A stretch of 64,000 nucleotides of DNA, from positions 1,172-65,171 of the forward strand of contig CAZLUT010000002.1 in the NCBI GenBank assembly GCA_964562805.1, in the 5' to 3' direction. Positions within the stretch are counted from its first letter, which is position 1; each line of letters begins with the position of its first letter. Under the pieces are notes generated by a model. The model was given only the letters and a program-made list of their open reading frames with translations. It did no database searches and was not told where the DNA came from. Source of the DNA: an uncultured bacterium. GTDB lineage: Bacteria > Omnitrophota > Omnitrophia > Omnitrophales > CAZLUT01. A program made the translations under genes and the position numbers. Of this stretch, positions 1 to 64,000 are shown piece by piece.

Positions 1-2
1 CC

Positions 3-374
3 AGTGAAGATGCCGGAACAACTACTTGGACATGTGAAGAGGACCCTGTGCTTTCAGGGCCTTGCCCCAATGTTTCCGACACGGATTGGGAATGGACATG
101 CACAGATGATACCTGTACTTGTGACTGGGCCGGAAACATTGACTGCACCTGGACTTTAGATCCGGCTAGCTATAGTGATGCGGAGAGTGCGGCAAGCGAT
201 ATCTGCACAGCAAGTAATAGCAGTACTGATCCAATATTGGAATGTGAACTAGATTGTGAGGAGTTTATCGATAAGGATGGTGCCGTTAGCACCAATTGTA
301 GCAATCAGCCGAGCTTTTCGGGGCCGGGTTCTATAGCGGATTCGCAATGTGACAGCAGCATGGAGCCAGTCTAG
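3..374 (+). CDS. C-terminal fragment of an acidic Cys/Thr/Asp/Trp-rich secreted protein (5' end lies upstream of the window)
   Basis: Open frame 3 runs from window position 3 with no stop until 374. The translation has many Cys, Asp, Thr and Trp residues and no recognisable catalytic motif. Confidence 0.35.
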   Translation, partial: SEDAGTTTWTCEEDPVLSGPCPNVSDTDWEWTCTDDTCTCDWAGNIDCTWTLDPASYSDAESAASDICTASNSSTDPILECELDCEEFIDKDGAVSTNCSNQPSFSGPGSIADSQCDSSMEPV

Positions 375-412
375 CCTTGATTTAGCGGAAACTGCGGGAC
401 ATTAAAATCGTT

Positions 413-2395
413 CTAGTTATCGTAATAGCTTTTAATGATCTTGCGTAGATTTCTATTTTTAATACCTTCAATTATACGGCGCGGGATTCGCATTTTTTTC
501 TCCTTTTGAATATAAGGAAGAATTTCTTGAATCTCCTCATCAGACGGCCGCCACAACTTATCCTTTTCATCCATCAGAGTTAATTGTGCCAAAACAAGAT
601 CACGCAACACATACTTATTTAGAGGAGAAGCCGAATGAGCCTTCTTCAAATAACGAATAGAAGTTTCGATAAAGATTTGACCGTTGCTCCTTAGTCTGCT
701 GTTTCTAAAATAAGCCTTTCCAATTTTTCGGTAAGTATGGCTTGTTTGAGATAAGTCCAGTATTTTTTGGGCTGAGGCATTAGCAGTCTGAATGGAAATA
801 TTTTTATTGCGCATCTCCTTTGAAAAATTTTTTAACAATAAATTGACACTTGAATCCATATCAAAAAATAAAATATTTTCATTCAAGTTTATTCGCTGAC
901 TGAAAAAATCCCGAAAAACACGTTTTGCGGTCGTAAAAAGCCCAAAAGTCACAATAAAAAAGAGAAGCAAAAAGCTTAAGATGCGCCCTGCAGAAAAATA
1001 AGATAAGCAGCGCGCCTCGGAGGATTTATCTTTGGGTAAGAGTATATGAGTCAGCGAAAAAAAAGAAGCCGCCAAGCCCAGAAAAACAAACATGTGGGGA
1101 GGGGATTTTAAAGCAAAGGTTATCGCACTGTGCAATCCTGCGGTTAACATTCCCCCTAGAACACCCAGCAAAAGAACCCAGCTGTCTAGAGAAATTTCCT
1201 TTCTATTCTTTGTGAGAAAAAAAAGGCGCTTCAAAGCTATCCCTATCGGGACAATAAGCAGGAAAAAGAAACCCAAGAAGCCTGTTTCAAAAAGAAGCTC
1301 AAGATAATCGTTGTGAGCATGGGTAATCCGGGGTCCTGACTTAATTAAAGCTGTTTGATATGCCGGATAAACAGCATAAAAAGTACAGATTCCTGTTCCC
1401 AAAAAAGGACGTTCTTTGATTACGTCTATACTGTCTAAAATAATCGAAGGTCTAAAAAAAAGACGAGCTTCTTCAAATTTACCTTGAGCGGCGCTTAAAG
1501 TATCGAAATAAGAAACGTTTATGCGATTTAAAAAGACGTTTTTCCCAATTAAGTGGGACATGCCGCCAAAAAGGCAGGCTAGAAACAAAAGCGTTACGAT
1601 CAAAATAATTACGGTTTTTTTTGTCTTATTTTTTATCAAAAAAAGGTAAATTAAAGTTATTAAAAGGATCATAATGCCAGCCGAAGCAATAGCCCCTTTT
1701 GAATTTAACCAAACGAGTGCCGCTCCAATAATAATAGTGCCTGCGGTTCCTAAAATAAGAAAGTTTACCGAAAAACGACCCAAAGACCTTCTCTGACTTT
1801 TAAGAGTTATGATAGTTATTAAATTGTGAAGCATTGAAATAAAAGCAAAAGGGAAAATAAGATTCAAGAGAAAGCTGAAATGATTTGGATTGATAAAAAA
1901 TTTAAGATTCTCAATTTTTGGAATGACAGCTATTTTTTGAAAAAAGGCATAAATGGCTGCGGCAGCGATTAGAACGAAAACCCCGTTCATGAAATGATAA
2001 ATATTTTTTTCAGACCTTAATACGTCAAACAAAAGAAAAAAAATAAAAATATTTACCAGCACATAAGGTAGTCGCAGGTAAGTATTATAAGGTACCAAAG
2101 AGGCAAGAGCGCTTAAAAAGCCAATCTTTGAAGCAGCCAGCTGTAAAACGCAGAGGCACAAAAAAATGGCGAGTGAAGTCGAAAGAAAAGGCTCCTTTCG
2201 CGCGGCTTGGTGGAAGGATTTAGTAAAAAAATATCCCAATACCCAAACAAGAAGCAACGTAAGCGCTAAAAAATAAATGAGCAAAGCGTCTCTCGATAAT
2301 ATACCCCAAGAAGAAAGGAGGCTGAAGGTTAAAAGAGGGAAGAAGCCTGCCCAAAGAAGGGTGTAATTAAAACCAGATTTTAAATTAATTTTCAC
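413..2395 (-). CDS. O-antigen ligase/Wzy_C-family polytopic membrane protein (WaaL or Wzy-like) with a C-terminal soluble extension
   Basis: 660 aa with more than 10 hydrophobic helices. It carries the Wzy_C-type motif HAHNDYLELLFETGFLGFFF. The C-terminal roughly 200 aa are hydrophilic. Confidence 0.65.
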   Translation of the reverse strand: MKINLKSGFNYTLLWAGFFPLLTFSLLSSWGILSRDALLIYFLALTLLLVWVLGYFFTKSFHQAARKEPFLSTSLAIFLCLCVLQLAASKIGFLSALASLVPYNTYLRLPYVLVNIFIFFLLFDVLRSEKNIYHFMNGVFVLIAAAAIYAFFQKIAVIPKIENLKFFINPNHFSFLLNLIFPFAFISMLHNLITIITLKSQRRSLGRFSVNFLILGTAGTIIIGAALVWLNSKGAIASAGIMILLITLIYLFLIKNKTKKTVIILIVTLLFLACLFGGMSHLIGKNVFLNRINVSYFDTLSAAQGKFEEARLFFRPSIILDSIDVIKERPFLGTGICTFYAVYPAYQTALIKSGPRITHAHNDYLELLFETGFLGFFFLLIVPIGIALKRLFFLTKNRKEISLDSWVLLLGVLGGMLTAGLHSAITFALKSPPHMFVFLGLAASFFSLTHILLPKDKSSEARCLSYFSAGRILSFLLLFFIVTFGLFTTAKRVFRDFFSQRINLNENILFFDMDSSVNLLLKNFSKEMRNKNISIQTANASAQKILDLSQTSHTYRKIGKAYFRNSRLRSNGQIFIETSIRYLKKAHSASPLNKYVLRDLVLAQLTLMDEKDKLWRPSDEEIQEILPYIQKEKKMRIPRRIIEGIKNRNLRKIIKSYYDN

Positions 2396-2400
2396 AAAAA

Positions 2401-3765
2401 CTAATTTTGATCTAAGACAAAACTGCTGCCTTTTTGACGTTTCGATTTGTTTTTAACGGAACTGATGCGGTTTGTAATTTCACCATAGGAATCAAAGGGT
2501 TTTTCTTCATCGGAAAGAGCCGAAAGGGAAATGGACATGAGAGGAAATTTGGCAAGTTTTTCCCCCTTATCTTCGCCGCCCATTCCTTCAGCCCGTCTTT
2601 CCTTGCCCATAACGTAGCCTTTTGCCCGATCCTCTTTTGAATAGAGCTCTTTCGATTTTTTATCAAATTCGAGAATAAAATGTTCGGAGATTGGTTTGAC
2701 TGTTTTTACTGTCGAGAGAAGAACAAAGTCATCACCACCCTCATGACCCAGAAAATCATCAGCTCCGCCATATTTTTCCACGGCCACCTTAAGAAGTTCC
2801 GCCGTCATCTTAATCGCGATATCACCTGCGCCGATACCATAAGTGTCATTAAAAACTTTGAAATTATCAAGATCCAAATGAACGACAACAAATGTTTTTT
2901 TACTTTGAATTCTTTTTTCGATCTCTTCCCGAATCAGATAATTACCCGGCAATTTTGTTAAGGGGTTAGCATTTTCGGCGATATCTTTCATGCGAGAAAG
3001 TTCTTGAGTCATATCGTTAAAGGTGAGGCTCAATTCTTCTATTTCATCATTGGTCCTAATCCTCACCTGAAGCTTCAGATCGCCCGCAGCAACTTTTTTA
3101 CTTGCCTCATTAAGAGTTAGAATAGGTTTTACAATTTTTCGAGACAAGGCCAAAGTGTGCGTGATCGAAAGAAAAATAATGAGTACCGCCGTGATTATTA
3201 CGGGCACATAAACAGCCTTAAGAGCTTCCTTAAGATTTCCTAAATCATAAGCAGTTTTTAAAACATAAGCGACCTGACGGTCAGCCGTGAGGAGAATCAG
3301 AGTCTCGACGGTGCGGGCCCCCTGGTTGATGAAGGGATATGACCAGGAATCAATCGCATCGAGATCAAAGATATTCTGAATCCTCTCAAAATCGAGGAGA
3401 GAAAGAGGAGGGGGCGCCTGCCCTGCGCTCGAGGCCTCAGCAATAATTTTTCCACTTCGGTCCGCAATATAAATTTCACTTGATGCCTCGGATTCAGTCA
3501 GTTTATTAATGGCCTGCTGGAAATTTTGGATTAATTCTTTTTTGCTCTTTCCTTCATTGATTGCCTGATCAAGCGTGAGCTGCAGATTCTGGTGAATAAT
3601 GACTGACGAAAGTTTGGACCGATATAAATTTTGGTCAGTCGCATTTTGAAGTTGGTTATAAACTTGAATAGCCGTAAAAGACGCGATAATAACCAGCGCA
3701 AAAAGAACCATTAAGTTTATGAGACGAAAATTTAGAGACGAAGTAACGTGATCTTTTTTTCTCAT
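2401..3765 (-). CDS. Membrane-anchored sensor with a periplasmic domain, HAMP and a GGDEF-like domain (GGDDF variant); putative diguanylate cyclase
   Basis: N-terminal TM helix, roughly 150-aa periplasmic region, second TM and a HAMP-like segment. The GGDEF-fold motifs DPLTKLPGNYL, LDLDNFKVFNDTYGIGAGD and HEGGDDFVLL are present. The gene sits 6 bp from the upstream minus-strand gene. Confidence 0.7.
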   Translation of the reverse strand: MRKKDHVTSSLNFRLINLMVLFALVIIASFTAIQVYNQLQNATDQNLYRSKLSSVIIHQNLQLTLDQAINEGKSKKELIQNFQQAINKLTESEASSEIYIADRSGKIIAEASSAGQAPPPLSLLDFERIQNIFDLDAIDSWSYPFINQGARTVETLILLTADRQVAYVLKTAYDLGNLKEALKAVYVPVIITAVLIIFLSITHTLALSRKIVKPILTLNEASKKVAAGDLKLQVRIRTNDEIEELSLTFNDMTQELSRMKDIAENANPLTKLPGNYLIREEIEKRIQSKKTFVVVHLDLDNFKVFNDTYGIGAGDIAIKMTAELLKVAVEKYGGADDFLGHEGGDDFVLLSTVKTVKPISEHFILEFDKKSKELYSKEDRAKGYVMGKERRAEGMGGEDKGEKLAKFPLMSISLSALSDEEKPFDSYGEITNRISSVKNKSKRQKGSSFVLDQN

Positions 3766-3797
3766 TTTAGCAGTTAAACTCTTTCTAATCGGCTGAT

Positions 3798-3813
3798 ATT
3801 ATATTAATATAAT
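3798..3813. promoter_or_regulatory. Perfect 16-nt AT palindrome ATTATATTAATATAAT in a divergent promoter region
   Basis: Read directly from the 115-bp divergent intergenic region between the GGDEF sensor gene and the TPR gene. Confidence 0.25.
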
Positions 3814-3880
3814 CATCGGTAGTTTACTGTGTAAGTTGTAGGTATTTCAAGAATTACCTTAACAATTAAGGAGAAAAAAG

Positions 3881-5830
3881 ATGAAAGTTCGAACTCAAAA
3901 ATTAGCAAGAAACATCTTACAGCCTGTTTTTATTCTCCTTATTTTAGTGGCTTTTTTCGTTTCTTATAATGTTTACTTAGTTGACAATTCGATCGAAACT
4001 TTAAAGTTTTCATTGGAAGAAACCGCGACCGCTCAAAGCCCTATTGCTGCTGAAGGCGTCAGTCTCCTCCTTAGCAATGCTTTGATTTCTGAAACACCTC
4101 AAAAGATAGCTGATTTTAAAACCTTTAATATTTTGGATTTTGCCGCTTCCGTCGCGGGTGAAGCAGATTCCACCAGGCAGCTTAAGAGCGCCGGGTTTGC
4201 GATCGAAGAAGTTTTAGCTGAAAAAGAAAAGAAAAGATTTGTTGTGTTGAGGTGGCTTGATACTGCTAATCGTTATGTGCAGCGATTTTTTTATGCTGTA
4301 AAACAATTTTTTTCGTCCCTTTTCAAAAAGAAACAAACGAAGCCAATCGCCATTGTGAAGCCGGAATTAATGAGGGAAGCCAAGGTTCTTGAGAAAAAAG
4401 GCGACTTTGAGGGTGCTAAAACCGCGTATGAAGAGTTTTTGTTATTAAATGAGAGTGTTGAAGGTATTAGTTTTATGCAGACAAGACTTGCTTTTATTTT
4501 CATGAAATTGGGCAATTATGCTCAGGCAAATGATCTTCTTTCAAAAATTTTAGATTCAGCAGCTAATAAAACAGAAGTTAGAATCGCGGAAAATTTAAAA
4601 GACCAAATTAAAAGAATGGAATCTTTAGCTGGAAAAAGAAATCAGCTCGAAGAAGAAATAAAAACAATAACCAAGGTTGAAGATTTGCAGGAAGCTTATT
4701 TTGAAGTGGGCCGAATGAATACAGAGTTGTATGATTTAAAGAAAGCTCAAGAGGCTTTTAAAAAGACGATTGATCTTGCTCCGGATTCTGAGATTGCCCA
4801 GACAGCGCGTTTTAATCTTGGTTTTGCCTATAAGGTGGCCAATAACATTAAAGCAAGCGAAGAAGTGTTTTTAAAGCTGAGTAAGGGACCGGTTCCGAAC
4901 GTTTTACAGGTAGCCAGCTCGATACAGGTTGCGAGCGTTAAAAAAATAGCAAAGAAGTTCCGAGAAGCCGCTCAAATTTTGGAAACAGTCTCTGCTGAAG
5001 CTGAAGATGTTGTTACCGCGGCGATAGCTCAGTTTGAGGCCGGGTACGTCTATTTGTTCAATTTGAATGATGTGAAAAAAGCCCAGGAGGCTTTTGACCG
5101 TGTTAGCGAGCTTCAAGCCAGGAACCCTAATATGCGACTTCTTGATACCGGTCATGTAGGGGGCGTGGGCCAGTCTGCTTTGAGGGAATATGCGTTTGTT
5201 ATGTTTGAAAAAGGCGACTTCGAAAAAGCAAAAGACGCGTTTGAAACTATTTTGAAAACAGATGAAGATGATTCGTGGTCTTATGCCGGGCTAGGCATGA
5301 TCTATCTTTTAGAAGGAGAGCGGAAAAAAGGGTATGAGATGGCGAACAGGGCCTATACGATCAATCCCGATTACTATACAAGTTCCGCCCTTGCCTATGT
5401 TGAGGAAAAAATAGGCGACCCGGAAAGGGCTATTCAGCTTAATAAAAAATCCATTAAGCTGAATTCGGATTACCTTTATCCTTATTACAATCTCGGTCAT
5501 GTTTATATTGCCGAAAAGAAGTTTAAAGCAGCGGCCGACATACTAAAAAAGGGGAGAAACCTTTCAATTAAGCTGGGGCTCAATTTCCCGCTACTTCCCA
5601 ATAATCTCGGGCTCAGTTACTACCATTTGGGAGAAAACGAAAAAGCCATAGAGATGTTTAACGAAGCTATTAAGTTTGCCCCTACTCTGGCGGACGCGTG
5701 GTATAACCGGGCTCTGACTTATGAAAAAATGGGAGATAAAGATAAATATCTGCGTGACATCAGAGTGGTTTATCGTTTAAACCCAAAATACAAAGATATT
5801 GAGGAAAGAGTTCACAAAAAAGCAGCGTGA
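3881..5830 (+). CDS. TPR-repeat protein with an N-terminal signal-anchor helix
   Basis: AAGGAG ribosome-binding site upstream and an N-terminal hydrophobic helix. Multiple 34-residue TPR-like repeats occur, for example AYFEVGRMNTELYDLKKAQEAFKKTIDLAPD and AWYNRALTYEKMGDKDKYLRDIRVVYRLNPKY. Confidence 0.7.
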   Translation: MKVRTQKLARNILQPVFILLILVAFFVSYNVYLVDNSIETLKFSLEETATAQSPIAAEGVSLLLSNALISETPQKIADFKTFNILDFAASVAGEADSTRQLKSAGFAIEEVLAEKEKKRFVVLRWLDTANRYVQRFFYAVKQFFSSLFKKKQTKPIAIVKPELMREAKVLEKKGDFEGAKTAYEEFLLLNESVEGISFMQTRLAFIFMKLGNYAQANDLLSKILDSAANKTEVRIAENLKDQIKRMESLAGKRNQLEEEIKTITKVEDLQEAYFEVGRMNTELYDLKKAQEAFKKTIDLAPDSEIAQTARFNLGFAYKVANNIKASEEVFLKLSKGPVPNVLQVASSIQVASVKKIAKKFREAAQILETVSAEAEDVVTAAIAQFEAGYVYLFNLNDVKKAQEAFDRVSELQARNPNMRLLDTGHVGGVGQSALREYAFVMFEKGDFEKAKDAFETILKTDEDDSWSYAGLGMIYLLEGERKKGYEMANRAYTINPDYYTSSALAYVEEKIGDPERAIQLNKKSIKLNSDYLYPYYNLGHVYIAEKKFKAAADILKKGRNLSIKLGLNFPLLPNNLGLSYYHLGENEKAIEMFNEAIKFAPTLADAWYNRALTYEKMGDKDKYLRDIRVVYRLNPKYKDIEERVHKKAA

Positions 5831-5907
5831 TGTTTACAAATTACCCAACGTCAAAAATTAACTTATTATACTAAAAATAAGTTTGTCAAAAGCCGTTAAT
5901 TCAAACA

Positions 5908-7434
5908 ATGAGACCATTTAAAGATCTAACAGGTATTTTTTGTCTGCTTGTGATTATGTCACTTCTATTTCTTTCTATTCCAAAAAACTCTTTTGCCGGC
6001 GAAGATTTTGATAAATGGGAATTCTCGCGGCTCGCGGCTCTCCATAGCGAGATTGTCCGGGAAGCCGATGCTAAAGCGGCAGAAGCCAAGGAAGCCAAGG
6101 CTAAAGAGGCGAAAGAAAAAGAGGGTCTGCCAAAGGTGTCAGGAGAAGATGCGGCTAAACCAGCGGAGAAGGGCGCCATTCAGGTTAAAGATAGTCAACT
6201 TGACAGGTCCAAGGAGTCTTATTTGGACGAGTTCAAAATAGTAACCAAAAAGAAAAGCTTATTGGAACGGTTGAGCTGGGGCCTTAATTCCTCGATGAAT
6301 TATGATAGCAATGTTTTTAACGAAAAAAAAGGAAGCTCTGATTTGTATTATAAGGCAGGAGCAACCATTGGTATTAACGGTACTGATTTATACAAAGGGT
6401 TAGGATTTCGGCTTAGCTACAACGCGACTTGGAAGCAGTATTTTAAATTTTCCCGCTTAAATCGGCTGAATAATAATATCCTGTTGTCAGTACCAGGAAC
6501 AAATATGCCGCTTAGAATCGGAAAAAAATTGACAGTTACTCTTATACTAGGCATTAACACTAATGCGAGCAATAGCTCCACCAGCCGGAATAATAACTTT
6601 TACACACCTCAATTGAATGTTGAGACAGGGATTCTGGCCGAGTATCTTTTGAGCAAAAAATTTTCAACTACTTTTAAGTGGTCCGGAAGATTTAGACAAA
6701 CTAAGGGCAGAGCCGAGAGCTCTCAGGGGACAGTGGGGATAACTCCCGACGAAAAGGATTATATAATTCAATATCACGATTTTACTCACAGAATACTATA
6801 CCATTTAACTCCTAAAACCTCTGTTTTTGGTGGTTTTGGCTACGGATTTACCAAAAGCAGTGATTCTAGCTCCACTAGCCAAGACACCTTTTATCTCCGG
6901 CCAACGGGCGGCATTATGGGGAGACTGACTCCTAAATCTACTATCAATTTGGCCGCAGGTTGGACAATGCGAAAATTTAAGCTGAACAACAGAACAAGAA
7001 ACAGTTTTTACTTGCAGGCTGCTTATATGGTTGCTCTGACTGAAAAATTATCTGCCACCCTTACGGCGGTTAATGATAGCGATGCTTCAATTCTAAGTAA
7101 TGGCGGATTATTTGGCAGCGCCAGCGTCAAAACGGGGCTACAGTATCGGCTAACTAGAAAGGTGGTATGCTCGCTCAGGAGCGGTATTAGGATGACGCAA
7201 CCTCTTGATGATGATGTGGAAGCAAGCGGTAACGCCACTAATACGGCAGCTGTCCGAGAAGATGCGGGGGACCGTAAAGAATATACTTTTGATGTCGATA
7301 CAAGTATCAGGTATAGTGTATTTAGATGGCTTTCGGTTGGAGCGCATTATAGGTTTGAAGCTCGAAAGGCTGACCGGCCGTCTGGCGGATACGTGTCGCA
7401 TTTGGGGACAATAGATGCTAGAATTAGCGCATGA
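5908..7434 (+). CDS. Putative outer-membrane beta-barrel protein associated with polysaccharide export
   Basis: Signal peptide ending FAGEDF, then a low-complexity AEAKEAKAKEAKEKE linker. The remainder has alternating hydrophobic/polar beta-strand periodicity and sits directly upstream of the wza and wzc homologues. The C-terminus is not aromatic, which is unusual for a barrel. Confidence 0.4.
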   Translation: MRPFKDLTGIFCLLVIMSLLFLSIPKNSFAGEDFDKWEFSRLAALHSEIVREADAKAAEAKEAKAKEAKEKEGLPKVSGEDAAKPAEKGAIQVKDSQLDRSKESYLDEFKIVTKKKSLLERLSWGLNSSMNYDSNVFNEKKGSSDLYYKAGATIGINGTDLYKGLGFRLSYNATWKQYFKFSRLNRLNNNILLSVPGTNMPLRIGKKLTVTLILGINTNASNSSTSRNNNFYTPQLNVETGILAEYLLSKKFSTTFKWSGRFRQTKGRAESSQGTVGITPDEKDYIIQYHDFTHRILYHLTPKTSVFGGFGYGFTKSSDSSSTSQDTFYLRPTGGIMGRLTPKSTINLAAGWTMRKFKLNNRTRNSFYLQAAYMVALTEKLSATLTAVNDSDASILSNGGLFGSASVKTGLQYRLTRKVVCSLRSGIRMTQPLDDDVEASGNATNTAAVREDAGDRKEYTFDVDTSIRYSVFRWLSVGAHYRFEARKADRPSGGYVSHLGTIDARISA

Positions 7435-8141
7435 GGTTTGCTTTGGTTAAAAAAACATTAAAAGTTAACGGATTAATGTCTTTGTTGCTGCTCATGGCGC
7501 TGGCGTTCGCTGTATCAATCTCAGCCCAAATAGATTCTAAAAAGAATGATGCCGATTTATTAAAAACCGGCGAAGAACCCGCCGATTTATCCGAGGAAAA
7601 TTTTTTGGAAATAGATCTCGATATTCAGCCAACTGACGTTCTTGTGGTTGATGTTCATGGTGAATCTAACCTTTCAAAAACAGTAGAGGTTGACAAAAAA
7701 GGCTTTATTAATTATCCGCTTATTGGGCAGGTTAAGGTCGAAGGTTTATCAAAAGAAGAAGCGGAGGATCGGATTCATGCGTTATTTGAGAAAGACTATT
7801 TAGTAAATCCGCTGATCGCAGTCGATAAGGTGGTAAGGCAGAAGGAGGAAGAAGAAGAAGAACCTGCTGATATGTCAACTTATATTATCTTGGGCGAAGT
7901 GAAAAAACCCGGAACATATGAATTTGATCCAGAAGAAGGTAAAATGACTCTTTTAAAAGCTATCTCGATTGCAGGTGGTTTTTCACCTATTGCGAATAAA
8001 GGTAAAATAAAAATGCTTCGTCGTGACGGAGTGGAGACAGAGGCCTTCATTATTAACTTTAAAGACATTGTTAAGGGCGAGCGTCCGGATGAAGAGCTGC
8101 AGAATGAGGATTTGATTGTAGTAGCAGAAAGTTTACTGTAA
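7431..8141 (+). CDS. Polysaccharide export protein (Wza/Poly_export plus SLBB domain, short form)
   Basis: Signal peptide. Poly_export-like motif PLIGQVKVEGLSKEEAEDRI...YLVNP and SLBB-like segment YIILGEVKKPGTYEF...LLKAISIAGGF. ATGA overlap with the upstream gene. Confidence 0.75.
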   Translation: MRFALVKKTLKVNGLMSLLLLMALAFAVSISAQIDSKKNDADLLKTGEEPADLSEENFLEIDLDIQPTDVLVVDVHGESNLSKTVEVDKKGFINYPLIGQVKVEGLSKEEAEDRIHALFEKDYLVNPLIAVDKVVRQKEEEEEEPADMSTYIILGEVKKPGTYEFDPEEGKMTLLKAISIAGGFSPIANKGKIKMLRRDGVETEAFIINFKDIVKGERPDEELQNEDLIVVAESLL

Positions 8142-9974
8142 ATGGGACTAGAGAATATGAGCTACACAGAAGAACAGCATTCCTTAAATATAAAAGAAAT
8201 GTTTTTTGTTTTCTGGCAGCGGAAGTGGTTAATTTTAAATGTTGTAATAATCGCGCTTACCCTTGCTGCAATCTATGCTTATCGTTTACCCGACACATAC
8301 ACGGCTTCAGCAGAGGTTCTTTTGGAAGAAGCGCAGTCCCCCGTTACTAAATCGGACACAGAGGATGTGGCTCATTTGAAGTTTTCTGGGAGGTACCAGG
8401 GATTACATGAAAAACTTCTTGTAAGTCATCCTGTTTTAACAGAGGTTGTTGAGCAGCTAAATCTCCAAAATAAATTTGCTCAATTGTTTAGCGAACAGAC
8501 AGGAAGAACTTTAAAACCGTTGAGCCTTGAGGCTGCTATTCAAAAATTAAAGCAAATGGTAGAAGTAGAATATTCGAAATTGGTCTATATTGTTAGCGCG
8601 ACTACAACTGATCCCTTTTTAGCGGCCACTATCGCCAATACTTTGGTGAAAGTTTATATTAAGCAGTACTTGGAGGGGAGATTGTATTTGTCGAAAGAAG
8701 TGATGGAGCTCTTCCCTGAACAGGCTCAAAGCTTAAAGCGGCATACAGTATCGGAGCAGCTCAAAGACCTTTCAAGAGATGAATTAATTTCAAAATTACC
8801 AACTGTGCAAGCAGACCCATCAGTTAAGGCTTTAGAGCAAAAAAAATATCATCTGGAAAATGAAATAAATAAATTTTCCCAGCGGTACAAAGATAAACAT
8901 CCTAAAATGATTGAGCTAAGAGCCAGCTTGAAATTTCTTAACGAAAGGCTTGAAGCCAGAAAAGGGAGTATCGCTAATAGCTTGAGGGAGAAAATTGTAA
9001 CTAAATTTCAGGCAACAAATGTTAAGGTACTTCGCGAGGCAACAATTCCCAAAGCGCCATCCGGTCCGGATCGAACGCGAGTTATTGTTATAGCCGGTCT
9101 CATAGCTTTGGGCGGGGTCTTGGGGCTGGTATTCTTTCTGAACACGTTGGACGAAAGTGTTAACAGTCAGGATGATATCGAGCGGTTTATCAGGCTTCCT
9201 TTTTTGGGATCGGTACACAAAATTAAGAAAGAAAAATCGCAAGAAAAAAGAACTCTTTACGTGCTTTATGAGCCTATGTCCGAAATAGCTGAAAGCTTTA
9301 AACATTTGAGAATTAATATCAATTTTGCGACGGCACCCGAGCATCGCAGAACTTTGATGGTGACCAGTTCAGTGCCTCAAGAGGGAAAGAGTTTTGTTGC
9401 GGTTAACATGGCCGTTTCAAAAGCTCAAGATGAAAAGAAGGTGCTTTTGGTTGATGCTGACTTAAGACGGCCTAAAATCCATAAATTATTTTCACTGGAA
9501 AACAAGGTTGGGCTAAGTAACGTTTTAACAACCAGCACCCCTTACGAGTCGGTTATTAATAAAACACCACTGCAGTACCTTGATGTTATTACAAGCGGTC
9601 CCGTTTCACCAAATCCGCCCGAAATTTTCAGCTCTCAAGCTATGAAGGATTTCCTAAAAAAAATAGAGGGGAAATATGAGACGATTATTTTTGACACCCC
9701 GCCTGCTTACGGCCTTCCCGATGCTTTGGTTTTGGGGAATCTTATTGATTCTGTTATCTACGTTATTCAAGCTCATAAGACCTCCTATAAACTAATTCGA
9801 AAAACCAAGAATCATTTGATTGATAAAGGGGTAAGAATCGTGGGTACTATTTTAAACTCGCTGGAATCTTCAAAAGATAAATCCTACTATTACGATTACC
9901 AATCATATGGTTATACATACTTCCAAAAAAAAGATAGATCCAAAATCAAAGAAAATCCAACCACATCTAAATAA
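8142..9974 (+). CDS. Wzc-like polysaccharide co-polymerase/tyrosine autokinase (Wzz domain plus BY-kinase)
   Basis: N-terminal TM, Wzz-like periplasmic domain with coiled coil, second TM. C-terminal P-loop SSVPQEGKS, Walker A' VLLVDADLRRP and a Tyr cluster YYYDYQSYGYTYF. Confidence 0.8.
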   Translation: MGLENMSYTEEQHSLNIKEMFFVFWQRKWLILNVVIIALTLAAIYAYRLPDTYTASAEVLLEEAQSPVTKSDTEDVAHLKFSGRYQGLHEKLLVSHPVLTEVVEQLNLQNKFAQLFSEQTGRTLKPLSLEAAIQKLKQMVEVEYSKLVYIVSATTTDPFLAATIANTLVKVYIKQYLEGRLYLSKEVMELFPEQAQSLKRHTVSEQLKDLSRDELISKLPTVQADPSVKALEQKKYHLENEINKFSQRYKDKHPKMIELRASLKFLNERLEARKGSIANSLREKIVTKFQATNVKVLREATIPKAPSGPDRTRVIVIAGLIALGGVLGLVFFLNTLDESVNSQDDIERFIRLPFLGSVHKIKKEKSQEKRTLYVLYEPMSEIAESFKHLRININFATAPEHRRTLMVTSSVPQEGKSFVAVNMAVSKAQDEKKVLLVDADLRRPKIHKLFSLENKVGLSNVLTTSTPYESVINKTPLQYLDVITSGPVSPNPPEIFSSQAMKDFLKKIEGKYETIIFDTPPAYGLPDALVLGNLIDSVIYVIQAHKTSYKLIRKTKNHLIDKGVRIVGTILNSLESSKDKSYYYDYQSYGYTYFQKKDRSKIKENPTTSK

Positions 9975-10089
9975 CCGTTATTTTTTGTATAAATGAGCGT
10001 GTTTTCTTAAAAAGTTTTGTCTGTTTTTAAAAAAAATTATAATCCGTCGCAAAAAAGTTAGTCTGAGTTGATCGAAGGAGGTCTCATTT

Positions 10090-11619
10090 ATGTTTAAGGT
10101 TGCATCACATAAAAATACTGCTCAATTATCCGGGCTAATCATCGTTGGACTTTTCGAAGGGGAGAGTATCCTTCAGTCGCCTGATCGAGCTTTAAAAAAC
10201 CTTTCAGGGTTTCTTTCACAAGTTGTTCGCGAAGAAAAATTTCGGGGTGAATTTAAAAAGACCCTCTTTTTTTACCACAAATTAGGCCAGAAAGTCATTC
10301 AAGTTTTAGTGATGGGCCTTGGGCCTCAATCTCGATTTAAAAAAGAGAATTTTCGCGAAGTGCTTGCGCTGGCTGCCCGGATCGTGAAAGAAAAAAGCGC
10401 AACAAATTTTCAGGTATTCTTAAAGTCTTTTCTCCCAAAAACTCTTTCTTACAGTGAGGCGGGAGAAGCGGCTGCAGAGGCTATTGATTTAGCTCTTTAT
10501 TCCTTTAAGGGTTACCAAAAAATAAAGGTAAAGGTTAAAAAGGGAAGCTCGAGTTTTTCCAACAAGGTAACATTTATTATTCCTGTGTCATCATATGCCA
10601 AAGAAGTGAAAGCGGGAATTGGCAGGGGATTAGCCCTTTCAAGCGGGGTTAAAATAGCCCGGGATCTCATTAATGAACCCGGTAATAAAATGAACCCTCA
10701 GATTTTTTCCACCCAAACAAAAAAGCTTGGGGAAGCCTCTGGTTTCAAAGTTAAGGTTCTTGAGAAGAGTGATCTTATCCGGGAAAAAATGGGCGCTCTC
10801 TTGGCTGTGGGACAAGGCAGCTCTATTCCACCGCGGCTTTTGGTCTTGACCTATGGAGGTCAGAAAAAAGGTGCTCCTATCTGTTTTGTGGGAAAAGGCG
10901 TTACTTTTGATGCTGGCGGCATCTCCCTTAAGCCTTCAAAAGGTATGGATAAGATGAAGTATGATATGGCTGGAGGTGCGGCGGTGGTCGGAATTATGGC
11001 CTCTGCAGCCAAATTAAAACTTCCTGAAAGGCTTATTGGGATCATTCCGTTGGTTGAGAATATGCCCGGAGGCAGCGCTGTGAAACCGGGGGATGTGGTA
11101 ACATCAGCTTCCGGATTAACTATTGAAGTAACCAATACTGATGCTGAAGGCAGAATGATCCTAGCTGATGCACTTCACTATGCTAAAAAGTTCAAGCCAA
11201 AGGCGGTTTATGACTTAGCCACTTTGACAGGAGCTGTGATTGTTGCTCTTGGTTCCAGGTGTATGGCGGCTCTTGGAGATTCCAAGCTTATTGAGACTCT
11301 GAAGGAGGCCGGGAGTACGGTTAATGAGAGGGTATGGGAACTCCCTATGTTTAAGGAGTACGGGGAAGACATTAGAAGCGAGGTGGCTGACCTTCAAAAC
11401 GTTGGACAGGGCGAAGCTGGGACCATTATTGGGGCTAAATTTCTAGAAAAATTTGTTAATAAGGCTTATCCTTGGGTTCATTTGGATATAGCAGGAATGG
11501 CCTGGGCTGAAAAGAGCGTTCCCAGTTATTGTTCAAAAAAAGGCGCCAGGGGAATCGGTGTTAGGCTTTTGATAGAAGTATTGAGGAGACAAAATGGCAA
11601 AAAAGAAAAAAGCAACTAA
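10090..11619 (+). CDS. pepA: Leucyl aminopeptidase (M17 family)
   Basis: M17 signature [25 protein letters not shown], and a GGAGG ribosome-binding site upstream. Confidence 0.85.
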
Positions 11620-12181
11620 ATTAACTCAAAAAAAATCAATCGCCCCTCATATTAAAAGCGTTTTGGAGCTGATAGGTGAGGATCCAAAACGGCATGGCCT
11701 CGAGAAAACTCCTATGCGTGTTGAGGAGTCATTTAAATTTTTGACAAGCGGTTACCGCCATAGCGTTAACGAAGTGCTGAATGACGCGATTTTTAACGAA
11801 AATTATGATGAGATGGTGGTTATTCGTGATATCGAAATTTTTAGTCTTTGCGAGCATCATCTTTTGCCCTTTTATGGAAAATGCCATGTTGCTTATATTC
11901 CGGATGGCAAGGTAGTGGGTTTAAGTAAAATTCCGCGCCTTGTAGATATGTTTGCAAGACGTCTTCAGGTCCAAGAGAGACTGACGACCCAGATTGCGGA
12001 TTGTCTTATGGAAAAACTAACTCCTAAGGGAGTTGCAGTCGTTATTGAAGCCTCTCATCTTTGTATGATTATGAGAGGAGTTGAAAAACAGAACTCCGTT
12101 TGTGTTACGAGCTCAATGCAAGGTGTCTTCAGGGAAGATGAAAGAACGAGACGCGAATTTTTGAGTTTGATACATAAATAG
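11594..12181 (+). CDS. folE: GTP cyclohydrolase I
   Basis: Motifs [28 protein letters not shown] and QVQERLT. Size 195 aa. Confidence 0.9.
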
Positions 12182-12210
12182 CAAGATCTGAAATAGGGAA
12201 TGTAGTAAAT

Positions 12211-12594
12211 ATGGATAATCCAACTAATAAGCGATCAAACGTCCGAATGCTATTTCAAAATCAACTCGAATTTAAAATTTGTTCAATCAATCTCGTCTCA
12301 GAGCTTCATTTGGCAAGTTCGCGAAATATATCACAATCAGGGATGTGTTTTCGGGCCGCCTCGGCGCCCCCTTTGGGAAGTATTATTAAAATTCAGACGG
12401 ATCTTGAAACGCTAGCAAAATGTATTCAAATTGAAAACATGCTATTTGAACTAAAAGGGTGTGTTTTAGGAAAAGTTATTTGGGCTTCACCTGCCAAGGA
12501 AGACGCGTCTCTAACAGATGTGGGAGTAGTCTTTATTAAAACCGGCGAAATAGAAGTCCCCGATGTAAAGGAAGCAGTTTCTTTGGTTGCTTAA
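12211..12594 (+). CDS. Stand-alone PilZ-domain protein (putative c-di-GMP receptor)
   Basis: RxxxR motif KRSNVR and (D/N)xSxxG motif NISQSG with typical spacing. Size 127 aa. Confidence 0.55.
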   Translation: MDNPTNKRSNVRMLFQNQLEFKICSINLVSELHLASSRNISQSGMCFRAASAPPLGSIIKIQTDLETLAKCIQIENMLFELKGCVLGKVIWASPAKEDASLTDVGVVFIKTGEIEVPDVKEAVSLVA

Positions 12595-12600
12595 TTTTCA

Positions 12601-13089
12601 ATGGCTAAAAAAATTAAAAAAACCTTACTTTTTATTCTGATACTGTCTCTGCTCCTTATCGGCTCGCCTTTATCCGGATTTTGCCAGCAAGAAGTCGCAG
12701 TGCCCGATCGGTTGGGTGTTGATTCAAATGGTAAGGAGTTTTTTTTAAAAGACAATGTGGGGAAAGATAATTTATATTTGGTATTCTGGGCTACCTGGTG
12801 TCCCTCATGCATTCAAGCTATTCCGTCGCTAGTTGATACCTATAAAAATATTAAAGATGTTAAGTTGGTTGCCATCAATCCCGGTTTCAACGATTCTATT
12901 AAAAACACAAGGAAATATGTCGATCGTTATCAAATACCATATCTGACCCTACATGATGAAACAGGATTAAGTGCGCAGGCTTTCGGTGTTTATGGAATAC
13001 CGACTGCTGTATTAATCAATAAAAAAGGCGAAGTAGTTTATATGGGTTTTCCGCTTCCGGCCGACAGAATTCCTGAACTTCTCGATTGA
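12601..13089 (+). CDS. Periplasmic thiol:disulfide oxidoreductase (TlpA/ResA thioredoxin-like)
   Basis: Signal peptide. WATWCPSC CxxC active site in a thioredoxin fold context. Confidence 0.75.
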   Translation: MAKKIKKTLLFILILSLLLIGSPLSGFCQQEVAVPDRLGVDSNGKEFFLKDNVGKDNLYLVFWATWCPSCIQAIPSLVDTYKNIKDVKLVAINPGFNDSIKNTRKYVDRYQIPYLTLHDETGLSAQAFGVYGIPTAVLINKKGEVVYMGFPLPADRIPELLD

Positions 13090-13125
13090 AACATTTGATT
13101 TTTTCTTCTTATTAAGGCTACCATA

Positions 13126-15570
13126 ATGGCCAATATGACAAGCAAAGCTTCCCGACAATCTTTAAAAGAAGTTTTTTGGATTTCCGTAGGCCTGGCTGCC
13201 TTGCTCCTATTTTGGTTTTGGGATTTATTTACCCTGAAATTTGGATTCATTTCAGGCGATCACAAGGTTCAGCATTATCCCTGGATGTCCTATTTATATT
13301 CAGAACTTCACCAGGGAAGATTTCCTCTCTGGACTGATTTAATCGGCTGCGGATTCCCAATATTTGCTGAAGGCCAGATCGCGGCACTCTATCCGATCAA
13401 CCTTATTATTTATGGATTACTGCCTATCTCGTTTGAGGCTGCCTACAACTATTCCACAATACTTCACTATTGGATAGGTGGGATATTTTTCTACATATTT
13501 TGCCGACATATCTTAATTTCCCGTTTTGGCAGCTTTATTGCAACCACAATTTATCTTTTTGGTTCCACTCAGGGCGGGTATTTTTATAACATGAATTCCC
13601 AGAAGACCTGCATTTGGTTTCCTCTTGTTTTATTTCTAATGGAACGGGCTCTAAAGACTCGGAATCTAATTTATCTCTTATGGATAGGCGTTATTTTTGG
13701 CATTCAGATAAATGCCGGCTATCTACAAATCGCTTTTTACTGTTTAGTTTTTTCCTTCCTCTATTATTTTTTTAGATTGGTATTTTTTGAAAAAGACGAA
13801 GGGAGCTGGGGAAAGCGATTTTTTATTTTTATAAAACATTCACTTCTTATGGGTGTTATTGGTATTTTGATTGGACTGCCTCAAATATTGGCTACAGGGG
13901 AATTGAGCCAATTTTCAAGCCGGGTGAATTTACCGGAGAGTTTTGCGTATGTCGGGTCCCTGCCCCCGCAAGGCATCTTAACGCTTCTATTTCCATTTTT
14001 GGATCCTTATCTGGGACAAGAAATGTACGTGGGTATTTTCGGTATTTTACTTCTATCTGCGGCGTGGTTTTGGCGCAAAGAGTGGTCCAAACAGCTGTGG
14101 GCTATGTTCTGGTTGGGTCTTTTTGCTTTTCTAATCGCCTTAGGTCAATTCAGCCCTCTTTACGTAGGTATAATCAAGCTAACGCATTTTTACGGGTTCA
14201 GAGTTCCGGCCAAAGTTGTCTATTTTTTAGTTTTTGCATTTGCTGTTTTTTCTGGGTGGGGACTAAGTAAACTGCTTACTTCGCAATCCGAAAAAGAAAC
14301 CAAAAGGGCGATTGTATTTTTTGCCGCGCTGATGCTTATCGGTATGACGGCAGGATTATTTGCCGAAATGATGATTCGTTTTTTTATGCCGGTTATGAAG
14401 CAGACAGGCAGCTGGATTTTAGAGAAATATTATGTGGGCAGTCCCTTACATCCGCATTCTCTCGATCTCTATCTTGATAAATTGGACAGCTATTTAGCCG
14501 GTCTAACTCAAATGGTTTCGGTTCGGGAAAGTTTTTGGATGAAAGTTTGGATCTTTTTGCTGGCCGGCAATTTAGCTATTGGGATACTTTTATTGACAGT
14601 TCCGGCAAGAGTTAAAAAATTTATTCTTATCTTTGGCGTATTGGTGTTGGCTTTGGATCTGTATGGTTATACTTTTGTAAACAATATCAAGCCTGGGTGG
14701 GAAGCGTACGACAGTTATTTGAGCCCGGGTAAGCCATTTTTAAATTATTTAGATCAAGACAGGTCTCAATATAGGGTTTACGAATATTACACTGATTTGT
14801 CACAGGATGATTCTTTTCCGCTAATGTATAACTCAAATATGGACCATGGAATCAGCGACATCGGCGTATACGCGCCTTTTGCTTTATTGGAGCACAGAAA
14901 TTTTTATTTAGGGCTTGGTGCCAGCAACAATTCGCTTGATGTCAGCCTTGCGGCGCCAGAACAGTTCTCATCACTTAAGCCGCTTTTGGATGTTTCAAAT
15001 GTAAAATACCTGATAGGTCAGGAAATACCGAGCAATGCTACCGGTTGGAAAAAGGTGTTGGATTCAGCCGGGTATAGTCTCTATCAAAACAAGGAAGTCC
15101 TTCCTCGTACTTTTTGGCTGCCATTAGGCAATACGGTGGTGGTCCAAGATTTCGACCGGTTTGTCCGCGAAAGCTCCTTTAACCCCTCGCGGGAAATTAT
15201 TTTTGAAAGAGAAGAACTGAAAGGGTTTAATTTTGCGAAAAAAGAGAATAGAGGCAAATCTTATCAAGCGGTGATTCTTAATGAGATAGACTCTCATCAA
15301 ATTCAAATAAAAACTCATTTTCAAGAAAGCGGGTGGCTATTTTTAAGTGATATTTTTTATCCAGGCTGGGAAGCCACTATTGACGGAAAAAAAACCCGAA
15401 TTTTTAAAGCGAATGGTATTTTTAGAACAGTTTTGGTTCCAATGGGGGCGCATACAATGGAATTTGTATATAAACCGTTTTACAAAAAATGGCTAAACCT
15501 TCCTTTTGTTTGTGCAGGGCTTATCTTTTTAATCTCAATAGTTATTGGGCTGAAGCGGATAAAGCGATGA
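13126..15570 (+). CDS. YfhO-family polytopic membrane protein (GT-C-like glycosyltransferase, as for teichoic-acid glycosylation)
   Basis: 814 aa, many TM helices. YfhO-type N-terminal motif GDHKVQHYPWMSYLYSELHQGRFPLWTDLIGCGFPIFAEGQIAALYP. Confidence 0.65.
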   Translation: MANMTSKASRQSLKEVFWISVGLAALLLFWFWDLFTLKFGFISGDHKVQHYPWMSYLYSELHQGRFPLWTDLIGCGFPIFAEGQIAALYPINLIIYGLLPISFEAAYNYSTILHYWIGGIFFYIFCRHILISRFGSFIATTIYLFGSTQGGYFYNMNSQKTCIWFPLVLFLMERALKTRNLIYLLWIGVIFGIQINAGYLQIAFYCLVFSFLYYFFRLVFFEKDEGSWGKRFFIFIKHSLLMGVIGILIGLPQILATGELSQFSSRVNLPESFAYVGSLPPQGILTLLFPFLDPYLGQEMYVGIFGILLLSAAWFWRKEWSKQLWAMFWLGLFAFLIALGQFSPLYVGIIKLTHFYGFRVPAKVVYFLVFAFAVFSGWGLSKLLTSQSEKETKRAIVFFAALMLIGMTAGLFAEMMIRFFMPVMKQTGSWILEKYYVGSPLHPHSLDLYLDKLDSYLAGLTQMVSVRESFWMKVWIFLLAGNLAIGILLLTVPARVKKFILIFGVLVLALDLYGYTFVNNIKPGWEAYDSYLSPGKPFLNYLDQDRSQYRVYEYYTDLSQDDSFPLMYNSNMDHGISDIGVYAPFALLEHRNFYLGLGASNNSLDVSLAAPEQFSSLKPLLDVSNVKYLIGQEIPSNATGWKKVLDSAGYSLYQNKEVLPRTFWLPLGNTVVVQDFDRFVRESSFNPSREIIFEREELKGFNFAKKENRGKSYQAVILNEIDSHQIQIKTHFQESGWLFLSDIFYPGWEATIDGKKTRIFKANGIFRTVLVPMGAHTMEFVYKPFYKKWLNLPFVCAGLIFLISIVIGLKRIKR

Positions 15571-16481
15571 TACCCGAACTTTTAAAGCCCCATTTCAAAC
15601 AAATAAAAATGTGTCCATTGTGCGCTTCCCAAGAATTTAAAAAGACGTTTGAAGTGAAAGGTTTAAAAATTTCTAAGTGCAGTCAGTGTGGTTTTCGCTT
15701 CATGAATCCTTGTTTGAATGACGAAGGGATGGGTCTTTTGTATAAAAATTCAAAGATTCTAATAGAGACAAATCCGGCGCTTGAATCTTATTACGAATAT
15801 GGGGTCGGGAATATGAAAAGTAAAACGTATCAAGATTATGTTAAAGTTTTATCGCTCCTTGAGAGAGTTTATCCGGTCAGCGAAAAACCGAAGCTTTTTG
15901 AAATTGGATATGGATCAGGAGCCTTTTTAAAAGAAGCGCGTGAGAGGGGATGGCAGGTGGACGGCACGGATACAAGCGAGGATAATTTTCGACTGCTAAC
16001 GAATGAAGGTGTAACAGTTCAATTGGGATCATTTGACGATTTTGAGGTTTCGAGCAACAAATACCAGGCAGTCGCCCTCTGGGATGTTATCGAACATACA
16101 ATTAGTCCAAAAGATTTTATCCGAAAAGCTTACGAAATGCTTGTCCCGGGCGGATTGCTTGTGATCGTAACTCCTAATGTTTCAGGACTTTTAAATAAAG
16201 TTTCAGAATTTTTGTATTTTGTATCTTTCAGAAAAATTAAATTTGGAATTAATCAACTATATTGCTTAGAGCATGTTGGCTATTTTAACCAAAAAAACCT
16301 AAAAAAATTGGTAGAAGATGAAGGTTTTTTATTTGAGAAAGCGCTTTTGACTGAAACAGACCTCGAACGGTATCATTTTTCACCAATTGTAAAATTTTGT
16401 CTTAAAATATTTTTTATTGCTGCCCGAATTGTTAGCATGGCTAACCGTATTGTTGTGGTTGCCAAAAAATCTGAAAAATAG
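15567..16481 (+). CDS. Class I SAM-dependent methyltransferase with an N-terminal Cys4 zinc ribbon
   Basis: CPLCAS...CSQCGF ribbon. MTase motif I LFEIGYGSGAFL and motif LWDVIEH. Start chosen at the ATGA overlap with the upstream gene; the track's longer start at 15489 overlaps it by 82 nt. Confidence 0.7.
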   Translation: MIPELLKPHFKQIKMCPLCASQEFKKTFEVKGLKISKCSQCGFRFMNPCLNDEGMGLLYKNSKILIETNPALESYYEYGVGNMKSKTYQDYVKVLSLLERVYPVSEKPKLFEIGYGSGAFLKEARERGWQVDGTDTSEDNFRLLTNEGVTVQLGSFDDFEVSSNKYQAVALWDVIEHTISPKDFIRKAYEMLVPGGLLVIVTPNVSGLLNKVSEFLYFVSFRKIKFGINQLYCLEHVGYFNQKNLKKLVEDEGFLFEKALLTETDLERYHFSPIVKFCLKIFFIAARIVSMANRIVVVAKKSEK

Positions 16482-16544
16482 TCCACAATCGTTTGGTGAT
16501 AGCTATAAATTTAAGTGTCTATAAGGTTTGGATTTGTTTATAAT

Positions 16545-16573
16545 GCCGCTTGCAAAAGCGGCATTTTGATTTT
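16545..16573 (+). terminator. Rho-independent terminator-like hairpin GCCGCTT-GCAA-AAGCGGC followed by ATTTTGATTTT
   Basis: 7-bp GC-rich stem, tetraloop and T-rich tail, located 60 bp downstream of the methyltransferase stop. Confidence 0.5.
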
Positions 16574-16629
16574 AGGCTGCGTTATTTTAAGCATTATTAA
16601 GCTGGAAGTAGTAATCAAGAAAGGTGATC

Positions 16630-17604
16630 ATGAAAAAAAGAGCCCTTATTACAGGTATTACTGGTCAAGACGGTTCATATTTAGCTGAACTTTTGCTCGA
16701 AAAAGGATATGAGGTTCATGGAATTATTAGAAGAGTTGCGCTCGAAGATCCTCAGCACAGATTGTGGCGGCTTCAGCACATATTAAATAAGATTTCTTTG
16801 CATTCAGGCACATTGGAAAATTACGCCGCTTTATTTAAAGTCGTGCAAGCAGTTAAGCCGGACGAAGTGTATCATTTAGGAGCTCAAAGTTATGTTGGGT
16901 ATTCTTTTGATGATGAGTTTTCAACGATCAGCACCAATATCAACGGCACTCATTACATATTATCAGCCGTAAAAGAAATGGCGCCAAAATGTAAATTGTA
17001 TTTTGCAGCCTCCAGCGAAATTTTTGGAAAAGTAAAACAAACTCCGCAAACTGAAGAAACCCCGTTTCACCCGAGGTCTCCTTACGGTATTTCTAAATCG
17101 GCTGGCTTTGAATTAACGCGAAATTATCGTGAGGCTTATGGAGTGTTCGCTTGTAGCGGAATCTTGTTTAACCACGAATCTCCCCGGAGAGGGTTTGAAT
17201 TTGTGACTCGAAAAATTTCAACCGGTGTTGCTGAAATCAAATTGGGATTACGAAAAAAAATTAAATTAGGTAACTTGGAAGCATCGAGAGATTGGGGGCA
17301 TGCAAAAGAGTATGTGAAAGCCATGTGGCAAATGTTGCAACAGAAAGAACCGGACGATTATGTTATTGCGACAGGGGAAACGCATACAGTTAAGCAGTTT
17401 TTGGAGTGTGCGTTTGAACATGTGGGTTTAAATTCTAAGGACCATGTTGAGATTGATCCTGAGTTGATACGGCCAGCCGAAGTTAATCTGCTGTTAGGAG
17501 ACGCTTCGAAAGCTAAGAAGAAGTTGGGGTGGAAGTACGAATGTACTTTTGAAGATTTGGTGAAAGAAATGGTGGATGCTGATATAGCTAGACTGAAAGC
17601 ATAG
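16630..17604 (+). CDS. gmd: GDP-mannose 4,6-dehydratase
   Basis: RALITGITGQDGSYLAELLLEKGYEVHGI N-terminus. Catalytic motifs YxxxK (YGISKSAG) and LFNHESPRRG. ATG at 16630 preferred over GTG at 16624. Confidence 0.85.
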   Translation: MKKRALITGITGQDGSYLAELLLEKGYEVHGIIRRVALEDPQHRLWRLQHILNKISLHSGTLENYAALFKVVQAVKPDEVYHLGAQSYVGYSFDDEFSTISTNINGTHYILSAVKEMAPKCKLYFAASSEIFGKVKQTPQTEETPFHPRSPYGISKSAGFELTRNYREAYGVFACSGILFNHESPRRGFEFVTRKISTGVAEIKLGLRKKIKLGNLEASRDWGHAKEYVKAMWQMLQQKEPDDYVIATGETHTVKQFLECAFEHVGLNSKDHVEIDPELIRPAEVNLLLGDASKAKKKLGWKYECTFEDLVKEMVDADIARLKA

Positions 17605-17619
17605 TATTTTCTTAAATCC

Positions 17620-18378
17620 ATGAAAACGATTCTTATTATTCCGACTTATAATGAACGGAAAAATATTGAAGAACTGCTGAAAACTATCTGGGAGCATACA
17701 AAAGAATGTCCCGTGGAGGTTTTGGTGATTGATAGTGCCTCGCCAGATGGAACCGGTAAATTTTTAGATGAACTTAAAAGTAAAGATAAGAGAGTTCACG
17801 TTCTCCATCAAAGGAAGAAGCTTGGATTAGGACGGGCTTATATTGACGGTTTTCAGTGGGCTATTGGCCGGCGTAACGAATATCAGTATGTTTTTACGAT
17901 GGATGCGGACTTTTCGCATCATCCTCAGTATTTGAAATCTATGATCGAAGCTCTTAAGCAGTACGATTTGGTTATTGGATCCCGTTATGTAAAAGGCGGA
18001 GGTCTTTTGAATTGGCCTATAGTAAGGCGTTTTTTGAGTGCTTTTGCAAATTTTTATGCAAAAACAATCATTCAGCTGCCACTAAATGATGTAACCGCTG
18101 GATTTCATGGTTTTAGAATAGAGTTGCTTTCAAAAGTAATGAATTACGGTATTCAGGCGGATGGATATGCTTTTTTAATGGAACTAAAATTATTTTCTAT
18201 TTTTGAAGGAGCCCGTATCCATGAGCATCCCATTATTTTTAATGATCGTACTGAGGGCGATTCTAAGATTTCCAAACGGGTCATCTTCGAATCTATCTGT
18301 CTTACTTGGTGGCTCGGCCTTAAGCATTTAAACCGGCGTCTATTTCACAAAAAAAGCAAACCAATTAACCGTTCATAA
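17620..18378 (+). CDS. GT2 glycosyltransferase, polyprenol-phosphate sugar synthase-like (DPM1/ArnC-like)
   Basis: ILIIPTYNERKNIEEL, VLVIDSASPDGT and the DAD motif FTMDADFSHHP. Soluble, 252 aa. Confidence 0.75.
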   Translation: MKTILIIPTYNERKNIEELLKTIWEHTKECPVEVLVIDSASPDGTGKFLDELKSKDKRVHVLHQRKKLGLGRAYIDGFQWAIGRRNEYQYVFTMDADFSHHPQYLKSMIEALKQYDLVIGSRYVKGGGLLNWPIVRRFLSAFANFYAKTIIQLPLNDVTAGFHGFRIELLSKVMNYGIQADGYAFLMELKLFSIFEGARIHEHPIIFNDRTEGDSKISKRVIFESICLTWWLGLKHLNRRLFHKKSKPINRS

Positions 18379-19973
18379 TGCATCATTCTGCCATCAGCAA
18401 AACACTTTTGCTTTTGCTATTGGTTCTTATCTTGGCGTTGGGAGTCCAGCTGAGCCAAATCGACCGCCCGCTCACGGGGAATTTTGCTAGCTACCAGACA
18501 GTGTTGGCATCAATTGCGGACAACCTGGTTCGTGAGAACTTTTCGGGATTTTTATTACCTAAAACAAATTTAATTATATTGGGCGGTGAAAGATCATTAC
18601 ATTTAAATCAATATCCATTTCCGTCAGTATTGGCTGCTGCGGGGATGAGGGTTTTTGGTGGAAGTGTAGAAGTGTGGGGTCGCCTTCAGGCGGTACTGTT
18701 CAACTTATTAACCGCGCTACTTATTAGCTTTATTGGACGCCGGTTATTTTCTAAACGAACAGGCCTTGTGGCGGCGATTATTTATTTACTTTCACCCTTT
18801 GCTTTGATTTACGGGCAAAGTTTTATGTCGGAGGCAACCTCTCTTTTCTTTCTGGTTTTTGCTTTTTTTCTATTAATTCCCAGCAAGAATAGCAATTCAA
18901 GTATATTTCGAGCTATTCTATCGGCAATCTTTTTCTCTCTAACTGTTTGCGGCCGTCTCCACTTCATAGTATTTTTGCCGGCCTATCTTTTTTCCTTTTT
19001 TCTATTTGGTGACGAAAAGAAATATTCAAAAGCAATCTTGTATTTAATTTTTTCTTTGGCGGCACCCATCGCTTGGTATTCGCATACTTATTTTGCTGGT
19101 TCGACCGCAATTAATTTGCATACAAGCTTATTTCTTCAGTTGGGCGCATCAGGCGCAAGTAAAATTTCGCTATTGTTGAATCCTAGTTATTATAAGCAAA
19201 TTTTTGATACAGTTTCCGGGACGATGCTAACGCCGTTACTTTTCCCTTTCTTTTTCCTCGGGTTATTCTCTTTTAGGGACGAGAAAAAGCAGATCGGTTT
19301 GATCTTAGCAGTCTTATTTTTTGGATCTTCCATTTTTGTTTTAACTCCTCAGAAGGTAATGGATCATGATTTTTATCTATATGGCCTTTTCCCCTTTATT
19401 GCTCTGTTGGCGGCGCGTGGATTTTCACTTCTTATCGATTTATTTCCCGCTTTTAGAAAAGGAATAGTTATTTTACTCACCGTATTTTTATATTTTGTAA
19501 TTTCAGGACGGTATTTTTTTAATCCCATATTTAAATCAAGCTCTGGTGAAAAGCAGGAAGTTCAAATTGGAAAGTGGATTGAAAACAGCACGCGCTCGGG
19601 AGATAAAGTAGTTATGATTGGGAAAAATGCGCCAATTTTATTTTATTATGCTAAAAGACCTGCGTGGAATGTTTCTTTGGGTGAATCTCAAAGATTACCG
19701 GTTTATTTTGCGGGTAGGCCAGAACAGATTTTTGAAGCAGAAGAATTGAACCAGCTTAACGAGGCGATGCAAGATGATGTGAAATGGCTAGAGTACCTAA
19801 GGGGGCTGGGTGCGACTCATGTTGTTTTGGCGGAAAAAGGCTATTTAGAAAGATTTCCAACATTTAAAAATTACCTTTTAAAAAATCATAGGCAAATACA
19901 ATCAGAACATGCCGGTTTTTATTTTTTTGAGATTCAGAAAAACGAGATTTCTAGAAAAAAAGGTGAGACATAA
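18378..19973 (+). CDS. GT-C family membrane glycosyltransferase (ArnT/PMT-like), putative polyprenol-P-sugar-dependent transferase
   Basis: Roughly 11 TM helices with a C-terminal soluble domain. TAATG stop-start overlap with the upstream GT2. Confidence 0.55.
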   Translation: MHHSAISKTLLLLLLVLILALGVQLSQIDRPLTGNFASYQTVLASIADNLVRENFSGFLLPKTNLIILGGERSLHLNQYPFPSVLAAAGMRVFGGSVEVWGRLQAVLFNLLTALLISFIGRRLFSKRTGLVAAIIYLLSPFALIYGQSFMSEATSLFFLVFAFFLLIPSKNSNSSIFRAILSAIFFSLTVCGRLHFIVFLPAYLFSFFLFGDEKKYSKAILYLIFSLAAPIAWYSHTYFAGSTAINLHTSLFLQLGASGASKISLLLNPSYYKQIFDTVSGTMLTPLLFPFFFLGLFSFRDEKKQIGLILAVLFFGSSIFVLTPQKVMDHDFYLYGLFPFIALLAARGFSLLIDLFPAFRKGIVILLTVFLYFVISGRYFFNPIFKSSSGEKQEVQIGKWIENSTRSGDKVVMIGKNAPILFYYAKRPAWNVSLGESQRLPVYFAGRPEQIFEAEELNQLNEAMQDDVKWLEYLRGLGATHVVLAEKGYLERFPTFKNYLLKNHRQIQSEHAGFYFFEIQKNEISRKKGET

Positions 19974-19975
19974 AA

Positions 19976-21133
19976 GTGAAAAATAATAAGCGTATTCCTT
20001 ATTCTTGCCAATGGATTGATGAAAAAGATATTGAAGCGGTTGTGTCAGTTTTAAAATCAGATTTTATCACTCAAGGACCGAAAGTTGCTGAATTCGAGGA
20101 GAAGTTCGCTAAAAAGGTGGGTTCAAAATATGCCGTGGCTGTTGCGAATGGAACCGCGGGGCTTCATTTGGCGGCTTTGGCGCTTGATTTAAAAGAAGGT
20201 GATGAGGTAATCACGTCTCCTATTTCTTTTTTAGCGACGTCAAACGCGGCTTTTTATGTAGGCGCAAAACCTATTTTTGCAGACATTGATCCAAAGACCC
20301 TTTGCTTAGATGTAAAGCAAGTTAAAAAAAAGATCACTCCAAAAACAAAAGCAATTTTTCCAGTCCATTTTGCGGGCCAACCAGCCGCTTTGGAGGAGTT
20401 GTCTCAATTGTGCAAAAAACACGGTTTGTATATGGTTGAAGATGCCTGCCATGCTTTGGGAGCTCAGTATAAGCAGTCTATGGTTGGAGATTGTCAGTAT
20501 TCAAATATGGCCGTTTTTAGTTTTCATCCCGTTAAACATTTAGCAACAGGCGAGGGGGGAATGGTTACTACCAATAGCGAGAACTTGTATCAAAAGCTTT
20601 GTGATCTGCGGAGCCATGGAATGGTTCGAGATCGTGGAAGATTTGAATTAAATGATGAAGGGCCTTGGTGCTATGAAATGCAGTCTTTGGGGTTTAATTA
20701 TCGAATGACTGATATGCAGGCAGCTTTAGGTGTTTCTCAACTCGAGAAGATTGATATGTTTGTAAGTAAAAGGCGCGAGATTGCAAACCGGTATATCGAG
20801 GCATTTAAAGAATTAAAATTAGTCCGAGTTCCGGAATATATCAATGATACAGTTAATTCCCATCATTTATTTATAATTCAGCTCAATTTAAGAAATCTTA
20901 ATAAAACTCGAGCCGAAATTTTCGAAGCCTTAAAAAGCGAAGGTTTGGGGCTTCAAATTCATTATATTCCAATTCCAAGGCAGCCCTTTTATAAGAAAAA
21001 AGGGTACAACTACAAAGATTATCCGGTTGCTGAATCTTTTTATAAATCAACCATTTCAATACCGCTTTTTCCAAAGATGACCGAAGAAGAAGTGGATTAT
21101 GTTATTTCGATTGTTAAAAAGATTTTAAGCTAA
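19976..21133 (+). CDS. DegT/DnrJ/EryC1/StrS-family PLP sugar aminotransferase; with gmd possibly a GDP-perosamine synthase
   Basis: DFITQGPKVAEFEEKFAKKVGSKYAVAVANGTAGLHLA, FSFHPVKHLATGEGG carrying the PLP lysine, and NYRMTDMQAALG. GTG start. Confidence 0.8.
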   Translation: MKNNKRIPYSCQWIDEKDIEAVVSVLKSDFITQGPKVAEFEEKFAKKVGSKYAVAVANGTAGLHLAALALDLKEGDEVITSPISFLATSNAAFYVGAKPIFADIDPKTLCLDVKQVKKKITPKTKAIFPVHFAGQPAALEELSQLCKKHGLYMVEDACHALGAQYKQSMVGDCQYSNMAVFSFHPVKHLATGEGGMVTTNSENLYQKLCDLRSHGMVRDRGRFELNDEGPWCYEMQSLGFNYRMTDMQAALGVSQLEKIDMFVSKRREIANRYIEAFKELKLVRVPEYINDTVNSHHLFIIQLNLRNLNKTRAEIFEALKSEGLGLQIHYIPIPRQPFYKKKGYNYKDYPVAESFYKSTISIPLFPKMTEEEVDYVISIVKKILS

Positions 21134-21159
21134 AACCCTCAGTTTTTGGATGGTGTTGA

Positions 21160-21231
21160 ATATTATTGACTATTTTTGATTATTGTTGACATTATTTTAT
21201 TAAACACTTAAAATTTCCTGAATTTTAAGTG
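21160..21231 (+). promoter_or_regulatory. Sigma-70-like promoter with repeated TATTWTTGAY boxes and a perfect 11-bp inverted repeat overlapping the -10
   Basis: ATTATTGAC, CTATTTTTGAT and TTGTTGACA boxes. -35 TTGACA at 21185-21190, 17-bp spacer, -10 TAAAAT at 21208-21213. Palindrome CACTTAAAATT-TCCTG-AATTTTAAGTG at 21205-21231. Confidence 0.45.
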
Positions 21232-21350
21232 TTCAGCTGAGACTTTGGTTGTAGAAGAGATTTAAAATTACGATAAAGAATTTTGTTTTATACTATAATC
21301 AAAAGAGTTTTATTTGAGACAAGACTAATATAAAGTTGGGAGAATTTAAG

Positions 21351-22376
21351 ATGGCTGAGTCGAAGATTAATCAGGAAGAAACATCAGGCGGGCGAGTACT
21401 CAACTCGTCAATTCAAGCAGATCCTGATGTCCCTTTCCGGAAAAAATTTGGCCCCAAGTGGGATGAGTATCGACGTAATTGGGCAGCAGCCTCTCGAATG
21501 GAATACCGTCCTGATTTTCCTCTCTTTGTTCGCTTCGAGACTAAATTTCGCTGCAATCTTCACTGTAAAATGTGTGCGCATGGCCACCCGGATCTTGAGA
21601 AGGGGTATTCGTATGACGGTGAGCTTGATTTTGATACTTATTGCCGCTTGATTGATGAGTGTGCTGAGCATGGTTGTCCTTCAATTGGAATGAATCATGC
21701 CAACGAACCGCTTCTAGACAAAGATTTAATCGAGAGAATTAATTATGCGACTAAGCGTGGAATTATGGATATCCATATGAATACCAATGCAATGTTATTA
21801 ACTGCTGAAATGTCAAAAAAGCTTCTTGATACGGGGTTAACCAGACTTTGTTTTAGTGTGGATGCGCTAACTCCCGAGACTTTTAAAAAGATCCGGGTAG
21901 ATGCTGATTATGATCTCGTTATGTCGAATATTGACACTTTTTTAAATTTACGGGCCGAGCGAAGGCAGGATCTTCCGGTGACTCGGGTTAGCCTTGTTTT
22001 ACAGGAAGATAACAAGCACGAAGTAGATGCTTTTCGCGAGCATTGGGTCAAAAAAGTTGAGTATGTAGCGATTCAAAGGTATGTTCCCATAAGCCCATTT
22101 GATCAAGAAGAGGACGATATGCGCGCTCATGCAACGTCTTTTTCACCTAAAGAAGGCGCTCAAAAGTGTTCCTATGCCTGGGAATCTGTGTTTATCCATG
22201 GCGATGGAACTGTTTTGCCGTGTGCGGCACACAGAGCTCGAAAGATTGCCGTGGGCAATATACACAAAAACACAATTCATGAAATTTGGAATTCGCCCTC
22301 GATGGAAGAGTTGCGGATGAAGCATAAAACGGGGAATTTAGAAGGCTTAAAGCTTTGCCCGACATGCATTCAATAA
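21351..22376 (+). CDS. Radical SAM enzyme with a C-terminal SPASM/twitch-like Cys cluster
   Basis: CNLHCKMC (Cx3Cx2C). C-terminal cysteines CSYAWE...GTVLPCAAH...LKLCPTC. ATG at 21351 has a GGGAGA ribosome-binding site; the track starts at a TTG at 21336. Confidence 0.7.
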   Translation: MAESKINQEETSGGRVLNSSIQADPDVPFRKKFGPKWDEYRRNWAAASRMEYRPDFPLFVRFETKFRCNLHCKMCAHGHPDLEKGYSYDGELDFDTYCRLIDECAEHGCPSIGMNHANEPLLDKDLIERINYATKRGIMDIHMNTNAMLLTAEMSKKLLDTGLTRLCFSVDALTPETFKKIRVDADYDLVMSNIDTFLNLRAERRQDLPVTRVSLVLQEDNKHEVDAFREHWVKKVEYVAIQRYVPISPFDQEEDDMRAHATSFSPKEGAQKCSYAWESVFIHGDGTVLPCAAHRARKIAVGNIHKNTIHEIWNSPSMEELRMKHKTGNLEGLKLCPTCIQ

Positions 22377-22399
22377 ATTAACAATAGGATTTAAGTACG

Positions 22400-23716
22400 A
22401 TGTCAAAAAAGAAAAAACTTGTTTATGTTCCGATGGCGGTTGATTTTATTCATCCAGGACATTTGAATATTATTAAGGAGGCAGCCGAACTCGGCGAAGT
22501 AGTAGTAGGTCTTTTTACAGACAAAGCGATTGCTTCTTATAAGAGACTGCCTTTTATGAGTTATGACCAGCGAAAAGAAGTTATTGAAAATGTGAAAGGT
22601 GTTGATCGAGTTGTGACGCAAGAAACACCTGATTATGAAGTGAATCTCAGGAAATATAAACCAGACTACATGGTGCATGGTACGGATTGGAAAAAAGGCC
22701 CTCTCAAAGAAGTTCGAGCTAAAGCGATTGATATTTTGGCTGAATGGGGTGGCGAGATGGTTGAGCCTGAGTACACGAAGGGTATCTCTTCCACAGAAGT
22801 GCATGTGCATCTTCGAACGATTGGTACTACACCGCAATTGCGTTTAGCCAAACTTCGCCGTCTTTTGGAAGTAAAAAACATGGTCCGCGTTATGGAGGCT
22901 CATAATGGTTTGAGTGCTTTAATTGCGGAAAAAGCAGAGATTAAAGATCCCGGCAAGCCAATTGCCGCATTTGATGCAATTTGGTTAAGCAGCTTAACAG
23001 AGTCAACCGCCAAAGGTAGGCCGGATATTGAATTGGTCGACCTTTCTTCCCGATCGAAAACTATTAACGATATTTTTGAAGTCACCGTAAAACCGATGAT
23101 CTTTGACGGTGATACGGGAGGTATTCCGGAGCATTTTATTTATACGGTTCGCACGCTTGAACGTCTAGGGGTTTCGGCTGTGGTGATTGAAGATAAGACA
23201 GGCCTGAAAATGAATTCGCTTTTTGGTACTGATGTGAAACAGACTCAGGATTCTATTGAAGCTTTTTGTAATAAGATTTCGCTCGGAAAGAAAGCCCAAA
23301 TCACACCGGATTTTATGATTATTGCTCGAATCGAAAGCTTGATTCTTCAAAAAGGTATGGAAGACGCCCTCAAGCGAGCAGTAGCTTATATTGAGGCGGG
23401 CGCGGATGGTATTATGATTCATAGCCGATCAAAAACACCTGATGAAGTTTTGGCTTTTTGCGCTGAATACAAAAAATTCAAAAAGAAGGTACCGTTAGTA
23501 GTTATTCCGACAACATATGCCCAAGTTTCTGAAAAAGAATTAATTGACGCTGGAGTTAATGTGGTGATTTATGCCAACCATCTTCTTCGCGCAGCATACC
23601 CGGCAATGGTTAAAACGGCAGAATCTATTTTGCATCATGGCCGTTCAATGGAGGCGTCGAACGATTTTTGTATGCCAGTATCTGAGATGCTGGAGATTCT
23701 AGCTAATAAATACTAA
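22400..23716 (+). CDS. pepM: Fusion of a cytidylyltransferase (TagD-like HxGH) and phosphoenolpyruvate mutase
   Basis: N-terminal FIHPGHLNII...GISSTEVH, a TagD-like CTP-transferase pattern. The C-terminal domain has the isocitrate-lyase/PEP-mutase fold with the PEP-mutase-specific motif EDKTGLKMNS (EDKxxxxxNS). Confidence 0.8.
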   Translation: MSKKKKLVYVPMAVDFIHPGHLNIIKEAAELGEVVVGLFTDKAIASYKRLPFMSYDQRKEVIENVKGVDRVVTQETPDYEVNLRKYKPDYMVHGTDWKKGPLKEVRAKAIDILAEWGGEMVEPEYTKGISSTEVHVHLRTIGTTPQLRLAKLRRLLEVKNMVRVMEAHNGLSALIAEKAEIKDPGKPIAAFDAIWLSSLTESTAKGRPDIELVDLSSRSKTINDIFEVTVKPMIFDGDTGGIPEHFIYTVRTLERLGVSAVVIEDKTGLKMNSLFGTDVKQTQDSIEAFCNKISLGKKAQITPDFMIIARIESLILQKGMEDALKRAVAYIEAGADGIMIHSRSKTPDEVLAFCAEYKKFKKKVPLVVIPTTYAQVSEKELIDAGVNVVIYANHLLRAAYPAMVKTAESILHHGRSMEASNDFCMPVSEMLEILANKY

Positions 23717-23741
23717 CGCACCACCTTGTTAGGAAGTTTTT

Positions 23742-24881
23742 GTGTTAAATTGTGCTGATTTTTTTAGGGTCTTAACTCAAAAAGGCGTTCAATTTTATTG
23801 CGGTGTTCCTGATTCTTTGCTCAAATCCTTTTGTGCTTATTTATCTGACGCACTCCCTGAAGATAAAAATATAATTGCCGTTAATGAAGGAGCTGCGGTT
23901 GCGTTGGCTTCCGGAGTTTATATGGCGACAGGACAACCAGCCGTTGTTTATATGCAGAATTCGGGAGAAGGGAATGCAGCGAATCCTCTTCTCTCGCTTG
24001 CCGATTCCAAAGTATACAGTATCCCTATGTTGCTATTAGTGGGATGGCGTGGAGAGCCTGGAGTGAAGGATGAGCCACAGCATATTAAGCAGGGAGAGGT
24101 TACTTTAGCGCTTTTAGATGCGATGGGTATTCGGTATGAGATACTTCCATCTGATGTAAAATTGGCCGAAGCGGCTATCCAGAGAGCTTTTGAATATATG
24201 AATTTGAAGAAAGCTCCTTATGCCCTAATTATTCGTAAGGACACTTTTGAGCCTTACGCTTCTACTGCGACACGCGCCGAAAATAACTACTCACTTAGCC
24301 GTGAAGATGCGATACAAGAAATTATTCAATTTACAAAAAACATGCAAAATCAGCCCGCTTTTGTATCCACTACCGGAATGACTTCTCGAGAACTTTTTGA
24401 AAACCGAGCCAAGAATAGAGAATCGTTAAGCTCTGATTTTCTTACGGTAGGCTCAATGGGTCACGCATCTTCGATTGCCTTAGGACTTGCATTAAATTTA
24501 CCCAATCGGGATGTTTTTTGTGTTGATGGAGATGGTGCTATGCTGATGCATATGGGGAGCTTAGCGACCATTGGCAGCTCCGGTGTTAAGAATTTTAAAC
24601 ATATCCTGATTAATAACGGAGCACATGACTCCGTAGGCGGTCAGCCTACTTGCGGGTTTAAAGTCAATTTCCGAGAGATTGCCAAGGCTTGTGGTTACAC
24701 CAATACTTGGTTAGCAACGAATAAGGATGAATTAAAAGAATGTTTGAAGCAAATGGTTACAAAAGAAGATTTAGAGCTTTTGGAAATTCGAGTAAAAAAA
24801 GGAGCTAGGAAAGATTTGGGTCGCCCCACTTCCTCGCCAGGAGAGAATAAAATTCAATTTATGGAATATTTAAAAGGTTAA
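23742..24881 (+). CDS. ppd: Phosphonopyruvate decarboxylase (TPP-dependent)
   Basis: N-terminal GVQFYCGVPDSLLKSF. TPP-binding motif GDGAMLMHMGSLATIG...NNGAHDSVGGQ. Size roughly 379 aa, immediately downstream of pepM. GTG start. Confidence 0.8.
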   Translation: MLNCADFFRVLTQKGVQFYCGVPDSLLKSFCAYLSDALPEDKNIIAVNEGAAVALASGVYMATGQPAVVYMQNSGEGNAANPLLSLADSKVYSIPMLLLVGWRGEPGVKDEPQHIKQGEVTLALLDAMGIRYEILPSDVKLAEAAIQRAFEYMNLKKAPYALIIRKDTFEPYASTATRAENNYSLSREDAIQEIIQFTKNMQNQPAFVSTTGMTSRELFENRAKNRESLSSDFLTVGSMGHASSIALGLALNLPNRDVFCVDGDGAMLMHMGSLATIGSSGVKNFKHILINNGAHDSVGGQPTCGFKVNFREIAKACGYTNTWLATNKDELKECLKQMVTKEDLELLEIRVKKGARKDLGRPTSSPGENKIQFMEYLKG

Positions 24882-24886
24882 GATCG

Positions 24887-25603
24887 ATGATAAATGTAAT
24901 TGCTATAGATGGTCCTTCATATGTTGGTAAAAGCACAGTAGCTCGTTCGTTGGCTGCCTTATTGGGTTATGACTTTATTAATACTGGCCATATGTTTCGC
25001 GTGGTCGCACGAGAATGTCTTTTAAGAAATCTTTCTGTAAAGAAGGAAGGTGAGGTTGCAGATCTGGCGCATTGTCTTGATATTCAGTTTGAAAGTAATG
25101 AAAAAGGCAACTCGAGAACTCTGGTTAACGGTGAAGATTTAACCGAAGCTTTAGAGGGGCATGAGATTATGCTTTTAGCTGCCAAAGTGGCTCAGATTGG
25201 AAAGTTGCGGGATATTTTAACTGAGAAGCAGCGCTTGTATGCCGACAAAAAGATGATTGTCATGGAGGGCCGAGACATTGGCTCAATTGTTTTTCCTGAT
25301 GCAAAGTGGAAATTTTTTATTACAGCTTCGATGGAAATTCGTGCTAAGCGAATGTATAAAATTATGAATGAAGCTGAGAAGAAGAATTGCTCTGATTACC
25401 ATACGTTGATTCCAAAGCTAGAAGAGATTGATGAGGCCGACCGCAATCGCAAGATTTCGCCGCTTAGAATCGCCGATGATGCAATTATTTATGATAATTC
25501 TGACAGTCCTAGTGAACATGAAGATTCGTTGATTTTAAAATACTACATTACACACACGGACGAGATTGTTAAAAATACAGAAATTCTGAAGTTTAAAAAA
25601 TAA
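24887..25603 (+). CDS. cmk: Cytidylate kinase
   Basis: IAIDGPSYVGKSTVARSLA P-loop, GRDIGSIVFPDAKWKFFITAS and RDRNRKISPLRIADDA align closely with canonical Cmk. Confidence 0.75.
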   Translation: MINVIAIDGPSYVGKSTVARSLAALLGYDFINTGHMFRVVARECLLRNLSVKKEGEVADLAHCLDIQFESNEKGNSRTLVNGEDLTEALEGHEIMLLAAKVAQIGKLRDILTEKQRLYADKKMIVMEGRDIGSIVFPDAKWKFFITASMEIRAKRMYKIMNEAEKKNCSDYHTLIPKLEEIDEADRNRKISPLRIADDAIIYDNSDSPSEHEDSLILKYYITHTDEIVKNTEILKFKK

Positions 25604-25613
25604 GGAAAGATTC

Positions 25614-26480
25614 ATGGAAACTATTAAAGAGCTTAAAGTGATCTGTCAAACAACAGCGCAAAAAGACATTTCAAATGTTTATATGCGCTATATTTGCCGT
25701 CCGATTTCAATTCGTATCACACGCTTTCTTATTCCAACAGCAGTCACTCCGGACCAAGTTAGCTTTGCGATGATTGTTACGGGTGTTATTGCGAGCCTTA
25801 TATTTTTAATAGCGCATCCTATAAGTTTTTTCCTGGCAGCGCTCCTTCTTCAGTTTTGGTATATTTTAGATTGTGTCGATGGAGAATTGGCTCGTTATCG
25901 CTCCTATTCCAAAAATAAAGAAGTGATCCAGGATAAGGCTACTTTGCCGATAACGGGTGCTTATTGGGATTATCTCAATCATTACATTGTTCACGGGCTT
26001 GTACCGCTTACGATTTCTTACGGATTGTTTCTTAAGACACAAAATTCGTTTTGGATTTTACTCGGATTTGTCACCTCGACTTTCCAAGTGATGTTGCTTG
26101 CTATTCACGATACGCAATGCCGCGCCTATCTAACTAAAATCCGGAAAACACTTCCGACTCATGTATTGAATGTTAAATCGGCGTCGGAAGTGGATGAGGC
26201 TGCGCCAGAAAAAAAGAAAATGAAAGGAATAATGTTTTTGAAGCTGCCATTTGTGACCGTCCATTATCTTTCGACTTATCCTTCGGTGATGAATGTGATA
26301 ACTGTGCTTGCTCTTACGTCGTGCTTAACAGGATTTGGGAGTGATTTTAGAGGTTTCTTTCTTTGGTTTTATGCGTTGGGATCAGGTGTTGTTTTTTTAG
26401 GTTTAGCTTATAAGCTGCTCCATGACCGTGGTCTCGATAAGGAATTTGATAAAGAATTTTATTTAGAAAAACGCACCTAA
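25614..26480 (+). CDS. CDP-alcohol phosphatidyltransferase-family membrane protein
   Basis: Polytopic membrane protein with the DxxDGxxAR start of the CDP-OH phosphotransferase motif (LDCVDGELARYRS). Confidence 0.55.
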   Translation: METIKELKVICQTTAQKDISNVYMRYICRPISIRITRFLIPTAVTPDQVSFAMIVTGVIASLIFLIAHPISFFLAALLLQFWYILDCVDGELARYRSYSKNKEVIQDKATLPITGAYWDYLNHYIVHGLVPLTISYGLFLKTQNSFWILLGFVTSTFQVMLLAIHDTQCRAYLTKIRKTLPTHVLNVKSASEVDEAAPEKKKMKGIMFLKLPFVTVHYLSTYPSVMNVITVLALTSCLTGFGSDFRGFFLWFYALGSGVVFLGLAYKLLHDRGLDKEFDKEFYLEKRT

Positions 26481-26533
26481 GATGAATTTAAAATTTCCGC
26501 CACCATCAAAAAACCAATCTCCTTTTCTTTTGC

Positions 26534-27574
26534 GTGAAAAATAAAAAAATAAAATCAATTAACTGCCTTTTTTTGTTGGATGCTGGTCCAGGAATAGGGA
26601 TGGGACACTTGAGGAGATGTCTTGTTTTGGCCGAAAAGCTGAAGCAAAAAGGTGTTAAAAATATATGTTTTGCAACTAAAACGCCGAATGATATTTCAGT
26701 TTTGGTTGGAGCAAAATTCCCAATTATTCATTTGCCTTCTACTGACAGTCTAAAAAATAGAACCGATCTTTTGCAGTCAAAAATAAAAGATTACCGGACA
26801 AAACTTATTATTGTGGATAGTTACAAGATAGCGGTCAATTCACTTCGAGCGATAGAGAAGAGAATAGCACCTGTAATTGTGTTAGATGATTATTTGCACT
26901 TATCTCATTATCCGGTTTCCGGAATTATTAACTACAACCTTGGCGCTGAAAAGCGTACTTATAAATGTGAGTCAGAAACCAGATTGTTTCTTGGAGCGAA
27001 ATACGCCCTTATTTCCGGAGAATTTATCAAAGAAAAAAAGTCAGCTCGGGTTCAAGGGATAGGGCGTCGGTTATTTGTGTCTTTAGGCGCAAATCCAGCG
27101 GGAAGCTTGCTCAAAAAAACGCTTAAAGCGATTGGGAACATAGAAGAAAATCTGAAGATTTCTTTGGTTTTGAGTCCTTGTTATCCGAATAGAGATAAGT
27201 ATAAAAGCGGCAAGGTTTCTCTGGTTGCTCCGAACGCTATCGCCCGGGCAATGAAGCGGTGCGACTTTGCCTTAAGTGCTGCCGGGGTTACAAGTTATGA
27301 GCTTGTATTTATGAGGATTCCAACGCTATTGTTTGTATTAGCTCGGAACCAAAGCCGAGTTGCAGAAGAAATGCAGCGTTGTGGCGCGGCTAAAAATTTA
27401 GGTTGGTTAAAAACTATTTCAACTAGTAAACTAACAGTTGAAATCAGCAATTTTGTGAATAGTAAAATGAAAGTGGCTGGCAAAAAAGTTACTAAGTTTA
27501 ATAAGATTGACGGTAAGGGTTCAGATCGTCTCGCTAGTTTTATTATTTCTGAATATTTGAGGGGGAAAAAGTGA
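26534..27574 (+). CDS. pseG: PseG-like UDP-sugar hydrolase (GT28-like; pseudaminic acid pathway)
   Basis: IGMGHLRRCLVLAEK matches the PseG/SpsG G-x-G-H-x-x-R motif. By-eye alignment with C. jejuni PseG along the length (LIIVDSYKIA, GAKYALISGEF, FVSLGANP). GTG start. Confidence 0.65.
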   Translation: MKNKKIKSINCLFLLDAGPGIGMGHLRRCLVLAEKLKQKGVKNICFATKTPNDISVLVGAKFPIIHLPSTDSLKNRTDLLQSKIKDYRTKLIIVDSYKIAVNSLRAIEKRIAPVIVLDDYLHLSHYPVSGIINYNLGAEKRTYKCESETRLFLGAKYALISGEFIKEKKSARVQGIGRRLFVSLGANPAGSLLKKTLKAIGNIEENLKISLVLSPCYPNRDKYKSGKVSLVAPNAIARAMKRCDFALSAAGVTSYELVFMRIPTLLFVLARNQSRVAEEMQRCGAAKNLGWLKTISTSKLTVEISNFVNSKMKVAGKKVTKFNKIDGKGSDRLASFIISEYLRGKK

Positions 27575-28305
27575 AGATTGTTGCTACTATCGAAGCGAGG
27601 ATGGGTTCCAGCCGGCTTCCTGGAAAGATTCTTAAAAATATTTTGGATAAGCCGACTCTAGAGCTGCTCGTTGAGCGGGTTAGAAAATCAAAGCACATTG
27701 AGCAGGTGGTTGTAGCCACTACGGTTGATCCGAGTGACAACATCACCGAAGAAAATTGCCGCAAGATCGGTATTGATTGTTTCCGAGGAAGCTCCGAAGA
27801 TGTTTTGAATAGAGTGCTTCAAACAGCCAAAGCATATCAGGCTGATTTAATCGTAGAATTAACAGGCGACTGCCCGCTTTTAGATCCAGAAATTATTGAT
27901 AGTGTTATCGAAAAGTATCTTAGCGGTTCATTTGATTATGTAAGCAATGTTTTGGAAAGAACTTATCCGAGAGGCTTGGATACCCAGGTTTTTTCAACGG
28001 CTGTTTTAGAGAAAGTGTCTCAAATCACTCAGGATCCGGCTGACAGAGAAAACGTTTCGCTTTATATCTATGAAAACCCCGAGCAATTTAAGCTAGGGAA
28101 CGTTAAAGCTTCCTCGGAGCATAACAGGCCGGATTTAAGATTAACCGTTGATACGGTTGAGGATTTTAAATTAATTAGTTCGATCTATAATGAGTTGTAT
28201 CCAAAAAACAAAGACTTTAATTTGTCGGATGTGATTAAGCTTTTAAATCAAAAGCCTGAACTCAGCAAGCTTAACGCGGATGTTCAGCAGAAGAAAGCAA
28301 GATGA
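27571..28305 (+). CDS. pseF: CMP-nonulosonic acid synthetase (acylneuraminate cytidylyltransferase family; PseF/SpsF-like)
   Basis: KIVATIEARMGSSRLPGKILKNI and VVVATT. Size 244 aa. GTG start after a GAGGGGGA ribosome-binding site. Confidence 0.7.
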   Translation: MKIVATIEARMGSSRLPGKILKNILDKPTLELLVERVRKSKHIEQVVVATTVDPSDNITEENCRKIGIDCFRGSSEDVLNRVLQTAKAYQADLIVELTGDCPLLDPEIIDSVIEKYLSGSFDYVSNVLERTYPRGLDTQVFSTAVLEKVSQITQDPADRENVSLYIYENPEQFKLGNVKASSEHNRPDLRLTVDTVEDFKLISSIYNELYPKNKDFNLSDVIKLLNQKPELSKLNADVQQKKAR

Positions 28306-29348
28306 GTGGAGTTGATAAAAAATCAAAAAAACTAAGAGCCGGCATCGTTGGATGCGGTCGAATTGCAAGTACGTTTGATTCGGATCCTAAGCGGAAGAAT
28401 ATTGCTACTCATGCCGGTGCTTATACAGCGTCACCTGGTGTTGACTTGGTAGCGGCATGTGATCTCGATGAGAAAAAAGTGGCAGCCTTTGGCGAGCGCT
28501 GGAAGGTTAAAAATTTATATACCAACTTTAATAAAATGCTTAAAAGTGAGAAGTTGGATATTCTAAGTCTCTGCACTTGGGCTGGATCTCACTTTCAATT
28601 GGCAAAAACTGCGATTAATAGCGGCGTAAAAGCGGTGTTTTGTGAGAAGCCTATAACAGTTTCTTTGAGTGAGGCGGATCAGCTGATTAAATTAGCCAAA
28701 CGCAAAAAAGTTGTATTTGCGGTTAATCACTCGAGGAGATGGGATTCAGGTCTTCAAAAAATAAAGTCTGCGATTAATCAGGGTAAGTTGGGTGAAATTC
28801 GCCAGGTGAGCTGTTATTACACTGCTGGCATTTCAAACACTGGAACTCACTTATTTGACTTATTAAATTTTTTCTTTGGTGATGCGAAACAGGTAATTGG
28901 CGCTGTTAGCAATTTAGTTGATAAAAAGGGTGCTGATCCAACTGTTTCAGGATTAATAGAGTATAAGAGCGGAACGTTGGTTTCTGTTCAGGGATTGAAT
29001 GTGAATGATTATTTAATTTTTGAGATAGATATTTATGGCTCGAAAGGAAGGATTCGCATTTGTAATAGCGGTTTTAAATCTCAGGTCTGGAAAGTTTTGC
29101 CAAGTGATTATTTTTCAGGCTACAAAGAGCTTAAAGAGGTAAAGTCATCTTTCGATTTATCCAAAAAAGAACAGATGAAAAACGCCGTCAAAGATATAAT
29201 GCAATGCATAAAAACAAAAAAGAAACCGTCCTCAAGCGCTAAGGATGGCATGAAAGCACTGGAGCTTATTTGCGCCATGAAGCTCTCATGCAAAAAAGGG
29301 ACCAAAGTAGATTTGCCGCTTAAAAATAGAAATATTACAACGGAGTAA
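28302..29348 (+). CDS. Gfo/Idh/MocA-family NAD(P)-dependent sugar oxidoreductase
   Basis: LRAGIVGCGRIAS Rossmann N-terminus and EKP motif CEKPIT. ATGA overlap with the upstream gene. Confidence 0.75.
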   Translation: MSGVDKKSKKLRAGIVGCGRIASTFDSDPKRKNIATHAGAYTASPGVDLVAACDLDEKKVAAFGERWKVKNLYTNFNKMLKSEKLDILSLCTWAGSHFQLAKTAINSGVKAVFCEKPITVSLSEADQLIKLAKRKKVVFAVNHSRRWDSGLQKIKSAINQGKLGEIRQVSCYYTAGISNTGTHLFDLLNFFFGDAKQVIGAVSNLVDKKGADPTVSGLIEYKSGTLVSVQGLNVNDYLIFEIDIYGSKGRIRICNSGFKSQVWKVLPSDYFSGYKELKEVKSSFDLSKKEQMKNAVKDIMQCIKTKKKPSSSAKDGMKALELICAMKLSCKKGTKVDLPLKNRNITTE

Positions 29349-29351
29349 AAG

Positions 29352-30590
29352 ATGACTGATCCAATCAGAACAAAGCCATTCCCCCAACACCCCACTTTTG
29401 ATGAAGAGGCAAAGCGTGGAGTTCTTGATGTGTTGTCATCGGGCGTGCTTTCCGGATTTGTAGCTAATTCGGGGCCTAATTTTTTAGGTGGTCCGAAAGT
29501 CAAGGAATTAGAAGCAGCTTTCTGCGATTATTTTGGCGTAAAATATGCGATGACCGTTAATTCTGCAACGGCGGGGCTGCACGCTGCGGTTGCTGCGTGT
29601 GGCATTGGGCCGGGGGATGAGGTGATCGTGCCTCCTTATACGATGTCAGCTTCCGCGAGTGCGGTATTGATGCAGAGTGCTGTGCCGCTGTTTGCAGACA
29701 TTCAAGATGATATCTATTGCGTTGATCCAAAATCTATTGAAGAGAGAATTACATCTCGAACCAAAGCTATTATTGTGGTTCATTTATTTGGGCATCCGGC
29801 AGACATGGACTCTATTTCAAAAATCGCCAAAAAACACGGCTTAAAAATTATTGAGGACTGTGCTCAGGCTCCCGGGGTCAAATATAAAAATAAATTTGTC
29901 GGAACCATCGGTGATATTGGAGTTTTTAGCTTCAATCAGCATAAAACTATTACAACGGGTGAAGGCGGCGTTGTTATTACCAACAGTGAAGAAGCTGCTT
30001 TAAAAGTGCGCCTAGTTCGTAATCATGGCGAAGCCGTTTTGGAAAACATGGAAATAAATGATTATTCAAACACTCTCGGCTGGAATTATCGAATGACCGA
30101 GCTGGAGGCGGCCGTTGGCATTACTCAATTTAAGAAGCTCGACACCCTAACGAAACACAAACAAGAGTTGGCGAATGTTCTAAATGAAAAGCTTAAGAAA
30201 TTTGAAGAGTTAAGTTTGCCGGTAGCACTGGATGGATGTAGTCATGGCTATTTTGTATATCCAATGAAGTGGCGCGCATCTAAAACAGGTCTGTCGCGCG
30301 ATCAAATAGTCGAAGCTTTAAATAAGGAGGGAATCCCTTTTGGCAAAGGCTATGTTCGGCCTCTTTATCTTTTGCCGCTTTTTCAAAAGCAGATATGTTT
30401 TGGCAGTAACGGCTGGCCTTTTACATCAATACCTGAGAAGGAGAGGCAGAAATATAAAAAAGGACTTTGTCCTGTTGCTGAGAGGATGTACGAAAAGGAG
30501 CTTATGCTGACAGGTGTTTGTTATTGGCCGGTTACGAAAGAAGATATCATGGATGTTGTAAAGGCATTCGAGAAGATATTAAAAAAATGA
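29352..30590 (+). CDS. pseC: DegT-family PLP aminotransferase, PseC-like (UDP-4-keto-6-deoxy-sugar aminotransferase)
   Basis: FCDYFGVKYAMTVNSATAGLHAA, FSFNQHKTITTGEGG and NYRMTELEAAVG. Confidence 0.75.
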   Translation: MTDPIRTKPFPQHPTFDEEAKRGVLDVLSSGVLSGFVANSGPNFLGGPKVKELEAAFCDYFGVKYAMTVNSATAGLHAAVAACGIGPGDEVIVPPYTMSASASAVLMQSAVPLFADIQDDIYCVDPKSIEERITSRTKAIIVVHLFGHPADMDSISKIAKKHGLKIIEDCAQAPGVKYKNKFVGTIGDIGVFSFNQHKTITTGEGGVVITNSEEAALKVRLVRNHGEAVLENMEINDYSNTLGWNYRMTELEAAVGITQFKKLDTLTKHKQELANVLNEKLKKFEELSLPVALDGCSHGYFVYPMKWRASKTGLSRDQIVEALNKEGIPFGKGYVRPLYLLPLFQKQICFGSNGWPFTSIPEKERQKYKKGLCPVAERMYEKELMLTGVCYWPVTKEDIMDVVKAFEKILKK

Positions 30591-31651
30591 AAAGAAAAAA
30601 ACAGATTAAAATCAATAATAAGCCGATAGGTGATGGGGCACCCGTTTTTGTCATAGCGGAAGCCGGTTCTAATCACAATGGAAGTCTAAGGCAAGCAAAG
30701 AAACTTATTGATATTGCTGCTAAGGCGGGGGCGGACGCAGTTAAGTTTCAGACGTTTTCTGCAGATAAATTGTATTCGAAAAAAACCCCGATGATGAGTT
30801 ATCTCAGAAAAAACAAGCTGGTAAAGAAAAAAGAAACGGTTTGGGATCTTCTAAAAAAACTTGAAATTCCGAGAGTTTGGCATTCCGAATTAGCTAAGTA
30901 TTGCCGTTTAAAAAAAATATTTTTTCTTTCGACTCCATTTGATCTAAAGGCTGTTGATCAATTGGAAGCGGTTAATATGGCTGCTTATAAAATCGCCTCA
31001 TATGAAATAACCCATCTTCCTCTCTTGGAGAAAGTTGCAAAAACAGGGAAGCCGATTATTCTGTCGACCGGCATGGCAGATTTGGATGATATTAGGGTTG
31101 CATTAAAAACTATATATAGAACAGGAAATAAAAAAGTTGTTCTTTTGCATTGCGCTATCAACTACCCACCCAAATTTGAAGATCTTCATTTAAAAGCGAT
31201 GCAGACGATAAGGAACGAATTTAAGGTGCCCGTTGGTTTTTCAGATCATACGATGGGACTGACATCCGATGTTGCTGCTGTTGCTTTAGGGGCATGCGTA
31301 ATTGAAAAACATTATACGATTAGCCGGAAGCTCGAAGGCCCTGACCATTCTTTTTCATTGGAGCCTGACGAATTAAAAAACATGATCCAAGGTATCCGCG
31401 ACACCGAACGTGCTTTGGGCCTACCAATTAAACGAGCGACAAAAGCGGAAAAGGAAATGTATCGTCTTGGCCGGAGAAGTTTGGTTGCGGCCTGCAGCAT
31501 TCCAAAGGGAGCCAAAATATCTCGTAGGATGATCGAAGTAAAAAGACCGGGCTTTGGAATTCCAACCAAAGATATGAATCAAGTTATTGGCCGGCTAGCA
31601 TCTCGGGATATCGAAACAGACGATATTCTTTCGTGGAAGATGATTCGGTAA
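30587..31651 (+). CDS. pseI: Nonulosonic acid synthase (NeuB/PseI family) with a C-terminal SAF domain
   Basis: IGDGAPVFVIAEAGSNHNGSLRQAKKLIDIAAKAGADAVKFQTF. ATGA overlap start at 30587; the track's 30518 start lies inside the upstream gene. Confidence 0.85.
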   Translation: MKRKKQIKINNKPIGDGAPVFVIAEAGSNHNGSLRQAKKLIDIAAKAGADAVKFQTFSADKLYSKKTPMMSYLRKNKLVKKKETVWDLLKKLEIPRVWHSELAKYCRLKKIFFLSTPFDLKAVDQLEAVNMAAYKIASYEITHLPLLEKVAKTGKPIILSTGMADLDDIRVALKTIYRTGNKKVVLLHCAINYPPKFEDLHLKAMQTIRNEFKVPVGFSDHTMGLTSDVAAVALGACVIEKHYTISRKLEGPDHSFSLEPDELKNMIQGIRDTERALGLPIKRATKAEKEMYRLGRRSLVAACSIPKGAKISRRMIEVKRPGFGIPTKDMNQVIGRLASRDIETDDILSWKMIR

Positions 31652-31750
31652 TTTAACCGACGTCTCTTTGTTGCTGTCGGCTGGTTTTTAGGTAACAGAT
31701 TAATCAAAATCATAAATATATTGGTTTTTAAAGATTTATTTTGATAAGAC

Positions 31751-31790
31751 TTGACTATTATTGACAACTATAAGCTATTTTTGATAAGAT
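31751..31790 (+). promoter_or_regulatory. Second copy of the TTGACTATT(A/T)TTGA promoter box pair upstream of the HTH-pseB sub-operon
   Basis: TTGACTATTATTGACAACTATAAGCTATTTTTGATAAGAT. Its first 13 nt match 21166-21178 at 12 of 13 positions, and the CTATTTTTGAT box is shared. Confidence 0.4.
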
Positions 31791-31839
31791 TTATACGGTC
31801 TCAAAAATAACATAAGAGAATATAGAGGGTTAGTATTAT

Positions 31840-32100
31840 ATGGATGAAATCAAAGAAAATGCTGTTTATACGCCAGCAGAAACTCAAAAAATTTTAAAAA
31901 TCAGTGCAAGCACCATGACTCGCCTCATTAAAAAAGGATTGATTCATGCGGCCAAAATAGGGGGGCAATACCGCATTTTAGGTAAAGAAATTTTAAGAGC
32001 GATGTCGCCAAAATTGGAAGATAAAGTAGGAAAAATATACAACAAAGGCCGGCAATGGGTTCATGAAGACGATGATCCAAACAGAAAGGTCAAAAAATGA
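31840..32100 (+). CDS. Small excisionase-family/MerR-like helix-turn-helix DNA-binding protein
   Basis: TPAETQKILKISASTMTRLIKKGLIHAAKIGGQYRI matches the HTH_17/excisionase pattern. Size 86 aa. Its stop overlaps the pseB start as ATGA. Confidence 0.55.
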   Translation: MDEIKENAVYTPAETQKILKISASTMTRLIKKGLIHAAKIGGQYRILGKEILRAMSPKLEDKVGKIYNKGRQWVHEDDDPNRKVKK

Positions 32101-33095
32101 AAGATTTTTTCAAAAATAAGACAATTTTAGTCACGGGCGGCACAGGATCGTTTGGTAAAAAATTCATTAAAATGACTCTCGAAAACTTTTCACCAAAAAA
32201 AGTAATTATTTATTCCAGGGACGAAATGAAACAGTGGGAAATGCAGGATGAGTATAAAGAGTACGATAAAAGAAATGTGCTTAGGTATTTTATAGGCGAT
32301 GTTAGAGACCGAGAGCGTTTAGAGAGGGCATTCCACGGTGTTGATTATGTGGTGCATGCTGCCGCAACTAAAATTGTACCGACAGCAGAATACAATCCAA
32401 TTGAATGCATCAAGACCAACGTCAATGGCGCTATTAACGTGATTGATGCTGCAATTGACCAAAAGGTAAAAAGAGTCGTAGCTCTTAGCACCGACAAGGC
32501 AAGTAATCCTATTAATTTGTATGGTGCTACCAAGTTATGTTCCGATAAATTGTTTGTGGCTGCAAACGCATACACAGGAGACCAAGATACTCGTTTGTCT
32601 GTTGTTAGATATGGGAATGTGATGGGTAGTCGCGGCTCTATCATTCCTTTTTTTAGGTCTATCAAAAGCAAAAATAAGATTCCAATTACAGATATAAGGA
32701 TGACACGATTCATGATCACACTTGAGCAGGGTGTGGAATTGGTTTGGCTGGCGTTGCATGAAGCAATCGGTGGTGAGATCTATGTGCCTAAAATCCCTTC
32801 GATGAAGGTGGTTGATATTGCCAAAGGAATCGCACCAAACGCTGAACACAATATTATAGGGATCCGACCTGGAGAGAAGATACATGAATCGCTGATTAGC
32901 GAAGAAGATGCTCGAAATACTTATGAATATAAGGATTGTTACAAGATCCTGCCGGCTATTTATGATTGGCATGAATGTGCGACTCGAATAGGTGACGGAA
33001 AGAGGTGTGAGGAGGGTTTTTCTTATGCAAGCGGTAACAATTCCAAATGGATGACAAGTGAAGAACTGTCTAACTGGATGGAGAGGGAATATTAA
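32097..33095 (+). CDS. pseB: UDP-GlcNAc 4,6-dehydratase/5-epimerase (PseB/FlaA1/CapD family)
   Basis: KTILVTGGTGSFGKKFIKM, YxxxK (YGATKLCSDK). Size 332 aa. Confidence 0.85.
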   Translation: MKDFFKNKTILVTGGTGSFGKKFIKMTLENFSPKKVIIYSRDEMKQWEMQDEYKEYDKRNVLRYFIGDVRDRERLERAFHGVDYVVHAAATKIVPTAEYNPIECIKTNVNGAINVIDAAIDQKVKRVVALSTDKASNPINLYGATKLCSDKLFVAANAYTGDQDTRLSVVRYGNVMGSRGSIIPFFRSIKSKNKIPITDIRMTRFMITLEQGVELVWLALHEAIGGEIYVPKIPSMKVVDIAKGIAPNAEHNIIGIRPGEKIHESLISEEDARNTYEYKDCYKILPAIYDWHECATRIGDGKRCEEGFSYASGNNSKWMTSEELSNWMEREY

Positions 33096-33558
33096 TAGTA
33101 AAAAAAATTTCACCGTTAGAGTTGCCAGGCAGCCCGATTCAGATTGCTTGTTTGCGTGGCGAAATGATGCCGAGACGATTAGAAATTCACTAACTGGTAA
33201 ATGCGTTACAAGAAAAGAACATGAGAAATGGTTTAAAAATGTTATTAACTCGCCGGAATACAAAATTTTTATTGCGGTCAAACCCAACCATCATCCAATA
33301 GGAGTTGTTCGATACACGATGAAGAAAAAGAAAAATTTTGAAGTACATATCAATTTAAATCCCCGGGAGCGCGGCAAAGGGTGGGGAAGCCGCCTCATTA
33401 AGCGGTGTAACAACCTTTTAAAAAGATCTGCTGCTGGAAGCCGAGTGGTAGCCCAGGTTAAAGAAGATAATTTTCCATCGCAATCAGTTTTTGAAAGGGC
33501 CGGTTACCGGCGTCACTCAAAAACTGGCGGAACGATTACTTACCAGTCAATTCTATAA
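33058..33558 (+). CDS. pseH: GNAT N-acetyltransferase, PseH-like
   Basis: LFAWRNDAETIRNS and EHEKWFKNV align with C. jejuni PseH (IFKWRNHPDINQFM, EHLRFLKKL). GNAT core RERGKGWGSRLI. The start is uncertain because the ATG at 33058 overlaps pseB by 38 nt. Confidence 0.6.
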   Translation: MKNCLTGWRGNINSKKNFTVRVARQPDSDCLFAWRNDAETIRNSLTGKCVTRKEHEKWFKNVINSPEYKIFIAVKPNHHPIGVVRYTMKKKKNFEVHINLNPRERGKGWGSRLIKRCNNLLKRSAAGSRVVAQVKEDNFPSQSVFERAGYRRHSKTGGTITYQSIL

Positions 33559-33566
33559 ATAATGCC

Positions 33567-34118
33567 GTGTTAGTAAAATTTCAATCCTCAAATTTTACTT
33601 TATCGGGCAATAAAATCTGCCTCAATATTTTTTCAGATCAATATATTGCAGCAGATTATGTAAGTTGGTTTAATGATCAAGAAGTTTGTAAATTTAATAG
33701 ACATGGCGAAACTGTTTATACTCTTGAAAAAGCAAAAGAATATTATGAAGGCATCAAAAAATCTGAAAATATTATTGTTTTTGCCATTTGCGACAACAAA
33801 ACGAACAAGCATGTTGGCAATGTTAGCTTAGATATTTCCGGACAAAACAAATCAGGCGATATTGCGATTATTATCGGTAATAAAGATTATTGGGGTAAAG
33901 GTGTGGCAACCGAGGCGTTTGGTTTAGTGATCAATTTTGCGTTCAATAGCCTTAACCTGAACGAAGTGACTGCAGGTATGACAACTAACAACATGGGAAT
34001 GATTGGTGTTGTTGAAAAATTAGGATTTCAAAAAAAAGGTATCTCGAAAGATGCTCTTAAAAAAAAGAACGTTTACATGGACGTCGTCCAATGGGCGATG
34101 AGCAACCCAAAAAATTGA
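33567..34118 (+). CDS. GNAT-family acetyltransferase (RimL-like)
   Basis: IGNKDYWGKGVATEAFGLVINFAFNSLNLNEVTAG is a GNAT motif A/B pattern. Confidence 0.7.
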   Translation: MLVKFQSSNFTLSGNKICLNIFSDQYIAADYVSWFNDQEVCKFNRHGETVYTLEKAKEYYEGIKKSENIIVFAICDNKTNKHVGNVSLDISGQNKSGDIAIIIGNKDYWGKGVATEAFGLVINFAFNSLNLNEVTAGMTTNNMGMIGVVEKLGFQKKGISKDALKKKNVYMDVVQWAMSNPKN

Positions 34119-34178
34119 ACAATTGCTGATGTTGCGGAACAGCTGAAAAAGTTCAAATAAATTAAAAAGGAGAAAAAA

Positions 34179-35312
34179 ATGCGTTATTGTAAAAAGTGTG
34201 TACAGCCTGATACAAGACCTGGAATATATTTTAATAAGGAAGGAATCTGTGGGGCTTGTTTGCACCAAGACGAAGTAAATAGTGGGATTGATTGGAATGC
34301 CCGTGAGCAGGAATTAAAGGAAATCGCAGAGTGGGCTAAGAAAACCACCAAGGCCCCCTACGATTGTGTTATCGGAGTGAGCGGGGGCAAAGACAGTACT
34401 TTTCAAGCCCTCTATGCAAGAGATAGATTAGGATTGAGAGTATTGCTAGTTAATAGCGAGCCCGAAGGTATTAGTGAAATAGGAGCCCATAATATAGAGA
34501 ATCTGATTAATTTAGGATTTGATACAGTTAAAATGCGACCAAATCCGAAAATCATCAAGCAGTTAATGAAGCGGGATTTTTACAAATACCTGAATCCCGT
34601 AAAGATCACAGAGTATTCACTATGGTCTTCTGCTTATATTATTGCTGATAAATTTGAGATACCTTTGATCATTCAGGGAGAGAATCCAGGATTAACCTTA
34701 GGTGTAAGAAATACCGGTGTAGGTACAGACAGTAACGCCCTGAACGCAAACAAGCAGAATACCCTTTCTGAAGACTGGAGATCATACATTAGCGATGAAA
34801 TAAGTGAAAAAGACATGTATTTTTATCATTACGATAGAGAATCCATGAAGAAAAAAGGGATAAGAGGTGTATGGCTTCAGTATTACGCAAGAGAATGGTC
34901 TCCGCCTCATAATGTTGAGTTTTCTATAAAAAACGGATTAACTGTCAGGCAGGATTTTGACCCTAAGGATATCGGTTCTTATATCGGCTATTTTCAGATG
35001 GACTCAGATCTAGTGCAAGTTAACCAGCTTTTAAAATACATAAAATTTGGTTTCGGTCAATGTACGGATCATGCCTGCTATGAGATTAGAATAGGAAAGA
35101 TAACGAGAGAACAGGGAGTAGAGTATGTAAAAAATTATGATGGAAAATGTGCCGACCGCTTTATTCAAACGTTTTGTGATTATCTTGGGATCACGGTGAA
35201 AGAATTTTGGAAGGTGGCTGATTCTTTTCGAGGGGACATGTGGAAGAAGAGTCCTAGCGAAGAATGGTTATTGAGAGATCCGGTATGGGAACAGGAAATA
35301 GCAAACGCATAA
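34179..35312 (+). CDS. pseA: N-acetyl sugar amidotransferase (PseA/WbuX family, PP-loop ATP pyrophosphatase)
   Basis: N-terminal CKKC...CGAC zinc ribbon. PP-loop VIGVSGGKDST. AAGGAG ribosome-binding site upstream. Confidence 0.65.
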   Translation: MRYCKKCVQPDTRPGIYFNKEGICGACLHQDEVNSGIDWNAREQELKEIAEWAKKTTKAPYDCVIGVSGGKDSTFQALYARDRLGLRVLLVNSEPEGISEIGAHNIENLINLGFDTVKMRPNPKIIKQLMKRDFYKYLNPVKITEYSLWSSAYIIADKFEIPLIIQGENPGLTLGVRNTGVGTDSNALNANKQNTLSEDWRSYISDEISEKDMYFYHYDRESMKKKGIRGVWLQYYAREWSPPHNVEFSIKNGLTVRQDFDPKDIGSYIGYFQMDSDLVQVNQLLKYIKFGFGQCTDHACYEIRIGKITREQGVEYVKNYDGKCADRFIQTFCDYLGITVKEFWKVADSFRGDMWKKSPSEEWLLRDPVWEQEIANA

Positions 35313-35382
35313 CCAAGACAAGAAAGAAAACAAAAATTTTTTTTCTTGTTGCAAAATTTAACGAACCATTTTTTGATTATTT

Positions 35383-37260
35383 ATGAGTATATTCTATCTA
35401 GTCGAAGATGATGATGCTTCCCTCGATTATTCGGATGGTACCATTGTCTCGCTGACACCTAAGGCTAACGAGTCTTTACGCCGCCGGGGATTAAAATATA
35501 AAATCATTGAGGATTATTATTCAGAAAAAGAATTATGCGCAAATGAGGTAGATTATTTTGATGCGCAGCTGAAATGGTTTGACGAATTTGATGAATTTTT
35601 AAAGAAAAATATTTCATTTTGTCATAAGTACGATATTGGCCTTGCCGCCGCTCACCATAATCGAATTATTTATCTTGTTGATTCCTTGATCATTCGTGCT
35701 CGGATATTGGAAGAGTTTGTTAAAAATACAAAACCAAGTGAAATACGCATTGTTAGCCTGGGCACTAAGAACGAAGGGGATTTCTCGATTTATAATTTTT
35801 TTAGAAAAGAACGCTGGTCTCTTTTACCTTTGATTAAACTTAATTCTAACGAAAAGATAAAAGGAATATCCGTGCGATGGATGACAAGAGATTTAGCAGA
35901 AACAAAAGCTTTATTTAGTCCTAGCAATAAAACAAGCCCCTTTTCACAATTGGCTAAACCGGTATTTAAAGAATGTATCGCCCCCTTCAAGCGATATTTT
36001 TATTATAAGAAAATCGCTGACCATTTGATTGAAAAGCCGGCCCAATCTTTGCATTCCATTCTTCTTCTTGATGCAGGCTCTGCGGCAATTGATTTTTTGA
36101 TGGGGAAGGTGATTCGTTCAGGAGGTCGCGTATTTTTCAAAGATAATGATGAAATATCTTTGATTAATTCTTTGACAGGGCAAAAGCAGAAGATATCAGA
36201 GGCAAGTAGTCTCGAAACCATGAGTCATGAGGAATGTAAAAAGGCGGCAGATAAATTAGCCGTTTCCGGGCTTTTAGAATGGGTCAATCAATATACAAAT
36301 CTTGATATTACTGCAATTGTTGAACCTTATCTGAGACACTTCATCGAAAGAATAATTCCTAAGATTATCAAAGAAATTAGATATCTGTTGGATTTTTTAA
36401 AGCAAAATTCTGTCGATGCTATAGTCGCAAGAGCTAGCGTGGGAGAAAACTACACGGCAGCGCTGCTAGCAGCTCAGATTTTAAATATTCCTAGGATTTG
36501 TTTTCAGCATAGCGTAGGTCCCCTGGATATGAAAAGCTGGGTAGTTGATGAGCTTAATTTGTTTGATCATAATTTTGCAATCAGTACGCCTTCCAGGCAA
36601 TATTTTGAAAAAGAAGCAGCCCAAAACCCTAAATTTTCATGTAAAATTCGAGAATGCTCAGATAACCTGCTTGCGTTAAAAAAACAGCGCAAACAACCGC
36701 AAAACGCAAAGCCTTGTCTTATTTATTGTCCGTCTAAAGTGCCTTTTGGGATGCGGCATTTTAATACATTATATTATCCGGTGACTTGGTATTTTGAATT
36801 TCAAAAGCAAATACTTACCTTATTATCCAATAATTCCGAGTATGATATTATTTATAAACATTTAGACAGCCAAGAATGGGCCAATCAATCGGTTATCCCG
36901 TGGCTTAAAGAAAAGAATTTTCAAAATATTCAAATTAAAACAGGCCCTTTTAAGCGGTATTTAAATAAGGCCGATCGGGTTTTATTTGATTATCCATCAA
37001 CAGGTTTATTCGAAACGGCAGCTGCTGGGATTCCGGTTTTTTCGCTATGTTATGATTCTGGGAAAATATGGCCGTCAATGCAGGAAGTTTTTGGCCGTTC
37101 CCTCCAGTATTTTAGCGATATTCAAGATGCCTTAGATAAAATCAGCGGATATTTAAAGGATCCAGCAGATCTTTATAAGATCAATCTTCCTTTATCCGAC
37201 TCAAATAATTCAGAATATTTGAGTCGCATTATCGCAAGAAAAAAAGAAGTTTATGTCTAA
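35383..37260 (+). CDS. Large GT-B-fold transferase, TagF-like CDP-alcohol/CMP-sugar-dependent transferase candidate
   Basis: The C-terminal Rossmann half (CLIYCPSKVPFGMRHF...DYPSTGLFETAAAGIPVF) resembles the Glyphos_transf/GT-B C-domain. N-terminal 300 aa of unknown function. Confidence 0.35.
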   Translation: MSIFYLVEDDDASLDYSDGTIVSLTPKANESLRRRGLKYKIIEDYYSEKELCANEVDYFDAQLKWFDEFDEFLKKNISFCHKYDIGLAAAHHNRIIYLVDSLIIRARILEEFVKNTKPSEIRIVSLGTKNEGDFSIYNFFRKERWSLLPLIKLNSNEKIKGISVRWMTRDLAETKALFSPSNKTSPFSQLAKPVFKECIAPFKRYFYYKKIADHLIEKPAQSLHSILLLDAGSAAIDFLMGKVIRSGGRVFFKDNDEISLINSLTGQKQKISEASSLETMSHEECKKAADKLAVSGLLEWVNQYTNLDITAIVEPYLRHFIERIIPKIIKEIRYLLDFLKQNSVDAIVARASVGENYTAALLAAQILNIPRICFQHSVGPLDMKSWVVDELNLFDHNFAISTPSRQYFEKEAAQNPKFSCKIRECSDNLLALKKQRKQPQNAKPCLIYCPSKVPFGMRHFNTLYYPVTWYFEFQKQILTLLSNNSEYDIIYKHLDSQEWANQSVIPWLKEKNFQNIQIKTGPFKRYLNKADRVLFDYPSTGLFETAAAGIPVFSLCYDSGKIWPSMQEVFGRSLQYFSDIQDALDKISGYLKDPADLYKINLPLSDSNNSEYLSRIIARKKEVYV

Positions 37261-38722
37261 AAGAAAAGAGATTTTGAAGCAGGCCGGAGTTTATTCAGGC
37301 GGCTCTGTATTAACGCAATTGATCACTGTGGTTGCCGGTATTTTATGCCGGCGTTTTTTAGGGCCGCTTCAAATGGGTATCTGGTCAACTCTTCAAATTA
37401 TTCTCGACTATTCTAAATATTCGACGCTAGGCGTCATGAATGCTGTCTCCCGTGAAATTCCTTACCATATGGGGAAGGGAGAAGAAGGCGCTGCTGAGAA
37501 GATTAAAAATATTACGTTTACCTTTATTGTTGTCACTTCTATTTTTATTGGCCTATGCTTTGTTGGTTTTGTTTTGTTGACACGCGGATATTTTACGCCG
37601 GAATTGACTTACGGCCTTTTTTTTATTGCCGCGATTATCTTTTTGCAAAGAATTAATAATTTATTTATTTCGCTTCTAAGAAGTTATAAAGAATTTTCTT
37701 TAGCAGCAAAACAAATGGTTTTATCTGCTCTAGTAAATGCGGTCTTGGTAGCTTTTTTGACATATTTTTTTAAAATTTATGGGTTCATGTGCTCTGTGGC
37801 GCTGAGTTTTGTTTTTAATATTGTTTATATACAGCTGCATTACAAATTTCATTTTCGCTGGCAATTCAGCTTGAGGCCGCTTTGGCCCCTTATTAGATTT
37901 GGATTTCCTTTAATGATTATTGGTTTATTAATAACCGTGCTCAGAAGCATTGATAAGATCATGATCGTTAAAATGCTAGGATTTGAAAGTTTGGGTCTTT
38001 ATAGTATCGCGATAATGATTTATGGCTATGCGGGCAGCTTTTCCACATCAATTGCCGTTGTGCTATTTCCTCACTTTCAGGAAAAATTCGGAAAAAGTGA
38101 TAGGCCGGAAGATCTTAAAAATTATCTGTTAAAAGCATCAAAGGCATTCGCCCTATCCATGCCGGTCATTATTGGATTAATTTGGACAGCGGCACCTTTT
38201 TTCGCCGCATGGTTTCTTCCACAGTACATTTCGGGTATTCCGGCAATGAAAAACTTAAGTTTGGCCTTATTTTTTATTGCCCTTACGCAGCCCTATCAAG
38301 ATTTTTTAATTACAACTAAAAAACATTTCTTTTTATTCCCTTTGCTCAGTCTTTCTTCTTTGCTCGCTTTTCTTCTTGATTACGCGGTTATACGTTTGGG
38401 ATATGGAATTACTGGCGTTGCATATATGACAGCCATGGTATTTATGATCAATTTTATAACGACTTATCTTTTAAGTGCCCGTTATATTGCGGATCGGAAG
38501 ACCATTATTGTTTATTTATTGAAATTTTTTGCGTGTTTTGCATATTTAATACTAATTCTTTTTGGTATCAATTCATCAATATCGGTTGAAGCCTTATCCC
38601 TAAAAGAAGCTATTGTAAAAACGGCCGTCTTTTTATTATTATGTTTACCTTATTTCATAGTATTAAACAAAGAGTTTGGACTGATTGCCTTGATTAAAAA
38701 GAAATTTATTGGAGAAAAATAA
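37253..38722 (+). CDS. wzx: Wzx-type oligosaccharide flippase (MOP superfamily, PST family)
   Basis: Roughly 12-14 TM helices. N-terminal pattern KQAGVYSGGSVLTQLITVVAGILCRRFLGP is typical of the polysaccharide biosynthesis protein family. Confidence 0.7.
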   Translation: MSKRKEILKQAGVYSGGSVLTQLITVVAGILCRRFLGPLQMGIWSTLQIILDYSKYSTLGVMNAVSREIPYHMGKGEEGAAEKIKNITFTFIVVTSIFIGLCFVGFVLLTRGYFTPELTYGLFFIAAIIFLQRINNLFISLLRSYKEFSLAAKQMVLSALVNAVLVAFLTYFFKIYGFMCSVALSFVFNIVYIQLHYKFHFRWQFSLRPLWPLIRFGFPLMIIGLLITVLRSIDKIMIVKMLGFESLGLYSIAIMIYGYAGSFSTSIAVVLFPHFQEKFGKSDRPEDLKNYLLKASKAFALSMPVIIGLIWTAAPFFAAWFLPQYISGIPAMKNLSLALFFIALTQPYQDFLITTKKHFFLFPLLSLSSLLAFLLDYAVIRLGYGITGVAYMTAMVFMINFITTYLLSARYIADRKTIIVYLLKFFACFAYLILILFGINSSISVEALSLKEAIVKTAVFLLLCLPYFIVLNKEFGLIALIKKKFIGEK

Positions 38723-39654
38723 TGAATTGTCGAATCGTTGTCTTGAACTATAACGGCGAGCATTATATTAAAAAATGTCTCCCTTCCATCTTGAAAGCGG
38801 CCCAAGGCGCGTCGCACCCGGCTCGAGTAACTGTTTTGGATAATCAGAGCACGGACCGGAGCCTCGAAATTATTCACTCGCAATTTCCGGAAGTTGAAGT
38901 GGATGTGGCGCCCGAAAACAAAGTTTATTGCTCTTATAATGACTATTTCCGAAAAATAGAAGAGCCGATCGTTATTATTCTTAATAATGATATTCGAGTA
39001 GAAGAAGATTTCATCGACCCTTTGCTAAAGGCCTTCGAAGAAGATCCTGGACTTTTTTTAGTCACCCCGAAAACAATGAATTTTGACGGCACCGAATACG
39101 AAGGCGGAATAAGCCAAAGCCGGATCAAATTTGGACTTTTTTGGCATAGCAGCCGGTTTTTGGGATACGAAAGAAAGCTTCATATCCCAAGCTGTACCAT
39201 GGCAGCAGGATTTGGCGCCTTTAACAGAAAAAAGTTATTAGAGCTAGGCGGCTTCGACGATCTTTTTTTACCTGGGCGGTTGGAAGATAATGATGTCTGT
39301 TTTCGCGCCTGGCGGATAGGATGGGAGTGTTATTATGTGCCGCAATCCATCGTCTACCATGTAGGCGGAAAGGCTTTTCATGACAAATTTGGAAAGCGGG
39401 AAACTCTTATTTTAGGACACCGGAATTCTTTTCTTTTTTTCTGGAAAAATATTCGTTCATTTCGGTATTGGTTTGAGCATCTGCTGCTGCTGGGACCAAG
39501 GCTTTCGTTTGCGATTTTAACAGGAAATCGAGAGTTGGCAGTCGGATTTAAAAGAGCTTTACCGCTTCTGAAGGAGGCTTTTAAAAGGAGGCGAGCTACA
39601 GAAAATGAATCCTCAGCAAGAAAAGATAAAGAAATTTTTAAAATGGTTCCTTAA
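38722..39654 (+). CDS. GT2 glycosyltransferase
   Basis: IVVLNYNGEHYIKKCLPSIL, VLDNQSTD and the DxD region NNDIRVEEDF. TAATG overlap with the upstream gene. Confidence 0.75.
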   Translation: MNCRIVVLNYNGEHYIKKCLPSILKAAQGASHPARVTVLDNQSTDRSLEIIHSQFPEVEVDVAPENKVYCSYNDYFRKIEEPIVIILNNDIRVEEDFIDPLLKAFEEDPGLFLVTPKTMNFDGTEYEGGISQSRIKFGLFWHSSRFLGYERKLHIPSCTMAAGFGAFNRKKLLELGGFDDLFLPGRLEDNDVCFRAWRIGWECYYVPQSIVYHVGGKAFHDKFGKRETLILGHRNSFLFFWKNIRSFRYWFEHLLLLGPRLSFAILTGNRELAVGFKRALPLLKEAFKRRRATENESSARKDKEIFKMVP

Positions 39655-39674
39655 TCTTTAGGAAGGTTCTGCAA

Positions 39675-41234
39675 ATGAAAATTATAAAAAACGTTCTTAT
39701 TAATTTAACAGTTGCTGCTGTCAGTATTGTTTTGGTCTTTGGCGGCCTAGAATTTAGCTATAGAACCTTTGCTAGTGAGCGGGTATCCACATATTTTGAT
39801 GAGCAAACCGAAAAAGCCCTAGGGAAACCTGTTCCTAAGAAAGGAAAGGACGAATATCGTATTTTTATATTTGGCGGCTCATCGGCGTATGGATTTCCGG
39901 TTTCAGATCGTTTTTCGATCGCCGCTTGGCTCAGAAAAAGTTTCCCGCATTTGCTCCCCCAAAAAAAGGTAACGGTTATTAATTGTGCTTGGCCAGGGAA
40001 GTCTAGCCATCATGTTTTGGAGGGTGCCCGCACTGTTTTAAAGTATAAGCCGGATTTATTTATTATTTTTGAGGGACATAATGATGTGACCGTAAGCAAC
40101 CGTTTATACCTTGATAATTGGCTTTATTGGCTCAATTTCAGGATATTTTATGCAAGCCATGCTTACCAGTATTTGCATAAGAGACTTAGCCGGATGCGTA
40201 AGAAGCTGGTTTATGGCCGTGCCGGGCATGTCGAAAAGCAGCATCGAGAAGAGGTGATTGCGCAAAAAGTTTACAAAGAAGAAGGGTTTGATGAAGCCGA
40301 GTATGATCGCATCCTAAATCGCTGGGCAAAGAACATGGAGAGTGTCGTTAAGATCGCAGAAAGAAATGCGATCTCGGTTATGTTTTTAAGCATGCCGTCA
40401 AACATCCGCGATATTCCTCCTGCCCAATCGTCTCACCGCTCGGATTTGAGTCCTGCACAGCTTCAAAGTTGGAAACTTTTGTTCAATGAGGGCGGGAAAT
40501 ACGAAAAAGAAGGCAAATGGAAGGAGGCTCTCAAGTCTTTTCAAATGGCAGCAGGCATCGACCCGACTTACGCAGGACTCCAATATTATATGGGGCGTGT
40601 TTATGAGGGAATGGGAAAATATGAGAAGGCGAAGGAACATTATGTTTTAGCGCGTGACTTGGACAGGCTTTCAATCCGATCTAAGACGAAATTGAACAGT
40701 AGAATGAAAGAGATTGTCGATAAAAATAACCTGCCATTTGTCGATGTGGTCGGGATCTTGGAAAAGGTATCGCCTAATGGGATCATTTCAAGTGAATTAA
40801 TTTATGATGATGTCCACCCAACTGTGGTGGCGCAGCAAATGATAACGGACCAGATATTAAGAGAGCTGTGGCAAAAAGGCGAAGTGGATCCTTCGTCCGA
40901 ATGGTATTGGGAAAAATTGAAAGAAGCTAAGCAGGGTGAGGAATGGAAGGTTGATGGCGGAGTTGATGGTTACCGATATGTTCTTCAAGGGCTGTATCTT
41001 TGGGAGCATGATTATTGCAAGGAGGCAATACCGGAACTTAAAAAAAGTCTTGAAAAAATGCCCTCATTTATCGATTCGTACGCATTTTTAGGCGATTGTT
41101 ATATGAGGACAGATAACAAAAAGAAGGCTGCCGAAAGTTTTAATAAGCTCAAATCTGAAAACAAAGAGCACTTCGATAAGCTGATTGAAAAATACCCCCA
41201 GCTTAAAGAAAGCTATTCAAGGTCGATTGATTAA
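39675..41234 (+). CDS. SGNH/GDSL-like hydrolase domain plus C-terminal TPR repeats, signal-anchored
   Basis: N-terminal TM. IFIFGGSSAYGFP is a GDSL-like block I. The DxxH-like DDVHP lies near the C-terminus of the hydrolase domain. TPR-like YMGRVYEGMGKYEKAKEHY. Confidence 0.45.
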   Translation: MKIIKNVLINLTVAAVSIVLVFGGLEFSYRTFASERVSTYFDEQTEKALGKPVPKKGKDEYRIFIFGGSSAYGFPVSDRFSIAAWLRKSFPHLLPQKKVTVINCAWPGKSSHHVLEGARTVLKYKPDLFIIFEGHNDVTVSNRLYLDNWLYWLNFRIFYASHAYQYLHKRLSRMRKKLVYGRAGHVEKQHREEVIAQKVYKEEGFDEAEYDRILNRWAKNMESVVKIAERNAISVMFLSMPSNIRDIPPAQSSHRSDLSPAQLQSWKLLFNEGGKYEKEGKWKEALKSFQMAAGIDPTYAGLQYYMGRVYEGMGKYEKAKEHYVLARDLDRLSIRSKTKLNSRMKEIVDKNNLPFVDVVGILEKVSPNGIISSELIYDDVHPTVVAQQMITDQILRELWQKGEVDPSSEWYWEKLKEAKQGEEWKVDGGVDGYRYVLQGLYLWEHDYCKEAIPELKKSLEKMPSFIDSYAFLGDCYMRTDNKKKAAESFNKLKSENKEHFDKLIEKYPQLKESYSRSID

Positions 41235-41983
41235 TGGCTATTTCGGCTGTCATCATTGCTTGCGATGAAGAAAAAAAGATTGAGGAATGCCTTCGTTCTA
41301 TTGATTGGGTAGATGAAATTATTCTTGTTGATGCTGAAAGTAAAGATAAAACGGCTGAAATAGCAAAGCGATACCGCGCTAAAGTTTACCAGCGGGTATT
41401 TGATAATTTTTCAAATCAAAAAAATTATGGCCTTCGTGAAGCAAAGGGAGACTGGATATTATCGATTGATGCCGATGAAAGAGTAACGCCCGAGCTTCGC
41501 GAGTCTCTCGAATTTATAAATCTTAACGGCTCAGCCTGTAATGGATTTTATTTATTAAGAAAAAACCAGATATTTGGAAAATATTTTTATTTTGGAGGAA
41601 ATGGTCCTGAAAAACTACTTCGTTTTTTTAAGAAAGGAATGGGCTGGTTTGAACGGCCTGTTCATGAAAAGGTAGTTGTGGATGGAAAAATAGGAGAGGT
41701 AAAGGGAGAGCTGCTTCACCTTAGCACCACTTCTTTTACTGATTACAAACGAAAACTTCATTTGTATACAAAATTTGAGGCCGAAAAAATGGCTGAAAAT
41801 AAAATGAACGCAAACTTTTCTGATATTTGGCTGAAGCCAATGGCTCGGTTTTTTTATTTTTATTTAGTTAAATTGGGTTTTTTAGATGGGTTGAAGGGAC
41901 TTTTTTACCAAGCTTTATCTTCTTATTACTTGCATTTGAAATATCAAAAATTAAAAAAGATGCTGAAAGCACAGAAAATATAA
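41234..41983 (+). CDS. GT2 glycosyltransferase (WaaE/KdtX-like)
   Basis: ISAVIIACDEEKKIEECLRSIDWVDEIILVDAESKDKT and SIDADER. TAATG overlap with the upstream gene. Confidence 0.75.
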   Translation: MAISAVIIACDEEKKIEECLRSIDWVDEIILVDAESKDKTAEIAKRYRAKVYQRVFDNFSNQKNYGLREAKGDWILSIDADERVTPELRESLEFINLNGSACNGFYLLRKNQIFGKYFYFGGNGPEKLLRFFKKGMGWFERPVHEKVVVDGKIGEVKGELLHLSTTSFTDYKRKLHLYTKFEAEKMAENKMNANFSDIWLKPMARFFYFYLVKLGFLDGLKGLFYQALSSYYLHLKYQKLKKMLKAQKI

Positions 41984-41985
41984 AT

Positions 41986-43062
41986 ATGAGAATAGGCGTT
42001 GATATTCAAGCAGCAAAAGGAAAGGTTACTGGGTTAGGGGTTTATGCGAAGTGTTTGTCGGAAGCTTTGCCTAGACGAAACAAGGGAAACCATAATGTCA
42101 GCTTTTTGAATGCCAAGCAAGATGGGGACTGGAACACCATTGAAAGGCTCTTTTGGGAAAATTGGACATTACCCAAACTAGCTAAAGAAAATCAGATTGA
42201 TTTGTTACACGTAACTGCTTATGCGCCGCCTTTTCACAAAACGTGCAAGCTGGTAGTGACCGTCCATGATTTGATTGGGATGGCATTTCCTAATCAATTA
42301 GGGTGGCCAAGCCGATTGTATTGGGGGTATTGGCTGCCGCAGGCGGTCAAAAAAGCAGACAGGATCATTGCGGACTCAGAACATACAAAAAAAGACATCA
42401 TAAAATTTCTTAAAATTCCAGCTGGAAAAATCAAAGTTATTTATTTAGCTCCTCCGCAGGGATTTAAAACAATAAGAGATTCATTGAATATAGGAAAAAT
42501 TAAAAGCCGGCTAGGCATTCAAAAAGAATATTTTTTAACAGTTGGGACTTTGGAGCCACGGAAGAATTTTATCAGAGCGTTAAAAGCATTTTCTAGGTTT
42601 AAATCAGAAACTCAAGATAAGAGGTTTCAATTAGTTGTAGCGGGATCTAAGAATTTTGCTCACAGTGCATATTTCGAAGAACATTTTAAACCCTTTATGT
42701 CAGAAGATATTGTTTTCACAGGATATGTGTCGAATGAAGATTTGAATGAGCTTTATTCATCTGCTTGCGCTTTTTTATTTCCGTCTCTTTATGAAGGGTT
42801 CGGATTTCCTGTTTTAGAAGCTTTTTCTTCTGGAACAGCTGTTTTGACATCTCGAGCCACCTCTTTGCCTGAGGTGGCAGGCGAGGCGGCTTTATATGTC
42901 GACCCTTTAAATATAGACGATATTACCAAGGGTATTAAAATTCTTGCCGAAGACGAAACTTTGAGAGAAAAATTAGTCGGTAAAGGGCTGGAAAGAGTTA
43001 AGGAATTTTCATGGGAAAAAACAGCGGATGAAACGATAAAGGTATATGAGGAGTTATCATGA
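41986..43062 (+). CDS. GT4 (GT-B) glycosyltransferase
   Basis: FPSLYEGFGFPVLEAFSSGTAVLTS is the EX7E motif region. Confidence 0.85.
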   Translation: MRIGVDIQAAKGKVTGLGVYAKCLSEALPRRNKGNHNVSFLNAKQDGDWNTIERLFWENWTLPKLAKENQIDLLHVTAYAPPFHKTCKLVVTVHDLIGMAFPNQLGWPSRLYWGYWLPQAVKKADRIIADSEHTKKDIIKFLKIPAGKIKVIYLAPPQGFKTIRDSLNIGKIKSRLGIQKEYFLTVGTLEPRKNFIRALKAFSRFKSETQDKRFQLVVAGSKNFAHSAYFEEHFKPFMSEDIVFTGYVSNEDLNELYSSACAFLFPSLYEGFGFPVLEAFSSGTAVLTSRATSLPEVAGEAALYVDPLNIDDITKGIKILAEDETLREKLVGKGLERVKEFSWEKTADETIKVYEELS

Positions 43063-43754
43063 AATTATCAAATGAAGATCAAGCGGTATTAAAAAACATT
43101 CAATCTGAATATGATCATCTGTTTGAAACTGATCCTATTCGCGACGAAGACAGGGCTTATCAATGGTTTACGAATCAAGTGTTTAAAAATAAACCCGAGG
43201 CGGTTAGCTTATTAGACATCGCCTGCGGAGCGGGATATTTTCTAAAAAATTTGAAAGAAAAATTCGGTTCCGCCTGTTCATTGAATGGAATTGATTTTTC
43301 ATCCAAAGCGCTTGAACTTGCAAAAAACGAATGTCCCGGAGCTTCACTTTACCAGGGGCCGGCCGAAGACCTGCCTTTTGAAAAAGAAGCTTTCGATGCT
43401 GTTACCTGCCTGGGAAGTTTGGAGCATTTTTTTAATGCTGAAGGGGCTTTAAATGAAATGAAGAGGGTATCTAAGCCGGGCGCTCGCGTGTTTATTTTGG
43501 TTCCCAATATTTTTTGGTATAAAGATTTTTTGTCGGTGCTTTTTACAGGTACCCGAAAAACGCGTAATCAGTCTCATGAGACGTTTTTGAGTTTGGGAGA
43601 GTGGAAAGATGTTCTGGTGAAGGGCGGGTTAAAAGTAGTAAAAACTGAAAAATATAACGGTATTGCCAAGGCTAAATGGAAGCAAACGATTAAAGATCTG
43701 GTGATCCCAACTCGATTCTCTTACCATTTTTTATTCGTTTGCACTGTTGATTGA
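43059..43754 (+). CDS. Class I SAM-dependent methyltransferase
   Basis: LLDIACGAGYFLKNL motif I and CLGSLEHF. ATGA overlap with the upstream gene. Confidence 0.7.
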   Translation: MKLSNEDQAVLKNIQSEYDHLFETDPIRDEDRAYQWFTNQVFKNKPEAVSLLDIACGAGYFLKNLKEKFGSACSLNGIDFSSKALELAKNECPGASLYQGPAEDLPFEKEAFDAVTCLGSLEHFFNAEGALNEMKRVSKPGARVFILVPNIFWYKDFLSVLFTGTRKTRNQSHETFLSLGEWKDVLVKGGLKVVKTEKYNGIAKAKWKQTIKDLVIPTRFSYHFLFVCTVD

Positions 43755-43757
43755 AAA

Positions 43758-44288
43758 ATGAAAATCAAGCGTCTTAGCCGTAAAAAAATTGCCAAAGGGT
43801 ATTGTTTTGAAATGGTTACTGATCGTGTGGTGTGGCCAAATAGAAAAGTGTTAAAACGCGACCTGATCATTCATGGCGGTATTAGCGTTATTGTTCCTGT
43901 TGTGGACAAAAAAAATCTGATTTTAATTCGCCAGTTTCGCTACGGAGTGGCTGGTTATATTTGGGAGGCGCCGGCGGGGACTATTGCAAAAAATGAGACG
44001 CCGCTTGCATGTGCCAAGCGCGAAATTTCTGAAGAAATTGGTTATAAAGCAAAAACCTGGAAAAAGCTTGGCCGATGTTTTACATCGCCCGGCTATAACA
44101 CAGAAATCATTCATTGTTTTGCCGCATCCCGCTTAAAAGAGACGCAAACCCAACTTGAGGAAGATGAGGTTTTGAGAGCAGAAATTTTTTCGATGGACGA
44201 AGTGAAGCAAATGATTAATTCTAAAAAAATTCAGGATGCCAAAACCTTACTTGCCCTTTCTTATTTTTTTGCGGGCAAGAATAAATAA
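43758..44288 (+). CDS. Nudix hydrolase
   Basis: Nudix box GTIAKNETPLACAKREISEEIGY (Gx5Ex7REuxEExGu). Confidence 0.75.
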   Translation: MKIKRLSRKKIAKGYCFEMVTDRVVWPNRKVLKRDLIIHGGISVIVPVVDKKNLILIRQFRYGVAGYIWEAPAGTIAKNETPLACAKREISEEIGYKAKTWKKLGRCFTSPGYNTEIIHCFAASRLKETQTQLEEDEVLRAEIFSMDEVKQMINSKKIQDAKTLLALSYFFAGKNK

Positions 44289-44294
44289 GATTAA

Positions 44295-45068
44295 TTACTT
44301 TTTACTTGTCTTAATCAAGAGAATCGTAGCAAATTTTCTTGGGATCACTCTAGCTTCAAGCCAAGCAATCCCCATATAAAAAGCATTAAGGACCTTAAAG
44401 CATCCGGCAAACAAAGGATTAACAGGCTTGTTTTGCGGAGTTTTTTGGAGGGCAGTTATTTTCTTTCTTTTAATTTTTAAATCAAAAATTGTAACGGCAA
44501 GCCACATAGCTATTTTATCCAGAAAGCCAACGACCTTTTTAATCTCGATAGGCTCAAGTTTCGCAGCGTTCAAATTTTGAGTCAACTCATCGAGATTATA
44601 ACGTCGGTAATGCTCAACAAATTTATCGTCCTTGGCATAATAAAATTTCTGATGCGGAATGGTGACAATTAATTTACCGCCTGTTTTTGTGATCCGGCTT
44701 AACTCATTAATGGCTTTTTGGTCATCTTTCAAATGTTCTAAAACTTCTGAGGAAAGAGTATGGCTAAAAGCACCGTCTTTAAAAGGAAGCCGCGCTGCAT
44801 CAGCCGCCACATAAAGTCCTTTTTGATTAATTTTTCTTAAAGCCCTAAGAGCGTTTAATGAAAGATCAGAATACACAATTTTTTCCGTTTTGGTCATGAC
44901 AGGTGACATGCCGGAGCCTATTTCGCCGATTAAGTCGTAGTTTTCATTTTTCAATGAATTTTCAACAGCTCGTTTTCTGAGGCGATAATTGTAAAGATAA
45001 TTTTTGAGCGCGACATAGTTGTCTTCTGTAAAAAAATCATCAAATCGATTATCGTGACCTTGAGTCAT
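44295..45068 (-). CDS. Class I SAM-dependent methyltransferase
   Basis: LIGEIGSGMSP glycine-rich motif I, acidic motif II VYSDLS, and motif LSSEVLEHL. Confidence 0.6.
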   Translation of the reverse strand: MTQGHDNRFDDFFTEDNYVALKNYLYNYRLRKRAVENSLKNENYDLIGEIGSGMSPVMTKTEKIVYSDLSLNALRALRKINQKGLYVAADAARLPFKDGAFSHTLSSEVLEHLKDDQKAINELSRITKTGGKLIVTIPHQKFYYAKDDKFVEHYRRYNLDELTQNLNAAKLEPIEIKKVVGFLDKIAMWLAVTIFDLKIKRKKITALQKTPQNKPVNPLFAGCFKVLNAFYMGIAWLEARVIPRKFATILLIKTSKK

Positions 45069-45081
45069 TAATTTGCAGAAA

Positions 45082-45858
45082 TTAGGAGGTTAAAAAAAGG
45101 CGTTTATTTTGGTCAGTTCTTTTTTCAAAAATGGGGAAGTGACAAAAACCCAGCTTTTCCAGCAAGTACTTAACGCTAGTTCCTAAAACACCCAACCCAT
45201 ACTTGATGGAGCGGCTAAAGTTGATCGAGGAAGCTTCAGGGAAATATTTGGTAGGACAGGAAATTTCACCAATGCGGTAATTAAAAAAAGCTGCCTGAGC
45301 CAAAAATTGATTATCAAAAATGAAGTCGTTGCTATTGGCTTCAAGGGGCAAATTTTCCAAAACACGCCGGTGGAAAGCGCGGTATCCCGTGTGGTATTCA
45401 GATAATTTCTCTCCCAATAATAAGTTTTGCGTCAGGGTTAAGAATCGATTTGCGATATATTTATGAAGGGGCATTCCGCCTCTTAATGTGGTGTTGCCCA
45501 GAATTCGTGATCCTAAAACCACGTCGTAAATGCCGGATGCGATCATGGCAGTCATTGCCGTTATCAATTTAGGGGTATATTGGTAATCAGGATGCATCAT
45601 TACCACAATATCAGCCTCACGTTTAAGGGCTTCCAGGTAGCAGGTTTTTTGATTAGCTCCATAGCCTTTGTTATGAGGGTGAATAACGGTAGTGATCCCA
45701 AGTTTTTTTGCCACTCTTAAAGTTCCATCGCTTGAAGCATCGTCAACCAGAATAATATTGTCTACATAGTCAAAAGGTATTTCCTGATAAGTTGTTTCCA
45801 ATGTTCGCTCAGCATTGTAAGCCGGCATCACAACAATAACTTTTTGCCCTAAAATCAC
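45082..45858 (-). CDS. GT2 glycosyltransferase, polyprenol-phosphate sugar synthase-like
   Basis: [33 protein letters not shown] and DxD MHPDYQY. Confidence 0.75.
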
Positions 45859-47576
45859 ATCGAATACCTTTCGTGCTGAGATCCATGGTAATGAATCGGG
45901 TTTAAAAACTCTTCATATTGAAACTGCTTAGCTTTACGTTTCAACAAGACTCTCTCGCCGTCATCGTAAATTAATTCTAAATCAGAATCTTTTTTAAGCT
46001 TATTAATCTTATCATTAATCCAATTTTTGTCATAAGGATAAGCGTTAACCGAACGGGCAAAGAAGTAGCAATCCGCATTGTTGTAGATCGGGTTATAAGG
46101 ATGCCCCTTTTTTTCATAAGGCCCTGAAAAATACATATTAAATTTTTTATAACCAATATAGGGAAGCAGGTGGCCTTGTGTTGCAACGATTGCCTGAGGA
46201 GGCAATTTTGAAATTTCAGAGATTGTTTTTATTTGAAAAGCATTAATGCTATGGCTAAGAAAATTTCCACCGGAAAGTAAGAGTAGAATAAGGAAAAAGC
46301 CCCGCAAAAAATATTCTTGCCATGAAAATTTATTTAGCCAGTTGGACAAGTTTCTAAGTCCTGATACGAAAGCAAAGAATAGAAAAGGAATGACTACAGC
46401 TGAGTAATGAAAGCGCAAATCAGAAAAATGTCCGTGCTCATCGTTCCACATACAAAAAGGAGGAATAAGTGCGGCCAGCACCATCAAATACCAAGGAGAA
46501 AGGAGAGGTAAGAACAATGTTAATTGAAGCAGTTTTAACTGTGTCTTAATTTTGGCATACGGCCAGAAAAGATTTTCTATTAAAACCCAGGGGTGAGTTA
46601 AATAATAAATTAAAACTTCTTTTGAGTTGGAGCCGACATCTTGGAAATTATTTGTTGAGCCCGCTAAAATGTTACTTCCCGTAAAAGGCAGAAAAATTTG
46701 CGTAAGAAAAAGAGCGTATAGTGTAGAAAGGGCTATAGAGACAAGCCCGAACCTGCGCTTTCCTTTAAAGAAAAGAAAAAATAAGCCGAGAGCCAGCACG
46801 TAAAGCGCAGCATCTTCCTTGACTAGCAGTATCAATATTATTGAGAAAATGTAGCTTTTAAATTTATTGCAAACAAAAAAGTAGAGTGCGGTAAAAATCA
46901 GGAGCGGATAAAAAGCCTCAACCAAAAAATTCATTTCTAATAAGTTTAGAAGATAGCGAAAATTTAAATATAGAAAAGCTATTGCAAGAGGTAGCCAAGT
47001 GTTCGGAAAAATACGGCGGGCGAGCAAAAAAAGAGGCAGTGCTCCCAGCGCCAAAAGAGGGCCGTAGACAACAATTAGAAACAAAGAATTTTTAAATAGG
47101 AGCCAGAACGGAGCGAAAATGTAGAGAACATTGTTTGCGTGATAAAACCAATGGAGCATGCCGGTAAAATTAATCTTACCTTGCCAGAAATAATGCAGCA
47201 TGTAGTCGTAAAAAGAAAATGGAAGGAAATTGATGTTTGCAGTCAAATAAGATGTGATTTGATTCCACAGAAAAAGGATGCTGTAGACGCTTATCAGAAC
47301 AGCAATTCCTTTGTAGCCCCGAGACCATTTTGTGAGATTGGTAAATATAGTGTTAACCCAAATCTTTCGGTTTGGATGAATGAGAACCCCAGCAGTTACT
47401 AGAATGAGAAAAAATTGATAAATTTTCCTTATAGATTTACTGCCAAAAACTTTCGGCAGCCACTCAGGGGCCGGATACCCGGCGATAATCATAATCAGAC
47501 ATAAAACTCCTGTGAATCCTGCTAAAAAGAGTATTGATGTTGAGATGGTTTTTAAGGCAGTATTAGGCTTAATCAT
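45855..47576 (-). CDS. Polytopic membrane protein, GT-C-like (DUF2079-like) putative glycosyltransferase
   Basis: 573 aa, more than 12 TM helices. ATGA overlap with the downstream GT2 on the same strand. Confidence 0.4.
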
Positions 47577-47630
47577 TGGGGAAGTTTATCGAAAATATAT
47601 TAAATATTAAAGATATAAAGATAGGAACAG

Positions 47631-49259
47631 GTGATTTACGGCGAAATAAACGATATAATCCCGGCAAAACGAAAGCGGATACTAATGAAAGAAAATTATT
47701 TAGCCGGATTTGAAGGAAAGATCGCGAAGCTGTTAACACTCCTCGATAGAAACCCCTATTCAAAAACATGCGGGTGTTTTGACCGCAATTTTTGGCACTA
47801 TAAAATAAAAGATTTTCCCTCAGGAATGTCTCAAGAGTTTGCTTTAGCTCTAGCTTTGGTTCATGAACTTAAAGATTCGGCCAACCCTTTTTACAAAAAA
47901 GAAACGCTTGCATCATATGTGGCTTCAGCGATTCAATATGCTCATGTCTCATCACGGAAAGATGGATCTTGTGATGATTATTTCCCTTATGAAAGGGCGT
48001 TAGGGGCAGCCGTCTTTTCTCTTTATGCTCTTACGGAGTCTTATTTGCTTTTAGACTTGGGCAATAAGGACCATATTGATTTTTTTAAATTGCGTGCCAA
48101 ATGGATCATGACAAATGATGAATCGGGACGCCTTTCAAATCATCACGCTATTGCGGCCCTTGCCCTTTATAACGTTTATCTGATCACGAATGATGCTATT
48201 TTTAAGAAAGCGGCCCAGAAAAAGGTAGAGCAAGTTCTCGAGTGGCAAAATGAAGAGGGGTGGTACGAGGAGTATGAGGGCTGTGACCCGGGTTATTTGA
48301 CGGTTTCCATTGATTTTCTTGCGCAATATTACAAAAAAACAGAAGATGCGAAAGTGTTAGCCTCATTAGAAAAGGCTCTAGATTTCTTTTATCAAATCCA
48401 AAATCCTGACGGGACATTGAGCCCGGAGGTCGGATCACGATTCACGGCTATTTTTCATCCTAATGGGTTTGAAATATTAGCCGAAAAATTTGAAAAAGCA
48501 GCCCGGGTGGCTAATTCCTATTTATCTGCCAAGATTGGAAATCGACTGCCTGATATGAGTGATGATTATGTCATAGGGCATATGCTGATATCTGAGCTAA
48601 ATGCTTTTAAGAATTTTAAACGGAGAGATGTCTCTCACCTTAACACTTCATTCGAAACACAAAAGAGTTTGTATTATAAAAAGGCCGGTCTTTTTATTCG
48701 AAGCAATGGAAAAAAATGGGCAATTTTTAATCTTTTAAAAGGAGGATCAGGCAGGATCTATGATGAAGGTAAGCTTGTTTACAGCGATTCGGGCGTGGTA
48801 GCTAAAAAAGGAAAGGGGCTTCTCGTTTCTGCGATGGTGGATCCTGAAGCTATGATACAGATCCGTGAGAATGGTTTTGTCGTGCGTAAACACTTGATGA
48901 TCTATGCGCAAAAATACGCGACGCCACTCATTTTTTTATTATTTCGTCAATTCCTTTTCTTCTTCGGTCCATTTAAGAGGTCAAGCCAACGTTTAAGAAA
49001 GTTTTTACAGAAAAAAATGATCCTTGGCAAAAAACCGGCCGTTGCTTTCTATGAAAGAGGTATTTCTTTTAGCGGAGAAGAGATCGTGATAAAAGATCGA
49101 ATCGAAAAAAGCGAAGGAATTACTAAAGCCTCCTTAAGTCAAAGCCTTGTCCCGCGTTACATTGCTGTTTCTGAATGTTTTGAAATAGAGTCTCTTAACA
49201 GAAAATTTATTCCTTTGGAGGGTAAGGGCGGGATTTTTGAGAAATCTCAGGTCGTTTAA
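47631..49259 (+). CDS. Conserved hypothetical protein, possibly an alpha/alpha-toroid polysaccharide-modifying enzyme; C-terminal hydrophobic segment
   Basis: 542-aa ORF with no stop. Helix-rich repeats (ALALVHELKD, AIAALALYNVYLITND). No motif that I can assign. GTG start uncertain. Confidence 0.3.
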   Translation: MIYGEINDIIPAKRKRILMKENYLAGFEGKIAKLLTLLDRNPYSKTCGCFDRNFWHYKIKDFPSGMSQEFALALALVHELKDSANPFYKKETLASYVASAIQYAHVSSRKDGSCDDYFPYERALGAAVFSLYALTESYLLLDLGNKDHIDFFKLRAKWIMTNDESGRLSNHHAIAALALYNVYLITNDAIFKKAAQKKVEQVLEWQNEEGWYEEYEGCDPGYLTVSIDFLAQYYKKTEDAKVLASLEKALDFFYQIQNPDGTLSPEVGSRFTAIFHPNGFEILAEKFEKAARVANSYLSAKIGNRLPDMSDDYVIGHMLISELNAFKNFKRRDVSHLNTSFETQKSLYYKKAGLFIRSNGKKWAIFNLLKGGSGRIYDEGKLVYSDSGVVAKKGKGLLVSAMVDPEAMIQIRENGFVVRKHLMIYAQKYATPLIFLLFRQFLFFFGPFKRSSQRLRKFLQKKMILGKKPAVAFYERGISFSGEEIVIKDRIEKSEGITKASLSQSLVPRYIAVSECFEIESLNRKFIPLEGKGGIFEKSQVV

Positions 49260-50212
49260 TGAAAAAAAGATTTCTTTCACTTCTTTTAACGCTTTTGATC
49301 TTCTCCCTGATCTTTAAAAGCATCGATCTTAATTCATTCAAAGAAGCTGTAACCCAGATTAATTACCGTTATTTATTACTGGCTTTAAGTTATTTTTTAA
49401 TCTATCCATTTATTGGAATTGAACGTTGGCGTCGCATGGTGACCGCGCGCTACCCTTTTAAATTTAAGGAAGCATTCAAGATTTATTTTATAGGCGAGTC
49501 GCTGAATCTCGCCCTGCCTTCCAAAGCCGGAGATCTTTCTAAGGGGTATTTTCTTAAGAAGGCCGGAGTATCGTCTTTCTCCTATGGCTTAAGCACAGTG
49601 GTTTTTGAAAAGCTTTTGGACTTTTTGTCGCTCGGATTTGCTTTTTTGATCGGGTTGCTGTTTATTCACGGCAGCGGGGAATTTGTCGGAAAGATAATTT
49701 CGATTATTGCGCTTTTTGGCGCGGCTTTTATCTTTTTCTTATTTTTAGACAAAATGAGATTTATTCGAGGCCTTCTTTACAAGTTCAAGTTAAAAAAGAT
49801 ATTAAGATCATTTCGAGACATTATATCTTTCGTTAGGGTCATTAAAAAAAACCATCACCGGGTTTTGTTTTTTTCTCTCATTTTTGTTTCGATCATTTTT
49901 TGGCTGGGGCATTTTTTTCAAATATGGCTGTTTTTTAAAGCCGCCAATATGGACATTACTTTTTTACAGGTTCTTTTTTATGTGCCTATTGCTATTTTTG
50001 TGACCCTCATTCCGATTACGATTGCTGGGATGGGGACCCGGGATGCGATGCTGATTTTTTTACTTCAAGGCTTTATACCACGTGCCACGATTGTTTTGGG
50101 TGGACTTCTTATAACGCTTCGTTATTTTATCCCCGCGGCGTTTGGTTTGCTGTTTATTAAGAATGCGGTCGACTATGTAAAGATCAAAAAACCCAAACGA
50201 ATTAAAAAATGA
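49259..50212 (+). CDS. Flippase-like domain membrane protein (UPF0104/LPG-synthase TM region-like)
   Basis: Roughly 8 TM helices. N-terminal pattern ...NYRYLLLALSYFLIYPFIGIERWRRM. TAATG overlap upstream. Confidence 0.5.
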   Translation: MKKRFLSLLLTLLIFSLIFKSIDLNSFKEAVTQINYRYLLLALSYFLIYPFIGIERWRRMVTARYPFKFKEAFKIYFIGESLNLALPSKAGDLSKGYFLKKAGVSSFSYGLSTVVFEKLLDFLSLGFAFLIGLLFIHGSGEFVGKIISIIALFGAAFIFFLFLDKMRFIRGLLYKFKLKKILRSFRDIISFVRVIKKNHHRVLFFSLIFVSIIFWLGHFFQIWLFFKAANMDITFLQVLFYVPIAIFVTLIPITIAGMGTRDAMLIFLLQGFIPRATIVLGGLLITLRYFIPAAFGLLFIKNAVDYVKIKKPKRIKK

Positions 50213-52053
50213 ATCTAATTAATAATTTTCAGAGCATTCTAATCGCAGCAACTTTTTTACCTATAGTTTATTTTTTGGGCAGTTTATTTTTGCTGAAAAC
50301 CGATTCGCTTTCAATCGAGTGGAAAGGAATCGTACGGCAGGCTATCGGCTTTGGCATTTTGAGTTATCTGATGGTTCTTTTGGGGGTGTTAGGCTATTTA
50401 AAGGCAAGTGTATTTTGGGCTATGTATGGGATACTGCTGCTTTTATCGATTACTAAAATCCGTGGCTGGCTAGATTGGGCGGGAAACATCTGTGGGAGAT
50501 TTTCAGAAGAAACCGGGTGGCTAGGACGCTCAGCGCTTGTGCTGGGCGCAATTTATTTTTTTATTTTGCTCATTGGAACACTTGCTCCCGAAATTGGAAC
50601 CGATGCGCTTTGCTATCATTTAGCGACCCCTAAAGCCTTCCTTTCAGAGGGAAGAATTTTTTATTCCCCCTATGACATCAATTCTATATATCCTTTTTTT
50701 CAGCAGATGCTTTATCTGTTTGGATTTGGTTTAAAAAATGCTGTTTTGGCCAAAATGATTCATTTTGAGATGGGTGTCCTTCTTTTTCTTTCCGTTTTTT
50801 TAATTTTAAAAAGATTCCAAGTCTGCCAGGCATTTTTTTGGGCGCTGCTTTTTATGATAACGCCCGGCATTACCAATCAAATGACAACGGCTTTTACGGA
50901 TATCGCTTTAACGCTTTATGTCTTACTTGGAATATACTTTTTATTTGACGGCGTTGAAACAAACAAGAAGCTCTTTTGTTTTTTGGGCGGGCTTTTCTTC
51001 GGCTTTGCGTTCTCAGTTAAAGCAATAGCAGGAATCTATCTGGCGGGCGCCGCGGCGGCGTGTTTTGTTATTTTGTTTTCAGGGAAAGAAAAAAAATATT
51101 TAAGCGGATTTGCAGCTGGAACATTTCTGGCACTGCTCGCTTTCCTTTTAGCGTGCAGCTTTTGGTATTTGAGAACCTACCTAGTCATAAATAATCCCTT
51201 TTACCCTTATTTTTCAGGCGTTGGGTCTGGCGTTGAATACAACGTTGGAGGACGGGGGATCTCGTTTTTGAATTTTATTTTACTTCCGTGGGATTTAATA
51301 GTTCATGCCACCTCGTTTGGTAATCGAAGCGATCAGATAGGCCCGGTTTTTTCGCTGATCTTACCCTTTGCTATCTGGGCTGGAATTAAGATCAAACAAG
51401 CAAGATATTATTTGAGCATGGTTTTAGTCTCTTTAGTTTTATGGTTTTTGGTGGCAGAACGATCTCGGTTTCTATATCCGGCGCTGCCGCTCTATTTTGT
51501 ATCCGGAATTGCCGGAATAGAGCTTTTTCGGGAAAGATTTTTTAAGGTAGGCACTTTATTAAGGCTCCTGTTTTTTACGGTCCTTTTAGGAGGTGTTGCT
51601 TTGAGCGCTTACCATTACCGTTATCAGATGAAATTGTTTACAAATACGTGGAGCCAGCAGGATTTTAGGCAAAATTTGGAGCGAAGCAAAGTAATCACAG
51701 ATTACATCAATCAGGAACTGTCGGAAAATGTAAAGATTTTAAATGCTGAAGAAATTCATCGGTTTTATTTTGAAAAACCAATCGTGAGAGAAGGTTTGTT
51801 TGCAAAGGAAACGCGCTATCACGAAAAGCATAAAACACCAGGAGAGATAATTAGCTTTTTGAAAGAAAATGGATTTACTCATGTTTTGATTTCAGAGCCG
51901 ATTGGGACTAAAAGAAACCTTGATAACCTTCGTGTTGGGGTGATCCTTAGCAATAAAAAATACGCGAACAAGTATTTTGAAAAAGTATTTGAGGGCGATT
52001 CGCTAAATAAAAAAGATCAGAAACATCACTATATTCTTTACCGGATCGAATAG
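50209..52053 (+). CDS. GT-C family membrane glycosyltransferase (ArnT/PMT-like) with a C-terminal soluble domain
   Basis: Roughly 13 TM helices followed by a 150-aa hydrophilic domain. ATGA overlap. Confidence 0.5.
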   Translation: MNLINNFQSILIAATFLPIVYFLGSLFLLKTDSLSIEWKGIVRQAIGFGILSYLMVLLGVLGYLKASVFWAMYGILLLLSITKIRGWLDWAGNICGRFSEETGWLGRSALVLGAIYFFILLIGTLAPEIGTDALCYHLATPKAFLSEGRIFYSPYDINSIYPFFQQMLYLFGFGLKNAVLAKMIHFEMGVLLFLSVFLILKRFQVCQAFFWALLFMITPGITNQMTTAFTDIALTLYVLLGIYFLFDGVETNKKLFCFLGGLFFGFAFSVKAIAGIYLAGAAAACFVILFSGKEKKYLSGFAAGTFLALLAFLLACSFWYLRTYLVINNPFYPYFSGVGSGVEYNVGGRGISFLNFILLPWDLIVHATSFGNRSDQIGPVFSLILPFAIWAGIKIKQARYYLSMVLVSLVLWFLVAERSRFLYPALPLYFVSGIAGIELFRERFFKVGTLLRLLFFTVLLGGVALSAYHYRYQMKLFTNTWSQQDFRQNLERSKVITDYINQELSENVKILNAEEIHRFYFEKPIVREGLFAKETRYHEKHKTPGEIISFLKENGFTHVLISEPIGTKRNLDNLRVGVILSNKKYANKYFEKVFEGDSLNKKDQKHHYILYRIE

Positions 52054-52072
52054 TCCAGTTATTATACCCGCT

Positions 52073-52981
52073 ATGAAACAAGCAGAAATTATTAAATCAG
52101 ATCTTGATGTTACAGTATTGCTCCCTGCCTTTAATGAGGAGAAGGCGATTGCGGCAGTCATTGATGACATTAATCAAGTTATGGAAAATACTCGCTATCA
52201 ATATGAAATTTTGGTAGTGGATGATTGCTCAAAAGACCGAACAGTTGAAATCTCGCTTGAAAAAGGCGCCCGAGTAGAACAGCATGTAACGAACAAAGGA
52301 AGCGGTGCAGCGCGCAGAACGGGTATTCGCCGCGCTCGGGGCGAAATTATCGTAGTTTTAGATGCGGACGGCACTTATTCGCCGCAAGATATCCCCAAAA
52401 TGCTTGAGATGTTTCCTAAGTATGATCAAGTGAATGGAGCCAGGACTTCCGAAGAAGGTACCTTAAAGATATTGAGAGCGCCAACCAAATGGTTTATTAG
52501 AAAGCTGGCTTGTTATTTATCGAAATCAAATATCCCCGACCTTAATACGGGTCTAAAAGCTTTTAAGCGCAGTATTATGCTGAAATATTTATGGGTAATT
52601 CCTGATGGGTTTTCCTGCGTTACGACAATGACACTTGCTTTTTTGTGTAATGGCTACAACGTAGGATGGGTTGACACCAGATATCATAAACGAATTGGGG
52701 AATCGAAATTTCACCCAATTAAAGACACAGTGAAATATATGATGACAGTTATTCGTTTAATTATTTATTTCAATCCCTTAAGTGTTTTTCTGCCCTTAGG
52801 ATCTATTGTTTTGGCTGTTGGTCTTTTGCGCTGGATTATTGTAAAGGTTACGGGAGGCGAAGGTATTTTTCTTGGCCCTATTATGGTTCTCGCAGCTTTT
52901 GTGATATACGCAATTGGGTTTTTAGCTGACCTGATTGTTGCCCAGGCTAAAAATATCAATTCAGCATCTATCGCTGAATAA
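52073..52981 (+). CDS. GtrB-like GT2 polyprenol-phosphate glycosyltransferase with two C-terminal TM helices
   Basis: VTVLLPAFNEEKAIAAVIDDI, LVVDDCSKDRT and VVLDADGTY. C-terminal helices LSVFLPLGSIVLAVGLL and FLGPIMVLAAFVIYAIGFL. Confidence 0.8.
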   Translation: MKQAEIIKSDLDVTVLLPAFNEEKAIAAVIDDINQVMENTRYQYEILVVDDCSKDRTVEISLEKGARVEQHVTNKGSGAARRTGIRRARGEIIVVLDADGTYSPQDIPKMLEMFPKYDQVNGARTSEEGTLKILRAPTKWFIRKLACYLSKSNIPDLNTGLKAFKRSIMLKYLWVIPDGFSCVTTMTLAFLCNGYNVGWVDTRYHKRIGESKFHPIKDTVKYMMTVIRLIIYFNPLSVFLPLGSIVLAVGLLRWIIVKVTGGEGIFLGPIMVLAAFVIYAIGFLADLIVAQAKNINSASIAE

Positions 52982-52997
52982 TCGGTTTTTTCCCTGT

Positions 52998-53339
52998 ATG
53001 ATTTCTGAAATCCAAGATTTTTGTAAAAAATGTCAAGAGTGCTGTAAGTGGGAAGGTTATGTCTACGTAAGCCAGTTCCGCATCGAAGAAATTTCAAAAT
53101 TTTTAAATATGCCGGCTGATAAAATTATGGATGATCATTGTGAGTTAATAGGAAAACAATTAGTTCTTAAAGGTCATGGTCACGAAGATTGTGTTTTTCT
53201 GGGTAATGGGGGCTGCGCGATTTATCCGGTCCGCCCCATGCAATGCCGAACCTTTCCGGAAGGCTGGAAGGAAGGGAATGGGGCCGAAGATTGCCCCTTG
53301 GTTAAAAAAGGTTTTTTATCTCCGAAAAAGGCCGGATAA
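52998..53339 (+). CDS. YkgJ-family CxxCxxCC zinc/iron-chelating domain protein
   Basis: CKKCQECCKWEG and C-terminal CAIYPVRPMQCRTFP. Internal ATG chosen to avoid overlap with the upstream gene. Confidence 0.6.
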   Translation: MISEIQDFCKKCQECCKWEGYVYVSQFRIEEISKFLNMPADKIMDDHCELIGKQLVLKGHGHEDCVFLGNGGCAIYPVRPMQCRTFPEGWKEGNGAEDCPLVKKGFLSPKKAG

Positions 53340-53341
53340 TT

Positions 53342-53608
53342 TTGGCTAAGGAGAAGCGCTCGGCCAAATATTTTGTTTATATCGTAAAGTGTTCTGATGG
53401 ATCGTTTTACACCGGTTATACAAATAACCTAGAGAATCGCATCAAAGCTCATAATAGCGGGCGAGGAGCAAAATGTTTGCGCGGCAAGCTTCCTATAAAG
53501 CTCGTCTATTCTGAAAAACACAAAACTCTCTCATCTGCTTTAAAGGTTGAGTACCGAATAAAAAAAATGTCACATCAAGAAAAGGCTGAAAAAGCAAAAA
53601 ATATTTAA
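53342..53608 (+). CDS. GIY-YIG domain protein (UPF0213/YhbQ-like)
   Basis: YFVYIVKCSDGSFYTGYTNNLENRIKAHN. Confidence 0.7.
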   Translation: MAKEKRSAKYFVYIVKCSDGSFYTGYTNNLENRIKAHNSGRGAKCLRGKLPIKLVYSEKHKTLSSALKVEYRIKKMSHQEKAEKAKNI

Positions 53609-53656
53609 CGAGCCTTCCGTTGTTTCTCAGGGTTTAATGTGTAGAATAACTGTCTT

Positions 53657-54982
53657 ATGAGTAAGAAAGTTTATATAAGGACCTTTGGTTGTCAGATGAA
53701 TACTTATGATTCTCAGGTGGCACTTGGGTTTTTAAAAGATAGCGGATATGATCTTATCAGTGATGAAAAGCAAGCGGATATTATTTTAATTAATACCTGC
53801 AGTGTTCGTGAGCATGCTGAAGATAGGGTGTATGGCATGCTTCATTCTCTCAAAAGAAATAAGCAGAAAAATAAGAATCTAATTATTGGTGTCTTGGGCT
53901 GCATGGTAGAAGAGCACCGGGAGAAACTTTTTCAAAAATTTCCTTATGTCGATCTTTTGTGCGGCACACGGAATTTAAAAGATCTCCCCAAGTTAATCGA
54001 AGATGTTAAGAAGAAAAAAGAGCAGATCGCGCGTATTAATCAAGAAGGGATAGGAGTTGAATATCTTGAGACAGCGCATCGAGAGTCAAAAATCCATGCA
54101 TTTTTGCCTATCATGACAGGCTGCAACAAAGCATGCACCTATTGCATCGTTCCCATTACACGCGGTCCTGAAGTTTCAGTAGCTAGTTCTGAGATATTAA
54201 AAGAGGCAAATCGTTTAGCGGGTGAAGACTTTAAACACATTACTCTTTTGGGGCAAAATGTTAATTCATACGGCAAAGACAGCATGGAAGAAATGAGTTT
54301 TGCAGAGCTTCTCGGGGAGTTAAATAAAATTAGGGGAATCGAGAAGATTAGTTTTACGACAAGTCATCCGGAAGATGCCACGCCAACACTTTTTGAAGCG
54401 ATCCGAAATCTAGAAAAAGTATCCCGAAGATTTCACTTACCCCTTCAATCCGGATCAGACAAGATTCTTAAAAGAATGAAACGGCTTCACACTATCCGGG
54501 ACTACAAGGAAAAAATTGACTTGCTGAGACGGGAAGTTCCCGATATTAGCATTACGACTGATATTATTTTGGGTTTTCCGGGGGAGAGTGAAGAAGAATA
54601 TCTGGATACCAAAAAAGCATTGGAACAAATTCGTTTTGATGGTGCTTTTATTTTTAAATACTCTGAAAGGCCCGGCACCCCGGCTGCCCGCCTTAAGGAC
54701 GACGTACCTCTAGAAATTAAAAAGAAACGGAACCAAGAGCTGTTGGATCTTCAAAAAGGAATTACAAAAGAAAATAATGCTAGGCGGGTAGGTTGCCGAT
54801 ATAAAGTATTGGTTGAAGAGCCGAGCATGAAAAATCCGGAAGAATTTTTAGGGAGAAGTGTTCAGGATCAGAAAGTGGTTTTTTCAGCCTCGGATTCTAA
54901 AAAGGTTAAAGCAGGGGAAATGGTAATGGCCAAACTAATATCGGTAAGCGGCGATACCTTTAGAGGAGAAATTTGTGAATAG
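53657..54982 (+). CDS. miaB: tRNA methylthiotransferase (MiaB-like radical SAM MTTase with TRAM domain)
   Basis: VYIRTFGCQMNTYDS, radical SAM CNKACTYC, size 441 aa. Confidence 0.75.
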   Translation: MSKKVYIRTFGCQMNTYDSQVALGFLKDSGYDLISDEKQADIILINTCSVREHAEDRVYGMLHSLKRNKQKNKNLIIGVLGCMVEEHREKLFQKFPYVDLLCGTRNLKDLPKLIEDVKKKKEQIARINQEGIGVEYLETAHRESKIHAFLPIMTGCNKACTYCIVPITRGPEVSVASSEILKEANRLAGEDFKHITLLGQNVNSYGKDSMEEMSFAELLGELNKIRGIEKISFTTSHPEDATPTLFEAIRNLEKVSRRFHLPLQSGSDKILKRMKRLHTIRDYKEKIDLLRREVPDISITTDIILGFPGESEEEYLDTKKALEQIRFDGAFIFKYSERPGTPAARLKDDVPLEIKKKRNQELLDLQKGITKENNARRVGCRYKVLVEEPSMKNPEEFLGRSVQDQKVVFSASDSKKVKAGEMVMAKLISVSGDTFRGEICE

Positions 54983-55763
54983 GTTTATATTCTTCTGTGT
55001 TTTGTGGTTTGTGGTTTGTAGTTTTATGACTTCTTGCGCTACAGCACCCAAAAGTACGGTTAACATGGGGGATCCTTCAACTTATGTAAAAGTAAATTTT
55101 CTAAAGGGTAATTATGATGAAGTAATTCGATACAGTCGGACACTCGGTATACTTAATGAAAGAGGTGATCGCTTAAGCATTCTTTATTATGTCGGCGTCA
55201 GTCAATTAGCGAAAAAAGATTTTGAAAATGCCCGCAAAAGCTTCAAACTTTTAAAAGAAAGAGATAAATCGAAAAAGTATCAGGATATATCTGATATTCG
55301 AATCGCTGATTCTTATTTTGTTGACGGAAAATATCATCAGGCCCTGAGGCTTTACGGGCCCCTTATTAGCCGATATCCCACAAGTGATTACTTACCCTAT
55401 ATTTATTACCGTTTGGTGCTGGCGAGTCAAAAGACCGGCAATTTTAAACAGGCAAAGCAATATTATGATGCGCTGCAGAAAAAATATCCTGAAAGTCTGG
55501 AGTCAGTGCGCCTTGAAATGGCCTTGGATCCGATGGATTTAGATGGTTACAGTGTTCAGGTCGGCTCGTTTTCGGATCGCGGGAAGGCCGGGCAAGTTCG
55601 CGTGAAACTTCTCAATCGTGGATACCTTGCTTCGATTCGCGAATCAAAACGGGAGGATGTTACTTATTATCGCGTTCGCATATCTTGCCAAACCCGTTCC
55701 CAAGCAGAGCGAGTGGCTGCCAAGCTTCGATTGGAAGGTTATTCGACGAAGGTCTACCCATGA
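54975..55763 (+). CDS. Lipoprotein with TPR-like (YbgF-like) region and a C-terminal SPOR domain
   Basis: Signal peptide with lipobox-like FMTSC. C-terminal YSVQVGSFSDRGKAGQVRVKLLNRGYLASI...YYRVRIS is SPOR-like. Confidence 0.6.
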   Translation: MNRFIFFCVLWFVVCSFMTSCATAPKSTVNMGDPSTYVKVNFLKGNYDEVIRYSRTLGILNERGDRLSILYYVGVSQLAKKDFENARKSFKLLKERDKSKKYQDISDIRIADSYFVDGKYHQALRLYGPLISRYPTSDYLPYIYYRLVLASQKTGNFKQAKQYYDALQKKYPESLESVRLEMALDPMDLDGYSVQVGSFSDRGKAGQVRVKLLNRGYLASIRESKREDVTYYRVRISCQTRSQAERVAAKLRLEGYSTKVYP

Positions 55764-55764
55764 G

Positions 55765-55781
55765 GCGGCCCAAGGCCGCCA
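55765..55781 (+). terminator. GC hairpin GGCGGCC-CAA-GGCCGCC immediately after a stop codon; no U-tract
   Basis: Perfect 7-bp GC stem 2 nt after the TGA of the TPR-SPOR gene. Confidence 0.3.
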
Positions 55782-55815
55782 GTGGTCAGTGATTGGTGAT
55801 TAGTGGTTAGTAAGG
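55781..55815 (-). repeat. Tandem heptamer array (5 copies, AGTGRTY on plus, which is RAYCACT on minus, the same family as CACTAAC)
   Basis: AGTGGTC AGTGATT GGTGATT AGTGGTT AGTAAGG read directly. Overlaps the predicted nnr start. Confidence 0.5.
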
Positions 55816-56447
55816 CAATCACTCCGGAGAGAATGCGAAAGCTTGATGAGATCAGTATTAAAAAATATGGGATTCCTAGTGTTGTCCTGATGGAGAATGC
55901 GGGTAGGGGCGCAGCACTTCGAATCCTTGGTCTTATTAAGAAAAATCAAAAAATACTAATTATTTGCGGCAGTGGAAATAATGGGGGCGATGGTTTTGTG
56001 GTGGCGAGGCACTTGGCTAATCAAGGAATTAAAGTTGGAGTCATTTTTTTAGGGAACGTTAAAAAACTTACTCCTGACGCTAAAATTAATTACGGAATTA
56101 TTAAGAGAATGAAAATTTCAATTAATACTGCTAAACAACTAAAACCTCTTCTTTTAAAATCCAACTTAATAATTGATGGAATTTTTGGAACCGGTTTGAC
56201 CCGTCCTATTGAAGGTGAATTGGCTGAAGTGGTTGAATCCATAAATCATTCAAAAAAACCGGTTGTGTCACTCGATATTCCCTCAGGTCTTAACGGAAAG
56301 ACGGGGAAAGTGATGGGAAGTGCTATTAAGGCAAAAGAAACCGTGACTTTTGGTGCTCCCAAAACCGGCTTTTACAAAAACGACGGCCCTCGGCATGCCG
56401 GGAAAATTACAATAGTCGATATCTCCATTCCCCAAGCCTTATTCTAG
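55803..56447 (+). CDS. nnrE: NAD(P)H-hydrate epimerase (YjeF N-terminal domain)
   Basis: ICGSGNNGGDGFVVARHL and LDIPSGL. Size 214 aa. GTG start. Confidence 0.8.
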   Translation: MVSKAITPERMRKLDEISIKKYGIPSVVLMENAGRGAALRILGLIKKNQKILIICGSGNNGGDGFVVARHLANQGIKVGVIFLGNVKKLTPDAKINYGIIKRMKISINTAKQLKPLLLKSNLIIDGIFGTGLTRPIEGELAEVVESINHSKKPVVSLDIPSGLNGKTGKVMGSAIKAKETVTFGAPKTGFYKNDGPRHAGKITIVDISIPQALF

Positions 56448-56503
56448 TCTTCTGTCTGATCCTCGTAGATTGAAGACACAGAAGATTCAGGGTAAGAAAG
56501 GAG

Positions 56504-56615
56504 AAGAAATACCACTCAAAACAATTAGCGCACTTTGCGGAGGCGAGGAGATCCTCTGCCATTTTAATGGCAGATAGCTCCGAGCGAAGCGGCGCGTTTT
56601 GAGTGGTATTTCTTC
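56504..56615 (+). other. Structured element with a 20-bp perfect stem (GAAGAAATACCACTCAAAAC / GTTTTGAGTGGTATTTCTTC) and a 72-nt loop with internal hairpins; candidate ncRNA or regulatory element
   Basis: Perfect 20-nt inverted repeat. Inner palindrome CTGCCATTTTAATGGCAG and CGGAG...CTCCG pairing. Located in the 223-bp gap upstream of lipA. Confidence 0.4.
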
Positions 56616-56670
56616 CCCTTCCTCAACTCGATGACACTTCAATACTCTCTCTTGACCTTTTTTATCTCTT

Positions 56671-57564
56671 TTGTTACAAGGAGCTATGAATCAGACCCAA
56701 CCCCGTAAACCAGATTGGTTAAAGCGTCCTTTACCTCAGGGCTCAAGTGAGCCGACCCAGCGTTTAATCCGTAAACTGGGATTAAACACGGTCTGTAAAG
56801 AAGCTGGATGCCCCAATAAACAGGAGTGTTTTTCTAAGCAAACGGCTACTTTTTTAATCGGTGGTAAATTTTGCACAAGAAACTGCAAGTTTTGCTCGGT
56901 GGAATCCGGAAGACCTGAAGAGATTGACCCCGAAGAACCGGAAAAAATAGCAAAAGCCGCAAAAGAAATGAATTTAAAGTATGTTGTTATAACCTCCGTC
57001 ACTCGAGATGATTTAACGGATGGTTTGGCAAATCATTTCCGCGCAACCATTCAAGCAATTCGCTGTCTAACGCCTGAAGTTTCTATCGAAGTGTTAACTC
57101 CGGATTTTAAAGGCCGGAGGGAATTGATCGAAATAGTTTTGAAGGAAATGCCCCAGGTATTTAATCACAACATTGAAACGGTACGGAGACTTACCCCGCT
57201 TATTCGTTCAGAGAGCGATTATAAAAGAAGCCTTTCGGTTTTGAAACTTGCAGCCTCTTATAATCCAAAGATTAAAATTAAAAGCGGCCTAATGGTTGGT
57301 TTGGGGGAAAGATGCGAAGAAATCGTAGAATCATTAGTGGATCTGAAAGAGGCTGGAGTCCAAATGGTTACAATTGGCCAATATTTAAGGCCCCATACCG
57401 GATGTTTGCCTGTTAAAGAGTATCTAGAGCCCCAAAAATTCGCTTTTTATACTAAAAAAGCGAAGGAAATAGGTTTTTTTGCGGTTCGATCTGGACCTTT
57501 TGTTCGAAGTTCCTATAATGCTAAAGAATCCTTCAGCGAAATGTCAACTTCGCCCGGTATTTAG
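56671..57564 (+). CDS. lipA: Lipoyl synthase
   Basis: CKEAGCPNKQEC and radical SAM CTRNCKFC. Motifs SGLMVGLGE and RSSY. An alternative ATG start lies at 56686. Confidence 0.9.
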   Translation: MLQGAMNQTQPRKPDWLKRPLPQGSSEPTQRLIRKLGLNTVCKEAGCPNKQECFSKQTATFLIGGKFCTRNCKFCSVESGRPEEIDPEEPEKIAKAAKEMNLKYVVITSVTRDDLTDGLANHFRATIQAIRCLTPEVSIEVLTPDFKGRRELIEIVLKEMPQVFNHNIETVRRLTPLIRSESDYKRSLSVLKLAASYNPKIKIKSGLMVGLGERCEEIVESLVDLKEAGVQMVTIGQYLRPHTGCLPVKEYLEPQKFAFYTKKAKEIGFFAVRSGPFVRSSYNAKESFSEMSTSPGI

Positions 57565-57647
57565 CCGTTAATTAGTAAACCTGATTAGTATGGGTATATT
57601 AAATATGGATTTTGAGTTAATTTTAATTAAAAAGGAATGTAAAGTCA

Positions 57648-58910
57648 GTGGTTAAGAAAAAGATAAAAAAAAGAAAAAAAGTTAAAACACATCCGCCGCT
57701 TGTTTTGGATCCAAAGCACAGCTTTATCCAGGAAGCTAACCGGATGAAAAGACTCCCGCCCTACCTTTTCACATTAGTAGATGATATTAAAAGGGAAGTG
57801 GTCGCGACTGGCGTTGATGTAGTTGATTTTTCGATGGGGAGCCCTGATCTGGAGCCGCCCCAGCATATTATCGATGCTCTTAAAAATTCGCTTCATAACC
57901 CGGGTGTTCATCGTTACTCAAAATGGGATCACGATGTTGAAAAGAGACTCCGCTCAGCAATTAGTCATTGGTATAAGAGAAAATTTAATGTTTCGCTTAA
58001 TCCGGATACTGAAGTATTGCCTTTACTTGGATCCAAAGAAGGGATTGCTCACCTTTGTTTGGCTTTTATGAATAATGATGACCTGGCACTCGTTCCAAGC
58101 CCGGCTTACCCTGTGCATTTCAATGGAATCATCATGGCAGGGGGTATTCTTTACAATATTCCGACCAATGAAGAAAATAATTGGCTCCCTGATTTGTTTA
58201 GCCTACCCAAAGAAACAGTTCGCCTGAGCAAGCTCCTTTTTTTAAGCTATCCCCACAACCCAACAACGGCTATTTGCGATGAAGAATTTTTTGAAAAAGT
58301 AGTTCATTGGGCAAAGGGTAAAGATATTATCGTAGTCCATGATTTTGCTTATTCTGATTTTGTTTATGGTAAGAAAAAAGTTCCCAGCATGCTTAACATA
58401 AAAGGCGCCAGGGACTTTACGATTGAGATTCATTCTTTGTCCAAGTCTTACAGTATGGCTGGCTGGCGCCTTGGTTTTGCGGTGGGAAACCAGCTTATTT
58501 TAGATAAACTTAAAAAAACCAAAAGCTATTGCGATTTTGGTATTTTTCAGGGAGTTCAGGAAGCTGCTATTGCAGCTCTCAACGGACCGCAAGGCTATGT
58601 TAAAAAAATAGTTGCCATTTATAAAAAGCGCCTTGAGTTTTTTACCAAAGGGCTTCGGGAAATTGGCTGGGATGTTGCGATGCCGAAATCAACTTTCTAT
58701 ATCTGGGCTAAGATACCTTTGAGATATGCCGCACTCACTTCTTTGGAGTTTTGCGAGTTAATGCTCCGCGAGGCGGGAGTAGCCGTCTCACCAGGTACGG
58801 GCTTCGGTGATTTTGGAGAAGGTTACGTGCGTTTTGCTTTAGTTGAGCCCGAAAACAGAATGAAGATAGCTCTGAAAAGAATTAAAGCTCTCTTAGAGAG
58901 AAAGGACTAA
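57648..58910 (+). CDS. Fold-type I (class I/II) aminotransferase, possibly LL-diaminopimelate aminotransferase-like
   Basis: LPPYLF N-terminal motif, GSKEGIAHL, SLSKSYSMAGWRLGF with the PLP lysine, and NPTT. The GTG start gives a Lys-rich extension. ATG at 57744 is an alternative start. Confidence 0.7.
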   Translation: MVKKKIKKRKKVKTHPPLVLDPKHSFIQEANRMKRLPPYLFTLVDDIKREVVATGVDVVDFSMGSPDLEPPQHIIDALKNSLHNPGVHRYSKWDHDVEKRLRSAISHWYKRKFNVSLNPDTEVLPLLGSKEGIAHLCLAFMNNDDLALVPSPAYPVHFNGIIMAGGILYNIPTNEENNWLPDLFSLPKETVRLSKLLFLSYPHNPTTAICDEEFFEKVVHWAKGKDIIVVHDFAYSDFVYGKKKVPSMLNIKGARDFTIEIHSLSKSYSMAGWRLGFAVGNQLILDKLKKTKSYCDFGIFQGVQEAAIAALNGPQGYVKKIVAIYKKRLEFFTKGLREIGWDVAMPKSTFYIWAKIPLRYAALTSLEFCELMLREAGVAVSPGTGFGDFGEGYVRFALVEPENRMKIALKRIKALLERKD

Positions 58911-58931
58911 ACCTTTTAAAAAAGGAGTTTT

Positions 58932-60050
58932 ATGAGGGTCTTTTTTAAGCAAAAGATTTTCTTTTTAACTTTTCTTTTGGTTTTTCTTGGTCTTACAGTA
59001 AGTGCTTTTGCATATCGTGCGCCCGGTCTTCAAACGCATCGCGTTTCACTTAAAGGCGCCGAATATTTTCCGCTCAAAAAAGTAGCAGACCACCATAATT
59101 TTTCGATTGAATGGGACGGATTAACCCAAAAAATCGTTCTCTATAAAGACGGTAAATATTTAAGTTTTATCGTTGGTGAGCCATTTTATCTTATTGGTAA
59201 TCATGTAAACGCTTTGAAATATCCGGCCCAAGTTCGGAGGGGTAAAATATTAATACCCAAACAGCTTGCTTATAACTCGTGGTGGAAAAGACAAGCCTCT
59301 CCGCGCATGTTCCAAGCCACTCTTTCGAAACTTCCATTTCCGAAAGGTCAATTCACTATTTCTAAAATTGTTTTAGATCCCGGCCATGGCGGCAAGGATA
59401 AGGGTGCAAGGGCTTACGGGTTAATGGAAAAAAATATTAATTTACAGATTGCAAAGCGTATCCGTGATAAATTAAGAGCCAACGGCATTCAAGTGCTGAT
59501 GACTCGAGAAACGGATCGTTACGTTTCTTTGCAGGGAAGGTCGAAAATCGCGAATCGGTCCAACGCCGATCTTTTTATAAGTGTTCACGCTAACGCTTCC
59601 GCTAATGCCCGCAGCGCTTCCGGATTTGAAGTTTTTTACCTCTCAGAAGCTTTGAATGATAATGCCCGTGCGGTTCAAATTTTGGAGAATTCATCCATTC
59701 AGTATGATGAAAATGTAATTTTTCCCAATAAAAACACGAAAGACCCGACAGTCTGGGATTTGGTTTTGACTGAAAACCGAAAGGAATCCGCCGAGCTTGC
59801 CAAGATCATAAATAACAAAGTGTGGCGATCCCGCTTAACAAAAGTCAGAGGTGTCAAGACCGCCCGGTTTCATGTTTTGAAATGGACCGATAAACCATCT
59901 ATTTTGATCGAGACAGGATTTTTGACAAATTATAGGGAAGCCAGAAATTTAAAAAATTCCAAATATCAGGATCGCTTGGCAATTCAGATTACAAAGGGAA
60001 TTCTTGAATATAAAGAGCTCTACGAACAGACGAACGGCTTTACGAGATAG
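58932..60050 (+). CDS. N-acetylmuramoyl-L-alanine amidase (Amidase_3, AmiC-like) with an N-terminal targeting domain
   Basis: Signal peptide. IVLDPGHGGKDKGA, DLFISVHANA and GFLTN. Confidence 0.8.
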   Translation: MRVFFKQKIFFLTFLLVFLGLTVSAFAYRAPGLQTHRVSLKGAEYFPLKKVADHHNFSIEWDGLTQKIVLYKDGKYLSFIVGEPFYLIGNHVNALKYPAQVRRGKILIPKQLAYNSWWKRQASPRMFQATLSKLPFPKGQFTISKIVLDPGHGGKDKGARAYGLMEKNINLQIAKRIRDKLRANGIQVLMTRETDRYVSLQGRSKIANRSNADLFISVHANASANARSASGFEVFYLSEALNDNARAVQILENSSIQYDENVIFPNKNTKDPTVWDLVLTENRKESAELAKIINNKVWRSRLTKVRGVKTARFHVLKWTDKPSILIETGFLTNYREARNLKNSKYQDRLAIQITKGILEYKELYEQTNGFTR

Positions 60051-60067
60051 TGAATAGCAAAGCCGAC

Positions 60068-60130
60068 TACTAACCACTAACGACTAACGACCAACGACTA
60101 GTCACTAACGACCAAATACTAAAGACTAAA
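60068..60130 (+). repeat. Nine tandem heptamer repeats, consensus NACTAAC
   Basis: TACTAAC CACTAAC GACTAAC GACCAAC GACTAGT CACTAAC GACCAAA TACTAAA GACTAAA, abutting the murI start. Confidence 0.6.
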
Positions 60131-60135
60131 AATTG

Positions 60136-60951
60136 ATGAGCAAAAAAAGTAAGATCAATTTTTCCATCGGAGTATTTGACTCTGGACTTGGCGGACTTAC
60201 CGTTGCCCGGGCTATTCGACGTTTACTCCCTGCGGAAAATATTTGTTATTTCGGAGATATCGCACGGCTCCCTTACGGTATTAAATCCAAGAAGCAAATT
60301 ATTGAATTCTCCAAGCAAAATACCAATTTTCTTCTCGGAAAAAAAATCAAAGCACTTGTTATCGCGTGTAATTCATCGGCAAGCACCAGCCTGGATGTTC
60401 TCAAAAGAAAGTATTCTCTCCCCATTATTGACGTGATTACACCGGCGGCTCATTTAGCCGCAAGCGTTACTACGAATCACCGGATTGGCATTATTGGAAC
60501 CGCGGCAACTATTGAAAGCAAGAGCTATCAAAAGGAAATTCATCGTCTTAATAGACGAATCCAAATTAAAGAGATGGCATGTCCTCTTTTTGTACCCCTG
60601 GTAGAGGCCGGCTGGCTTGATAACTCGATCACACATCTAATTATAGAAAAATATATAAAGTCACTCTTACGTTCCAAAATTGATACTTTAATTTTAGGCT
60701 GCACCCACTACCCCTTACTGCACCGGGCTATTAAAAGGGTTGCGGGCCCTGGTGTTGCCTTGATTGATTCCGCCCCCTCAACCACAGAAAGGTTAAGAGA
60801 TGTTTTAAAACGAAGAGGTCTTTTAAAAGAGGGTGTGGGATCGCATGGAAGTCTAAAGATTTATGTCTCAGACCTGCCCCGAAATTTTCTGAAAATAGGC
60901 GAAAGATTTCTCGGGCAAAAAATTACTCATATTCGTACCGTTCCTATTTAA
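60136..60951 (+). CDS. murI: Glutamate racemase
   Basis: IGVFDSGLGGLTVARAI, CNSAS and GCTHYPLL. Confidence 0.9.
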   Translation: MSKKSKINFSIGVFDSGLGGLTVARAIRRLLPAENICYFGDIARLPYGIKSKKQIIEFSKQNTNFLLGKKIKALVIACNSSASTSLDVLKRKYSLPIIDVITPAAHLAASVTTNHRIGIIGTAATIESKSYQKEIHRLNRRIQIKEMACPLFVPLVEAGWLDNSITHLIIEKYIKSLLRSKIDTLILGCTHYPLLHRAIKRVAGPGVALIDSAPSTTERLRDVLKRRGLLKEGVGSHGSLKIYVSDLPRNFLKIGERFLGQKITHIRTVPI

Positions 60952-60985
60952 CCACTAACCACTATCCACTAGTCACTAACCACTG
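60951..60985 (+). repeat. Five tandem heptamer repeats ACCACTA (same family, shifted phase), followed by TTATAAT
   Basis: ACCACTA ACCACTA TCCACTA GTCACTA ACCACTG. A TTATAAT -10-like hexamer lies 7 nt upstream of the queD ATG. Confidence 0.55.
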
Positions 60986-60999
60986 TTATAATCCTCCCC

Positions 61000-61371
61000 A
61001 TGTACGAAGTTAGCGTTAAATCAGAAGTAAAATCAGGGCATCAATTGCGTTCCTATGACGGAAAGTGTGAGCGTCTTCACGGACATAACTGGCAAGTAGA
61101 GGTTACGGCAAGTGGCGATACTCTTGATAAATTGGGTGTCATTATTGATTTTCATATTTTAAAAGAAAAATTAGATAGGGTCTTGGCCCCTTTTGATCAT
61201 ACTCGAATGAATTCTGTGCCTCCTTTTGATCAAATAAATCCTTCGGCTGAAAATTTAGCCAATTTTGTATGTGAAAAATTAATGAAAGAGCCCGAAATTT
61301 CAAAAGTTTGCCGGATTAAAAAAGTGGTTGTTGTTGAGGACGAGGGTTTTACAGCTTCTTTTACGCCATAA
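61000..61371 (+). CDS. queD: 6-carboxy-5,6,7,8-tetrahydropterin synthase
   Basis: CERLHGHNWQVEV (CxxxHGH). Size 123 aa. Confidence 0.85.
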   Translation: MYEVSVKSEVKSGHQLRSYDGKCERLHGHNWQVEVTASGDTLDKLGVIIDFHILKEKLDRVLAPFDHTRMNSVPPFDQINPSAENLANFVCEKLMKEPEISKVCRIKKVVVVEDEGFTASFTP

Positions 61372-61378
61372 ATTATCT

Positions 61379-62053
61379 ATGTCAAAAACAGTTATTCTTC
61401 TTTCAGGCGGCTTAGACTCAGCCACCACACTTGCCATTGCAAACGATAACAAACAAAAGCTTTTTGCATTATCATTTGATTACGGCCAGAAGCATTCAAG
61501 AGAGCTTCGAGCCGCTAAAAAAATAGCGGAATATTACGGTGCTAAACATATCACTTTAAAAATTCAATTCCCCTGGAAAGGAAGCGCTCTTCTAGATCCA
61601 AACGTAAAGATTCCCGAAAAGCGCTCCCTTAAAAAAATGAATCAAAAAATCCCCGCAACTTATGTGCCGGCACGCAATACGCTTTTTCTTTCATATGCCT
61701 TGTCGTGGGCGGAGACGATAAGGGCCGAATCAATTTATATAGGGGCTAATGCCTTGGATTACAGCGGCTATCCTGATTGCAGGCCCGGTTTTTTAAAAGC
61801 TATTGAACGGGCATTTACTTTGGGTTCGAAGAAAGGTGTAGAAGGTGCTAAAATCAAAATCAAGGCACCTCTTCTCAAAAAGACAAAAGCCGGAATCGTT
61901 CGGTTAGGGAAAAAATTAAAAGTTCCTTATGGGTTGACCTGGTCATGTTATAAAGGGGGGAAGAGGCCTTGCGGGAAATGCGACAGTTGTCTTTTGAGGG
62001 CAAAAGGTTTTAAAAAAGCACGGGTGAAGGATCCGTTGGTGATTGATGAATAA
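61379..62053 (+). CDS. queC: 7-cyano-7-deazaguanine synthase
   Basis: PP-loop VILLSGGLDS. Zinc cysteines CYKGGKRPCGKCDSC. Internal ATG start chosen. Confidence 0.9.
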   Translation: MSKTVILLSGGLDSATTLAIANDNKQKLFALSFDYGQKHSRELRAAKKIAEYYGAKHITLKIQFPWKGSALLDPNVKIPEKRSLKKMNQKIPATYVPARNTLFLSYALSWAETIRAESIYIGANALDYSGYPDCRPGFLKAIERAFTLGSKKGVEGAKIKIKAPLLKKTKAGIVRLGKKLKVPYGLTWSCYKGGKRPCGKCDSCLLRAKGFKKARVKDPLVIDE

Positions 62054-62747
62054 CATGAAAGCAGAAATAACAGAAATATTTTCGTCACTCCAGGGCGAGG
62101 GGCCTTATGCGGGTGAAAAACAGATTTTTGTTCGATTTAAAAGGTGTAACCTTCGCTGCGCCTATTGCGATGAGCACCGGGAGGAGTTTGAAGAGCTCGC
62201 CCCCACCGAGGTTTTAGAGAGAATTGAAGCTCTCAATATTATGCACGGCCCGCACCGATTCATTAGCTGGACGGGAGGAGAGCCTACCCTTTATTTCCGA
62301 TTTTTAAGAGAAGTCTTGCCGGCCCTCAAACAGAAAGGTTATCAAAATTATTTAGAAACGAACGGGACTTTGCCCGAAGTTTTAGAAGAGCTTCTTCCTA
62401 ATGCTGACGTTGTTGCTATGGATATAAAGCTTCCTAGTATGACTAAGGATAATTATTACTGGGCTGAACATGAAATGTTTTTAAAAAAATCCAGAGCTTC
62501 GAATCTTTTTGCGAAAATTGTCCTGTCAAAAAAAGTGAATTTAAAGGAATTTGATCAAGCTGTTGAAATTCTGAGTAAAACAAGACCTGAAACCTTGCTT
62601 GTGCTGCAACCTTTAAGTTCGGGAGAGGCTGAAATGGTTTCGAGCGAAACCATTAATTTTCTTGAAAAACTCAAAGAACGCGCTTTATTGAAACTATCTC
62701 GTGTTCAGGTAATCAAACGTTTGCACAAAATTTTGGAAATAAAATAG
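62046..62747 (+). CDS. queE: 7-carboxy-7-deazaguanine synthase (radical SAM)
   Basis: EIFSSLQGEGPYAGEKQIFVRFKRCNLRCAYCD. Confidence 0.85.
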   Translation: MNNMKAEITEIFSSLQGEGPYAGEKQIFVRFKRCNLRCAYCDEHREEFEELAPTEVLERIEALNIMHGPHRFISWTGGEPTLYFRFLREVLPALKQKGYQNYLETNGTLPEVLEELLPNADVVAMDIKLPSMTKDNYYWAEHEMFLKKSRASNLFAKIVLSKKVNLKEFDQAVEILSKTRPETLLVLQPLSSGEAEMVSSETINFLEKLKERALLKLSRVQVIKRLHKILEIK

Positions 62748-62765
62748 GCTGAAAAAGGAGTGGTT

Positions 62766-63491
62766 ATGAAACGTGTCGATGGAAGAAAAGCTAACGAAAT
62801 GAGAAAAATTAAGATTCAAAAAGATTATATTAAATATGCTTCAGGATCTTGCCTGATTGAATTCGGTAACACCAAAGTAGTTTGTACCGCTTCTATTGAA
62901 GACGGAGTACCGCGCTTTTTGAGAGGAAAAAATTCAGGATGGATTACAAGCGAATATGGAATGCTTCCGGCCTCATGCGGCAACGGAAGGATTTCTCGGG
63001 AGTCTTCCAAAGGTAAGGTGGGGGGGCGAACTCATGAAATCCAGCGCCTCATCGGAAGATCTTTAAGAACCGTTGTTGATCTTGAAGCGTTGGGTGAGAA
63101 AACAATATGGATTGACGCGGATGTTATTCAAGGTGACGGAGGCACTCGGACAGCTGCTATCACGGGAAGCTTTATTGCTTTAGTAGATGCTCTGAAAAAG
63201 TTAAAAGATAAGGAAGGGCGAGATGAACTTCCGATATTGGATACGGTTGCCGCAATTAGTGTCGGCATTGTAGAGGGTAAACCTGTTTTAGATTTATGTT
63301 ATGAAGAAGACTCTACAGCACATGTTGATATGAATTTTGTGATGACGGGACGCGGAAAAATTATTGAAGCTCAAGGGACAGCGGAGCGCGAACCTTTTAC
63401 AAAGGCAGAGATGGATCGTCTTTATCAGCTCGCATCGAAGGGTGTTAAAGAATTAACTCAGCTTCAGAAAAAACATTTAAAGCTTACGTAA
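62766..63491 (+). CDS. rph: Ribonuclease PH
   Basis: [20 protein letters not shown] and [14 protein letters not shown] at 62766 with an AAGGAG ribosome-binding site. Confidence 0.9.
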
Positions 63492-63493
63492 CC

Positions 63494-64000
63494 GTGAAAT
63501 TATTAATTGCGACCGGTAATCAAAAAAAACTTCGGGAAATTGAAGAAATTTTCTCCGGTCTGCCGCTTGAATATTTAACTCTAAAAGATTTTCCCGATTT
63601 AGAAGAGCCTGAAGAAAATGGCGAGAGCTTCGCTGAAAATGCGCTTTTGAAAGCTCATGGGTACTCAAAGCAGTCAGGTCTTTTAACATTGGCTGAAGAT
63701 TCAGGTATTTGTGTAGATGCTTTGGGCGGCGCTCCTGGAATTTATTCAGCACGTTACGCCGGTTCCACGAAAGACGATAATGATAATATCGAGAAAGTGC
63801 TGGAAGAGATAAAAGAAATTCCGGAAGGCCGTCGCACGGCTCACTATGAAAGTGCCGTTGCTCTTGCCTCCCCGGATGGAAAAGAAGAAGTGGTCTTAGG
63901 AAAAGTAGGAGGGGAACTCCTGCTCAAAAAGCGGGGAACCGGGGGGTTTGGTTACGATCCCATTTTTTACTATCCGCCTTTTAAAGCAACATTCGCTGAA
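63494..64000 (+). CDS. rdgB: Non-canonical purine NTP pyrophosphatase (RdgB/Ham1), 3' end beyond the window
   Basis: KLLIATGNQKKLREI and the FAENALLKA context. Open frame with no stop to the window end. GTG start. Confidence 0.75.
   Translation, partial: MKLLIATGNQKKLREIEEIFSGLPLEYLTLKDFPDLEEPEENGESFAENALLKAHGYSKQSGLLTLAEDSGICVDALGGAPGIYSARYAGSTKDDNDNIEKVLEEIKEIPEGRRTAHYESAVALASPDGKEEVVLGKVGGELLLKKRGTGGFGYDPIFYYPPFKATFAE

Follow-up and report, generated by a model that had tools for sequence, protein, structure and literature searches.

The interval 26534-35312 of the window, the 64-kb stretch of DNA analysed here, forms the central part of a composite locus for a surface glycan, ~29 kb long, that occupies a single strand between ~15.5 and 44.3 kb. 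The host is an uncultured marine bacterium with Candidatus Omnitrophota as its closest relatives. The locus divides into three functional layers: a pseudaminic acid (Pse)-type nonulosonic acid (NulO) route, a tailoring cassette and a phosphorus head-group module. The component parts are of known kinds; their combination and two modules have no earlier description. On balance, and with modest confidence, we favour the explanation in which a Pse-type NulO receives triamino tailoring and is accompanied by a separate phosphorus head-group.

Ten co-directional ORFs (+ strand) fill the interval, with spacing between neighbours of -38 to +188 bp. Intergenic gaps from 21336 to 31651 are all ≤53 bp and the best promoter-like site (21186-21214) lies just upstream of this gene run, whose PseG-through-NeuB genes probably share a transcript with pepM/ppd and the Cmk-CDPOH pair described below. 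Wza, Wzc and Wzx are all present at the locus and no flagellin-like sequence was found in the window, in agreement with the polysaccharide setting assigned by the original prediction.

A phosphorus head-group module beside the nonulosonic acid genes

The genes of this layer are listed below (here and later, scores are in bits against the cut-off of the model).

21336-22376, + strand: radical SAM/SPASM (twitch) protein, rSAM, first gene of the phosphonate trio (NCBIfam rSAM/SPASM matches)
22400-23716, + strand: cytidylyltransferase-PepM fusion of Fom1-like architecture (TIGR02320, 403.7 against 319.55; TIGR00125)
23742-24881, + strand: phosphonopyruvate decarboxylase, Ppd (TIGR03297, 492.9 against 312.5)
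24887-25603, + strand: cytidylate kinase, Cmk (TIGR00017, 195.4 against 135.55)
25614-26480, + strand: divergent CDP-alcohol phosphotransferase-like (CDPOH-like) membrane protein (weak NCBIfam matches, IPCT/DIPPS)

The expected interleaving of pepM and ppd with Pse genes was borne out, as both (22400-24881) lie upstream of the interval, between PseC and PseG. The fusion protein carries an N-terminal PF01467 domain with HPGH at residue 18 and the PEP mutase motif EDKTGLKMNS at residue 264; cytidylyltransferase-PepM fusions make up 23.6% of Ppm proteins (PMC6697681). Together, rSAM, the fusion and Ppd (21336-24881) would generate a CMP-activated phosphonate. Homologues of Fe-ADH, PhnW-type transaminases and PntC were all absent from the 64 kb. 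The rSAM protein is a candidate for the third phosphonate step; its PDB likeness is weak (MoaA, NifB and the BtrN twitch domain), and copies 84-87% identical always stand ahead of a PepM homologue (loci L032-L040 and L051).

The CDPOH-like protein had no Pfam match. It contains the motif D86xxD89G90xxA93R94...G115xxxD119xxxH123, in which the final Asp of the family motif is replaced by His123, and its AF2 model (pLDDT 89.5) predicts a CDP-alcohol phosphotransferase fold, with AF2299 (4O6M) as the best Foldseek match (prob 1.0, TM 0.58). This enzyme would pass the phosphonate to an acceptor, freeing CMP that the adjoining Cmk would recycle.

It is a distinct possibility, though in our judgement one that falls short of probable, that the phosphonate never reaches the NulO glycan, that the CDPOH-like enzyme produces a phosphonolipid or modifies another polymer and that adjacency reflects a shared cell-surface island only. 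Characterised CDP-alcohol phosphotransferases use lipid or small-alcohol acceptors, and the fold matches found here are PIP synthases and AF2299. In addition, the rSAM-PepM-Ppd trio behaves as a mobile unit that is also found by itself in unrelated contexts, and the 72% DNA homology to these stand-alone trios covers exactly 21366-24881; a recent insertion, and not a chemical tie to the NulO, may explain why the trio is found at this locus. Against this, almost every related locus with sufficient flank places the Cmk-CDPOH pair and a head-group module beside NulO genes, and in the window they are probably co-transcribed with PseG through NeuB. The pair itself is adjacent in 12 of the 12 related loci with enough sequence. 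The slot upstream of it holds PepM/Ppd in relatives, at times with a phosphonate-type Fe-ADH at the corresponding position (L011, L016 and L028), or alternatively a Cj1418-like kinase, a gamma-glutamyl-CDP-amidate hydrolase-like protein and an NTP-transferase. Judged by these gene contents, the slot in related Omnitrophota loci accommodates other putative phosphonate or phosphoramidate (MeOPN-type) modules. A constant Cmk-CDPOH pair with swappable modules shows a conserved linkage between the NulO locus and a phosphorus head-group module. The phosphonate-modified NulO glycan put forward originally is not supported as it stands: the conservation of the head-group linkage in relatives speaks for it, but the third phosphonate step is absent from the window and the trio occurs alone elsewhere. 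Phosphonylation of the NulO itself is one possibility, and the identity of the phosphonate, like that of its acceptor, is a proposal.

The early steps of a Pse-type pathway

Genes attributed to the NulO route are the following.

19976-21133, + strand: PseC, UDP-4-amino-4,6-dideoxy-beta-L-AltNAc transaminase (TIGR03588, 516.5 against 423.5)
26534-27574, + strand: PseG-type UDP-sugar hydrolase (TIGR03590, 178.7 against 153.55)
27571-28305, + strand: CTP_transf_3 cytidylyltransferase, presumed CMP-nonulosonate synthetase (PF02348, 116 bits)
30587-31651, + strand: NeuB-family nonulosonate synthase, intermediate between PseI and NeuB/LegI profiles (NeuB_NnaB and PseI models)
32097-33095, + strand: PseB, inverting UDP-GlcNAc 4,6-dehydratase (TIGR03589, 528.1 against 407.75)
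33058-33558, + strand: GNAT, best PseH candidate, a weak call (PseH model, 47 against 93.1)

Since PseB, PseC and PseG each exceed their equivalog cut-offs, the sequence supports the start of a Pse-type 5,7-diamino NulO pathway at this locus. In the PDB, PseB matches its H. pylori counterpart best (2GN4, 374 bits); Pen (234), CapE (223) and PglF (130) trail well behind. The GxGHxxR motif is present in PseG as GMGHLRR, aligned with C. jejuni PseG (3HBM), its sole PDB match. The complete Pse pathway of the original prediction therefore keeps these three enzymes, as predicted for PseB and PseG, while PseC had been misplaced: the protein at 29352-30590 is a different DegT, and the true PseC, which scores 257.9 bits on the LegC model without reaching its cut-off, falls outside the interval. 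The PseH assignment retains its WRN motif (FAWRND) and falls below the PseH model cut-off; the start of this GNAT is uncertain (33058 or 33148), and both L007 and L009 have a similar domain joined to PseG in one protein. The PseF and PseI labels did not hold, and a complete canonical pathway is not supported. PseB, PseC, the PseH-like GNAT and PseG would act in this order, and the synthase and cytidylyltransferase would then give a CMP-activated 5,7-diamino NulO.

According to their profile scores, neither of these last two enzymes is a canonical PseI or PseF. PseF identity was rejected for the cytidylyltransferase (31.7 bits, with the PseF model cut-off at 205.7), which gave 175.5 bits against PDB 6OEW. 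The synthase, whose start is 30518 in the mechanical ORF and 30587 in metagenome gene calls, passes NeuB_NnaB (412.3 against 399.65) and misses PseI by 2 bits (338.4 against 340.25). As controls, an authentic PseI scored 514 on the PseI model and 288 on NeuB, and SpsE gave the same NeuB-over-PseI order as the synthase. Its PDB matches follow the order SpsE (250 bits), PseI (205) and NeuB (167). Of the two enzymes whose placement with Leg or Neu families would, by the original prediction, tell against a Pse assignment, the synthase prefers the Neu/Leg-type profile and the hydrolase passes PseG.

Pse stereochemistry is insecure, because this preference of the synthase for the Neu/Leg-type profile is joined by B. 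subtilis SpsE as its best solved relative. The Sps pathway of B. subtilis is reported to give legionaminic acid (Leg) despite a PseG-like SpsG and SpsM of PseB-like fold (PMC7439481), and a Leg-type or other non-Pse isomer could arise here by a similar SpsG/SpsE/SpsF-like route. We regard this as rather unlikely, given that the dehydratase is an equivalog-level PseB and resembles the H. pylori enzyme much more than it does PglF, the retaining type able to complement spsM, that PseC clears its own cut-off but falls below that of LegC, and that Pfam detected no NeuC/LegG-type Epimerase_2 protein. A Pse-type configuration is what we infer for the sugar.

A predicted tailoring cassette conserved across phyla

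The remaining biosynthetic genes of the interval are these.

28302-29348, + strand: Gfo/Idh/MocA oxidoreductase (Pfam)
29352-30590, + strand: DegT-family aminotransferase, neither PseC nor LegC (family models)
33567-34118, + strand: second GNAT, Acetyltransf_3 (Pfam, 84.9 bits)
34179-35312, + strand: WbuX/PseA-family N-acetyl sugar amidotransferase, predicted to form acetamidino groups (TIGR03573, 350.1 against 203.2)

The additional Gfo enzyme and second GNAT noted earlier were found by Pfam, and the PseA-type amidotransferase was confirmed, with its PP-loop SGGKDS at residue 68. The DegT protein was rejected as PseC (258.3 against 423.5) and as LegC (234.7 against 420); perosamine synthase and KdnA, a transaminase for Kdo8N, are among its top PDB matches (~203-211 bits). 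Comparison with other loci suggests that Gfo, DegT and the second GNAT form a conserved tailoring cassette and are not incidental extras. The order CTP_transf_3-Gfo-DegT-NeuB is repeated in L028 at 62-67% identity and recurs at 41-53% in L031 and in an archaeal MAG without PepM (L029/L030). It is thus found in further phyla, both alongside phosphonate genes and where these are lacking. Gfo homologues (46-62% identical) always lie between CTP_transf_3 and DegT (L028, L029 and L031). CTP_transf_3 is fused to Gfo in P0211/L031, and in L029 a GNAT-CTP_transf_3-Gfo fusion has as its N-terminus a 39% identical counterpart of the second GNAT.

Position, cross-phylum order and fusion to CTP_transf_3 in two lineages tie Gfo to a CMP-linked rather than a UDP-linked substrate. 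By analogy, Gfo would oxidise a hydroxyl of the CMP-activated NulO, likely at C8, as Acinetobacter ElaA, a Gfo/Idh/MocA enzyme, oxidises the C8-OH of CMP-Leg5,7Ac2 made by the CTP-transferase ElaB (PMC13656337). EpaA, a CTP_transf_3-reductase fusion serving 8-epi-Pse (PMC12053666), is a further precedent. DegT would then transaminate the ketone in place of re-reduction, the second GNAT would acylate the new amine, and WbuX/PseA would turn one N-acetyl into acetamidino. From these steps we infer a 5,7,8-triamino NulO, regiochemistry included; 8-amino-3,5,7,8,9-pentadeoxynonulosonic acid occurs in the Flexibacter/Tenacibaculum maritimum O-antigen (PMC3210612).

The Gfo/DegT pair could instead act elsewhere on the sugar or on another nucleotide sugar (GnnA/GnnB- or WbpB/WbpE-like). 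In its fullest form, this alternative has the locus make canonical CMP-Pse5Ac7Ac or its acetamidino form, and Gfo, DegT and the second GNAT a separate amino sugar, e.g. 3-amino, of the same polysaccharide. PseB, PseC, PseG and WbuX, all above cut-off, would fit such a product, as would the second-best NCBIfam match of Gfo, an archaeal UDP-GlcNAc 3-dehydrogenase (102 bits), and the WlbA-type dehydrogenases among its PDB matches. We consider it unlikely, because Gfo and DegT are embedded with 4-bp overlaps between cytidylyltransferase and synthase, the order and fusions described above are kept, and these two flanking enzymes differ from canonical PseF and PseI. It is very unlikely that Gfo and/or DegT supply the missing phosphonate step, converting phosphonoacetaldehyde to 2-hydroxyethylphosphonate (reduction) or 2-aminoethylphosphonate (transamination) with no NulO tailoring: although the window has PepM and Ppd without Fe-ADH or PhnW-type enzyme, and relatives place Fe-ADH at that position, L028 carries both its own Fe-ADH and the Gfo-DegT pair, which is thus unneeded for its phosphonate branch, the pair accompanies NeuB and CTP_transf_3 in L029/L030 without PepM, stand-alone trios have neither gene nearby, and all solved DegT relatives are sugar or cyclitol aminotransferases.

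Transfer, export and accessory genes

Further genes of the locus lie on the same strand.

17620-18378, + strand: GT2, polyprenyl-phosphate-sugar synthase-like, PpgS/AglJ-like (weak NCBIfam matches)
18378-19973, + strand: PMT_2/GT-C-type membrane glycosyltransferase (PF13231; conserved in related loci)
35383-37260, + strand: GT-B-fold protein of 625 aa, LIC12162-like, candidate NulO glycosyltransferase (precomputed PF27859, weak)
37253-38722, + strand: Wzx-type MOP flippase (NF007773; precomputed Polysacc_synt Pfam)
43758-44288, + strand: Nudix hydrolase, NudE-like (NF008736, 82.5 bits)

GT2 is a conserved partner of PMT_2, with homologues (41-55% identical) adjoining CDPOH/PMT_2 in L007-L016 and L028. 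In L010 and L011, too, the GT-B protein (AF2 pLDDT 78.8; structure matches to generic GT-B only) adjoins WbuX and Wzx. Nudix homologues (55-59% identical) lie directly upstream of Cmk in L007-L011, L016 and L028.

Finally, an ORF overlooked by the original prediction was found ahead of PseB.

31840-32100, + strand: small HTH_17 DNA-binding protein of 86 aa (PF12728, 47.9 bits)

It is preceded by a promoter-like site (31761-31790), and copies 58-72% identical are kept in all related loci.

The locus combines a Pse-type start with a non-canonical end

All genes between ~15.5 kb and 44.3 kb are carried on the + strand, mostly with gaps of less than 25 bp, and many of their starts overlap the preceding gene by 4 bp. 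The original prediction had read a complete pseudaminic acid (Pse) pathway, interleaved with phosphonate genes, in the interval 26534-35312. This interval comprises ten ORFs, while PseC lies upstream of it, separated from PseG by five genes. Curated profiles confirmed the genes, and the locus is real and coherent, its general nature having been rightly read.

Genes from PseC to the amidotransferase, with profile scores against curated cut-offs where available
19976-21133, +: true PseC, upstream of the interval; 516.5 against 423.5, LegC cut-off not reached
21336-22376, +: rSAM/SPASM protein
22400-23716, +: cytidylyltransferase-PepM fusion; TIGR02320, 403.7 against 319.55; HPGH at residue 18, EDKTGLKMNS at residue 264
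23742-24881, +: Ppd; TIGR03297, 492.9 against 312.5
24887-25603, +: Cmk
25614-26480, +: 288-aa membrane protein, CDP-alcohol-phosphotransferase-like; no Pfam (PF01066) match
26534-27574, +: PseG; TIGR03590, 178.7 against 153.55; GxGHxxR aligned to C. jejuni PseG (3HBM)
27571-28305, +: cytidylyltransferase, Pfam CTP_transf_3; PseF model TIGR03584, 31.7 against 205.7 (below)
28302-29348, +: Gfo/Idh/MocA oxidoreductase
29352-30590, +: DegT aminotransferase; PseC model 258.3 against 423.5, LegC model 235 against 420 (below both)
30587-31651, +: NeuB-family synthase; NeuB_NnaB 412.3 against 399.65 (passes), PseI 338.4 against 340.25 (2 bits short)
31840-32100, +: HTH_17 protein, 86 aa
32097-33095, +: PseB; TIGR03589, 528.1 against 407.75; T-x9-Y-x3-K triad present
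33058-33558, +: GNAT with a weak PseH score; TIGR03585, 47 against 93.1; WRN motif present
33567-34118, +: second GNAT
34179-35312, +: WbuX/PseA-family N-acetyl sugar amidotransferase; TIGR03573, 350.1 against 203.2; PP-loop SGGKDS at residue 68

The labels PseB, PseG and PseA/WbuX amidotransferase were borne out, all three scoring above curated cut-offs. Other labels had been over-called. The gene taken for PseC (29352-30590) is another DegT enzyme, the PseC equivalog being the gene at 19976-21133; the putative PseF falls below its model; the putative PseI misses its own cut-off and passes NeuB_NnaB instead; and the putative PseH is weak. Family placement of hydrolase and synthase was thus split, the hydrolase being PseG-type and the synthase scoring higher on NeuB_NnaB than on PseI. 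The HTH_17 ORF was absent from the original gene list.

The scores of PseB, PseC and PseG provide good evidence that the pathway has a Pse-type start. In comparisons with solved structures in the PDB, the window PseB was closest to H. pylori PseB (374 bits), ahead of Pen (234 bits), CapE/WbjB (about 225 bits) and the retaining PglF (130 bits). No PseH was present among the PDB matches of the GNAT at 33058-33558 at E<0.01. GNAT domains are fused to PseG in two related loci, L007 and L009, and, since the L007 domain is homologous to the window protein, this supports the latter as a PseH-type partner. We found no GATase/HisF-like (WbuY/WbuZ-type) partner for the amidotransferase across the window, unlike the related loci L010, L011 and L028, in which both partners lie directly upstream of the WbuX/PseA-type gene.

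To interpret the synthase scores, we used as controls sequences reconstructed from PDB alignments. An authentic PseI (8H2C) gave PseI/NeuB scores of 514/288, N. meningitidis NeuB 229/394 and B. subtilis SpsE 257/301; the window synthase gave 338/412 and that of its closest relative, L028, 339/409. SpsE was also the top solved relative of the window synthase in the PDB (250 bits), followed by PseI (205 bits). The SpsE pathway has been reported to lead to legionaminic acid (Leg) and includes the PseG-like SpsG (PMC7439481). The B. subtilis Sps system therefore resembles the window in its PseG-like hydrolase and in the same sub-threshold pattern of NeuB above PseI. The two differ at the dehydratase: SpsM behaves as a retaining dehydratase of the PglF type, for which pglF, but not pseB, could stand in (PMC7439481), whereas the window has a PseB of equivalog level. 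Because the best solved relative of the synthase belongs to a Leg pathway with a PseG-like enzyme, stereochemistry cannot be fixed from sequence alone; we lean towards the Pse configuration, though not strongly.

The end of the pathway, that is, the synthase and the cytidylyltransferase, is non-canonical as judged by the profiles. Omnitrophota relatives have the same non-PseF cytidylyltransferase and sub-threshold synthases, which makes this a lineage-wide variant and not decay. A literature search on PDB 6OEW, the top match of the cytidylyltransferase, returned nothing relevant. Compared with the CMP-Pse pathway of H. pylori and C. jejuni, the window shares PseB, PseC, PseG and the PseA/WbuX family at cut-off level, as well as a GNAT with the WRN motif. 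It differs in its weak PseH, in a cytidylyltransferase that is not PseF, in a synthase scoring higher on NeuB (412) than on PseI (338) where authentic PseI shows the reverse (288 and 514), in having its genes split by phosphonate genes and in a polysaccharide context instead of a flagellin one.

A conserved cassette may tailor the CMP-activated sugar

The original prediction treated the Gfo/Idh/MocA oxidoreductase and the second GNAT as extras, thereby missing that they form, together with DegT, the cytidylyltransferase and the synthase, a conserved cassette acting putatively on a CMP-nonulosonic acid (NulO). Homologues of the Gfo protein numbered 540 at E<=1e-20, and the order CTP_transf_3 - Gfo - DegT was kept in all three contexts read: L028, an Omnitrophota-like locus 62-67% identical to and collinear with the window; L029/L030, from an archaeal MAG (GCA_018674115.1) and lacking PepM; and L031. 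NeuB comes after DegT in L028 and L029/L030, and none was found in the available sequence of L031. In the window, the CTP_transf_3 and Gfo genes adjoin with a 4-bp overlap. In L031 (114-1922) both domains form a single 602-aa protein (P0211), and in L029 (3632-7432) a 1266-aa ORF joins GNAT, CTP_transf_3 and Gfo/Idh/MocA domains, the DegT gene adjoining in both cases. The GNAT domain of the latter fusion is most like the protein at 33567-34118.

We considered whether Gfo and DegT could supply the missing third step of phosphonate synthesis and rejected it: L028 has its own Fe-ADH adjoining Ppd, so the pair is not the phosphonate reductase/transaminase there. Likeness to spiro-SPASM proteins (CTP_transf_3 plus rSAM) is at domain level only (32 and 57 bits against a cut-off of 250).

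The pairing of a CTP-transferase with an NAD(P) oxidoreductase, fused in L031 and L029, resembles by family and description two known systems. In A. baumannii KL49, ElaB makes CMP-Leg5,7Ac2, the Gfo/Idh/MocA protein ElaA oxidises the C8 hydroxyl, and reduction of the resulting ketone by the SDR ElaC yields the 8-epimer (PMC13656337). The prophage protein EpaA, a CTP_transf_3-reductase fusion, does an analogous job for Pse together with EpaB, yielding 8-epi-Pse (PMC12053666). ElaA itself was absent from the PDB matches of the Gfo protein at E<=1e-10. In contrast to the ElaC/EpaB-type systems, the next enzyme in the window is not a stereo-inverting SDR reductase, none being present in the cassette, but a PLP aminotransferase of the DegT family; amination instead of epimerisation is therefore predicted. 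The same oxidise-then-transaminate logic operates on a terminal-chain hydroxyl of an ulosonic acid in Kdo8N synthesis by the Shewanella oxidase KdnB and transaminase KdnA. For the DegT protein, KdnA (5K8B) ranked near the top of the solved relatives (203 bits), a likeness no higher than that to perosamine synthases; moreover, Kdo8N is an eight-carbon sugar and KdnB is a metal-dependent ADH, not a Gfo/Idh/MocA protein.

In the proposed sequence, the Gfo enzyme would oxidise the CMP-activated NulO, DegT would transaminate the ketone and the second GNAT would N-acylate the resulting amine, giving a 5,7,8-triamino NulO; WbuX would add an acetamidino group. We infer oxidation, transamination and acylation as the simplest reading, with the C8 position and the substrate assigned by analogy. 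A sugar of this kind is known from the O-antigen of the marine fish pathogen Flexibacter/Tenacibaculum maritimum, namely 8-amino-3,5,7,8,9-pentadeoxy-manno-nonulosonic acid, the sole described NulO with the third amino group predicted here and one of manno (Pse-like) configuration (PMC3210612). Our literature search found no biosynthetic genes assigned to it; a T. maritimum serotyping paper goes no further than mentioning a locus that combines aminotransferase, oxidoreductase and acetyltransferase genes. If our reading of the cassette is true, it would provide the first genetic route to these chemically known 8-amino (triamino) NulOs, and the ElaA/EpaA modification of CMP-sugars at C8 would extend from epimerisation to amination. 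A paper on Leptospira NulOs held no information on a Gfo/Idh/MocA gene, and a tblastn search of plasmids with the Gfo protein yielded nothing beyond haloarchaeal paralogues and an E. coli plasmid in which the context was unrelated.

The phosphonate genes form a discrete module

Judged by the TIGR02320 and TIGR03297 scores, PepM and Ppd are bona fide. Fusion of a PF01467 domain to PepM is a known, common Fom1-type architecture that accounts for 23.6% of Ppm proteins (PMC6697681), and 80 loci carrying it were recovered in a metagenome scan. Among PepM homologues, the closest (81-85% identity; L032-L040 and L051) always occurred in the order rSAM (84-87%) - PepM - Ppd (66-69%), with no other window-like genes near these trios; in L038, for instance, the trio is flanked by P-type ATPase and FabH-like genes. 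DNA homology to the stand-alone trios, from peat and lake metagenomes, amounts to 72% and covers exactly 21366-24881, ending at gene boundaries. Since stand-alone copies recur and the DNA homology stops at its bounds, the trio is a discrete and probably mobile module. GC content is slightly raised over the trio (0.42 against 0.40), a difference that is not diagnostic.

The enzyme that follows Ppd in described pathways did not appear among the window genes. A tblastn search with three Fe-ADH and two NTP_transf_3 (PntC-type) proteins taken from the relatives found no Fe-ADH or PntC-type sequence in the 64 kb, and no class-V (PhnW-type) aminotransferase was present in the ORFs scanned with Pfam and NCBIfam (most of those between 413 and 55763). 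The stand-alone trios likewise had no Fe-ADH, PhnW-type transaminase or PntC homologue. The rSAM protein showed weak similarity only, to MoaA, NifB and the BtrN twitch domain. The window thus shares PF01467-PepM and Ppd with the PntC/Fom1-type fusions (Rice et al. 2019; PMC6697681), in which CMP activation is expected, and the rSAM gene flanking ppm-ppd with neighbourhoods that were listed as unclassified (Li & Horsman 2022; PMC8942020). It differs from these systems in having no AEPT, Fe-ADH or PntC gene and in that the module is coupled to a Cmk and CDP-alcohol-phosphotransferase-like pair within a NulO operon.

Interchangeable phosphorus head-group modules are coupled to the NulO locus

The 288-aa protein encoded after Cmk keeps the DxxDGxxAR...GxxxD motif of CDP-alcohol phosphotransferases, with His123 in place of the last Asp and an AR-G spacer of 20 residues. 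Its AlphaFold model (pLDDT 89.5) matched the CDP-alcohol phosphotransferase AF2299 and PIP synthases with probability 1.0 and TM values of 0.56-0.59. The subfamily is small: at E<=1e-30 it comprises about 130 cluster representatives among 1.84 billion. Apart from a few unclassified bins, its members in species-representative genomes come almost all from Candidatus Omnitrophota MAGs. Together with Omnitrophota MAG loci 41-72% identical to the window, this points to an Omnitrophota-like organism as the probable source; a 104-kb contig from a marine metagenome matches the window.

In twelve related loci, Cmk always precedes the homologue of this protein, and a Nudix gene is usually present too. 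The slot upstream of Cmk has variable content. L007, L008, L011, L016 and L028 carry PepM-NTP_transf_3 and Ppd, with or without a phosphonate-type Fe-ADH, and L010 carries Fe-ADH and an NTP-transferase. In L009 (5059-8764), L012, L013 and L015 the slot holds a Cj1418-family kinase (NF004508, 956 bits), a hydrolase and an NTP-transferase, the hydrolase being gamma-glutamyl-CDP-amidate hydrolase-like (NF045546, 164 bits, below the cut-off of 250). We take this set to be the genes of the Campylobacter MeOPN (phosphoramidate) pathway. Genes of this set, related to the C. jejuni Cj1418/Cj1417/Cj1416 pathway, occur in these four loci and not in the window; they differ from the C. jejuni system in that Cmk and the CDP-alcohol-phosphotransferase-like gene follow, instead of the MeOPN kinase Cj1415 or the MeOPN transferases Cj1421/1422. 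In the relatives the Nudix gene lies directly before Cmk; in the window it closes the array, 18 kb further downstream (43758-44288, +). Relative to L028, the locus in the window has been rearranged.

Almost all twelve loci run on into GT2, PMT_2, HTH_17, PseC, PseB, CTP_transf_3, PseG and NeuB genes. Since nearly all of them continue into NulO genes and the slot contents vary, the linkage is conserved while the head-group chemistry is interchangeable. These results demonstrate that phosphorus head-group modules, themselves interchangeable, are genomically coupled to a Pse-like NulO locus in a conserved way. Our literature search found no paper linking phosphonate with nonulosonic, pseudaminic or sialic acid.

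The alternation of phosphonate and phosphoramidate genes upstream suggests that the 288-aa protein is a transferase of CMP-activated head groups. It would transfer the P-C or P-N group and release CMP, which Cmk would recycle. Head-group installation is still a poorly defined step in phosphonate biology, and the pair points to a candidate transferase for attaching head groups with C-P or N-P bonds to the cell surface. The phosphonate might be placed on a lipid, on a polyprenyl-linked glycan or on the NulO itself; a phosphonate-modified NulO glycan, as originally proposed, is possible.

Genes from 21336 to 31651 are tightly packed. The region has just two large gaps, and each holds one of its two best sigma-70-like matches (21186-21214 and 31761-31790). 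These consensus matches would fit a transcript shared by the phosphonate genes and the stretch from PseG to NeuB; the promoter scan as a whole gave 33 sites, below the shuffle expectation of 49.7, and only the two best positions are suggestive. HTH_17 copies, 58-72% identical, directly precede PseC/PseB or NeuB in each of the related loci, and the window protein is probably a locus-specific regulator.

Taking these elements together, an Omnitrophota surface glycan might end in an acetamidino 5,7,8-triamino Pse derivative made by the cassette and be esterified, by the new CDP-alcohol-phosphotransferase-like subfamily, with phosphonates or phosphoramidates from interchangeable modules, the window's module representing an uncharacterised rSAM-dependent branch. 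We consider it unlikely that this picture holds in all its parts. For marine phosphonate production, the locus supplies a concrete setting at the cell surface, and this in an uncultured phylum.

The genomic context favours a polysaccharide

Wzx (37253), several GT2/GT4 genes, Wza/Wzc (7431-9974) and a Wzy_C protein (413-2395, -) accompany the locus, and no flagellin-like sequence was found in the window, a context that favours a polysaccharide as the destination of the NulO. A route serving protein or lipid glycosylation would also fit, and the many GT-C-type membrane proteins are consistent with it. Such GT-C-like or large membrane proteins (YfhO, two PMT_2, DUF2079 and LPG_synthase_TM) are unusually concentrated in the window:
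13126-15570
18378-19973
45855-47576 (-)
49259-50212
50209-52053
Two GT2 genes resembling polyprenyl-phosphate-sugar synthases accompany them (17620-18378 and 45082-45858 (-)).

Next to Wzx, a 625-aa protein (35383-37260, +) belongs to the LIC12162 family, with a weak PF27859 match, and its position after WbuX and before Wzx is conserved in L010 and L011. Its structural model matched a generic GT-B fold only, the matches including glycosyltransferases and UDP-GlcNAc 2-epimerases. Assignment as the NulO transferase is not supported by such generic matches; from the model, a NeuC-like role is possible.

The Wzy_C/O-antigen-ligase-like protein, of 660 aa (413-2395, -), adjoins a HAMP-GGDEF protein, the two genes spanning 413-3765 (-). 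Both lie upstream of a TPR protein and Wza/Wzc.

Follow-up and report, generated by a model that had tools for sequence, protein, structure and literature searches.

Two divergently oriented gene modules with a putative role in lipid-carrier-dependent glycosylation in an Omnitrophota surface-polysaccharide locus

Introduction

Why does a single minus-strand block of glycosyltransferase genes sit inside a large surface-polysaccharide locus, and does it belong with the genes that diverge from it? The window, by which we mean the whole 64,000-nucleotide stretch analysed here, comes from an uncultured Omnitrophota bacterium, and the setting of the block is a Wzx / Wza-Wzc locus. No other minus-strand run occurs between about 3.9 and 64 kb; a first-pass annotation had noticed this for a plus-strand locus of roughly 40 kb. 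That annotation counted three GT2/GT-C pairs in the interval, saw the minus-strand block as consistent with a separately acquired cassette and proposed glycosylation as in Gtr-type systems, layered on a Wzx/Wzy pathway. We find that the interval consists of two conserved modules, divergently oriented around a short intergenic gap (Table 1). Most likely, they serve to attach single sugars, outside the cytoplasm, to a glycan of the cell surface.

Results

Gene layout

The seven open reading frames lie at, or adjoin, the positions given in the first-pass annotation. They are existing genes, mostly as described there, and their domain assignments hold in Pfam and NCBIfam. Skipped in that reading was the 542-aa frame, with which the plus-strand operon begins. 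Two GT2/GT-C pairs lie in the interval; the third is the 17620/18378 pair, which had already been counted. The overlap reported as ATGA in the minus-strand module, between the 573-aa and GT2 genes, reads ATGTGA on the minus strand, and therefore the overlap is GTGA and the GT2 start is GTG. A genuine ATGA overlap is found at 50209-50212 in the plus block, between the flippase-like and 614-aa genes, and a TAATG overlap joins the 542-aa and flippase-like genes at 49257-49261. Given these two overlaps and a terminator-like hairpin at the end, Module B is a plus-strand operon of four genes, three of them translationally coupled. Beyond it lie housekeeping genes (CxxCxxCC, MiaB-like).

Table 1. Positions of genes and putative signals in the two modules (window coordinates)
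Feature	Module	Positions	Strand	Family or basis
SAM-dependent methyltransferase, 257 aa	A, gene 3	44295..45068	-	Pfam Methyltransf_11, 2.8e-14
DPM1-like GT2, 258 aa	A, gene 2	45082..45858	-	Pfam GT2, 6.4e-20
DUF2079-family GT-C fold glycosyltransferase, 573 aa	A, gene 1	45855..47576	-	Pfam DUF2079, 4.5e-36
Divergent intergenic region between Modules A and B		47577..47684	.	AT-rich sequence
Soluble protein of uncharacterised family, 542 aa	B, gene 1	47631..49259	+	Lyase/epimerase-type fold
MprF-type flippase-like protein, 317 aa	B, gene 2	49259..50212	+	PF03706 / COG0392 / UPF0104
GT-C glycosyltransferase, rare PMT_2-related family, 614 aa	B, gene 3	50209..52053	+	PMT_2
GtrB/ArnC-like polyprenyl-phosphate glycosyltransferase (GT2), 302 aa	B, gene 4	52073..52981	+	Pfam GT2, 3.9e-29
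Terminator-like hairpin, then T-rich tail, at operon end		52959..52979	+	Consensus scan, pattern match only

The gap between the modules is 54 bp if the first plus-strand gene starts at GTG 47631, or 108 bp if it starts at ATG 47685, which is probably the true start and gives a protein of 524 aa. A consensus scan returned no promoter site in the gap, and fewer sites region-wide than in shuffled sequence. The divergent region can thus only be presumed to be a bidirectional promoter region.

Module A

In the 573-aa protein, a C-terminal alpha/beta domain accompanies about nine or more membrane helices. Among the top structural neighbours of DUF2079 are the oligosaccharyltransferases AglB and PglB, as well as Pmt4 and ArnT. 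The adjoining 258-aa GT2 is devoid of membrane helices. Its sole PDB sequence match is the dolichol-phosphate mannose synthase of P. furiosus (5mlz, E 3.4e-6), and its best NCBIfam matches, AglJ, PpgS and Dol-P-hexose transferase, all score under the cut-offs. AglJ is the top NCBIfam match, again under cut-off, for the 302-aa GT2 of Module B as well. The methyltransferase gene starts 13 nt past the GT2 stop codon, and its product has one weak hydrophobic segment (residues 179-197). Orthologues of the GT2 (E 1e-81 to 1e-112) adjoin DUF2079 genes, and methyltransferase orthologues (phmmer E 1e-34 to 1e-49) follow this pair in most related loci. Among the loci with enough flank to be counted, about 27, the order DUF2079, GT2, methyltransferase recurs in 16, with a further 4-7 rearranged variants.

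Module B

The 317-aa protein, first annotated as UPF0104, does belong to the MprF flippase-domain family: it has about seven membrane helices and matches Pfam LPG_synthase_TM/UPF0104 (7e-43) and the NCBIfam flippase-like domain TIGR00374 (75.6 bits; cut-off 43.2). The 614-aa protein combines about 12 hydrophobic segments with a soluble domain at its C terminus. We found 10 homologues only, and residues D132, Y136, H137, D231 and K271 are invariant. It scores 28.4 bits against Pfam PMT_2 (cut-off 26.1); hhalign aligns it with a PMT_2 family to which the window's 531-aa GT-C belongs (98.0% probability, E 1.8e-13, 336 columns), and also with DUF2079 (96.6%, E 5e-10). Judged by these profile comparisons, it is a GT-C superfamily member, as the 573-aa protein is by its structural neighbours; neither groups with transporters. 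Together with YfhO and the 531-aa protein, which are GT-C-type by Pfam, this supports four of the "four or five" GT-C-type proteins claimed at first, and leaves a fifth unsupported.

The 302-aa GT2 carries the C-terminal membrane segment originally described, a hairpin with 2-3 hydrophobic helices at residues 238-288. Its best PDB sequence match is ArnC. Matches to ArnC (9hwj, residues 12-271; 9bhc, 13-281) and GtrB (5ekp, 10-258) run nearly full length, helices included, and a match to DPMS (5mlz) covers the N-terminal part. Against the NCBIfam ArnC model it reaches 62 bits (cut-off 529), and homologues of this GT2 reach E 1e-114.

The 542-aa protein consists of an (alpha/alpha)6 toroid (about residues 20-330) followed by a beta-sandwich (about 345-541), into which a cationic helical hairpin (428-468) is inserted. 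This hairpin could bind the membrane surface. The best structural counterparts of this architecture are PL8, PL33, PL35 and PL12 lyases and GH127, and dermatan-sulfate epimerase is among the structural neighbours, all at 8-13% identity. Profile comparison found no match to any solved structure. The same fold is that of glycan-cleaving lyases and hydrolases, an observation that counts against a role in sugar modification.

Conservation of the modules

To describe the surroundings of the 542-aa family, we counted same-strand genes within 3 kb at 61 genome loci, each flanked by 3 kb or more on either side. Of the 61 genomes, 44 have a GT2 and 43 a flippase-like gene; 36 have both and 51 have either, across 12 or more phyla. 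No other component is linked as consistently to the GT2 and the flippase-like gene across phyla as the 542-aa protein. The partners usually adjoin it directly, most commonly in the order GT2, 542-aa homologue, flippase-like gene. In at least 25 of the 61 genomes, a lower bound, a GT-C-family gene is found no more than 7 kb from this triad, which may not supply a GT-C in every case. In the closest relatives of Module B (Auribacterota, UBP3, Omnitrophota), a GT-C related to the 614-aa protein is found just upstream of the GT2.

Loci L002 and L121 retain the divergent layout, L002 at 77/75/59% identity with a gap of about 500 bp and L121 at 59/47% with one of 56 bp. Five cyanobacterial loci have an analogous divergent module of GT-C, methyltransferase and GT2 upstream of the triad. 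Synteny is nevertheless not universal, as a 56% relative (L004) has a minus-type module without the plus block.

Discussion

The interval probably comprises two conserved back-to-back modules for lipid-carrier-dependent extracytoplasmic glycosylation. From the families present, a GtrB/ArnC-like GT2, an MprF-type protein and a GT-C, a Gtr-like order of lipid-linked sugar synthase, flippase and GT-C, layered on the Wzx / Wza-Wzc locus, fits. This much of the initial proposal stands; its acquired cassette is not supported. Our best reading is a Gtr/Arn-like system in which an unusual protein is the candidate flippase and another is a candidate for modifying the lipid-linked sugar.

Gene content, the assignments to families and folds, and the conservation of both modules and of their side-by-side placement are shown by the results above. 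From these we infer the enzymatic steps, the lipid carrier, the acceptor, the part played by the 542-aa protein and any sharing of a flippase, as follows. In Module B, the ArnC/GtrB-like GT2 would transfer a sugar from a nucleotide sugar to undecaprenyl phosphate at the cytoplasmic face. The 542-aa protein probably modifies the lipid-linked sugar, a role suggested by its gene position, which is that of ArnD, GpgD and HexD in known systems. The MprF-type protein would then flip the product to the outer leaflet, where the 614-aa GT-C would pass the sugar to an acceptor; the likeliest one is the polysaccharide of the locus itself. Module A would contribute a second donor/transferase pair, the DPM1-like GT2 and the DUF2079 GT-C, and its methyltransferase probably yields a methylated sugar. 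With no flippase gene among its three, Module A may borrow that of Module B, which would explain the adjacency kept in relatives. A COG0392 gene is found near Module A in just 1 of 37 loci (L002), so that sharing of the flippase is not a general property.

The acceptor could be another one. PMT enzymes glycosylate proteins and ArnT acts on lipid A or core. It is possible, if doubtful, that the GT-C proteins act on periplasmic or outer-membrane proteins, lipid A or core, or peptidoglycan-linked polymers, and not on the Wzx/Wzy polysaccharide. In Pfam, the 614-aa protein is closest to PMT_2, a protein O-mannosyltransferase family, and the structural neighbours of DUF2079 point the same way. In addition, Module A of locus L098 lies among GT4, GT9 and initiating sugar-transferase genes and adjoins the GT9 heptosyltransferase, an LPS-core type enzyme.

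Alternatively, the triad could make and flip a membrane glycolipid as its end product, with the GT-C functionally separate. We consider this unlikely. A logic of synthase, modifier and flippase with COG0392 is experimentally tied to glycolipids (PMC12713373, PMC10128005), with gpgSDF, which leads to GlcN-phosphatidylglycerol, and hexSDF, which leads to an aminohexosyl glycolipid, as models. The proven COG0392 cargo is phospholipid (MprF; PMC5898192, 10.1101/2022.03.11.483950); experimental support for these proteins is limited to phospholipids and glycolipids and does not extend to polyprenyl-P-sugars, and GpgF and HexF are themselves unverified as flippases (PMC12713373, PMC10128005). Moreover, more than half of the genomes examined have the triad without a recognisable GT-C. 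However, GT-C genes are often found near the triad, Module B has the same gene order in L002 and L121, and in archaea AglD links a COG0392 domain with a sugar pathway based on dolichol phosphate (PMC5898192).

The 542-aa protein may also be read differently. Many polysaccharide operons carry glycan-processing enzymes such as AlgL, BcsZ and PslG, and the protein might be a lyase or hydrolase that trims or clears polymer instead of acting on a lipid-linked monosaccharide. Its two-domain architecture and borderline Pec_lyase and GH127 Pfam matches are in keeping with this idea. We hold it to be improbable: no lyase family threshold is convincingly reached, identity to any lyase is low, none of the family members examined has a signal-peptide-like N-terminus, and what the family is conserved alongside is a lipid-carrier GT2 and a flippase-like protein. 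These partners, the missing signal peptide and the inserted hairpin all set it apart from the PL lyases, dermatan-sulfate epimerase and GH127.

Finally, although Module A does recur in many unrelated settings that lack Module B, as a unit complete in itself, and its other flank differs between the window and L002, which has no NUDIX or 231-aa methyltransferase genes, we consider it unlikely to be a fairly recently acquired inverted cassette, functionally independent of the plus block: its GC, GC3, codon usage and tetranucleotides all fall within 2 sd of the window's genes, relatives at 77% and 59% protein identity retain the divergent junction, the gap is of similar size (54-56 bp) in the window and L121, and analogous divergent modules flank cyanobacterial triads.

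Three-component systems, those for pentofuranoses among them, are defined by having a synthase for the polyprenyl-P-sugar, a flippase and a GT-C (PMC11127046). The Gtr-type systems (GtrB/GtrA/Gtr*; CsbB-GtcA-YfhO) share with our locus a GtrB-like GT2 with a C-terminal membrane hairpin, a GT-C, a place inside a surface-glycan locus, and, on the reading proposed here, the logic of adding single sugars to the assembled glycan from a lipid-phosphate donor. Here, however, we identified no GtrA, SMR or MATE flippase gene in the module, and a COG0392 protein takes that place. The strongly conserved soluble 542-aa protein is extra, and Module A adds a methyltransferase and lacks a flippase gene. The Arn pathway (ArnC-ArnD-ArnEF-ArnT) modifies lipid A with aminoarabinose and offers a similar sequence of events, in which a GT2 loads the lipid carrier, an enzyme at the cytoplasmic face modifies the bound sugar, and movement by a flippase precedes transfer by a GT-C. 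Unlike that pathway, our locus shows only distant similarity to ArnC, has neither an ArnD-type deformylase nor ArnE/F, and its GT-C is not an ArnT orthologue.

In archaea, the COG0392 domain is fused or adjacent to AglD-like GT2 and PMT/STT3-like genes (PMC5898192). These AglD neighbourhoods (Makarova, Galperin and Koonin 2015, PMC5898192) are likewise predicted to associate an MprF-type flippase domain with an AglD/AglJ-like GT2 and a GT-C-like protein. The system described here is bacterial, its proteins are separate and not fused as in AglD, and the description of the archaeal neighbourhoods does not include the 542-aa family. The operons gpgSDF of P. aeruginosa (PMC12713373) and hexSDF of C. 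difficile (PMC10128005) also place a synthase, a sugar-modifying enzyme and a COG0392 flippase-like protein together. In these operons the synthases, of GT4 or MGDG-synthase type, act on glycerolipids and a deacetylase serves as the modifier, whereas Module B has an ArnC/GtrB-like synthase, a lyase/epimerase-type toroid protein in the middle role, and a GT-C embedded in the operon.

Gene content and arrangement of the two modules

The interval holds two GT2/GT-C pairs, not the three counted in the first-pass annotation. One lies in a minus-strand block (Module A) and the other in a plus-strand operon (Module B) that also encodes a flippase-like protein. The six genes named in that annotation are present in the ORF list where it placed them, its protein labels match the Pfam and NCBIfam assignments, and its core reading of additional GT2/GT-C glycosylation modules with a flippase-like protein is right by those assignments. 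Module A, which it called the only minus-strand block inside a roughly 40-kb plus-strand locus, is the sole run of minus-strand genes from ~3.9 kb to the window end (ORF list). It went astray in placing an ATGA overlap in the minus-strand module: the junction there reads ATGTGA, a GTGA overlap in which the GT2 gene starts with GTG. An ATGA overlap is found at 50209-50212 and a TAATG overlap at 49257-49261, both within the plus-strand block.

Genes of Module A (minus strand) and Module B (plus strand)
Product	Length (aa)	Position	Strand	Source
Methyltransferase	257	44295-45068	-	ORF list, Pfam/NCBIfam
GT2	258	45082-45858	-	ORF list, Pfam/NCBIfam
DUF2079 protein	573	45855-47576	-	ORF list, Pfam/NCBIfam
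542-aa ORF, first gene of plus-strand operon	542	47631-49259	+	ORF list
LPG_synthase_TM / UPF0104 protein	317	49259-50212	+	ORF list, Pfam/NCBIfam
PMT_2 protein	614	50209-52053	+	ORF list, Pfam/NCBIfam
GT2	302	52073-52981	+	ORF list, Pfam/NCBIfam

The 542-aa ORF is absent from the first-pass annotation. Because homologue alignments begin at its residues 19-31, we favor the ATG at 47685 as the probable true start, which would yield a 524-aa protein and a 108-bp divergent gap. A promoter scan returned fewer sites than shuffled sequence and was uninformative on the divergent region. The 614-aa gene overlaps the flippase-like gene and ends 19 nt upstream of the 302-aa GT2 gene. Beyond the operon, a CxxCxxCC (YkgJ-type) ORF at 52935-53339 overlaps the end of this GT2 gene by 47 nt if its listed TTG start is used; its real start is probably further downstream.

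Synthases, flippase-like protein and GT-C proteins

ArnC and GtrB align with residues 12-281 and 10-258, respectively, of the 302-aa GT2, a span that takes in the catalytic domain and the C-terminal membrane hairpin; its C-terminal helices lie at 238-288, and its N-terminal part also matches archaeal dolichol-phosphate mannose synthase. This is the sequence signature of a polyprenyl-phosphate glycosyltransferase, and bears out the earlier label of a GtrB-like GT2 with C-terminal membrane helices. The 258-aa GT2 of Module A matches mannose synthase alone and has no membrane helix, so we class it by homology as DPM1-like.

The 317-aa protein exceeds the curated thresholds of both Pfam (147.6 bits, cut-off 33.4, residues 5-294 of 317) and TIGR00374 (75.6 bits, cut-off 43.2), in agreement with its earlier description as a flippase-like UPF0104 protein. 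By these scores it belongs, over its full length, to the MprF flippase-domain family (PF03706/COG0392/PplT), and lipid translocation is its predicted activity. No PDB sequence match was found for it at E<=0.1. Pfam detects no GtrA, SMR or MATE-type flippase domain among the seven genes of the interval, which carries the non-homologous COG0392 protein instead.

Both large polytopic proteins are GT-C proteins, as first proposed, the 573-aa protein by fold and the 614-aa protein by homology to recognized GT-C families. The predicted structure of the 573-aa DUF2079 protein contains the conserved GT-C membrane-helix core. In the DUF2079 subfamily alignment D124 is nearly invariant and K253-E254-D255 invariant, positions that may include the conserved acidic residue, catalytic or metal-binding, of the first extracytoplasmic loop of GT-C enzymes. 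A literature search on DUF2079 returned no paper. Our assignment is the first structural one for this family, which it identifies as GT-C enzymes whose GT2 and methyltransferase partners are fixed.

The 614-aa protein passes the Pfam gathering threshold for PMT_2 (28.4 bits, cut-off 26.1). Its family profile matches that of the PMT_2 family including the 531-aa GT-C protein of the window (hhalign probability 98.0%, E 1.8e-13, 336 columns) and the DUF2079 profile (96.6%). These two profile-profile matches and the PMT_2 threshold place it in the GT-C superfamily, although neither the protein nor its family profile matches any PDB chain. Nothing useful came from searching the PDB by sequence (573-, 614-, 542- and 317-aa proteins) or by family profile (614-aa and 542-aa families); for these proteins fold comparison and profile-profile comparison were the only informative methods. 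The 614-aa family is rare, with just 10 homologues found. Two distant relatives (P0067 and P0072) were rejected as linked to Module B-type genes since they stand in unrelated contexts, and linkage of this GT-C type is therefore limited to close members and relatives like that of locus L010.

An uncharacterized family with a lyase/epimerase fold

The 542-aa protein belongs to a family of 1567 clusters at 50% identity with E<=1e-3 (582 with E<=1e-30), present in at least 580 GTDB species genomes. Its best genome match is 41% identical, and an alignment of 56 sequences has 44 invariant columns. Invariant residues include W55-H56-Y57, N170-H171, E214-Y215, Y222, R270 and H317, which may line the toroid pocket described below; for comparison, PL8 lyases have an Asn/His/Tyr/Arg tetrad and dermatan-sulfate epimerase a His/Tyr/His set. 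The structural model (pLDDT 93.2) consists of an (alpha/alpha)6 toroid followed by a beta-sandwich. Over both domains it resembles chondroitin AC, hyaluronate and xanthan lyases, with TM-scores up to 0.56, as well as PL33 and PL35 lyases, heparinase III and GH127; the toroid alone is also like AGE-type epimerases, GH88/GH105 hydrolases and terpene cyclases. At the sequence level the protein scores 23.2 bits against Pec_lyase (cut-off 22) over ~40 residues, with no stretch significant alone, 21.5 bits against GH127, under its 24.9 cut-off, and 20.8 against the NCBIfam pec_lyase model (cut-off 189.8); the best PDB match of the family profile is no better than E 0.15. The modeled likeness to lyases and hydrolases is clear at the level of fold, without established sequence-level membership of these families. 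As modeled, this is a large, unnamed and uncharacterized family with a lyase/epimerase fold.

No signal-peptide-like N-terminus was found in the family, whose beta-sandwich is interrupted by a helical hairpin (residues 428-468) with a net charge of ~ +7 family-wide. From these two features we infer a cytoplasmic protein that binds the membrane surface. Pfam detects no deacetylase domain in it. Two neighbors of DUF2079 genes at other loci, a divergently encoded 551-aa protein in locus L007 and a 1541-aa protein in locus L005, were considered as homologues and rejected because BLASTP found no similarity.

Conservation of Module B

We examined 80 genome loci around homologues of the 542-aa protein, using the proteins of the window as queries to label the neighbors. 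Within 7 kb, 59 of these loci have a homologue of the 302-aa GT2 and 58 a flippase-like gene. The usual arrangement is GT2, 542-aa homologue and flippase-like gene, on one strand and tightly spaced; we refer to these three genes as the triad. In a stricter set, the 61 loci flanked by 3 kb or more of sequence to either side, and counting only same-strand genes within 3 kb, the GT2 is present in 44, the flippase-like gene in 43, both in 36 and either in 51. Large polytopic neighbors are common, and because representatives of several of their clusters match PMT_2 or the PIG-V mannosyltransferase family, a GT-C is also present in at least 25 of the 61 loci. In Auribacterota loci, whose 542-aa homologues score closest to that of the window, as well as in UBP3 and Omnitrophota loci, the gene for a GT-C related to the 614-aa protein closely precedes the GT2 gene on its upstream side. 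Methyltransferases similar to that of the window are found near the triad in 12 of 80 loci. The 542-aa homologues occur in Cyanobacteria, Myxococcota, Desulfobacterota, Planctomycetota, Sumerlaeota, Omnitrophota, Auribacterota, Verrucomicrobiota, Acidobacteriota, Gemmatimonadota, Lentisphaerota and Tectomicrobia. Among the cultured organisms that encode one are Desulfogranum japonicum DSM 18378, Gloeocapsopsis crepidinum LEGE 06123 and strains of Microcoleus or Laspinema. This widespread four-gene pattern, in which synthase and MprF-type flippase-like genes are joined by one for an uncharacterized protein of lyase/epimerase fold, is the more interesting omission of the first-pass annotation.

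The best matches of the window's GT2, YfhO and 531-aa proteins are in Omnitrophota loci. In one Omnitrophota MAG (L059, ~8001-15500) the triad is immediately followed by close homologues of YfhO (E 5e-126) and of the 531-aa PMT_2 protein (E 2e-59), whose genes in the window lie 30 kb from the triad; the GT-C partner of the triad thus seems interchangeable. On a deltaproteobacterial chromosome (CP070692, 5332-10579) a 546-aa protein without a Pfam match precedes the GT2, 542-aa homologue and flippase-like genes, and several other clusters of polytopic triad neighbors of 575-620 aa likewise match no Pfam family. These proteins may represent unrecognized GT-C families.

Conservation of Module A and its link to Module B

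Module A was compared across 37 loci carrying close relatives of its DUF2079 protein (37-77% identity), ~27 of them with enough flanking sequence; the alignment of the close DUF2079 subfamily served as seed for a metagenome scan. The order DUF2079, GT2, methyltransferase is kept in 16 of these ~27 loci and rearranged in another 4-7. The partner matches are orthologue-grade (GT2, E 1e-81 to 1e-112; methyltransferase, 1e-34 to 1e-49). In one locus (L098) its neighbors are GT4, GT9 and initiating sugar-transferase genes. The window also encodes a 519-aa protein combining GDSL/SGNH hydrolase and TPR parts (39675-41234), and a 523-aa counterpart of the same architecture lies two genes from DUF2079 in an unrelated polysaccharide locus (L007, 12873-14444); it may be a recurrent acyl-modification partner.

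The proposal that the minus-strand block is a separately acquired cassette finds no support in its composition: none of GC, GC3, codon-usage distance or tetranucleotide distance departs from the window genes by as much as 2 sd. The divergent juxtaposition is kept in L002 (77%, 59% and 75% identity for DUF2079, 542-aa protein and GT-C) and in L121 (59%, 59% and 47%; 56-bp gap). It is not kept in L004, a 56% relative in which Module A stands beside housekeeping genes without Module B. Five cyanobacterial loci (L055, L056, L067, L072 and L082) have a distantly related, analogous divergent module upstream of the triad, in which a methyltransferase and a GT2 go with a PIG-V-like GT-C that may or may not be accompanied by DUF2079. 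Given the native composition, the juxtaposition kept in relatives and these analogous modules, recent independent acquisition is not supported. A functional link between Modules A and B is plausible. One possible form is common use of the sole flippase-like gene; a COG0392 gene lies near Module A in only one of the 37 loci (L002).

Other genes in the window

Genes at 22400-26480 encode a PEP mutase carrying an N-terminal cytidylyltransferase-like domain, a TPP-dependent decarboxylase resembling phosphonopyruvate decarboxylase, a protein like cytidylate kinase and a weak match to CDP-alcohol phosphatidyltransferase; as a set they look suited to phosphonate decoration of the glycan. A radical SAM/SPASM protein (21336-22376) is encoded within the polysaccharide locus, between an aminotransferase gene and these phosphonate genes. 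The interval 27571-34118 holds a nonulosonic-acid (pseudaminic/legionaminic-type) gene set: CMP-sugar synthetase-like CTP_transf_3, GFO oxidoreductase, DegT aminotransferase, NeuB, PseB-like dehydratase and two GNAT acetyltransferases. No Pfam family matches, at E<=1e-3, the ORFs at 5908-7434 (508 aa), 26534-27574 (346 aa) and 34179-35312 (377 aa); the last of these, just upstream of the 625-aa and Wzx genes, could be a polymerase. A 660-aa Wzy_C/O-antigen-ligase-like protein adjoins a HAMP-GGDEF diguanylate cyclase (413-3765), and a small PilZ-domain protein is encoded at 12211-12594; the cyclase and PilZ protein hint at c-di-GMP control of the glycan. The polysaccharide locus is not continuous, since genes of housekeeping type (leucyl aminopeptidase, GTP cyclohydrolase I and thioredoxin-like; 10090-13089) lie between the Wza/Wzc export genes and YfhO.

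Discussion

Decoration of surface glycans outside the cytoplasm via lipid-linked sugars drives antigenic diversity, with flipping as the step understood least. This locus and ~580 similar genomes provide a bacterial tie of an MprF-type flippase-like protein to GtrB/ArnC-like synthases and GT-C proteins, a tie previously predicted mainly in archaea. They also expose a large unnamed family (~1,500 clusters at 50% identity) whose gene almost always stands between or next to those of the synthase and the flippase-like protein.

We tentatively propose a joint reading that, taken as a whole, we regard as possible but rather unlikely. [quoted passage not shown] Together with a GtrB/ArnC-like GT2 and a COG0392 polyprenyl-phosphate-sugar flippase, it would form a four-component system for glycan decoration, widespread across at least 12 bacterial phyla, whose flippase the DUF2079-GT2-methyltransferase module would share. 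If lipid-linked sugars are indeed modified by the 542-aa family, these pathways would gain a new enzymatic step, and the family would offer a way into sugars such as epimerized or methylated side chains in little-studied phyla (Omnitrophota, Sumerlaeota, Myxococcota, Cyanobacteria).

In the Arn pathway, a modifying enzyme acts between the GT2 and the flippase. In most genomes the 542-aa protein holds this middle position, which is also that of the modifier in the gpg and hex operons. On this basis we propose that it would modify the lipid-linked sugar ahead of the flippase step, and its fold suggests epimerase- or lyase-type chemistry.

Three-component periplasmic glycosylation (PMC11127046) is defined by a synthase for polyprenyl-phosphate sugars, together with a flippase and a GT-C. 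Module B shares the GtrB-like synthase with membrane anchor and the GT-C, with predicted enzymatic activity, but has a COG0392 protein in place of the GtrA, SMR or MATE flippase. By Gtr-type logic, a lipid-phosphate-linked monosaccharide donor would be used outside the cytoplasm. Substitution by COG0392 has been predicted in archaea, where the domain is fused to AglD or adjoins AglD-like GT2 and PMT/STT3-like genes (PMC5898192), and the MprF-type domain is common in bacteria (10.1101/2022.03.11.483950).

The main rival explanation is that the triad yields a glycolipid as its end product. Operons of synthase, modifier and COG0392 genes are experimentally tied to aminosugar glycolipids, namely gpgSDF (PMC12713373) and hexSDF (PMC10128005), although flippase activity of GpgF and HexF is itself unproven (PMC12713373, PMC10128005). 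Against a glycolipid end product here are the synthase, which is of ArnC/GtrB type, and the presence of a GT-C gene inside the operon; for the family as a whole such a product is conceivable. The gpgSDF and hexSDF operons pair a glycerolipid-directed synthase (GT4/MGDG-synthase type) with a deacetylase, a combination that Module B does not have; its synthase is instead an ArnC/GtrB-type GT2 and its middle protein has a toroid fold.

Follow-up and report, generated by a model that had tools for sequence, protein, structure and literature searches.

The window analysed here is a 64,000-nucleotide stretch of DNA from an uncultured bacterium, which is placed in Candidatus Omnitrophota by its MurI sequence, the best named relatives of which are Omnitrophica/Omnitrophota MAGs. 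Three tandem heptamer arrays of one family (A, B and C) lie at gene boundaries, where the initial annotation had put them, and fill very short spacers in a co-directional row of genes (Table 1). All nine copies claimed in front of murI were recovered: array A begins 18 nt past the amidase stop codon (TAG, 60048–60050), and its last unit stops 4 nt short of the murI ATG. Although an in-frame TTG is present at 60133, the recorded product starts at ATG 60136. The copies said to lead from murI up to queD are likewise present; the murI stop codon (TAA, 60949–60951) falls inside the first unit of array B, and the last unit overlaps the −10 region of queD, TGTTATAAT. Array C begins 18 nt past the preceding stop codon, directly 3' of a GC hairpin. 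Its proposed overlap with the nnr start depends on the codon chosen: it holds for GTG 55803, the JGI call, and fails for ATG 55833, a plausible alternative with GGAG ahead of it.

Table 1. Repeat arrays, genes and other features at the locus, in window coordinates
Feature	Position	Strand	Remarks
Fourth period-7 array	54996–55024		TGTGGTT in four copies; reverse complement AACCACA, which differs from AACCACT by one base
GC hairpin	55764–55780	+	GGCGGCC-CAA-GGCCGCC; directly 3' of the stop codon (TGA, 55761–55763) of a BamD/SPOR-like gene
Array C	55781–55815	−	Five heptamers of the same family, inverted; between upstream stop/hairpin and nnr
nnr (YjeF_N)	55803–56447	+	Start GTG 55803 or ATG 55833
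Single unit AATCACT	55816–55822	+	Forward orientation; predicted to pair with array C
N-acetylmuramoyl-L-alanine amidase gene	58932–60050	+	PF01520; upstream of array A
Array A	60069–60131	+	Nine ACTAACN-type heptamers; amidase–murI spacer
murI, glutamate racemase	60136–60951	+	PF01177; lies between arrays A and B, which are in direct orientation
Array B	60947–60988	+	5–6 ACTAACC-type heptamers filling the murI–queD spacer
Extended −10 promoter element	60984–60992	+	TGTTATAAT; 7 nt upstream of queD ATG 61000
queD, PTPS family	61000–61371	+	PF01242

The units of array A, in the register ACTAxxx, are ACTAACC, ACTAACG, ACTAACG, ACCAACG, ACTAGTC, ACTAACG, ACCAAAT, ACTAAAG and ACTAAAA; those at the 5' end are nearest the consensus, and the array becomes degenerate towards murI. 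Array B reads (TT)TAACC, ACTAACC, ACTATCC, ACTAGTC, ACTAACC and ACTGTTA. The forward strand of array C reads AGTGGTC, AGTGATT, GGTGATT, AGTGGTT and AGTAAGG, with ACTAACC, ACTAATC, ACCAATC and ACTGACC in the reverse complement and GUUAGU-type units in the mRNA. Array B is 83% identical over 35 nt to positions 60078–60112 of array A, the rare unit ACTAGTC included, and a hand alignment gives array C a similar degree of likeness to array B. TRF reports period 7 with 8.7, 5.1 and 3.4 copies, and a separate period scan confirms the tandem head-to-tail arrangement. The arrays are degenerate, with 74–82% matches and a longest perfectly periodic stretch of 13–16 nt. Long periodic stretches occur in the window at period 7 only, and none was found at periods 5, 6, 8 and 9 at the strict threshold; at least 16 of 21 period-7 matches are reached at 50 window positions, against 0.16 in shuffles. 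The claim that recurrence at three sites exceeds chance is borne out by the three-unit pattern ACTAACNACTAACNACTAAC, which with at most three mismatches has 10 matches, all confined to the three sites; 0.04 would be expected, and none of 100 shuffles reaches this count. The uniform spread of the motif through the genome, which the initial annotation weighed against its own proposal, is not seen in the 64 kb: positions 1–54900 of the window contain no arrays, and all arrays fall within 54.9–61.0 kb of the approximately 71 kb covered of the 104-kb contig.

Arrays A, B and C are situated between called genes, in non-coding spacers. The unit ACTAACN contains a stop triplet on both strands, TAA on one and TAG on the opposite one, and a run of at least three consensus units blocks every one of the six reading frames; the confinement of the arrays to non-coding spacers follows from these stops. 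The exception is the fourth period-7 array, a stop-free variant that is probably located inside a coding region, its likely product there being the hydrophobic core of a lipoprotein signal peptide.

The lack of a Shine–Dalgarno sequence remarked on in the initial annotation is real for murI and queD, and is unremarkable: such a sequence is recognisable in only 30 of the 58 genes of the window, even with the best candidate start chosen. About half of the window genes have neither a Shine–Dalgarno sequence nor an array, so starts of this kind do not depend on arrays. The position of the extended −10 element implies that the queD mRNA would be leaderless or nearly leaderless, and the identical TGTTATAAT occurs 10 nt before the queD ATG of one relative (L006). 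Array A occupies an operon-internal spacer, and no promoter match for murI was found next to it. The leaders containing arrays A and B have predicted folding energies of −4.3 and −4.8 kcal/mol, which do not surpass those of shuffles, and no Rfam 15 covariance model, including those of the preQ1 riboswitches that occur upstream of que genes, matches the arrays at E values up to 1. Array C and the single unit AATCACT that follows it form a miniature GTTAGT...ACTAAC inverted pair, with a fold z-score of only −1.2. The hairpin with array C was considered as an intrinsic terminator and rejected: the stem is present, but its tail, AGUGGUCA, is not U-rich, no U-tract follows the stem, and the hairpin is not among the results of the terminator scan.

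The arrays are members of the known class of bacterial intergenic heptanucleotide SSRs (long-SSR, with units of 5–11 nt), and new within it are the ACTAACN unit and the Omnitrophota host. The class also takes in the STRR-like repeats of cyanobacteria, the TAACTGA repeats of Beggiatoaceae and the GGGAATC repeats of Xanthomonas. Rehm et al. (2015) described heptamer SSRs with the units GGGAATC in Xanthomonas and GGGGA(C/T)T in Nostoc PCC 7120, mostly intergenic and dispersed, with genome-wide counts of about 190 repeats per genome (PMC4692102). The G-containing reading lies on the coding strand 0–50 bp after stop codons, often overlapping them, and the complementary reading just before starts; inverted pairs occur, and the function was left unresolved (PMC4692102). 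The window arrays display the same tandem 7-nt units and the same polarity, but have another unit in another phylum, permit no G-quadruplex, and come from about 71 kb rather than from genome-wide counts. The TAACTGA direct repeats of marine Beggiatoaceae, Cyanobacteria and Bacteroidetes form arrays of 2–6 units, sometimes longer, a few nucleotides upstream of the starts of unrelated, often housekeeping, genes; they have no canonical ribosome-binding site, a predicted unstructured RNA, a patchy phyletic distribution and indels in 7-nt steps between close strains, and in BOGUAY inverted sets are rare, with a single one (MacGregor 2015, PMC4679880). Short heptamer arrays abutting starts without a ribosome-binding site are common to both, but the window unit is ACTAACN, so the arrays were rejected as TAACTGA repeats; the reverse strand of TAACTGA, unlike that of ACTAACN, is free of stop codons. 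In Nostoc PCC 7120, eight contiguous copies of GAC(C/T)AAT run into the recO start, similar repeats accompany at least 13 further genes, and deletion of the recO heptamers changed the effects of NtcA and LexA, a modest regulatory outcome (Pradhan et al., bioRxiv 10.1101/2022.06.06.494920). The units GACTAAT and GACCAAT are nearly the same heptamer as GACTAAC, GACCAAC and GACCAAA of array A; the recO repeats differ in their cyanobacterial host and in having been examined with deletion constructs.

Two further groups of repeats are comparable in part. The cyanobacterial STRR, reportedly described by Mazel et al. in 1990, are tandemly amplified heptanucleotides in non-coding DNA; their units are CCCCAGT, TTGGTCA and CAACAGT and their hosts heterocystous cyanobacteria. 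The window arrays are likewise tandem heptanucleotides in non-coding DNA, but with the unit ACTAACN and an Omnitrophota host they are not STRR proper. The REP/BIME elements of enterobacteria are dispersed short spacer elements, often placed just after stop codons and often in inverted pairs; REPs are imperfect palindromes whose spread is linked to RAYT transposases. The likeness lies in spacer location and inverted pairs, and the difference in the structure, which here is that of tandem 7-mers and not of palindromes.

Three consecutive copies of ACTAACN are very widespread, with matches in metagenome and genome collections and more than 10 phyla among the matches listed. A hand count of record titles among the 120 genome matches listed gives approximately 50 Cyanobacteria, 23 Bacteroidota, 13 Acidobacteriota and 1 Omnitrophota. 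The last of these, a MAG (L232), carries GTCGTTA arrays directly after the stop codons of ftsW, murC and ddl. We scored the polarity of 258 arrays from the matches listed, at loci picked by a perfect three-unit seed and with gene boundaries taken from crude ORF calls. Within 30 nt after a stop codon, GUUAGU outnumbers ACUAAC by 99 to 20, and in the 30 nt preceding a start the counts are 51 for ACUAAC and 20 for GUUAGU. The median gap is 12 nt at one end of the surveyed arrays against 95 nt at the other (p = 3e-19), and degeneracy is greater at the gene-proximal end (p = 2e-7), as it also is in the window arrays. The arrangement GTTAGT–spacer–ACTAAC occurs in 58 inverted pairs and the opposite arrangement in 4 among the matches listed; the orientation rule holds for unpaired arrays too, which make up 137 of the 258. 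None of the 256 first-catalogued arrays lies inside a long ORF. The window arrays obey the same polarity, with ACUAAC 4 nt (array A) and 11–14 nt (array B) before starts and GUUAGU after the stop in array C. ACTAACN arrays thus keep the start/stop polarity reported for unrelated heptamer units.

At the same locus, five assemblies from different samples (L001–L005) show the arrays identical and without indels; these are consensus assemblies that are at least 99.93% identical, and the comparison is a weak test of length. Array A is identical in L001–L003 and L005, and the Logan contig L004 begins inside it. The two nearest relatives found, with 69–72% MurI identity, have the same spacers without the arrays. 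In L007 the corresponding spacers measure 36 and 6 nt, and this is the only relative with TAACTG-like words in a spacer; in L006 murI overlaps the amidase gene, and other arrays with different units are present, one of them absorbed into the coding tail of queD. Three more distant Omnitrophota loci (62 kb) contain no period-7 arrays.

On balance, we favour the reading that the arrays are intergenic heptanucleotide SSRs, probably products of slippage or conversion tolerated in untranslated spacers, perhaps as unstructured leaders, and do not act as switches. They might have originated by slipped-strand expansion from a short seed together with copying between spacers; copying is suggested by the irregular five-unit pattern common to arrays A and B and by the resemblance of C to B in the hand alignment. 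The 3'-most units of array A resemble the short spacer of L007. Any action, which we propose with low certainty, would take place in the transcript: arrays A and B would provide a leader or spacer rich in A/C, poor in G and of little predicted structure beside starts lacking a Shine–Dalgarno sequence, array B would in addition form the DNA upstream of the conserved extended −10 of a leaderless queD, and array C would lie in a 3' untranslated stretch behind the hairpin.

A possible, though less persuasive, explanation is that the arrays are a pure mutational by-product, functionless heptamer slippage occurring where selection allows it, with the polarity arising from directional growth or overwriting, or from constraints at gene edges. 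The absence of the arrays from the spacers of the closest relatives and from the other Omnitrophota loci, the different units and the absorbed array of L006, the degeneracy of the units and the lack of a common theme among the flanking housekeeping genes all agree with it, as does the polymerase-slippage idea of Mrazek for 7-mers, in the form in which a passage of PMC4679880 gives it. The strong orientation rule, extending to unpaired arrays, would however require selection or an unknown polar mechanism, and spacers with repeats were more conserved than control spacers in Rehm et al. (PMC4692102).

It is improbable, in our view, that ACTAAC-type arrays are pan-bacterial polar elements of untranslated regions, present in more than 10 phyla with a real orientation-dependent role, and that in the window they were copied from one spacer to a neighbouring one as a five-unit block of about 35 nt instead of arising by independent slippage. 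A conserved RNA-binding protein might recognise single-stranded ACUAAC in 5' leaders, the complement marking 3' ends, or the arrays might grow by a directional, gene-anchored mechanism. Little can be said for an iterated operator, in which a DNA-binding regulator would coat the duplex arrays and co-regulate nnr, murI and queD. The same motif does stand at three boundaries within 5 kb, and the recO deletion altered NtcA and LexA effects (bioRxiv 10.1101/2022.06.06.494920), but ACTAACN occurs in more than 10 phyla, for which no common regulator is known, and its orientation follows the type of gene edge, not promoter geometry. The 7-bp period is moreover out of phase with the helix and puts successive sites on different faces of the duplex, a geometry more in keeping with a single-strand (RNA) reading, if with any.

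We regard as very unlikely a long-range pairing, within one transcript, of the GU-rich array C with the AC-rich array A or B, which might create a processing site or a loop coupling the nnr-to-murI block. The predicted duplexes are strong (C:B −43.8 and C:A −34.5 kcal/mol; shuffles give about −17) and inverted pairs are common across phyla, but inverted copies of a single repeat are automatically complementary, 4.3–5.2 kb separate the arrays, co-transcription is only assumed, and most scored survey arrays are unpaired. Scarcely credible is the contingency-locus reading of the initial annotation, by which copy-number changes in steps of 7 would shift the spacing at promoters or ribosome sites and so switch expression of murI, queD or nnr: tandem repeats do occur at promoter and start-codon positions, and the break of L004 inside array A could reflect variation or assembly trouble, but the units are degenerate with perfect periodicity of at most 16 nt, the near-identical consensus assemblies show no indels, the neighbours are essential or housekeeping genes, arrays A and B lie neither inside an ORF nor between −35 and −10, a promoter belonging to murI itself is not recognisable beside array A, and the queD promoter, with array B upstream of it, is of the extended −10 type, for which precise −35 spacing should be unnecessary. 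Contingency loci such as Moraxella uspA2, whose phase-variable AGAT tract lies between promoter and start according to the passage on it in PMC4679880, have long perfect tracts, strain-variable copy numbers and surface or virulence genes.

Taken alone, the arrays are a small gain: they extend a repeat class known since 1990, with surveys in 2007 and 2015, by one more heptamer unit and one more phylum, Omnitrophota. In annotation, arrays of this kind point to true gene edges, and they can mislead start-codon calls, as with 54975 versus 55026. The survey yields a concrete and testable polarity rule, and the occurrence of ACTAACN in at least a dozen phyla, with the same polarity and with 58 against 4 inverted pairs, makes a common mechanism more plausible. 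The value of the locus lies in adding a data point to the question of why repeats of 7 nt, and of no other length, accumulate strand-specifically at gene edges in very distant bacteria.

Three tandem arrays of a single heptamer family, of the ACTAACN type, lie around murI, queD and nnr (the YjeF_N gene), and direct reading, Tandem Repeats Finder and our own period scan all place them where the initial annotation had located them. Its statement that their recurrence is not expected by chance is borne out: a three-unit pattern allowing up to three mismatches finds ten matches, all at arrays A, B and C, against 0.04 expected from shuffles. Among the periods of 5–9 tested, only period 7 produces long periodic stretches, and no such heptamer arrays occur in the window before 54.9 kb. 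Unit matches within the arrays reach 74–82% (Tandem Repeats Finder), and perfect periodicity extends over 16 nt at most. Arrays A and B are 83% identical over 35 nt and carry the rare unit ACTAGTC at an equal relative position; in a hand alignment, array C in reverse complement is about as close to B. These likenesses hint that a five-unit block was copied from one spacer to another instead of each array having grown on its own, the sample being too small for certainty.

Coordinates and units of repeat arrays and associated features in the window and in two other Omnitrophota loci
Feature	Position	Units or structure	Location
Window, array A	60069-60131	nine units: ACTAACC ACTAACG ACTAACG ACCAACG ACTAGTC ACTAACG ACCAAAT ACTAAAG ACTAAAA	between amidase stop (60048-50) and murI ATG (60136)
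Window, array B	60947-60988	(TT)TAACC ACTAACC ACTATCC ACTAGTC ACTAACC ACTGTTA	starts with murI stop codon, runs into TGTTATAAT
Window, array C	55781-55815	inverted; heptamer family of A and B	directly 3' of GC hairpin
Window, GC hairpin	55764-80	7 bp	directly 3' of the upstream gene's stop
Window, fourth period-7 array	54996-55024	TGTGGTT x4	
Window, nnr-lipA spacer	56448-56670	long hairpin, 223-nt spacer	between nnr and lipA
Window, degenerate 10-nt tandem repeat	21156-21202	TTGAATATTA TTGACTATTT TTGATTATTG TTGACATTAT	200-nt spacer upstream of a gene starting near 21336-21351
Relative L006, array	910-944	GCTGCGG-type	amidase N-terminal region
Relative L006, array	3310-3343	CCAGCGA-type	encodes 13-residue C-terminal tail of QueD
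Relative L006, array	4747-4789	GGTATAT x4	ends about 5 nt before rph start
Omnitrophota MAG L232, arrays	1927-1999, 4945-4965, 6090-6130, 7217-7251		ftsW-murG-murC-murB-ddl-ftsQ cluster

The unit is not confined to this genome. Scans for exact ACTAACNACTAACNACTAAC return at least 120 stretches in metagenomes and at least 120 in species-representative genomes. By a hand count of record titles, the genome matches listed include about 50 Cyanobacteria, mostly filamentous, 23 Bacteroidota and 13 Acidobacteriota, with fewer Chloroflexota, Planctomycetota, Firmicutes, Victivallales, Patescibacteria and Gammaproteobacteria. One of them is a further Omnitrophota MAG (L232, JBDRBG010000116), where GTCGTTA/GTCGTTC arrays lie at or just 3' of the stops of ftsW, murC and ddl, and the spacer 3' of murB holds less regular GTGAATA/GTTGGTG-type units. 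A longer element (...cgtcccat...tttgcgaggaggaacgaagtgacgacgcggcaatctcg...) is also repeated several times in the spacers of this MAG.

A survey of the listed scan loci, using crude ORF calls, reveals a polarity relative to genes. None of the 256 first-catalogued arrays falls inside a long ORF. On the ACTAAC strand, the 3' end of the array adjoins a gene edge with a median gap of 12 nt, against about 95 nt at the other end (p = 3e-19), and the asymmetry holds also for arrays with no partner nearby. Read as mRNA, arrays within 30 nt after a stop are GUUAGU in 99 cases and ACUAAC in 20, and those within 30 nt before a start are ACUAAC in 51 and GUUAGU in 20. Neighbouring arrays (L008-L247) are arranged as GTTAGT-spacer-ACTAAC in 58 cases and the other way round in four; the former pairs consist of (GTTAGTN)n and (ACTAACN)m separated by an unrelated spacer of 3 to 70 nt, the arms frequently differing at the seventh position. 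Degeneracy of the units is greater at the end next to the gene (p = 2e-7), and in the window the most consensus-like units likewise lie far from the downstream gene. The window arrays fit the survey pattern on all points; their tiny spacers bring them into contact with the gene on the other side as well.

Two general explanations of this geometry were considered and rejected. Rho utilisation, with C-rich, G-poor RNA running into genes from both sides, fits the polarity. Cyanobacteria, however, which make up the largest share of the named-genome matches listed, are not known to have Rho, and the scarcity of pyrimidine-C dimers in the unit also counts against the model. Telomere-like addition to 3' ends at breaks would explain the GTTAGT-spacer-ACTAAC pairs, but unpaired arrays follow the gene-relative rule too.

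Similar repeats have been described elsewhere. Rehm et al. (2015; PMC4692102) report heptamers obeying the same distance and strand rule, with stop-codon overlap and occasional inverted pairs, to which they were unable to assign a function; their units (GGGAATC in Xanthomonas, GGGGA(C/T)T in Nostoc) are unrelated to ACTAACN, whereas the polarity rule is common to both. In Beggiatoaceae, Cyanobacteria and Bacteroidetes, TAACTGA repeats adjoin the starts of genes unrelated to one another and have been proposed to bind a post-transcriptional factor of the S1, cold-shock or CsrA-like type (MacGregor 2015; PMC4679880). In Nostoc, eight copies of GAC(C/T)AAT, almost the unit of the window arrays, run into the recO start codon, and their deletion has modest effects (bioRxiv 10.1101/2022.06.06.494920). 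We found no publication linking Omnitrophota to heptamer repeats.

The composition of the unit bears on what the arrays can encode. Each of its strands carries a stop, TAA or TAG, and stop codons occur in all six frames of array A and in five frames of arrays B and C. With stops on both strands, a run of at least three consensus units cannot code for protein. As RNA, arrays A and B are poor in G (6 of 66 and 2 of 42 nucleotides), and the leaders containing them have predicted folds of -4.3 and -4.8 kcal/mol, no better than shuffles. An Rfam search of 54500-61500 at permissive thresholds identifies neither a riboswitch nor any other RNA family at the arrays, including the preQ1 riboswitch considered upstream of queD, and promoter and terminator scans return nothing at the arrays.

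The initial annotation had pointed to the missing Shine-Dalgarno sequence before murI. The absence is real for both murI and queD but not special: only 30 of the 58 window genes have one, even under the most favourable start choice per gene, which weakens the notion of the arrays as its replacement. Before queD, TGTTATAAT (60984-61002 region) forms a textbook extended -10, identified by eye and by conservation, that ends 7 nt before the ATG (61000); the intervening spacer is CCTCCCC. The same nonamer precedes queD in relative L006 (about 2920-2945), 10 nt from the ATG. Its placement predicts a transcription start at or beside the queD ATG and, with no Shine-Dalgarno sequence present, suggests that queD is probably transcribed from a promoter of its own as a leaderless mRNA, array B being DNA upstream of that promoter.

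MurI of named relatives, all Candidatus Omnitrophica/Omnitrophota MAGs, is 55–58% identical. The nearest relatives found, L007 (72% MurI identity) and L006 (69%), keep the gene order amidase-murI-queD-queC-queE-rph and lack arrays A and B at the locus. Their spacers were compared by eye, a MAFFT alignment being uninformative. The amidase-murI spacer of L007 is 36 nt long, and its last bases, ...CTAACTGCTAATAACTGAAAATTTGTG, are similar to the degenerate 3' terminus of array A, ...ACTAAAGACTAAAAATTGATG. The two genes overlap in L006, and the three period-7 arrays of that relative have units unlike those of the window. Three more distant Omnitrophota murI loci (62 kb) contain no period-7 arrays, so the arrays are not a phylum-wide trait; given their absence from these loci and from L006 and L007, those of the window are evolutionarily young and lineage-specific. 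The order lipA-(gcvH-like)-aminotransferase-murI-queC-queE-rph-rdgB is common to distant Omnitrophota (L248, L249 and L250, against window 56671-63491), in which these genes overlap or nearly abut. In the window lineage, the amidase gene and queD are inserted on the two sides of murI, precisely at arrays A and B.

Other repeats occur in the window. The fourth period-7 array reads AACCACA in reverse complement, one base from AACCACT of array B, a change that abolishes the stop; its probable product is the hydrophobic core of a lipoprotein signal peptide, VNRFIFFCVLWFVVCSFMTSC. A GTG at 54975 has a strong GAGGAG site (-9.1 kcal/mol), and the JGI start call is the ATG at 55026, directly after the array. 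The nnr-lipA hairpin is very stable (-82.4 kcal/mol, z -6.0, equalled by 0 of 200 shuffles) and is built on a 20-nt inverted repeat, GAAGAAATACCACTCAAAAC / GTTTTGAGTGGTATTTCTTC; it has no Rfam match, its arm has no copy in any other fetched locus, and the word GCGAGGAG within it recalls a repeated spacer element of L232. The iterated TTGAC words of the 10-nt repeat may be a stack of -35 boxes or a set of binding sites.

On balance, we lean towards heptamer-class arrays that would have originated by slippage expansion and copying among nearby spacers, tolerated solely in untranslated stretches, and that would form no switch and act at most at the RNA level, as leaders or spacers with little predicted structure. 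Pure neutrality, the main rival, is possible but more doubtful. A duplex-DNA operator is unlikely. Long-range RNA pairing of array C with A or B, at a predicted -34 to -44 kcal/mol, is quite improbable. Least probable is the contingency locus with variable copy number put forward by the initial annotation: the imperfection of the arrays makes them a poor substrate for slippage-based switching, and their lengths are equal on all five public contigs, which encode MurI identically. The longest of them (JGI 3300009008, Ga0115649_1000603; 104 kb) differs from the window by one mismatch in 13.9 kb, and the other four are 99.93–100% identical with no indel. One of the five (L004, Logan contig SRR8062320_518903) ends inside array A at window position 60088, with no repeated 31-mer there; low coverage or read-level heterogeneity could account for the break. 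Confidence is low as to the function of the arrays and high as to their identity: they belong to a known class of heptamer repeats, and what is new is the combination of unit and host.
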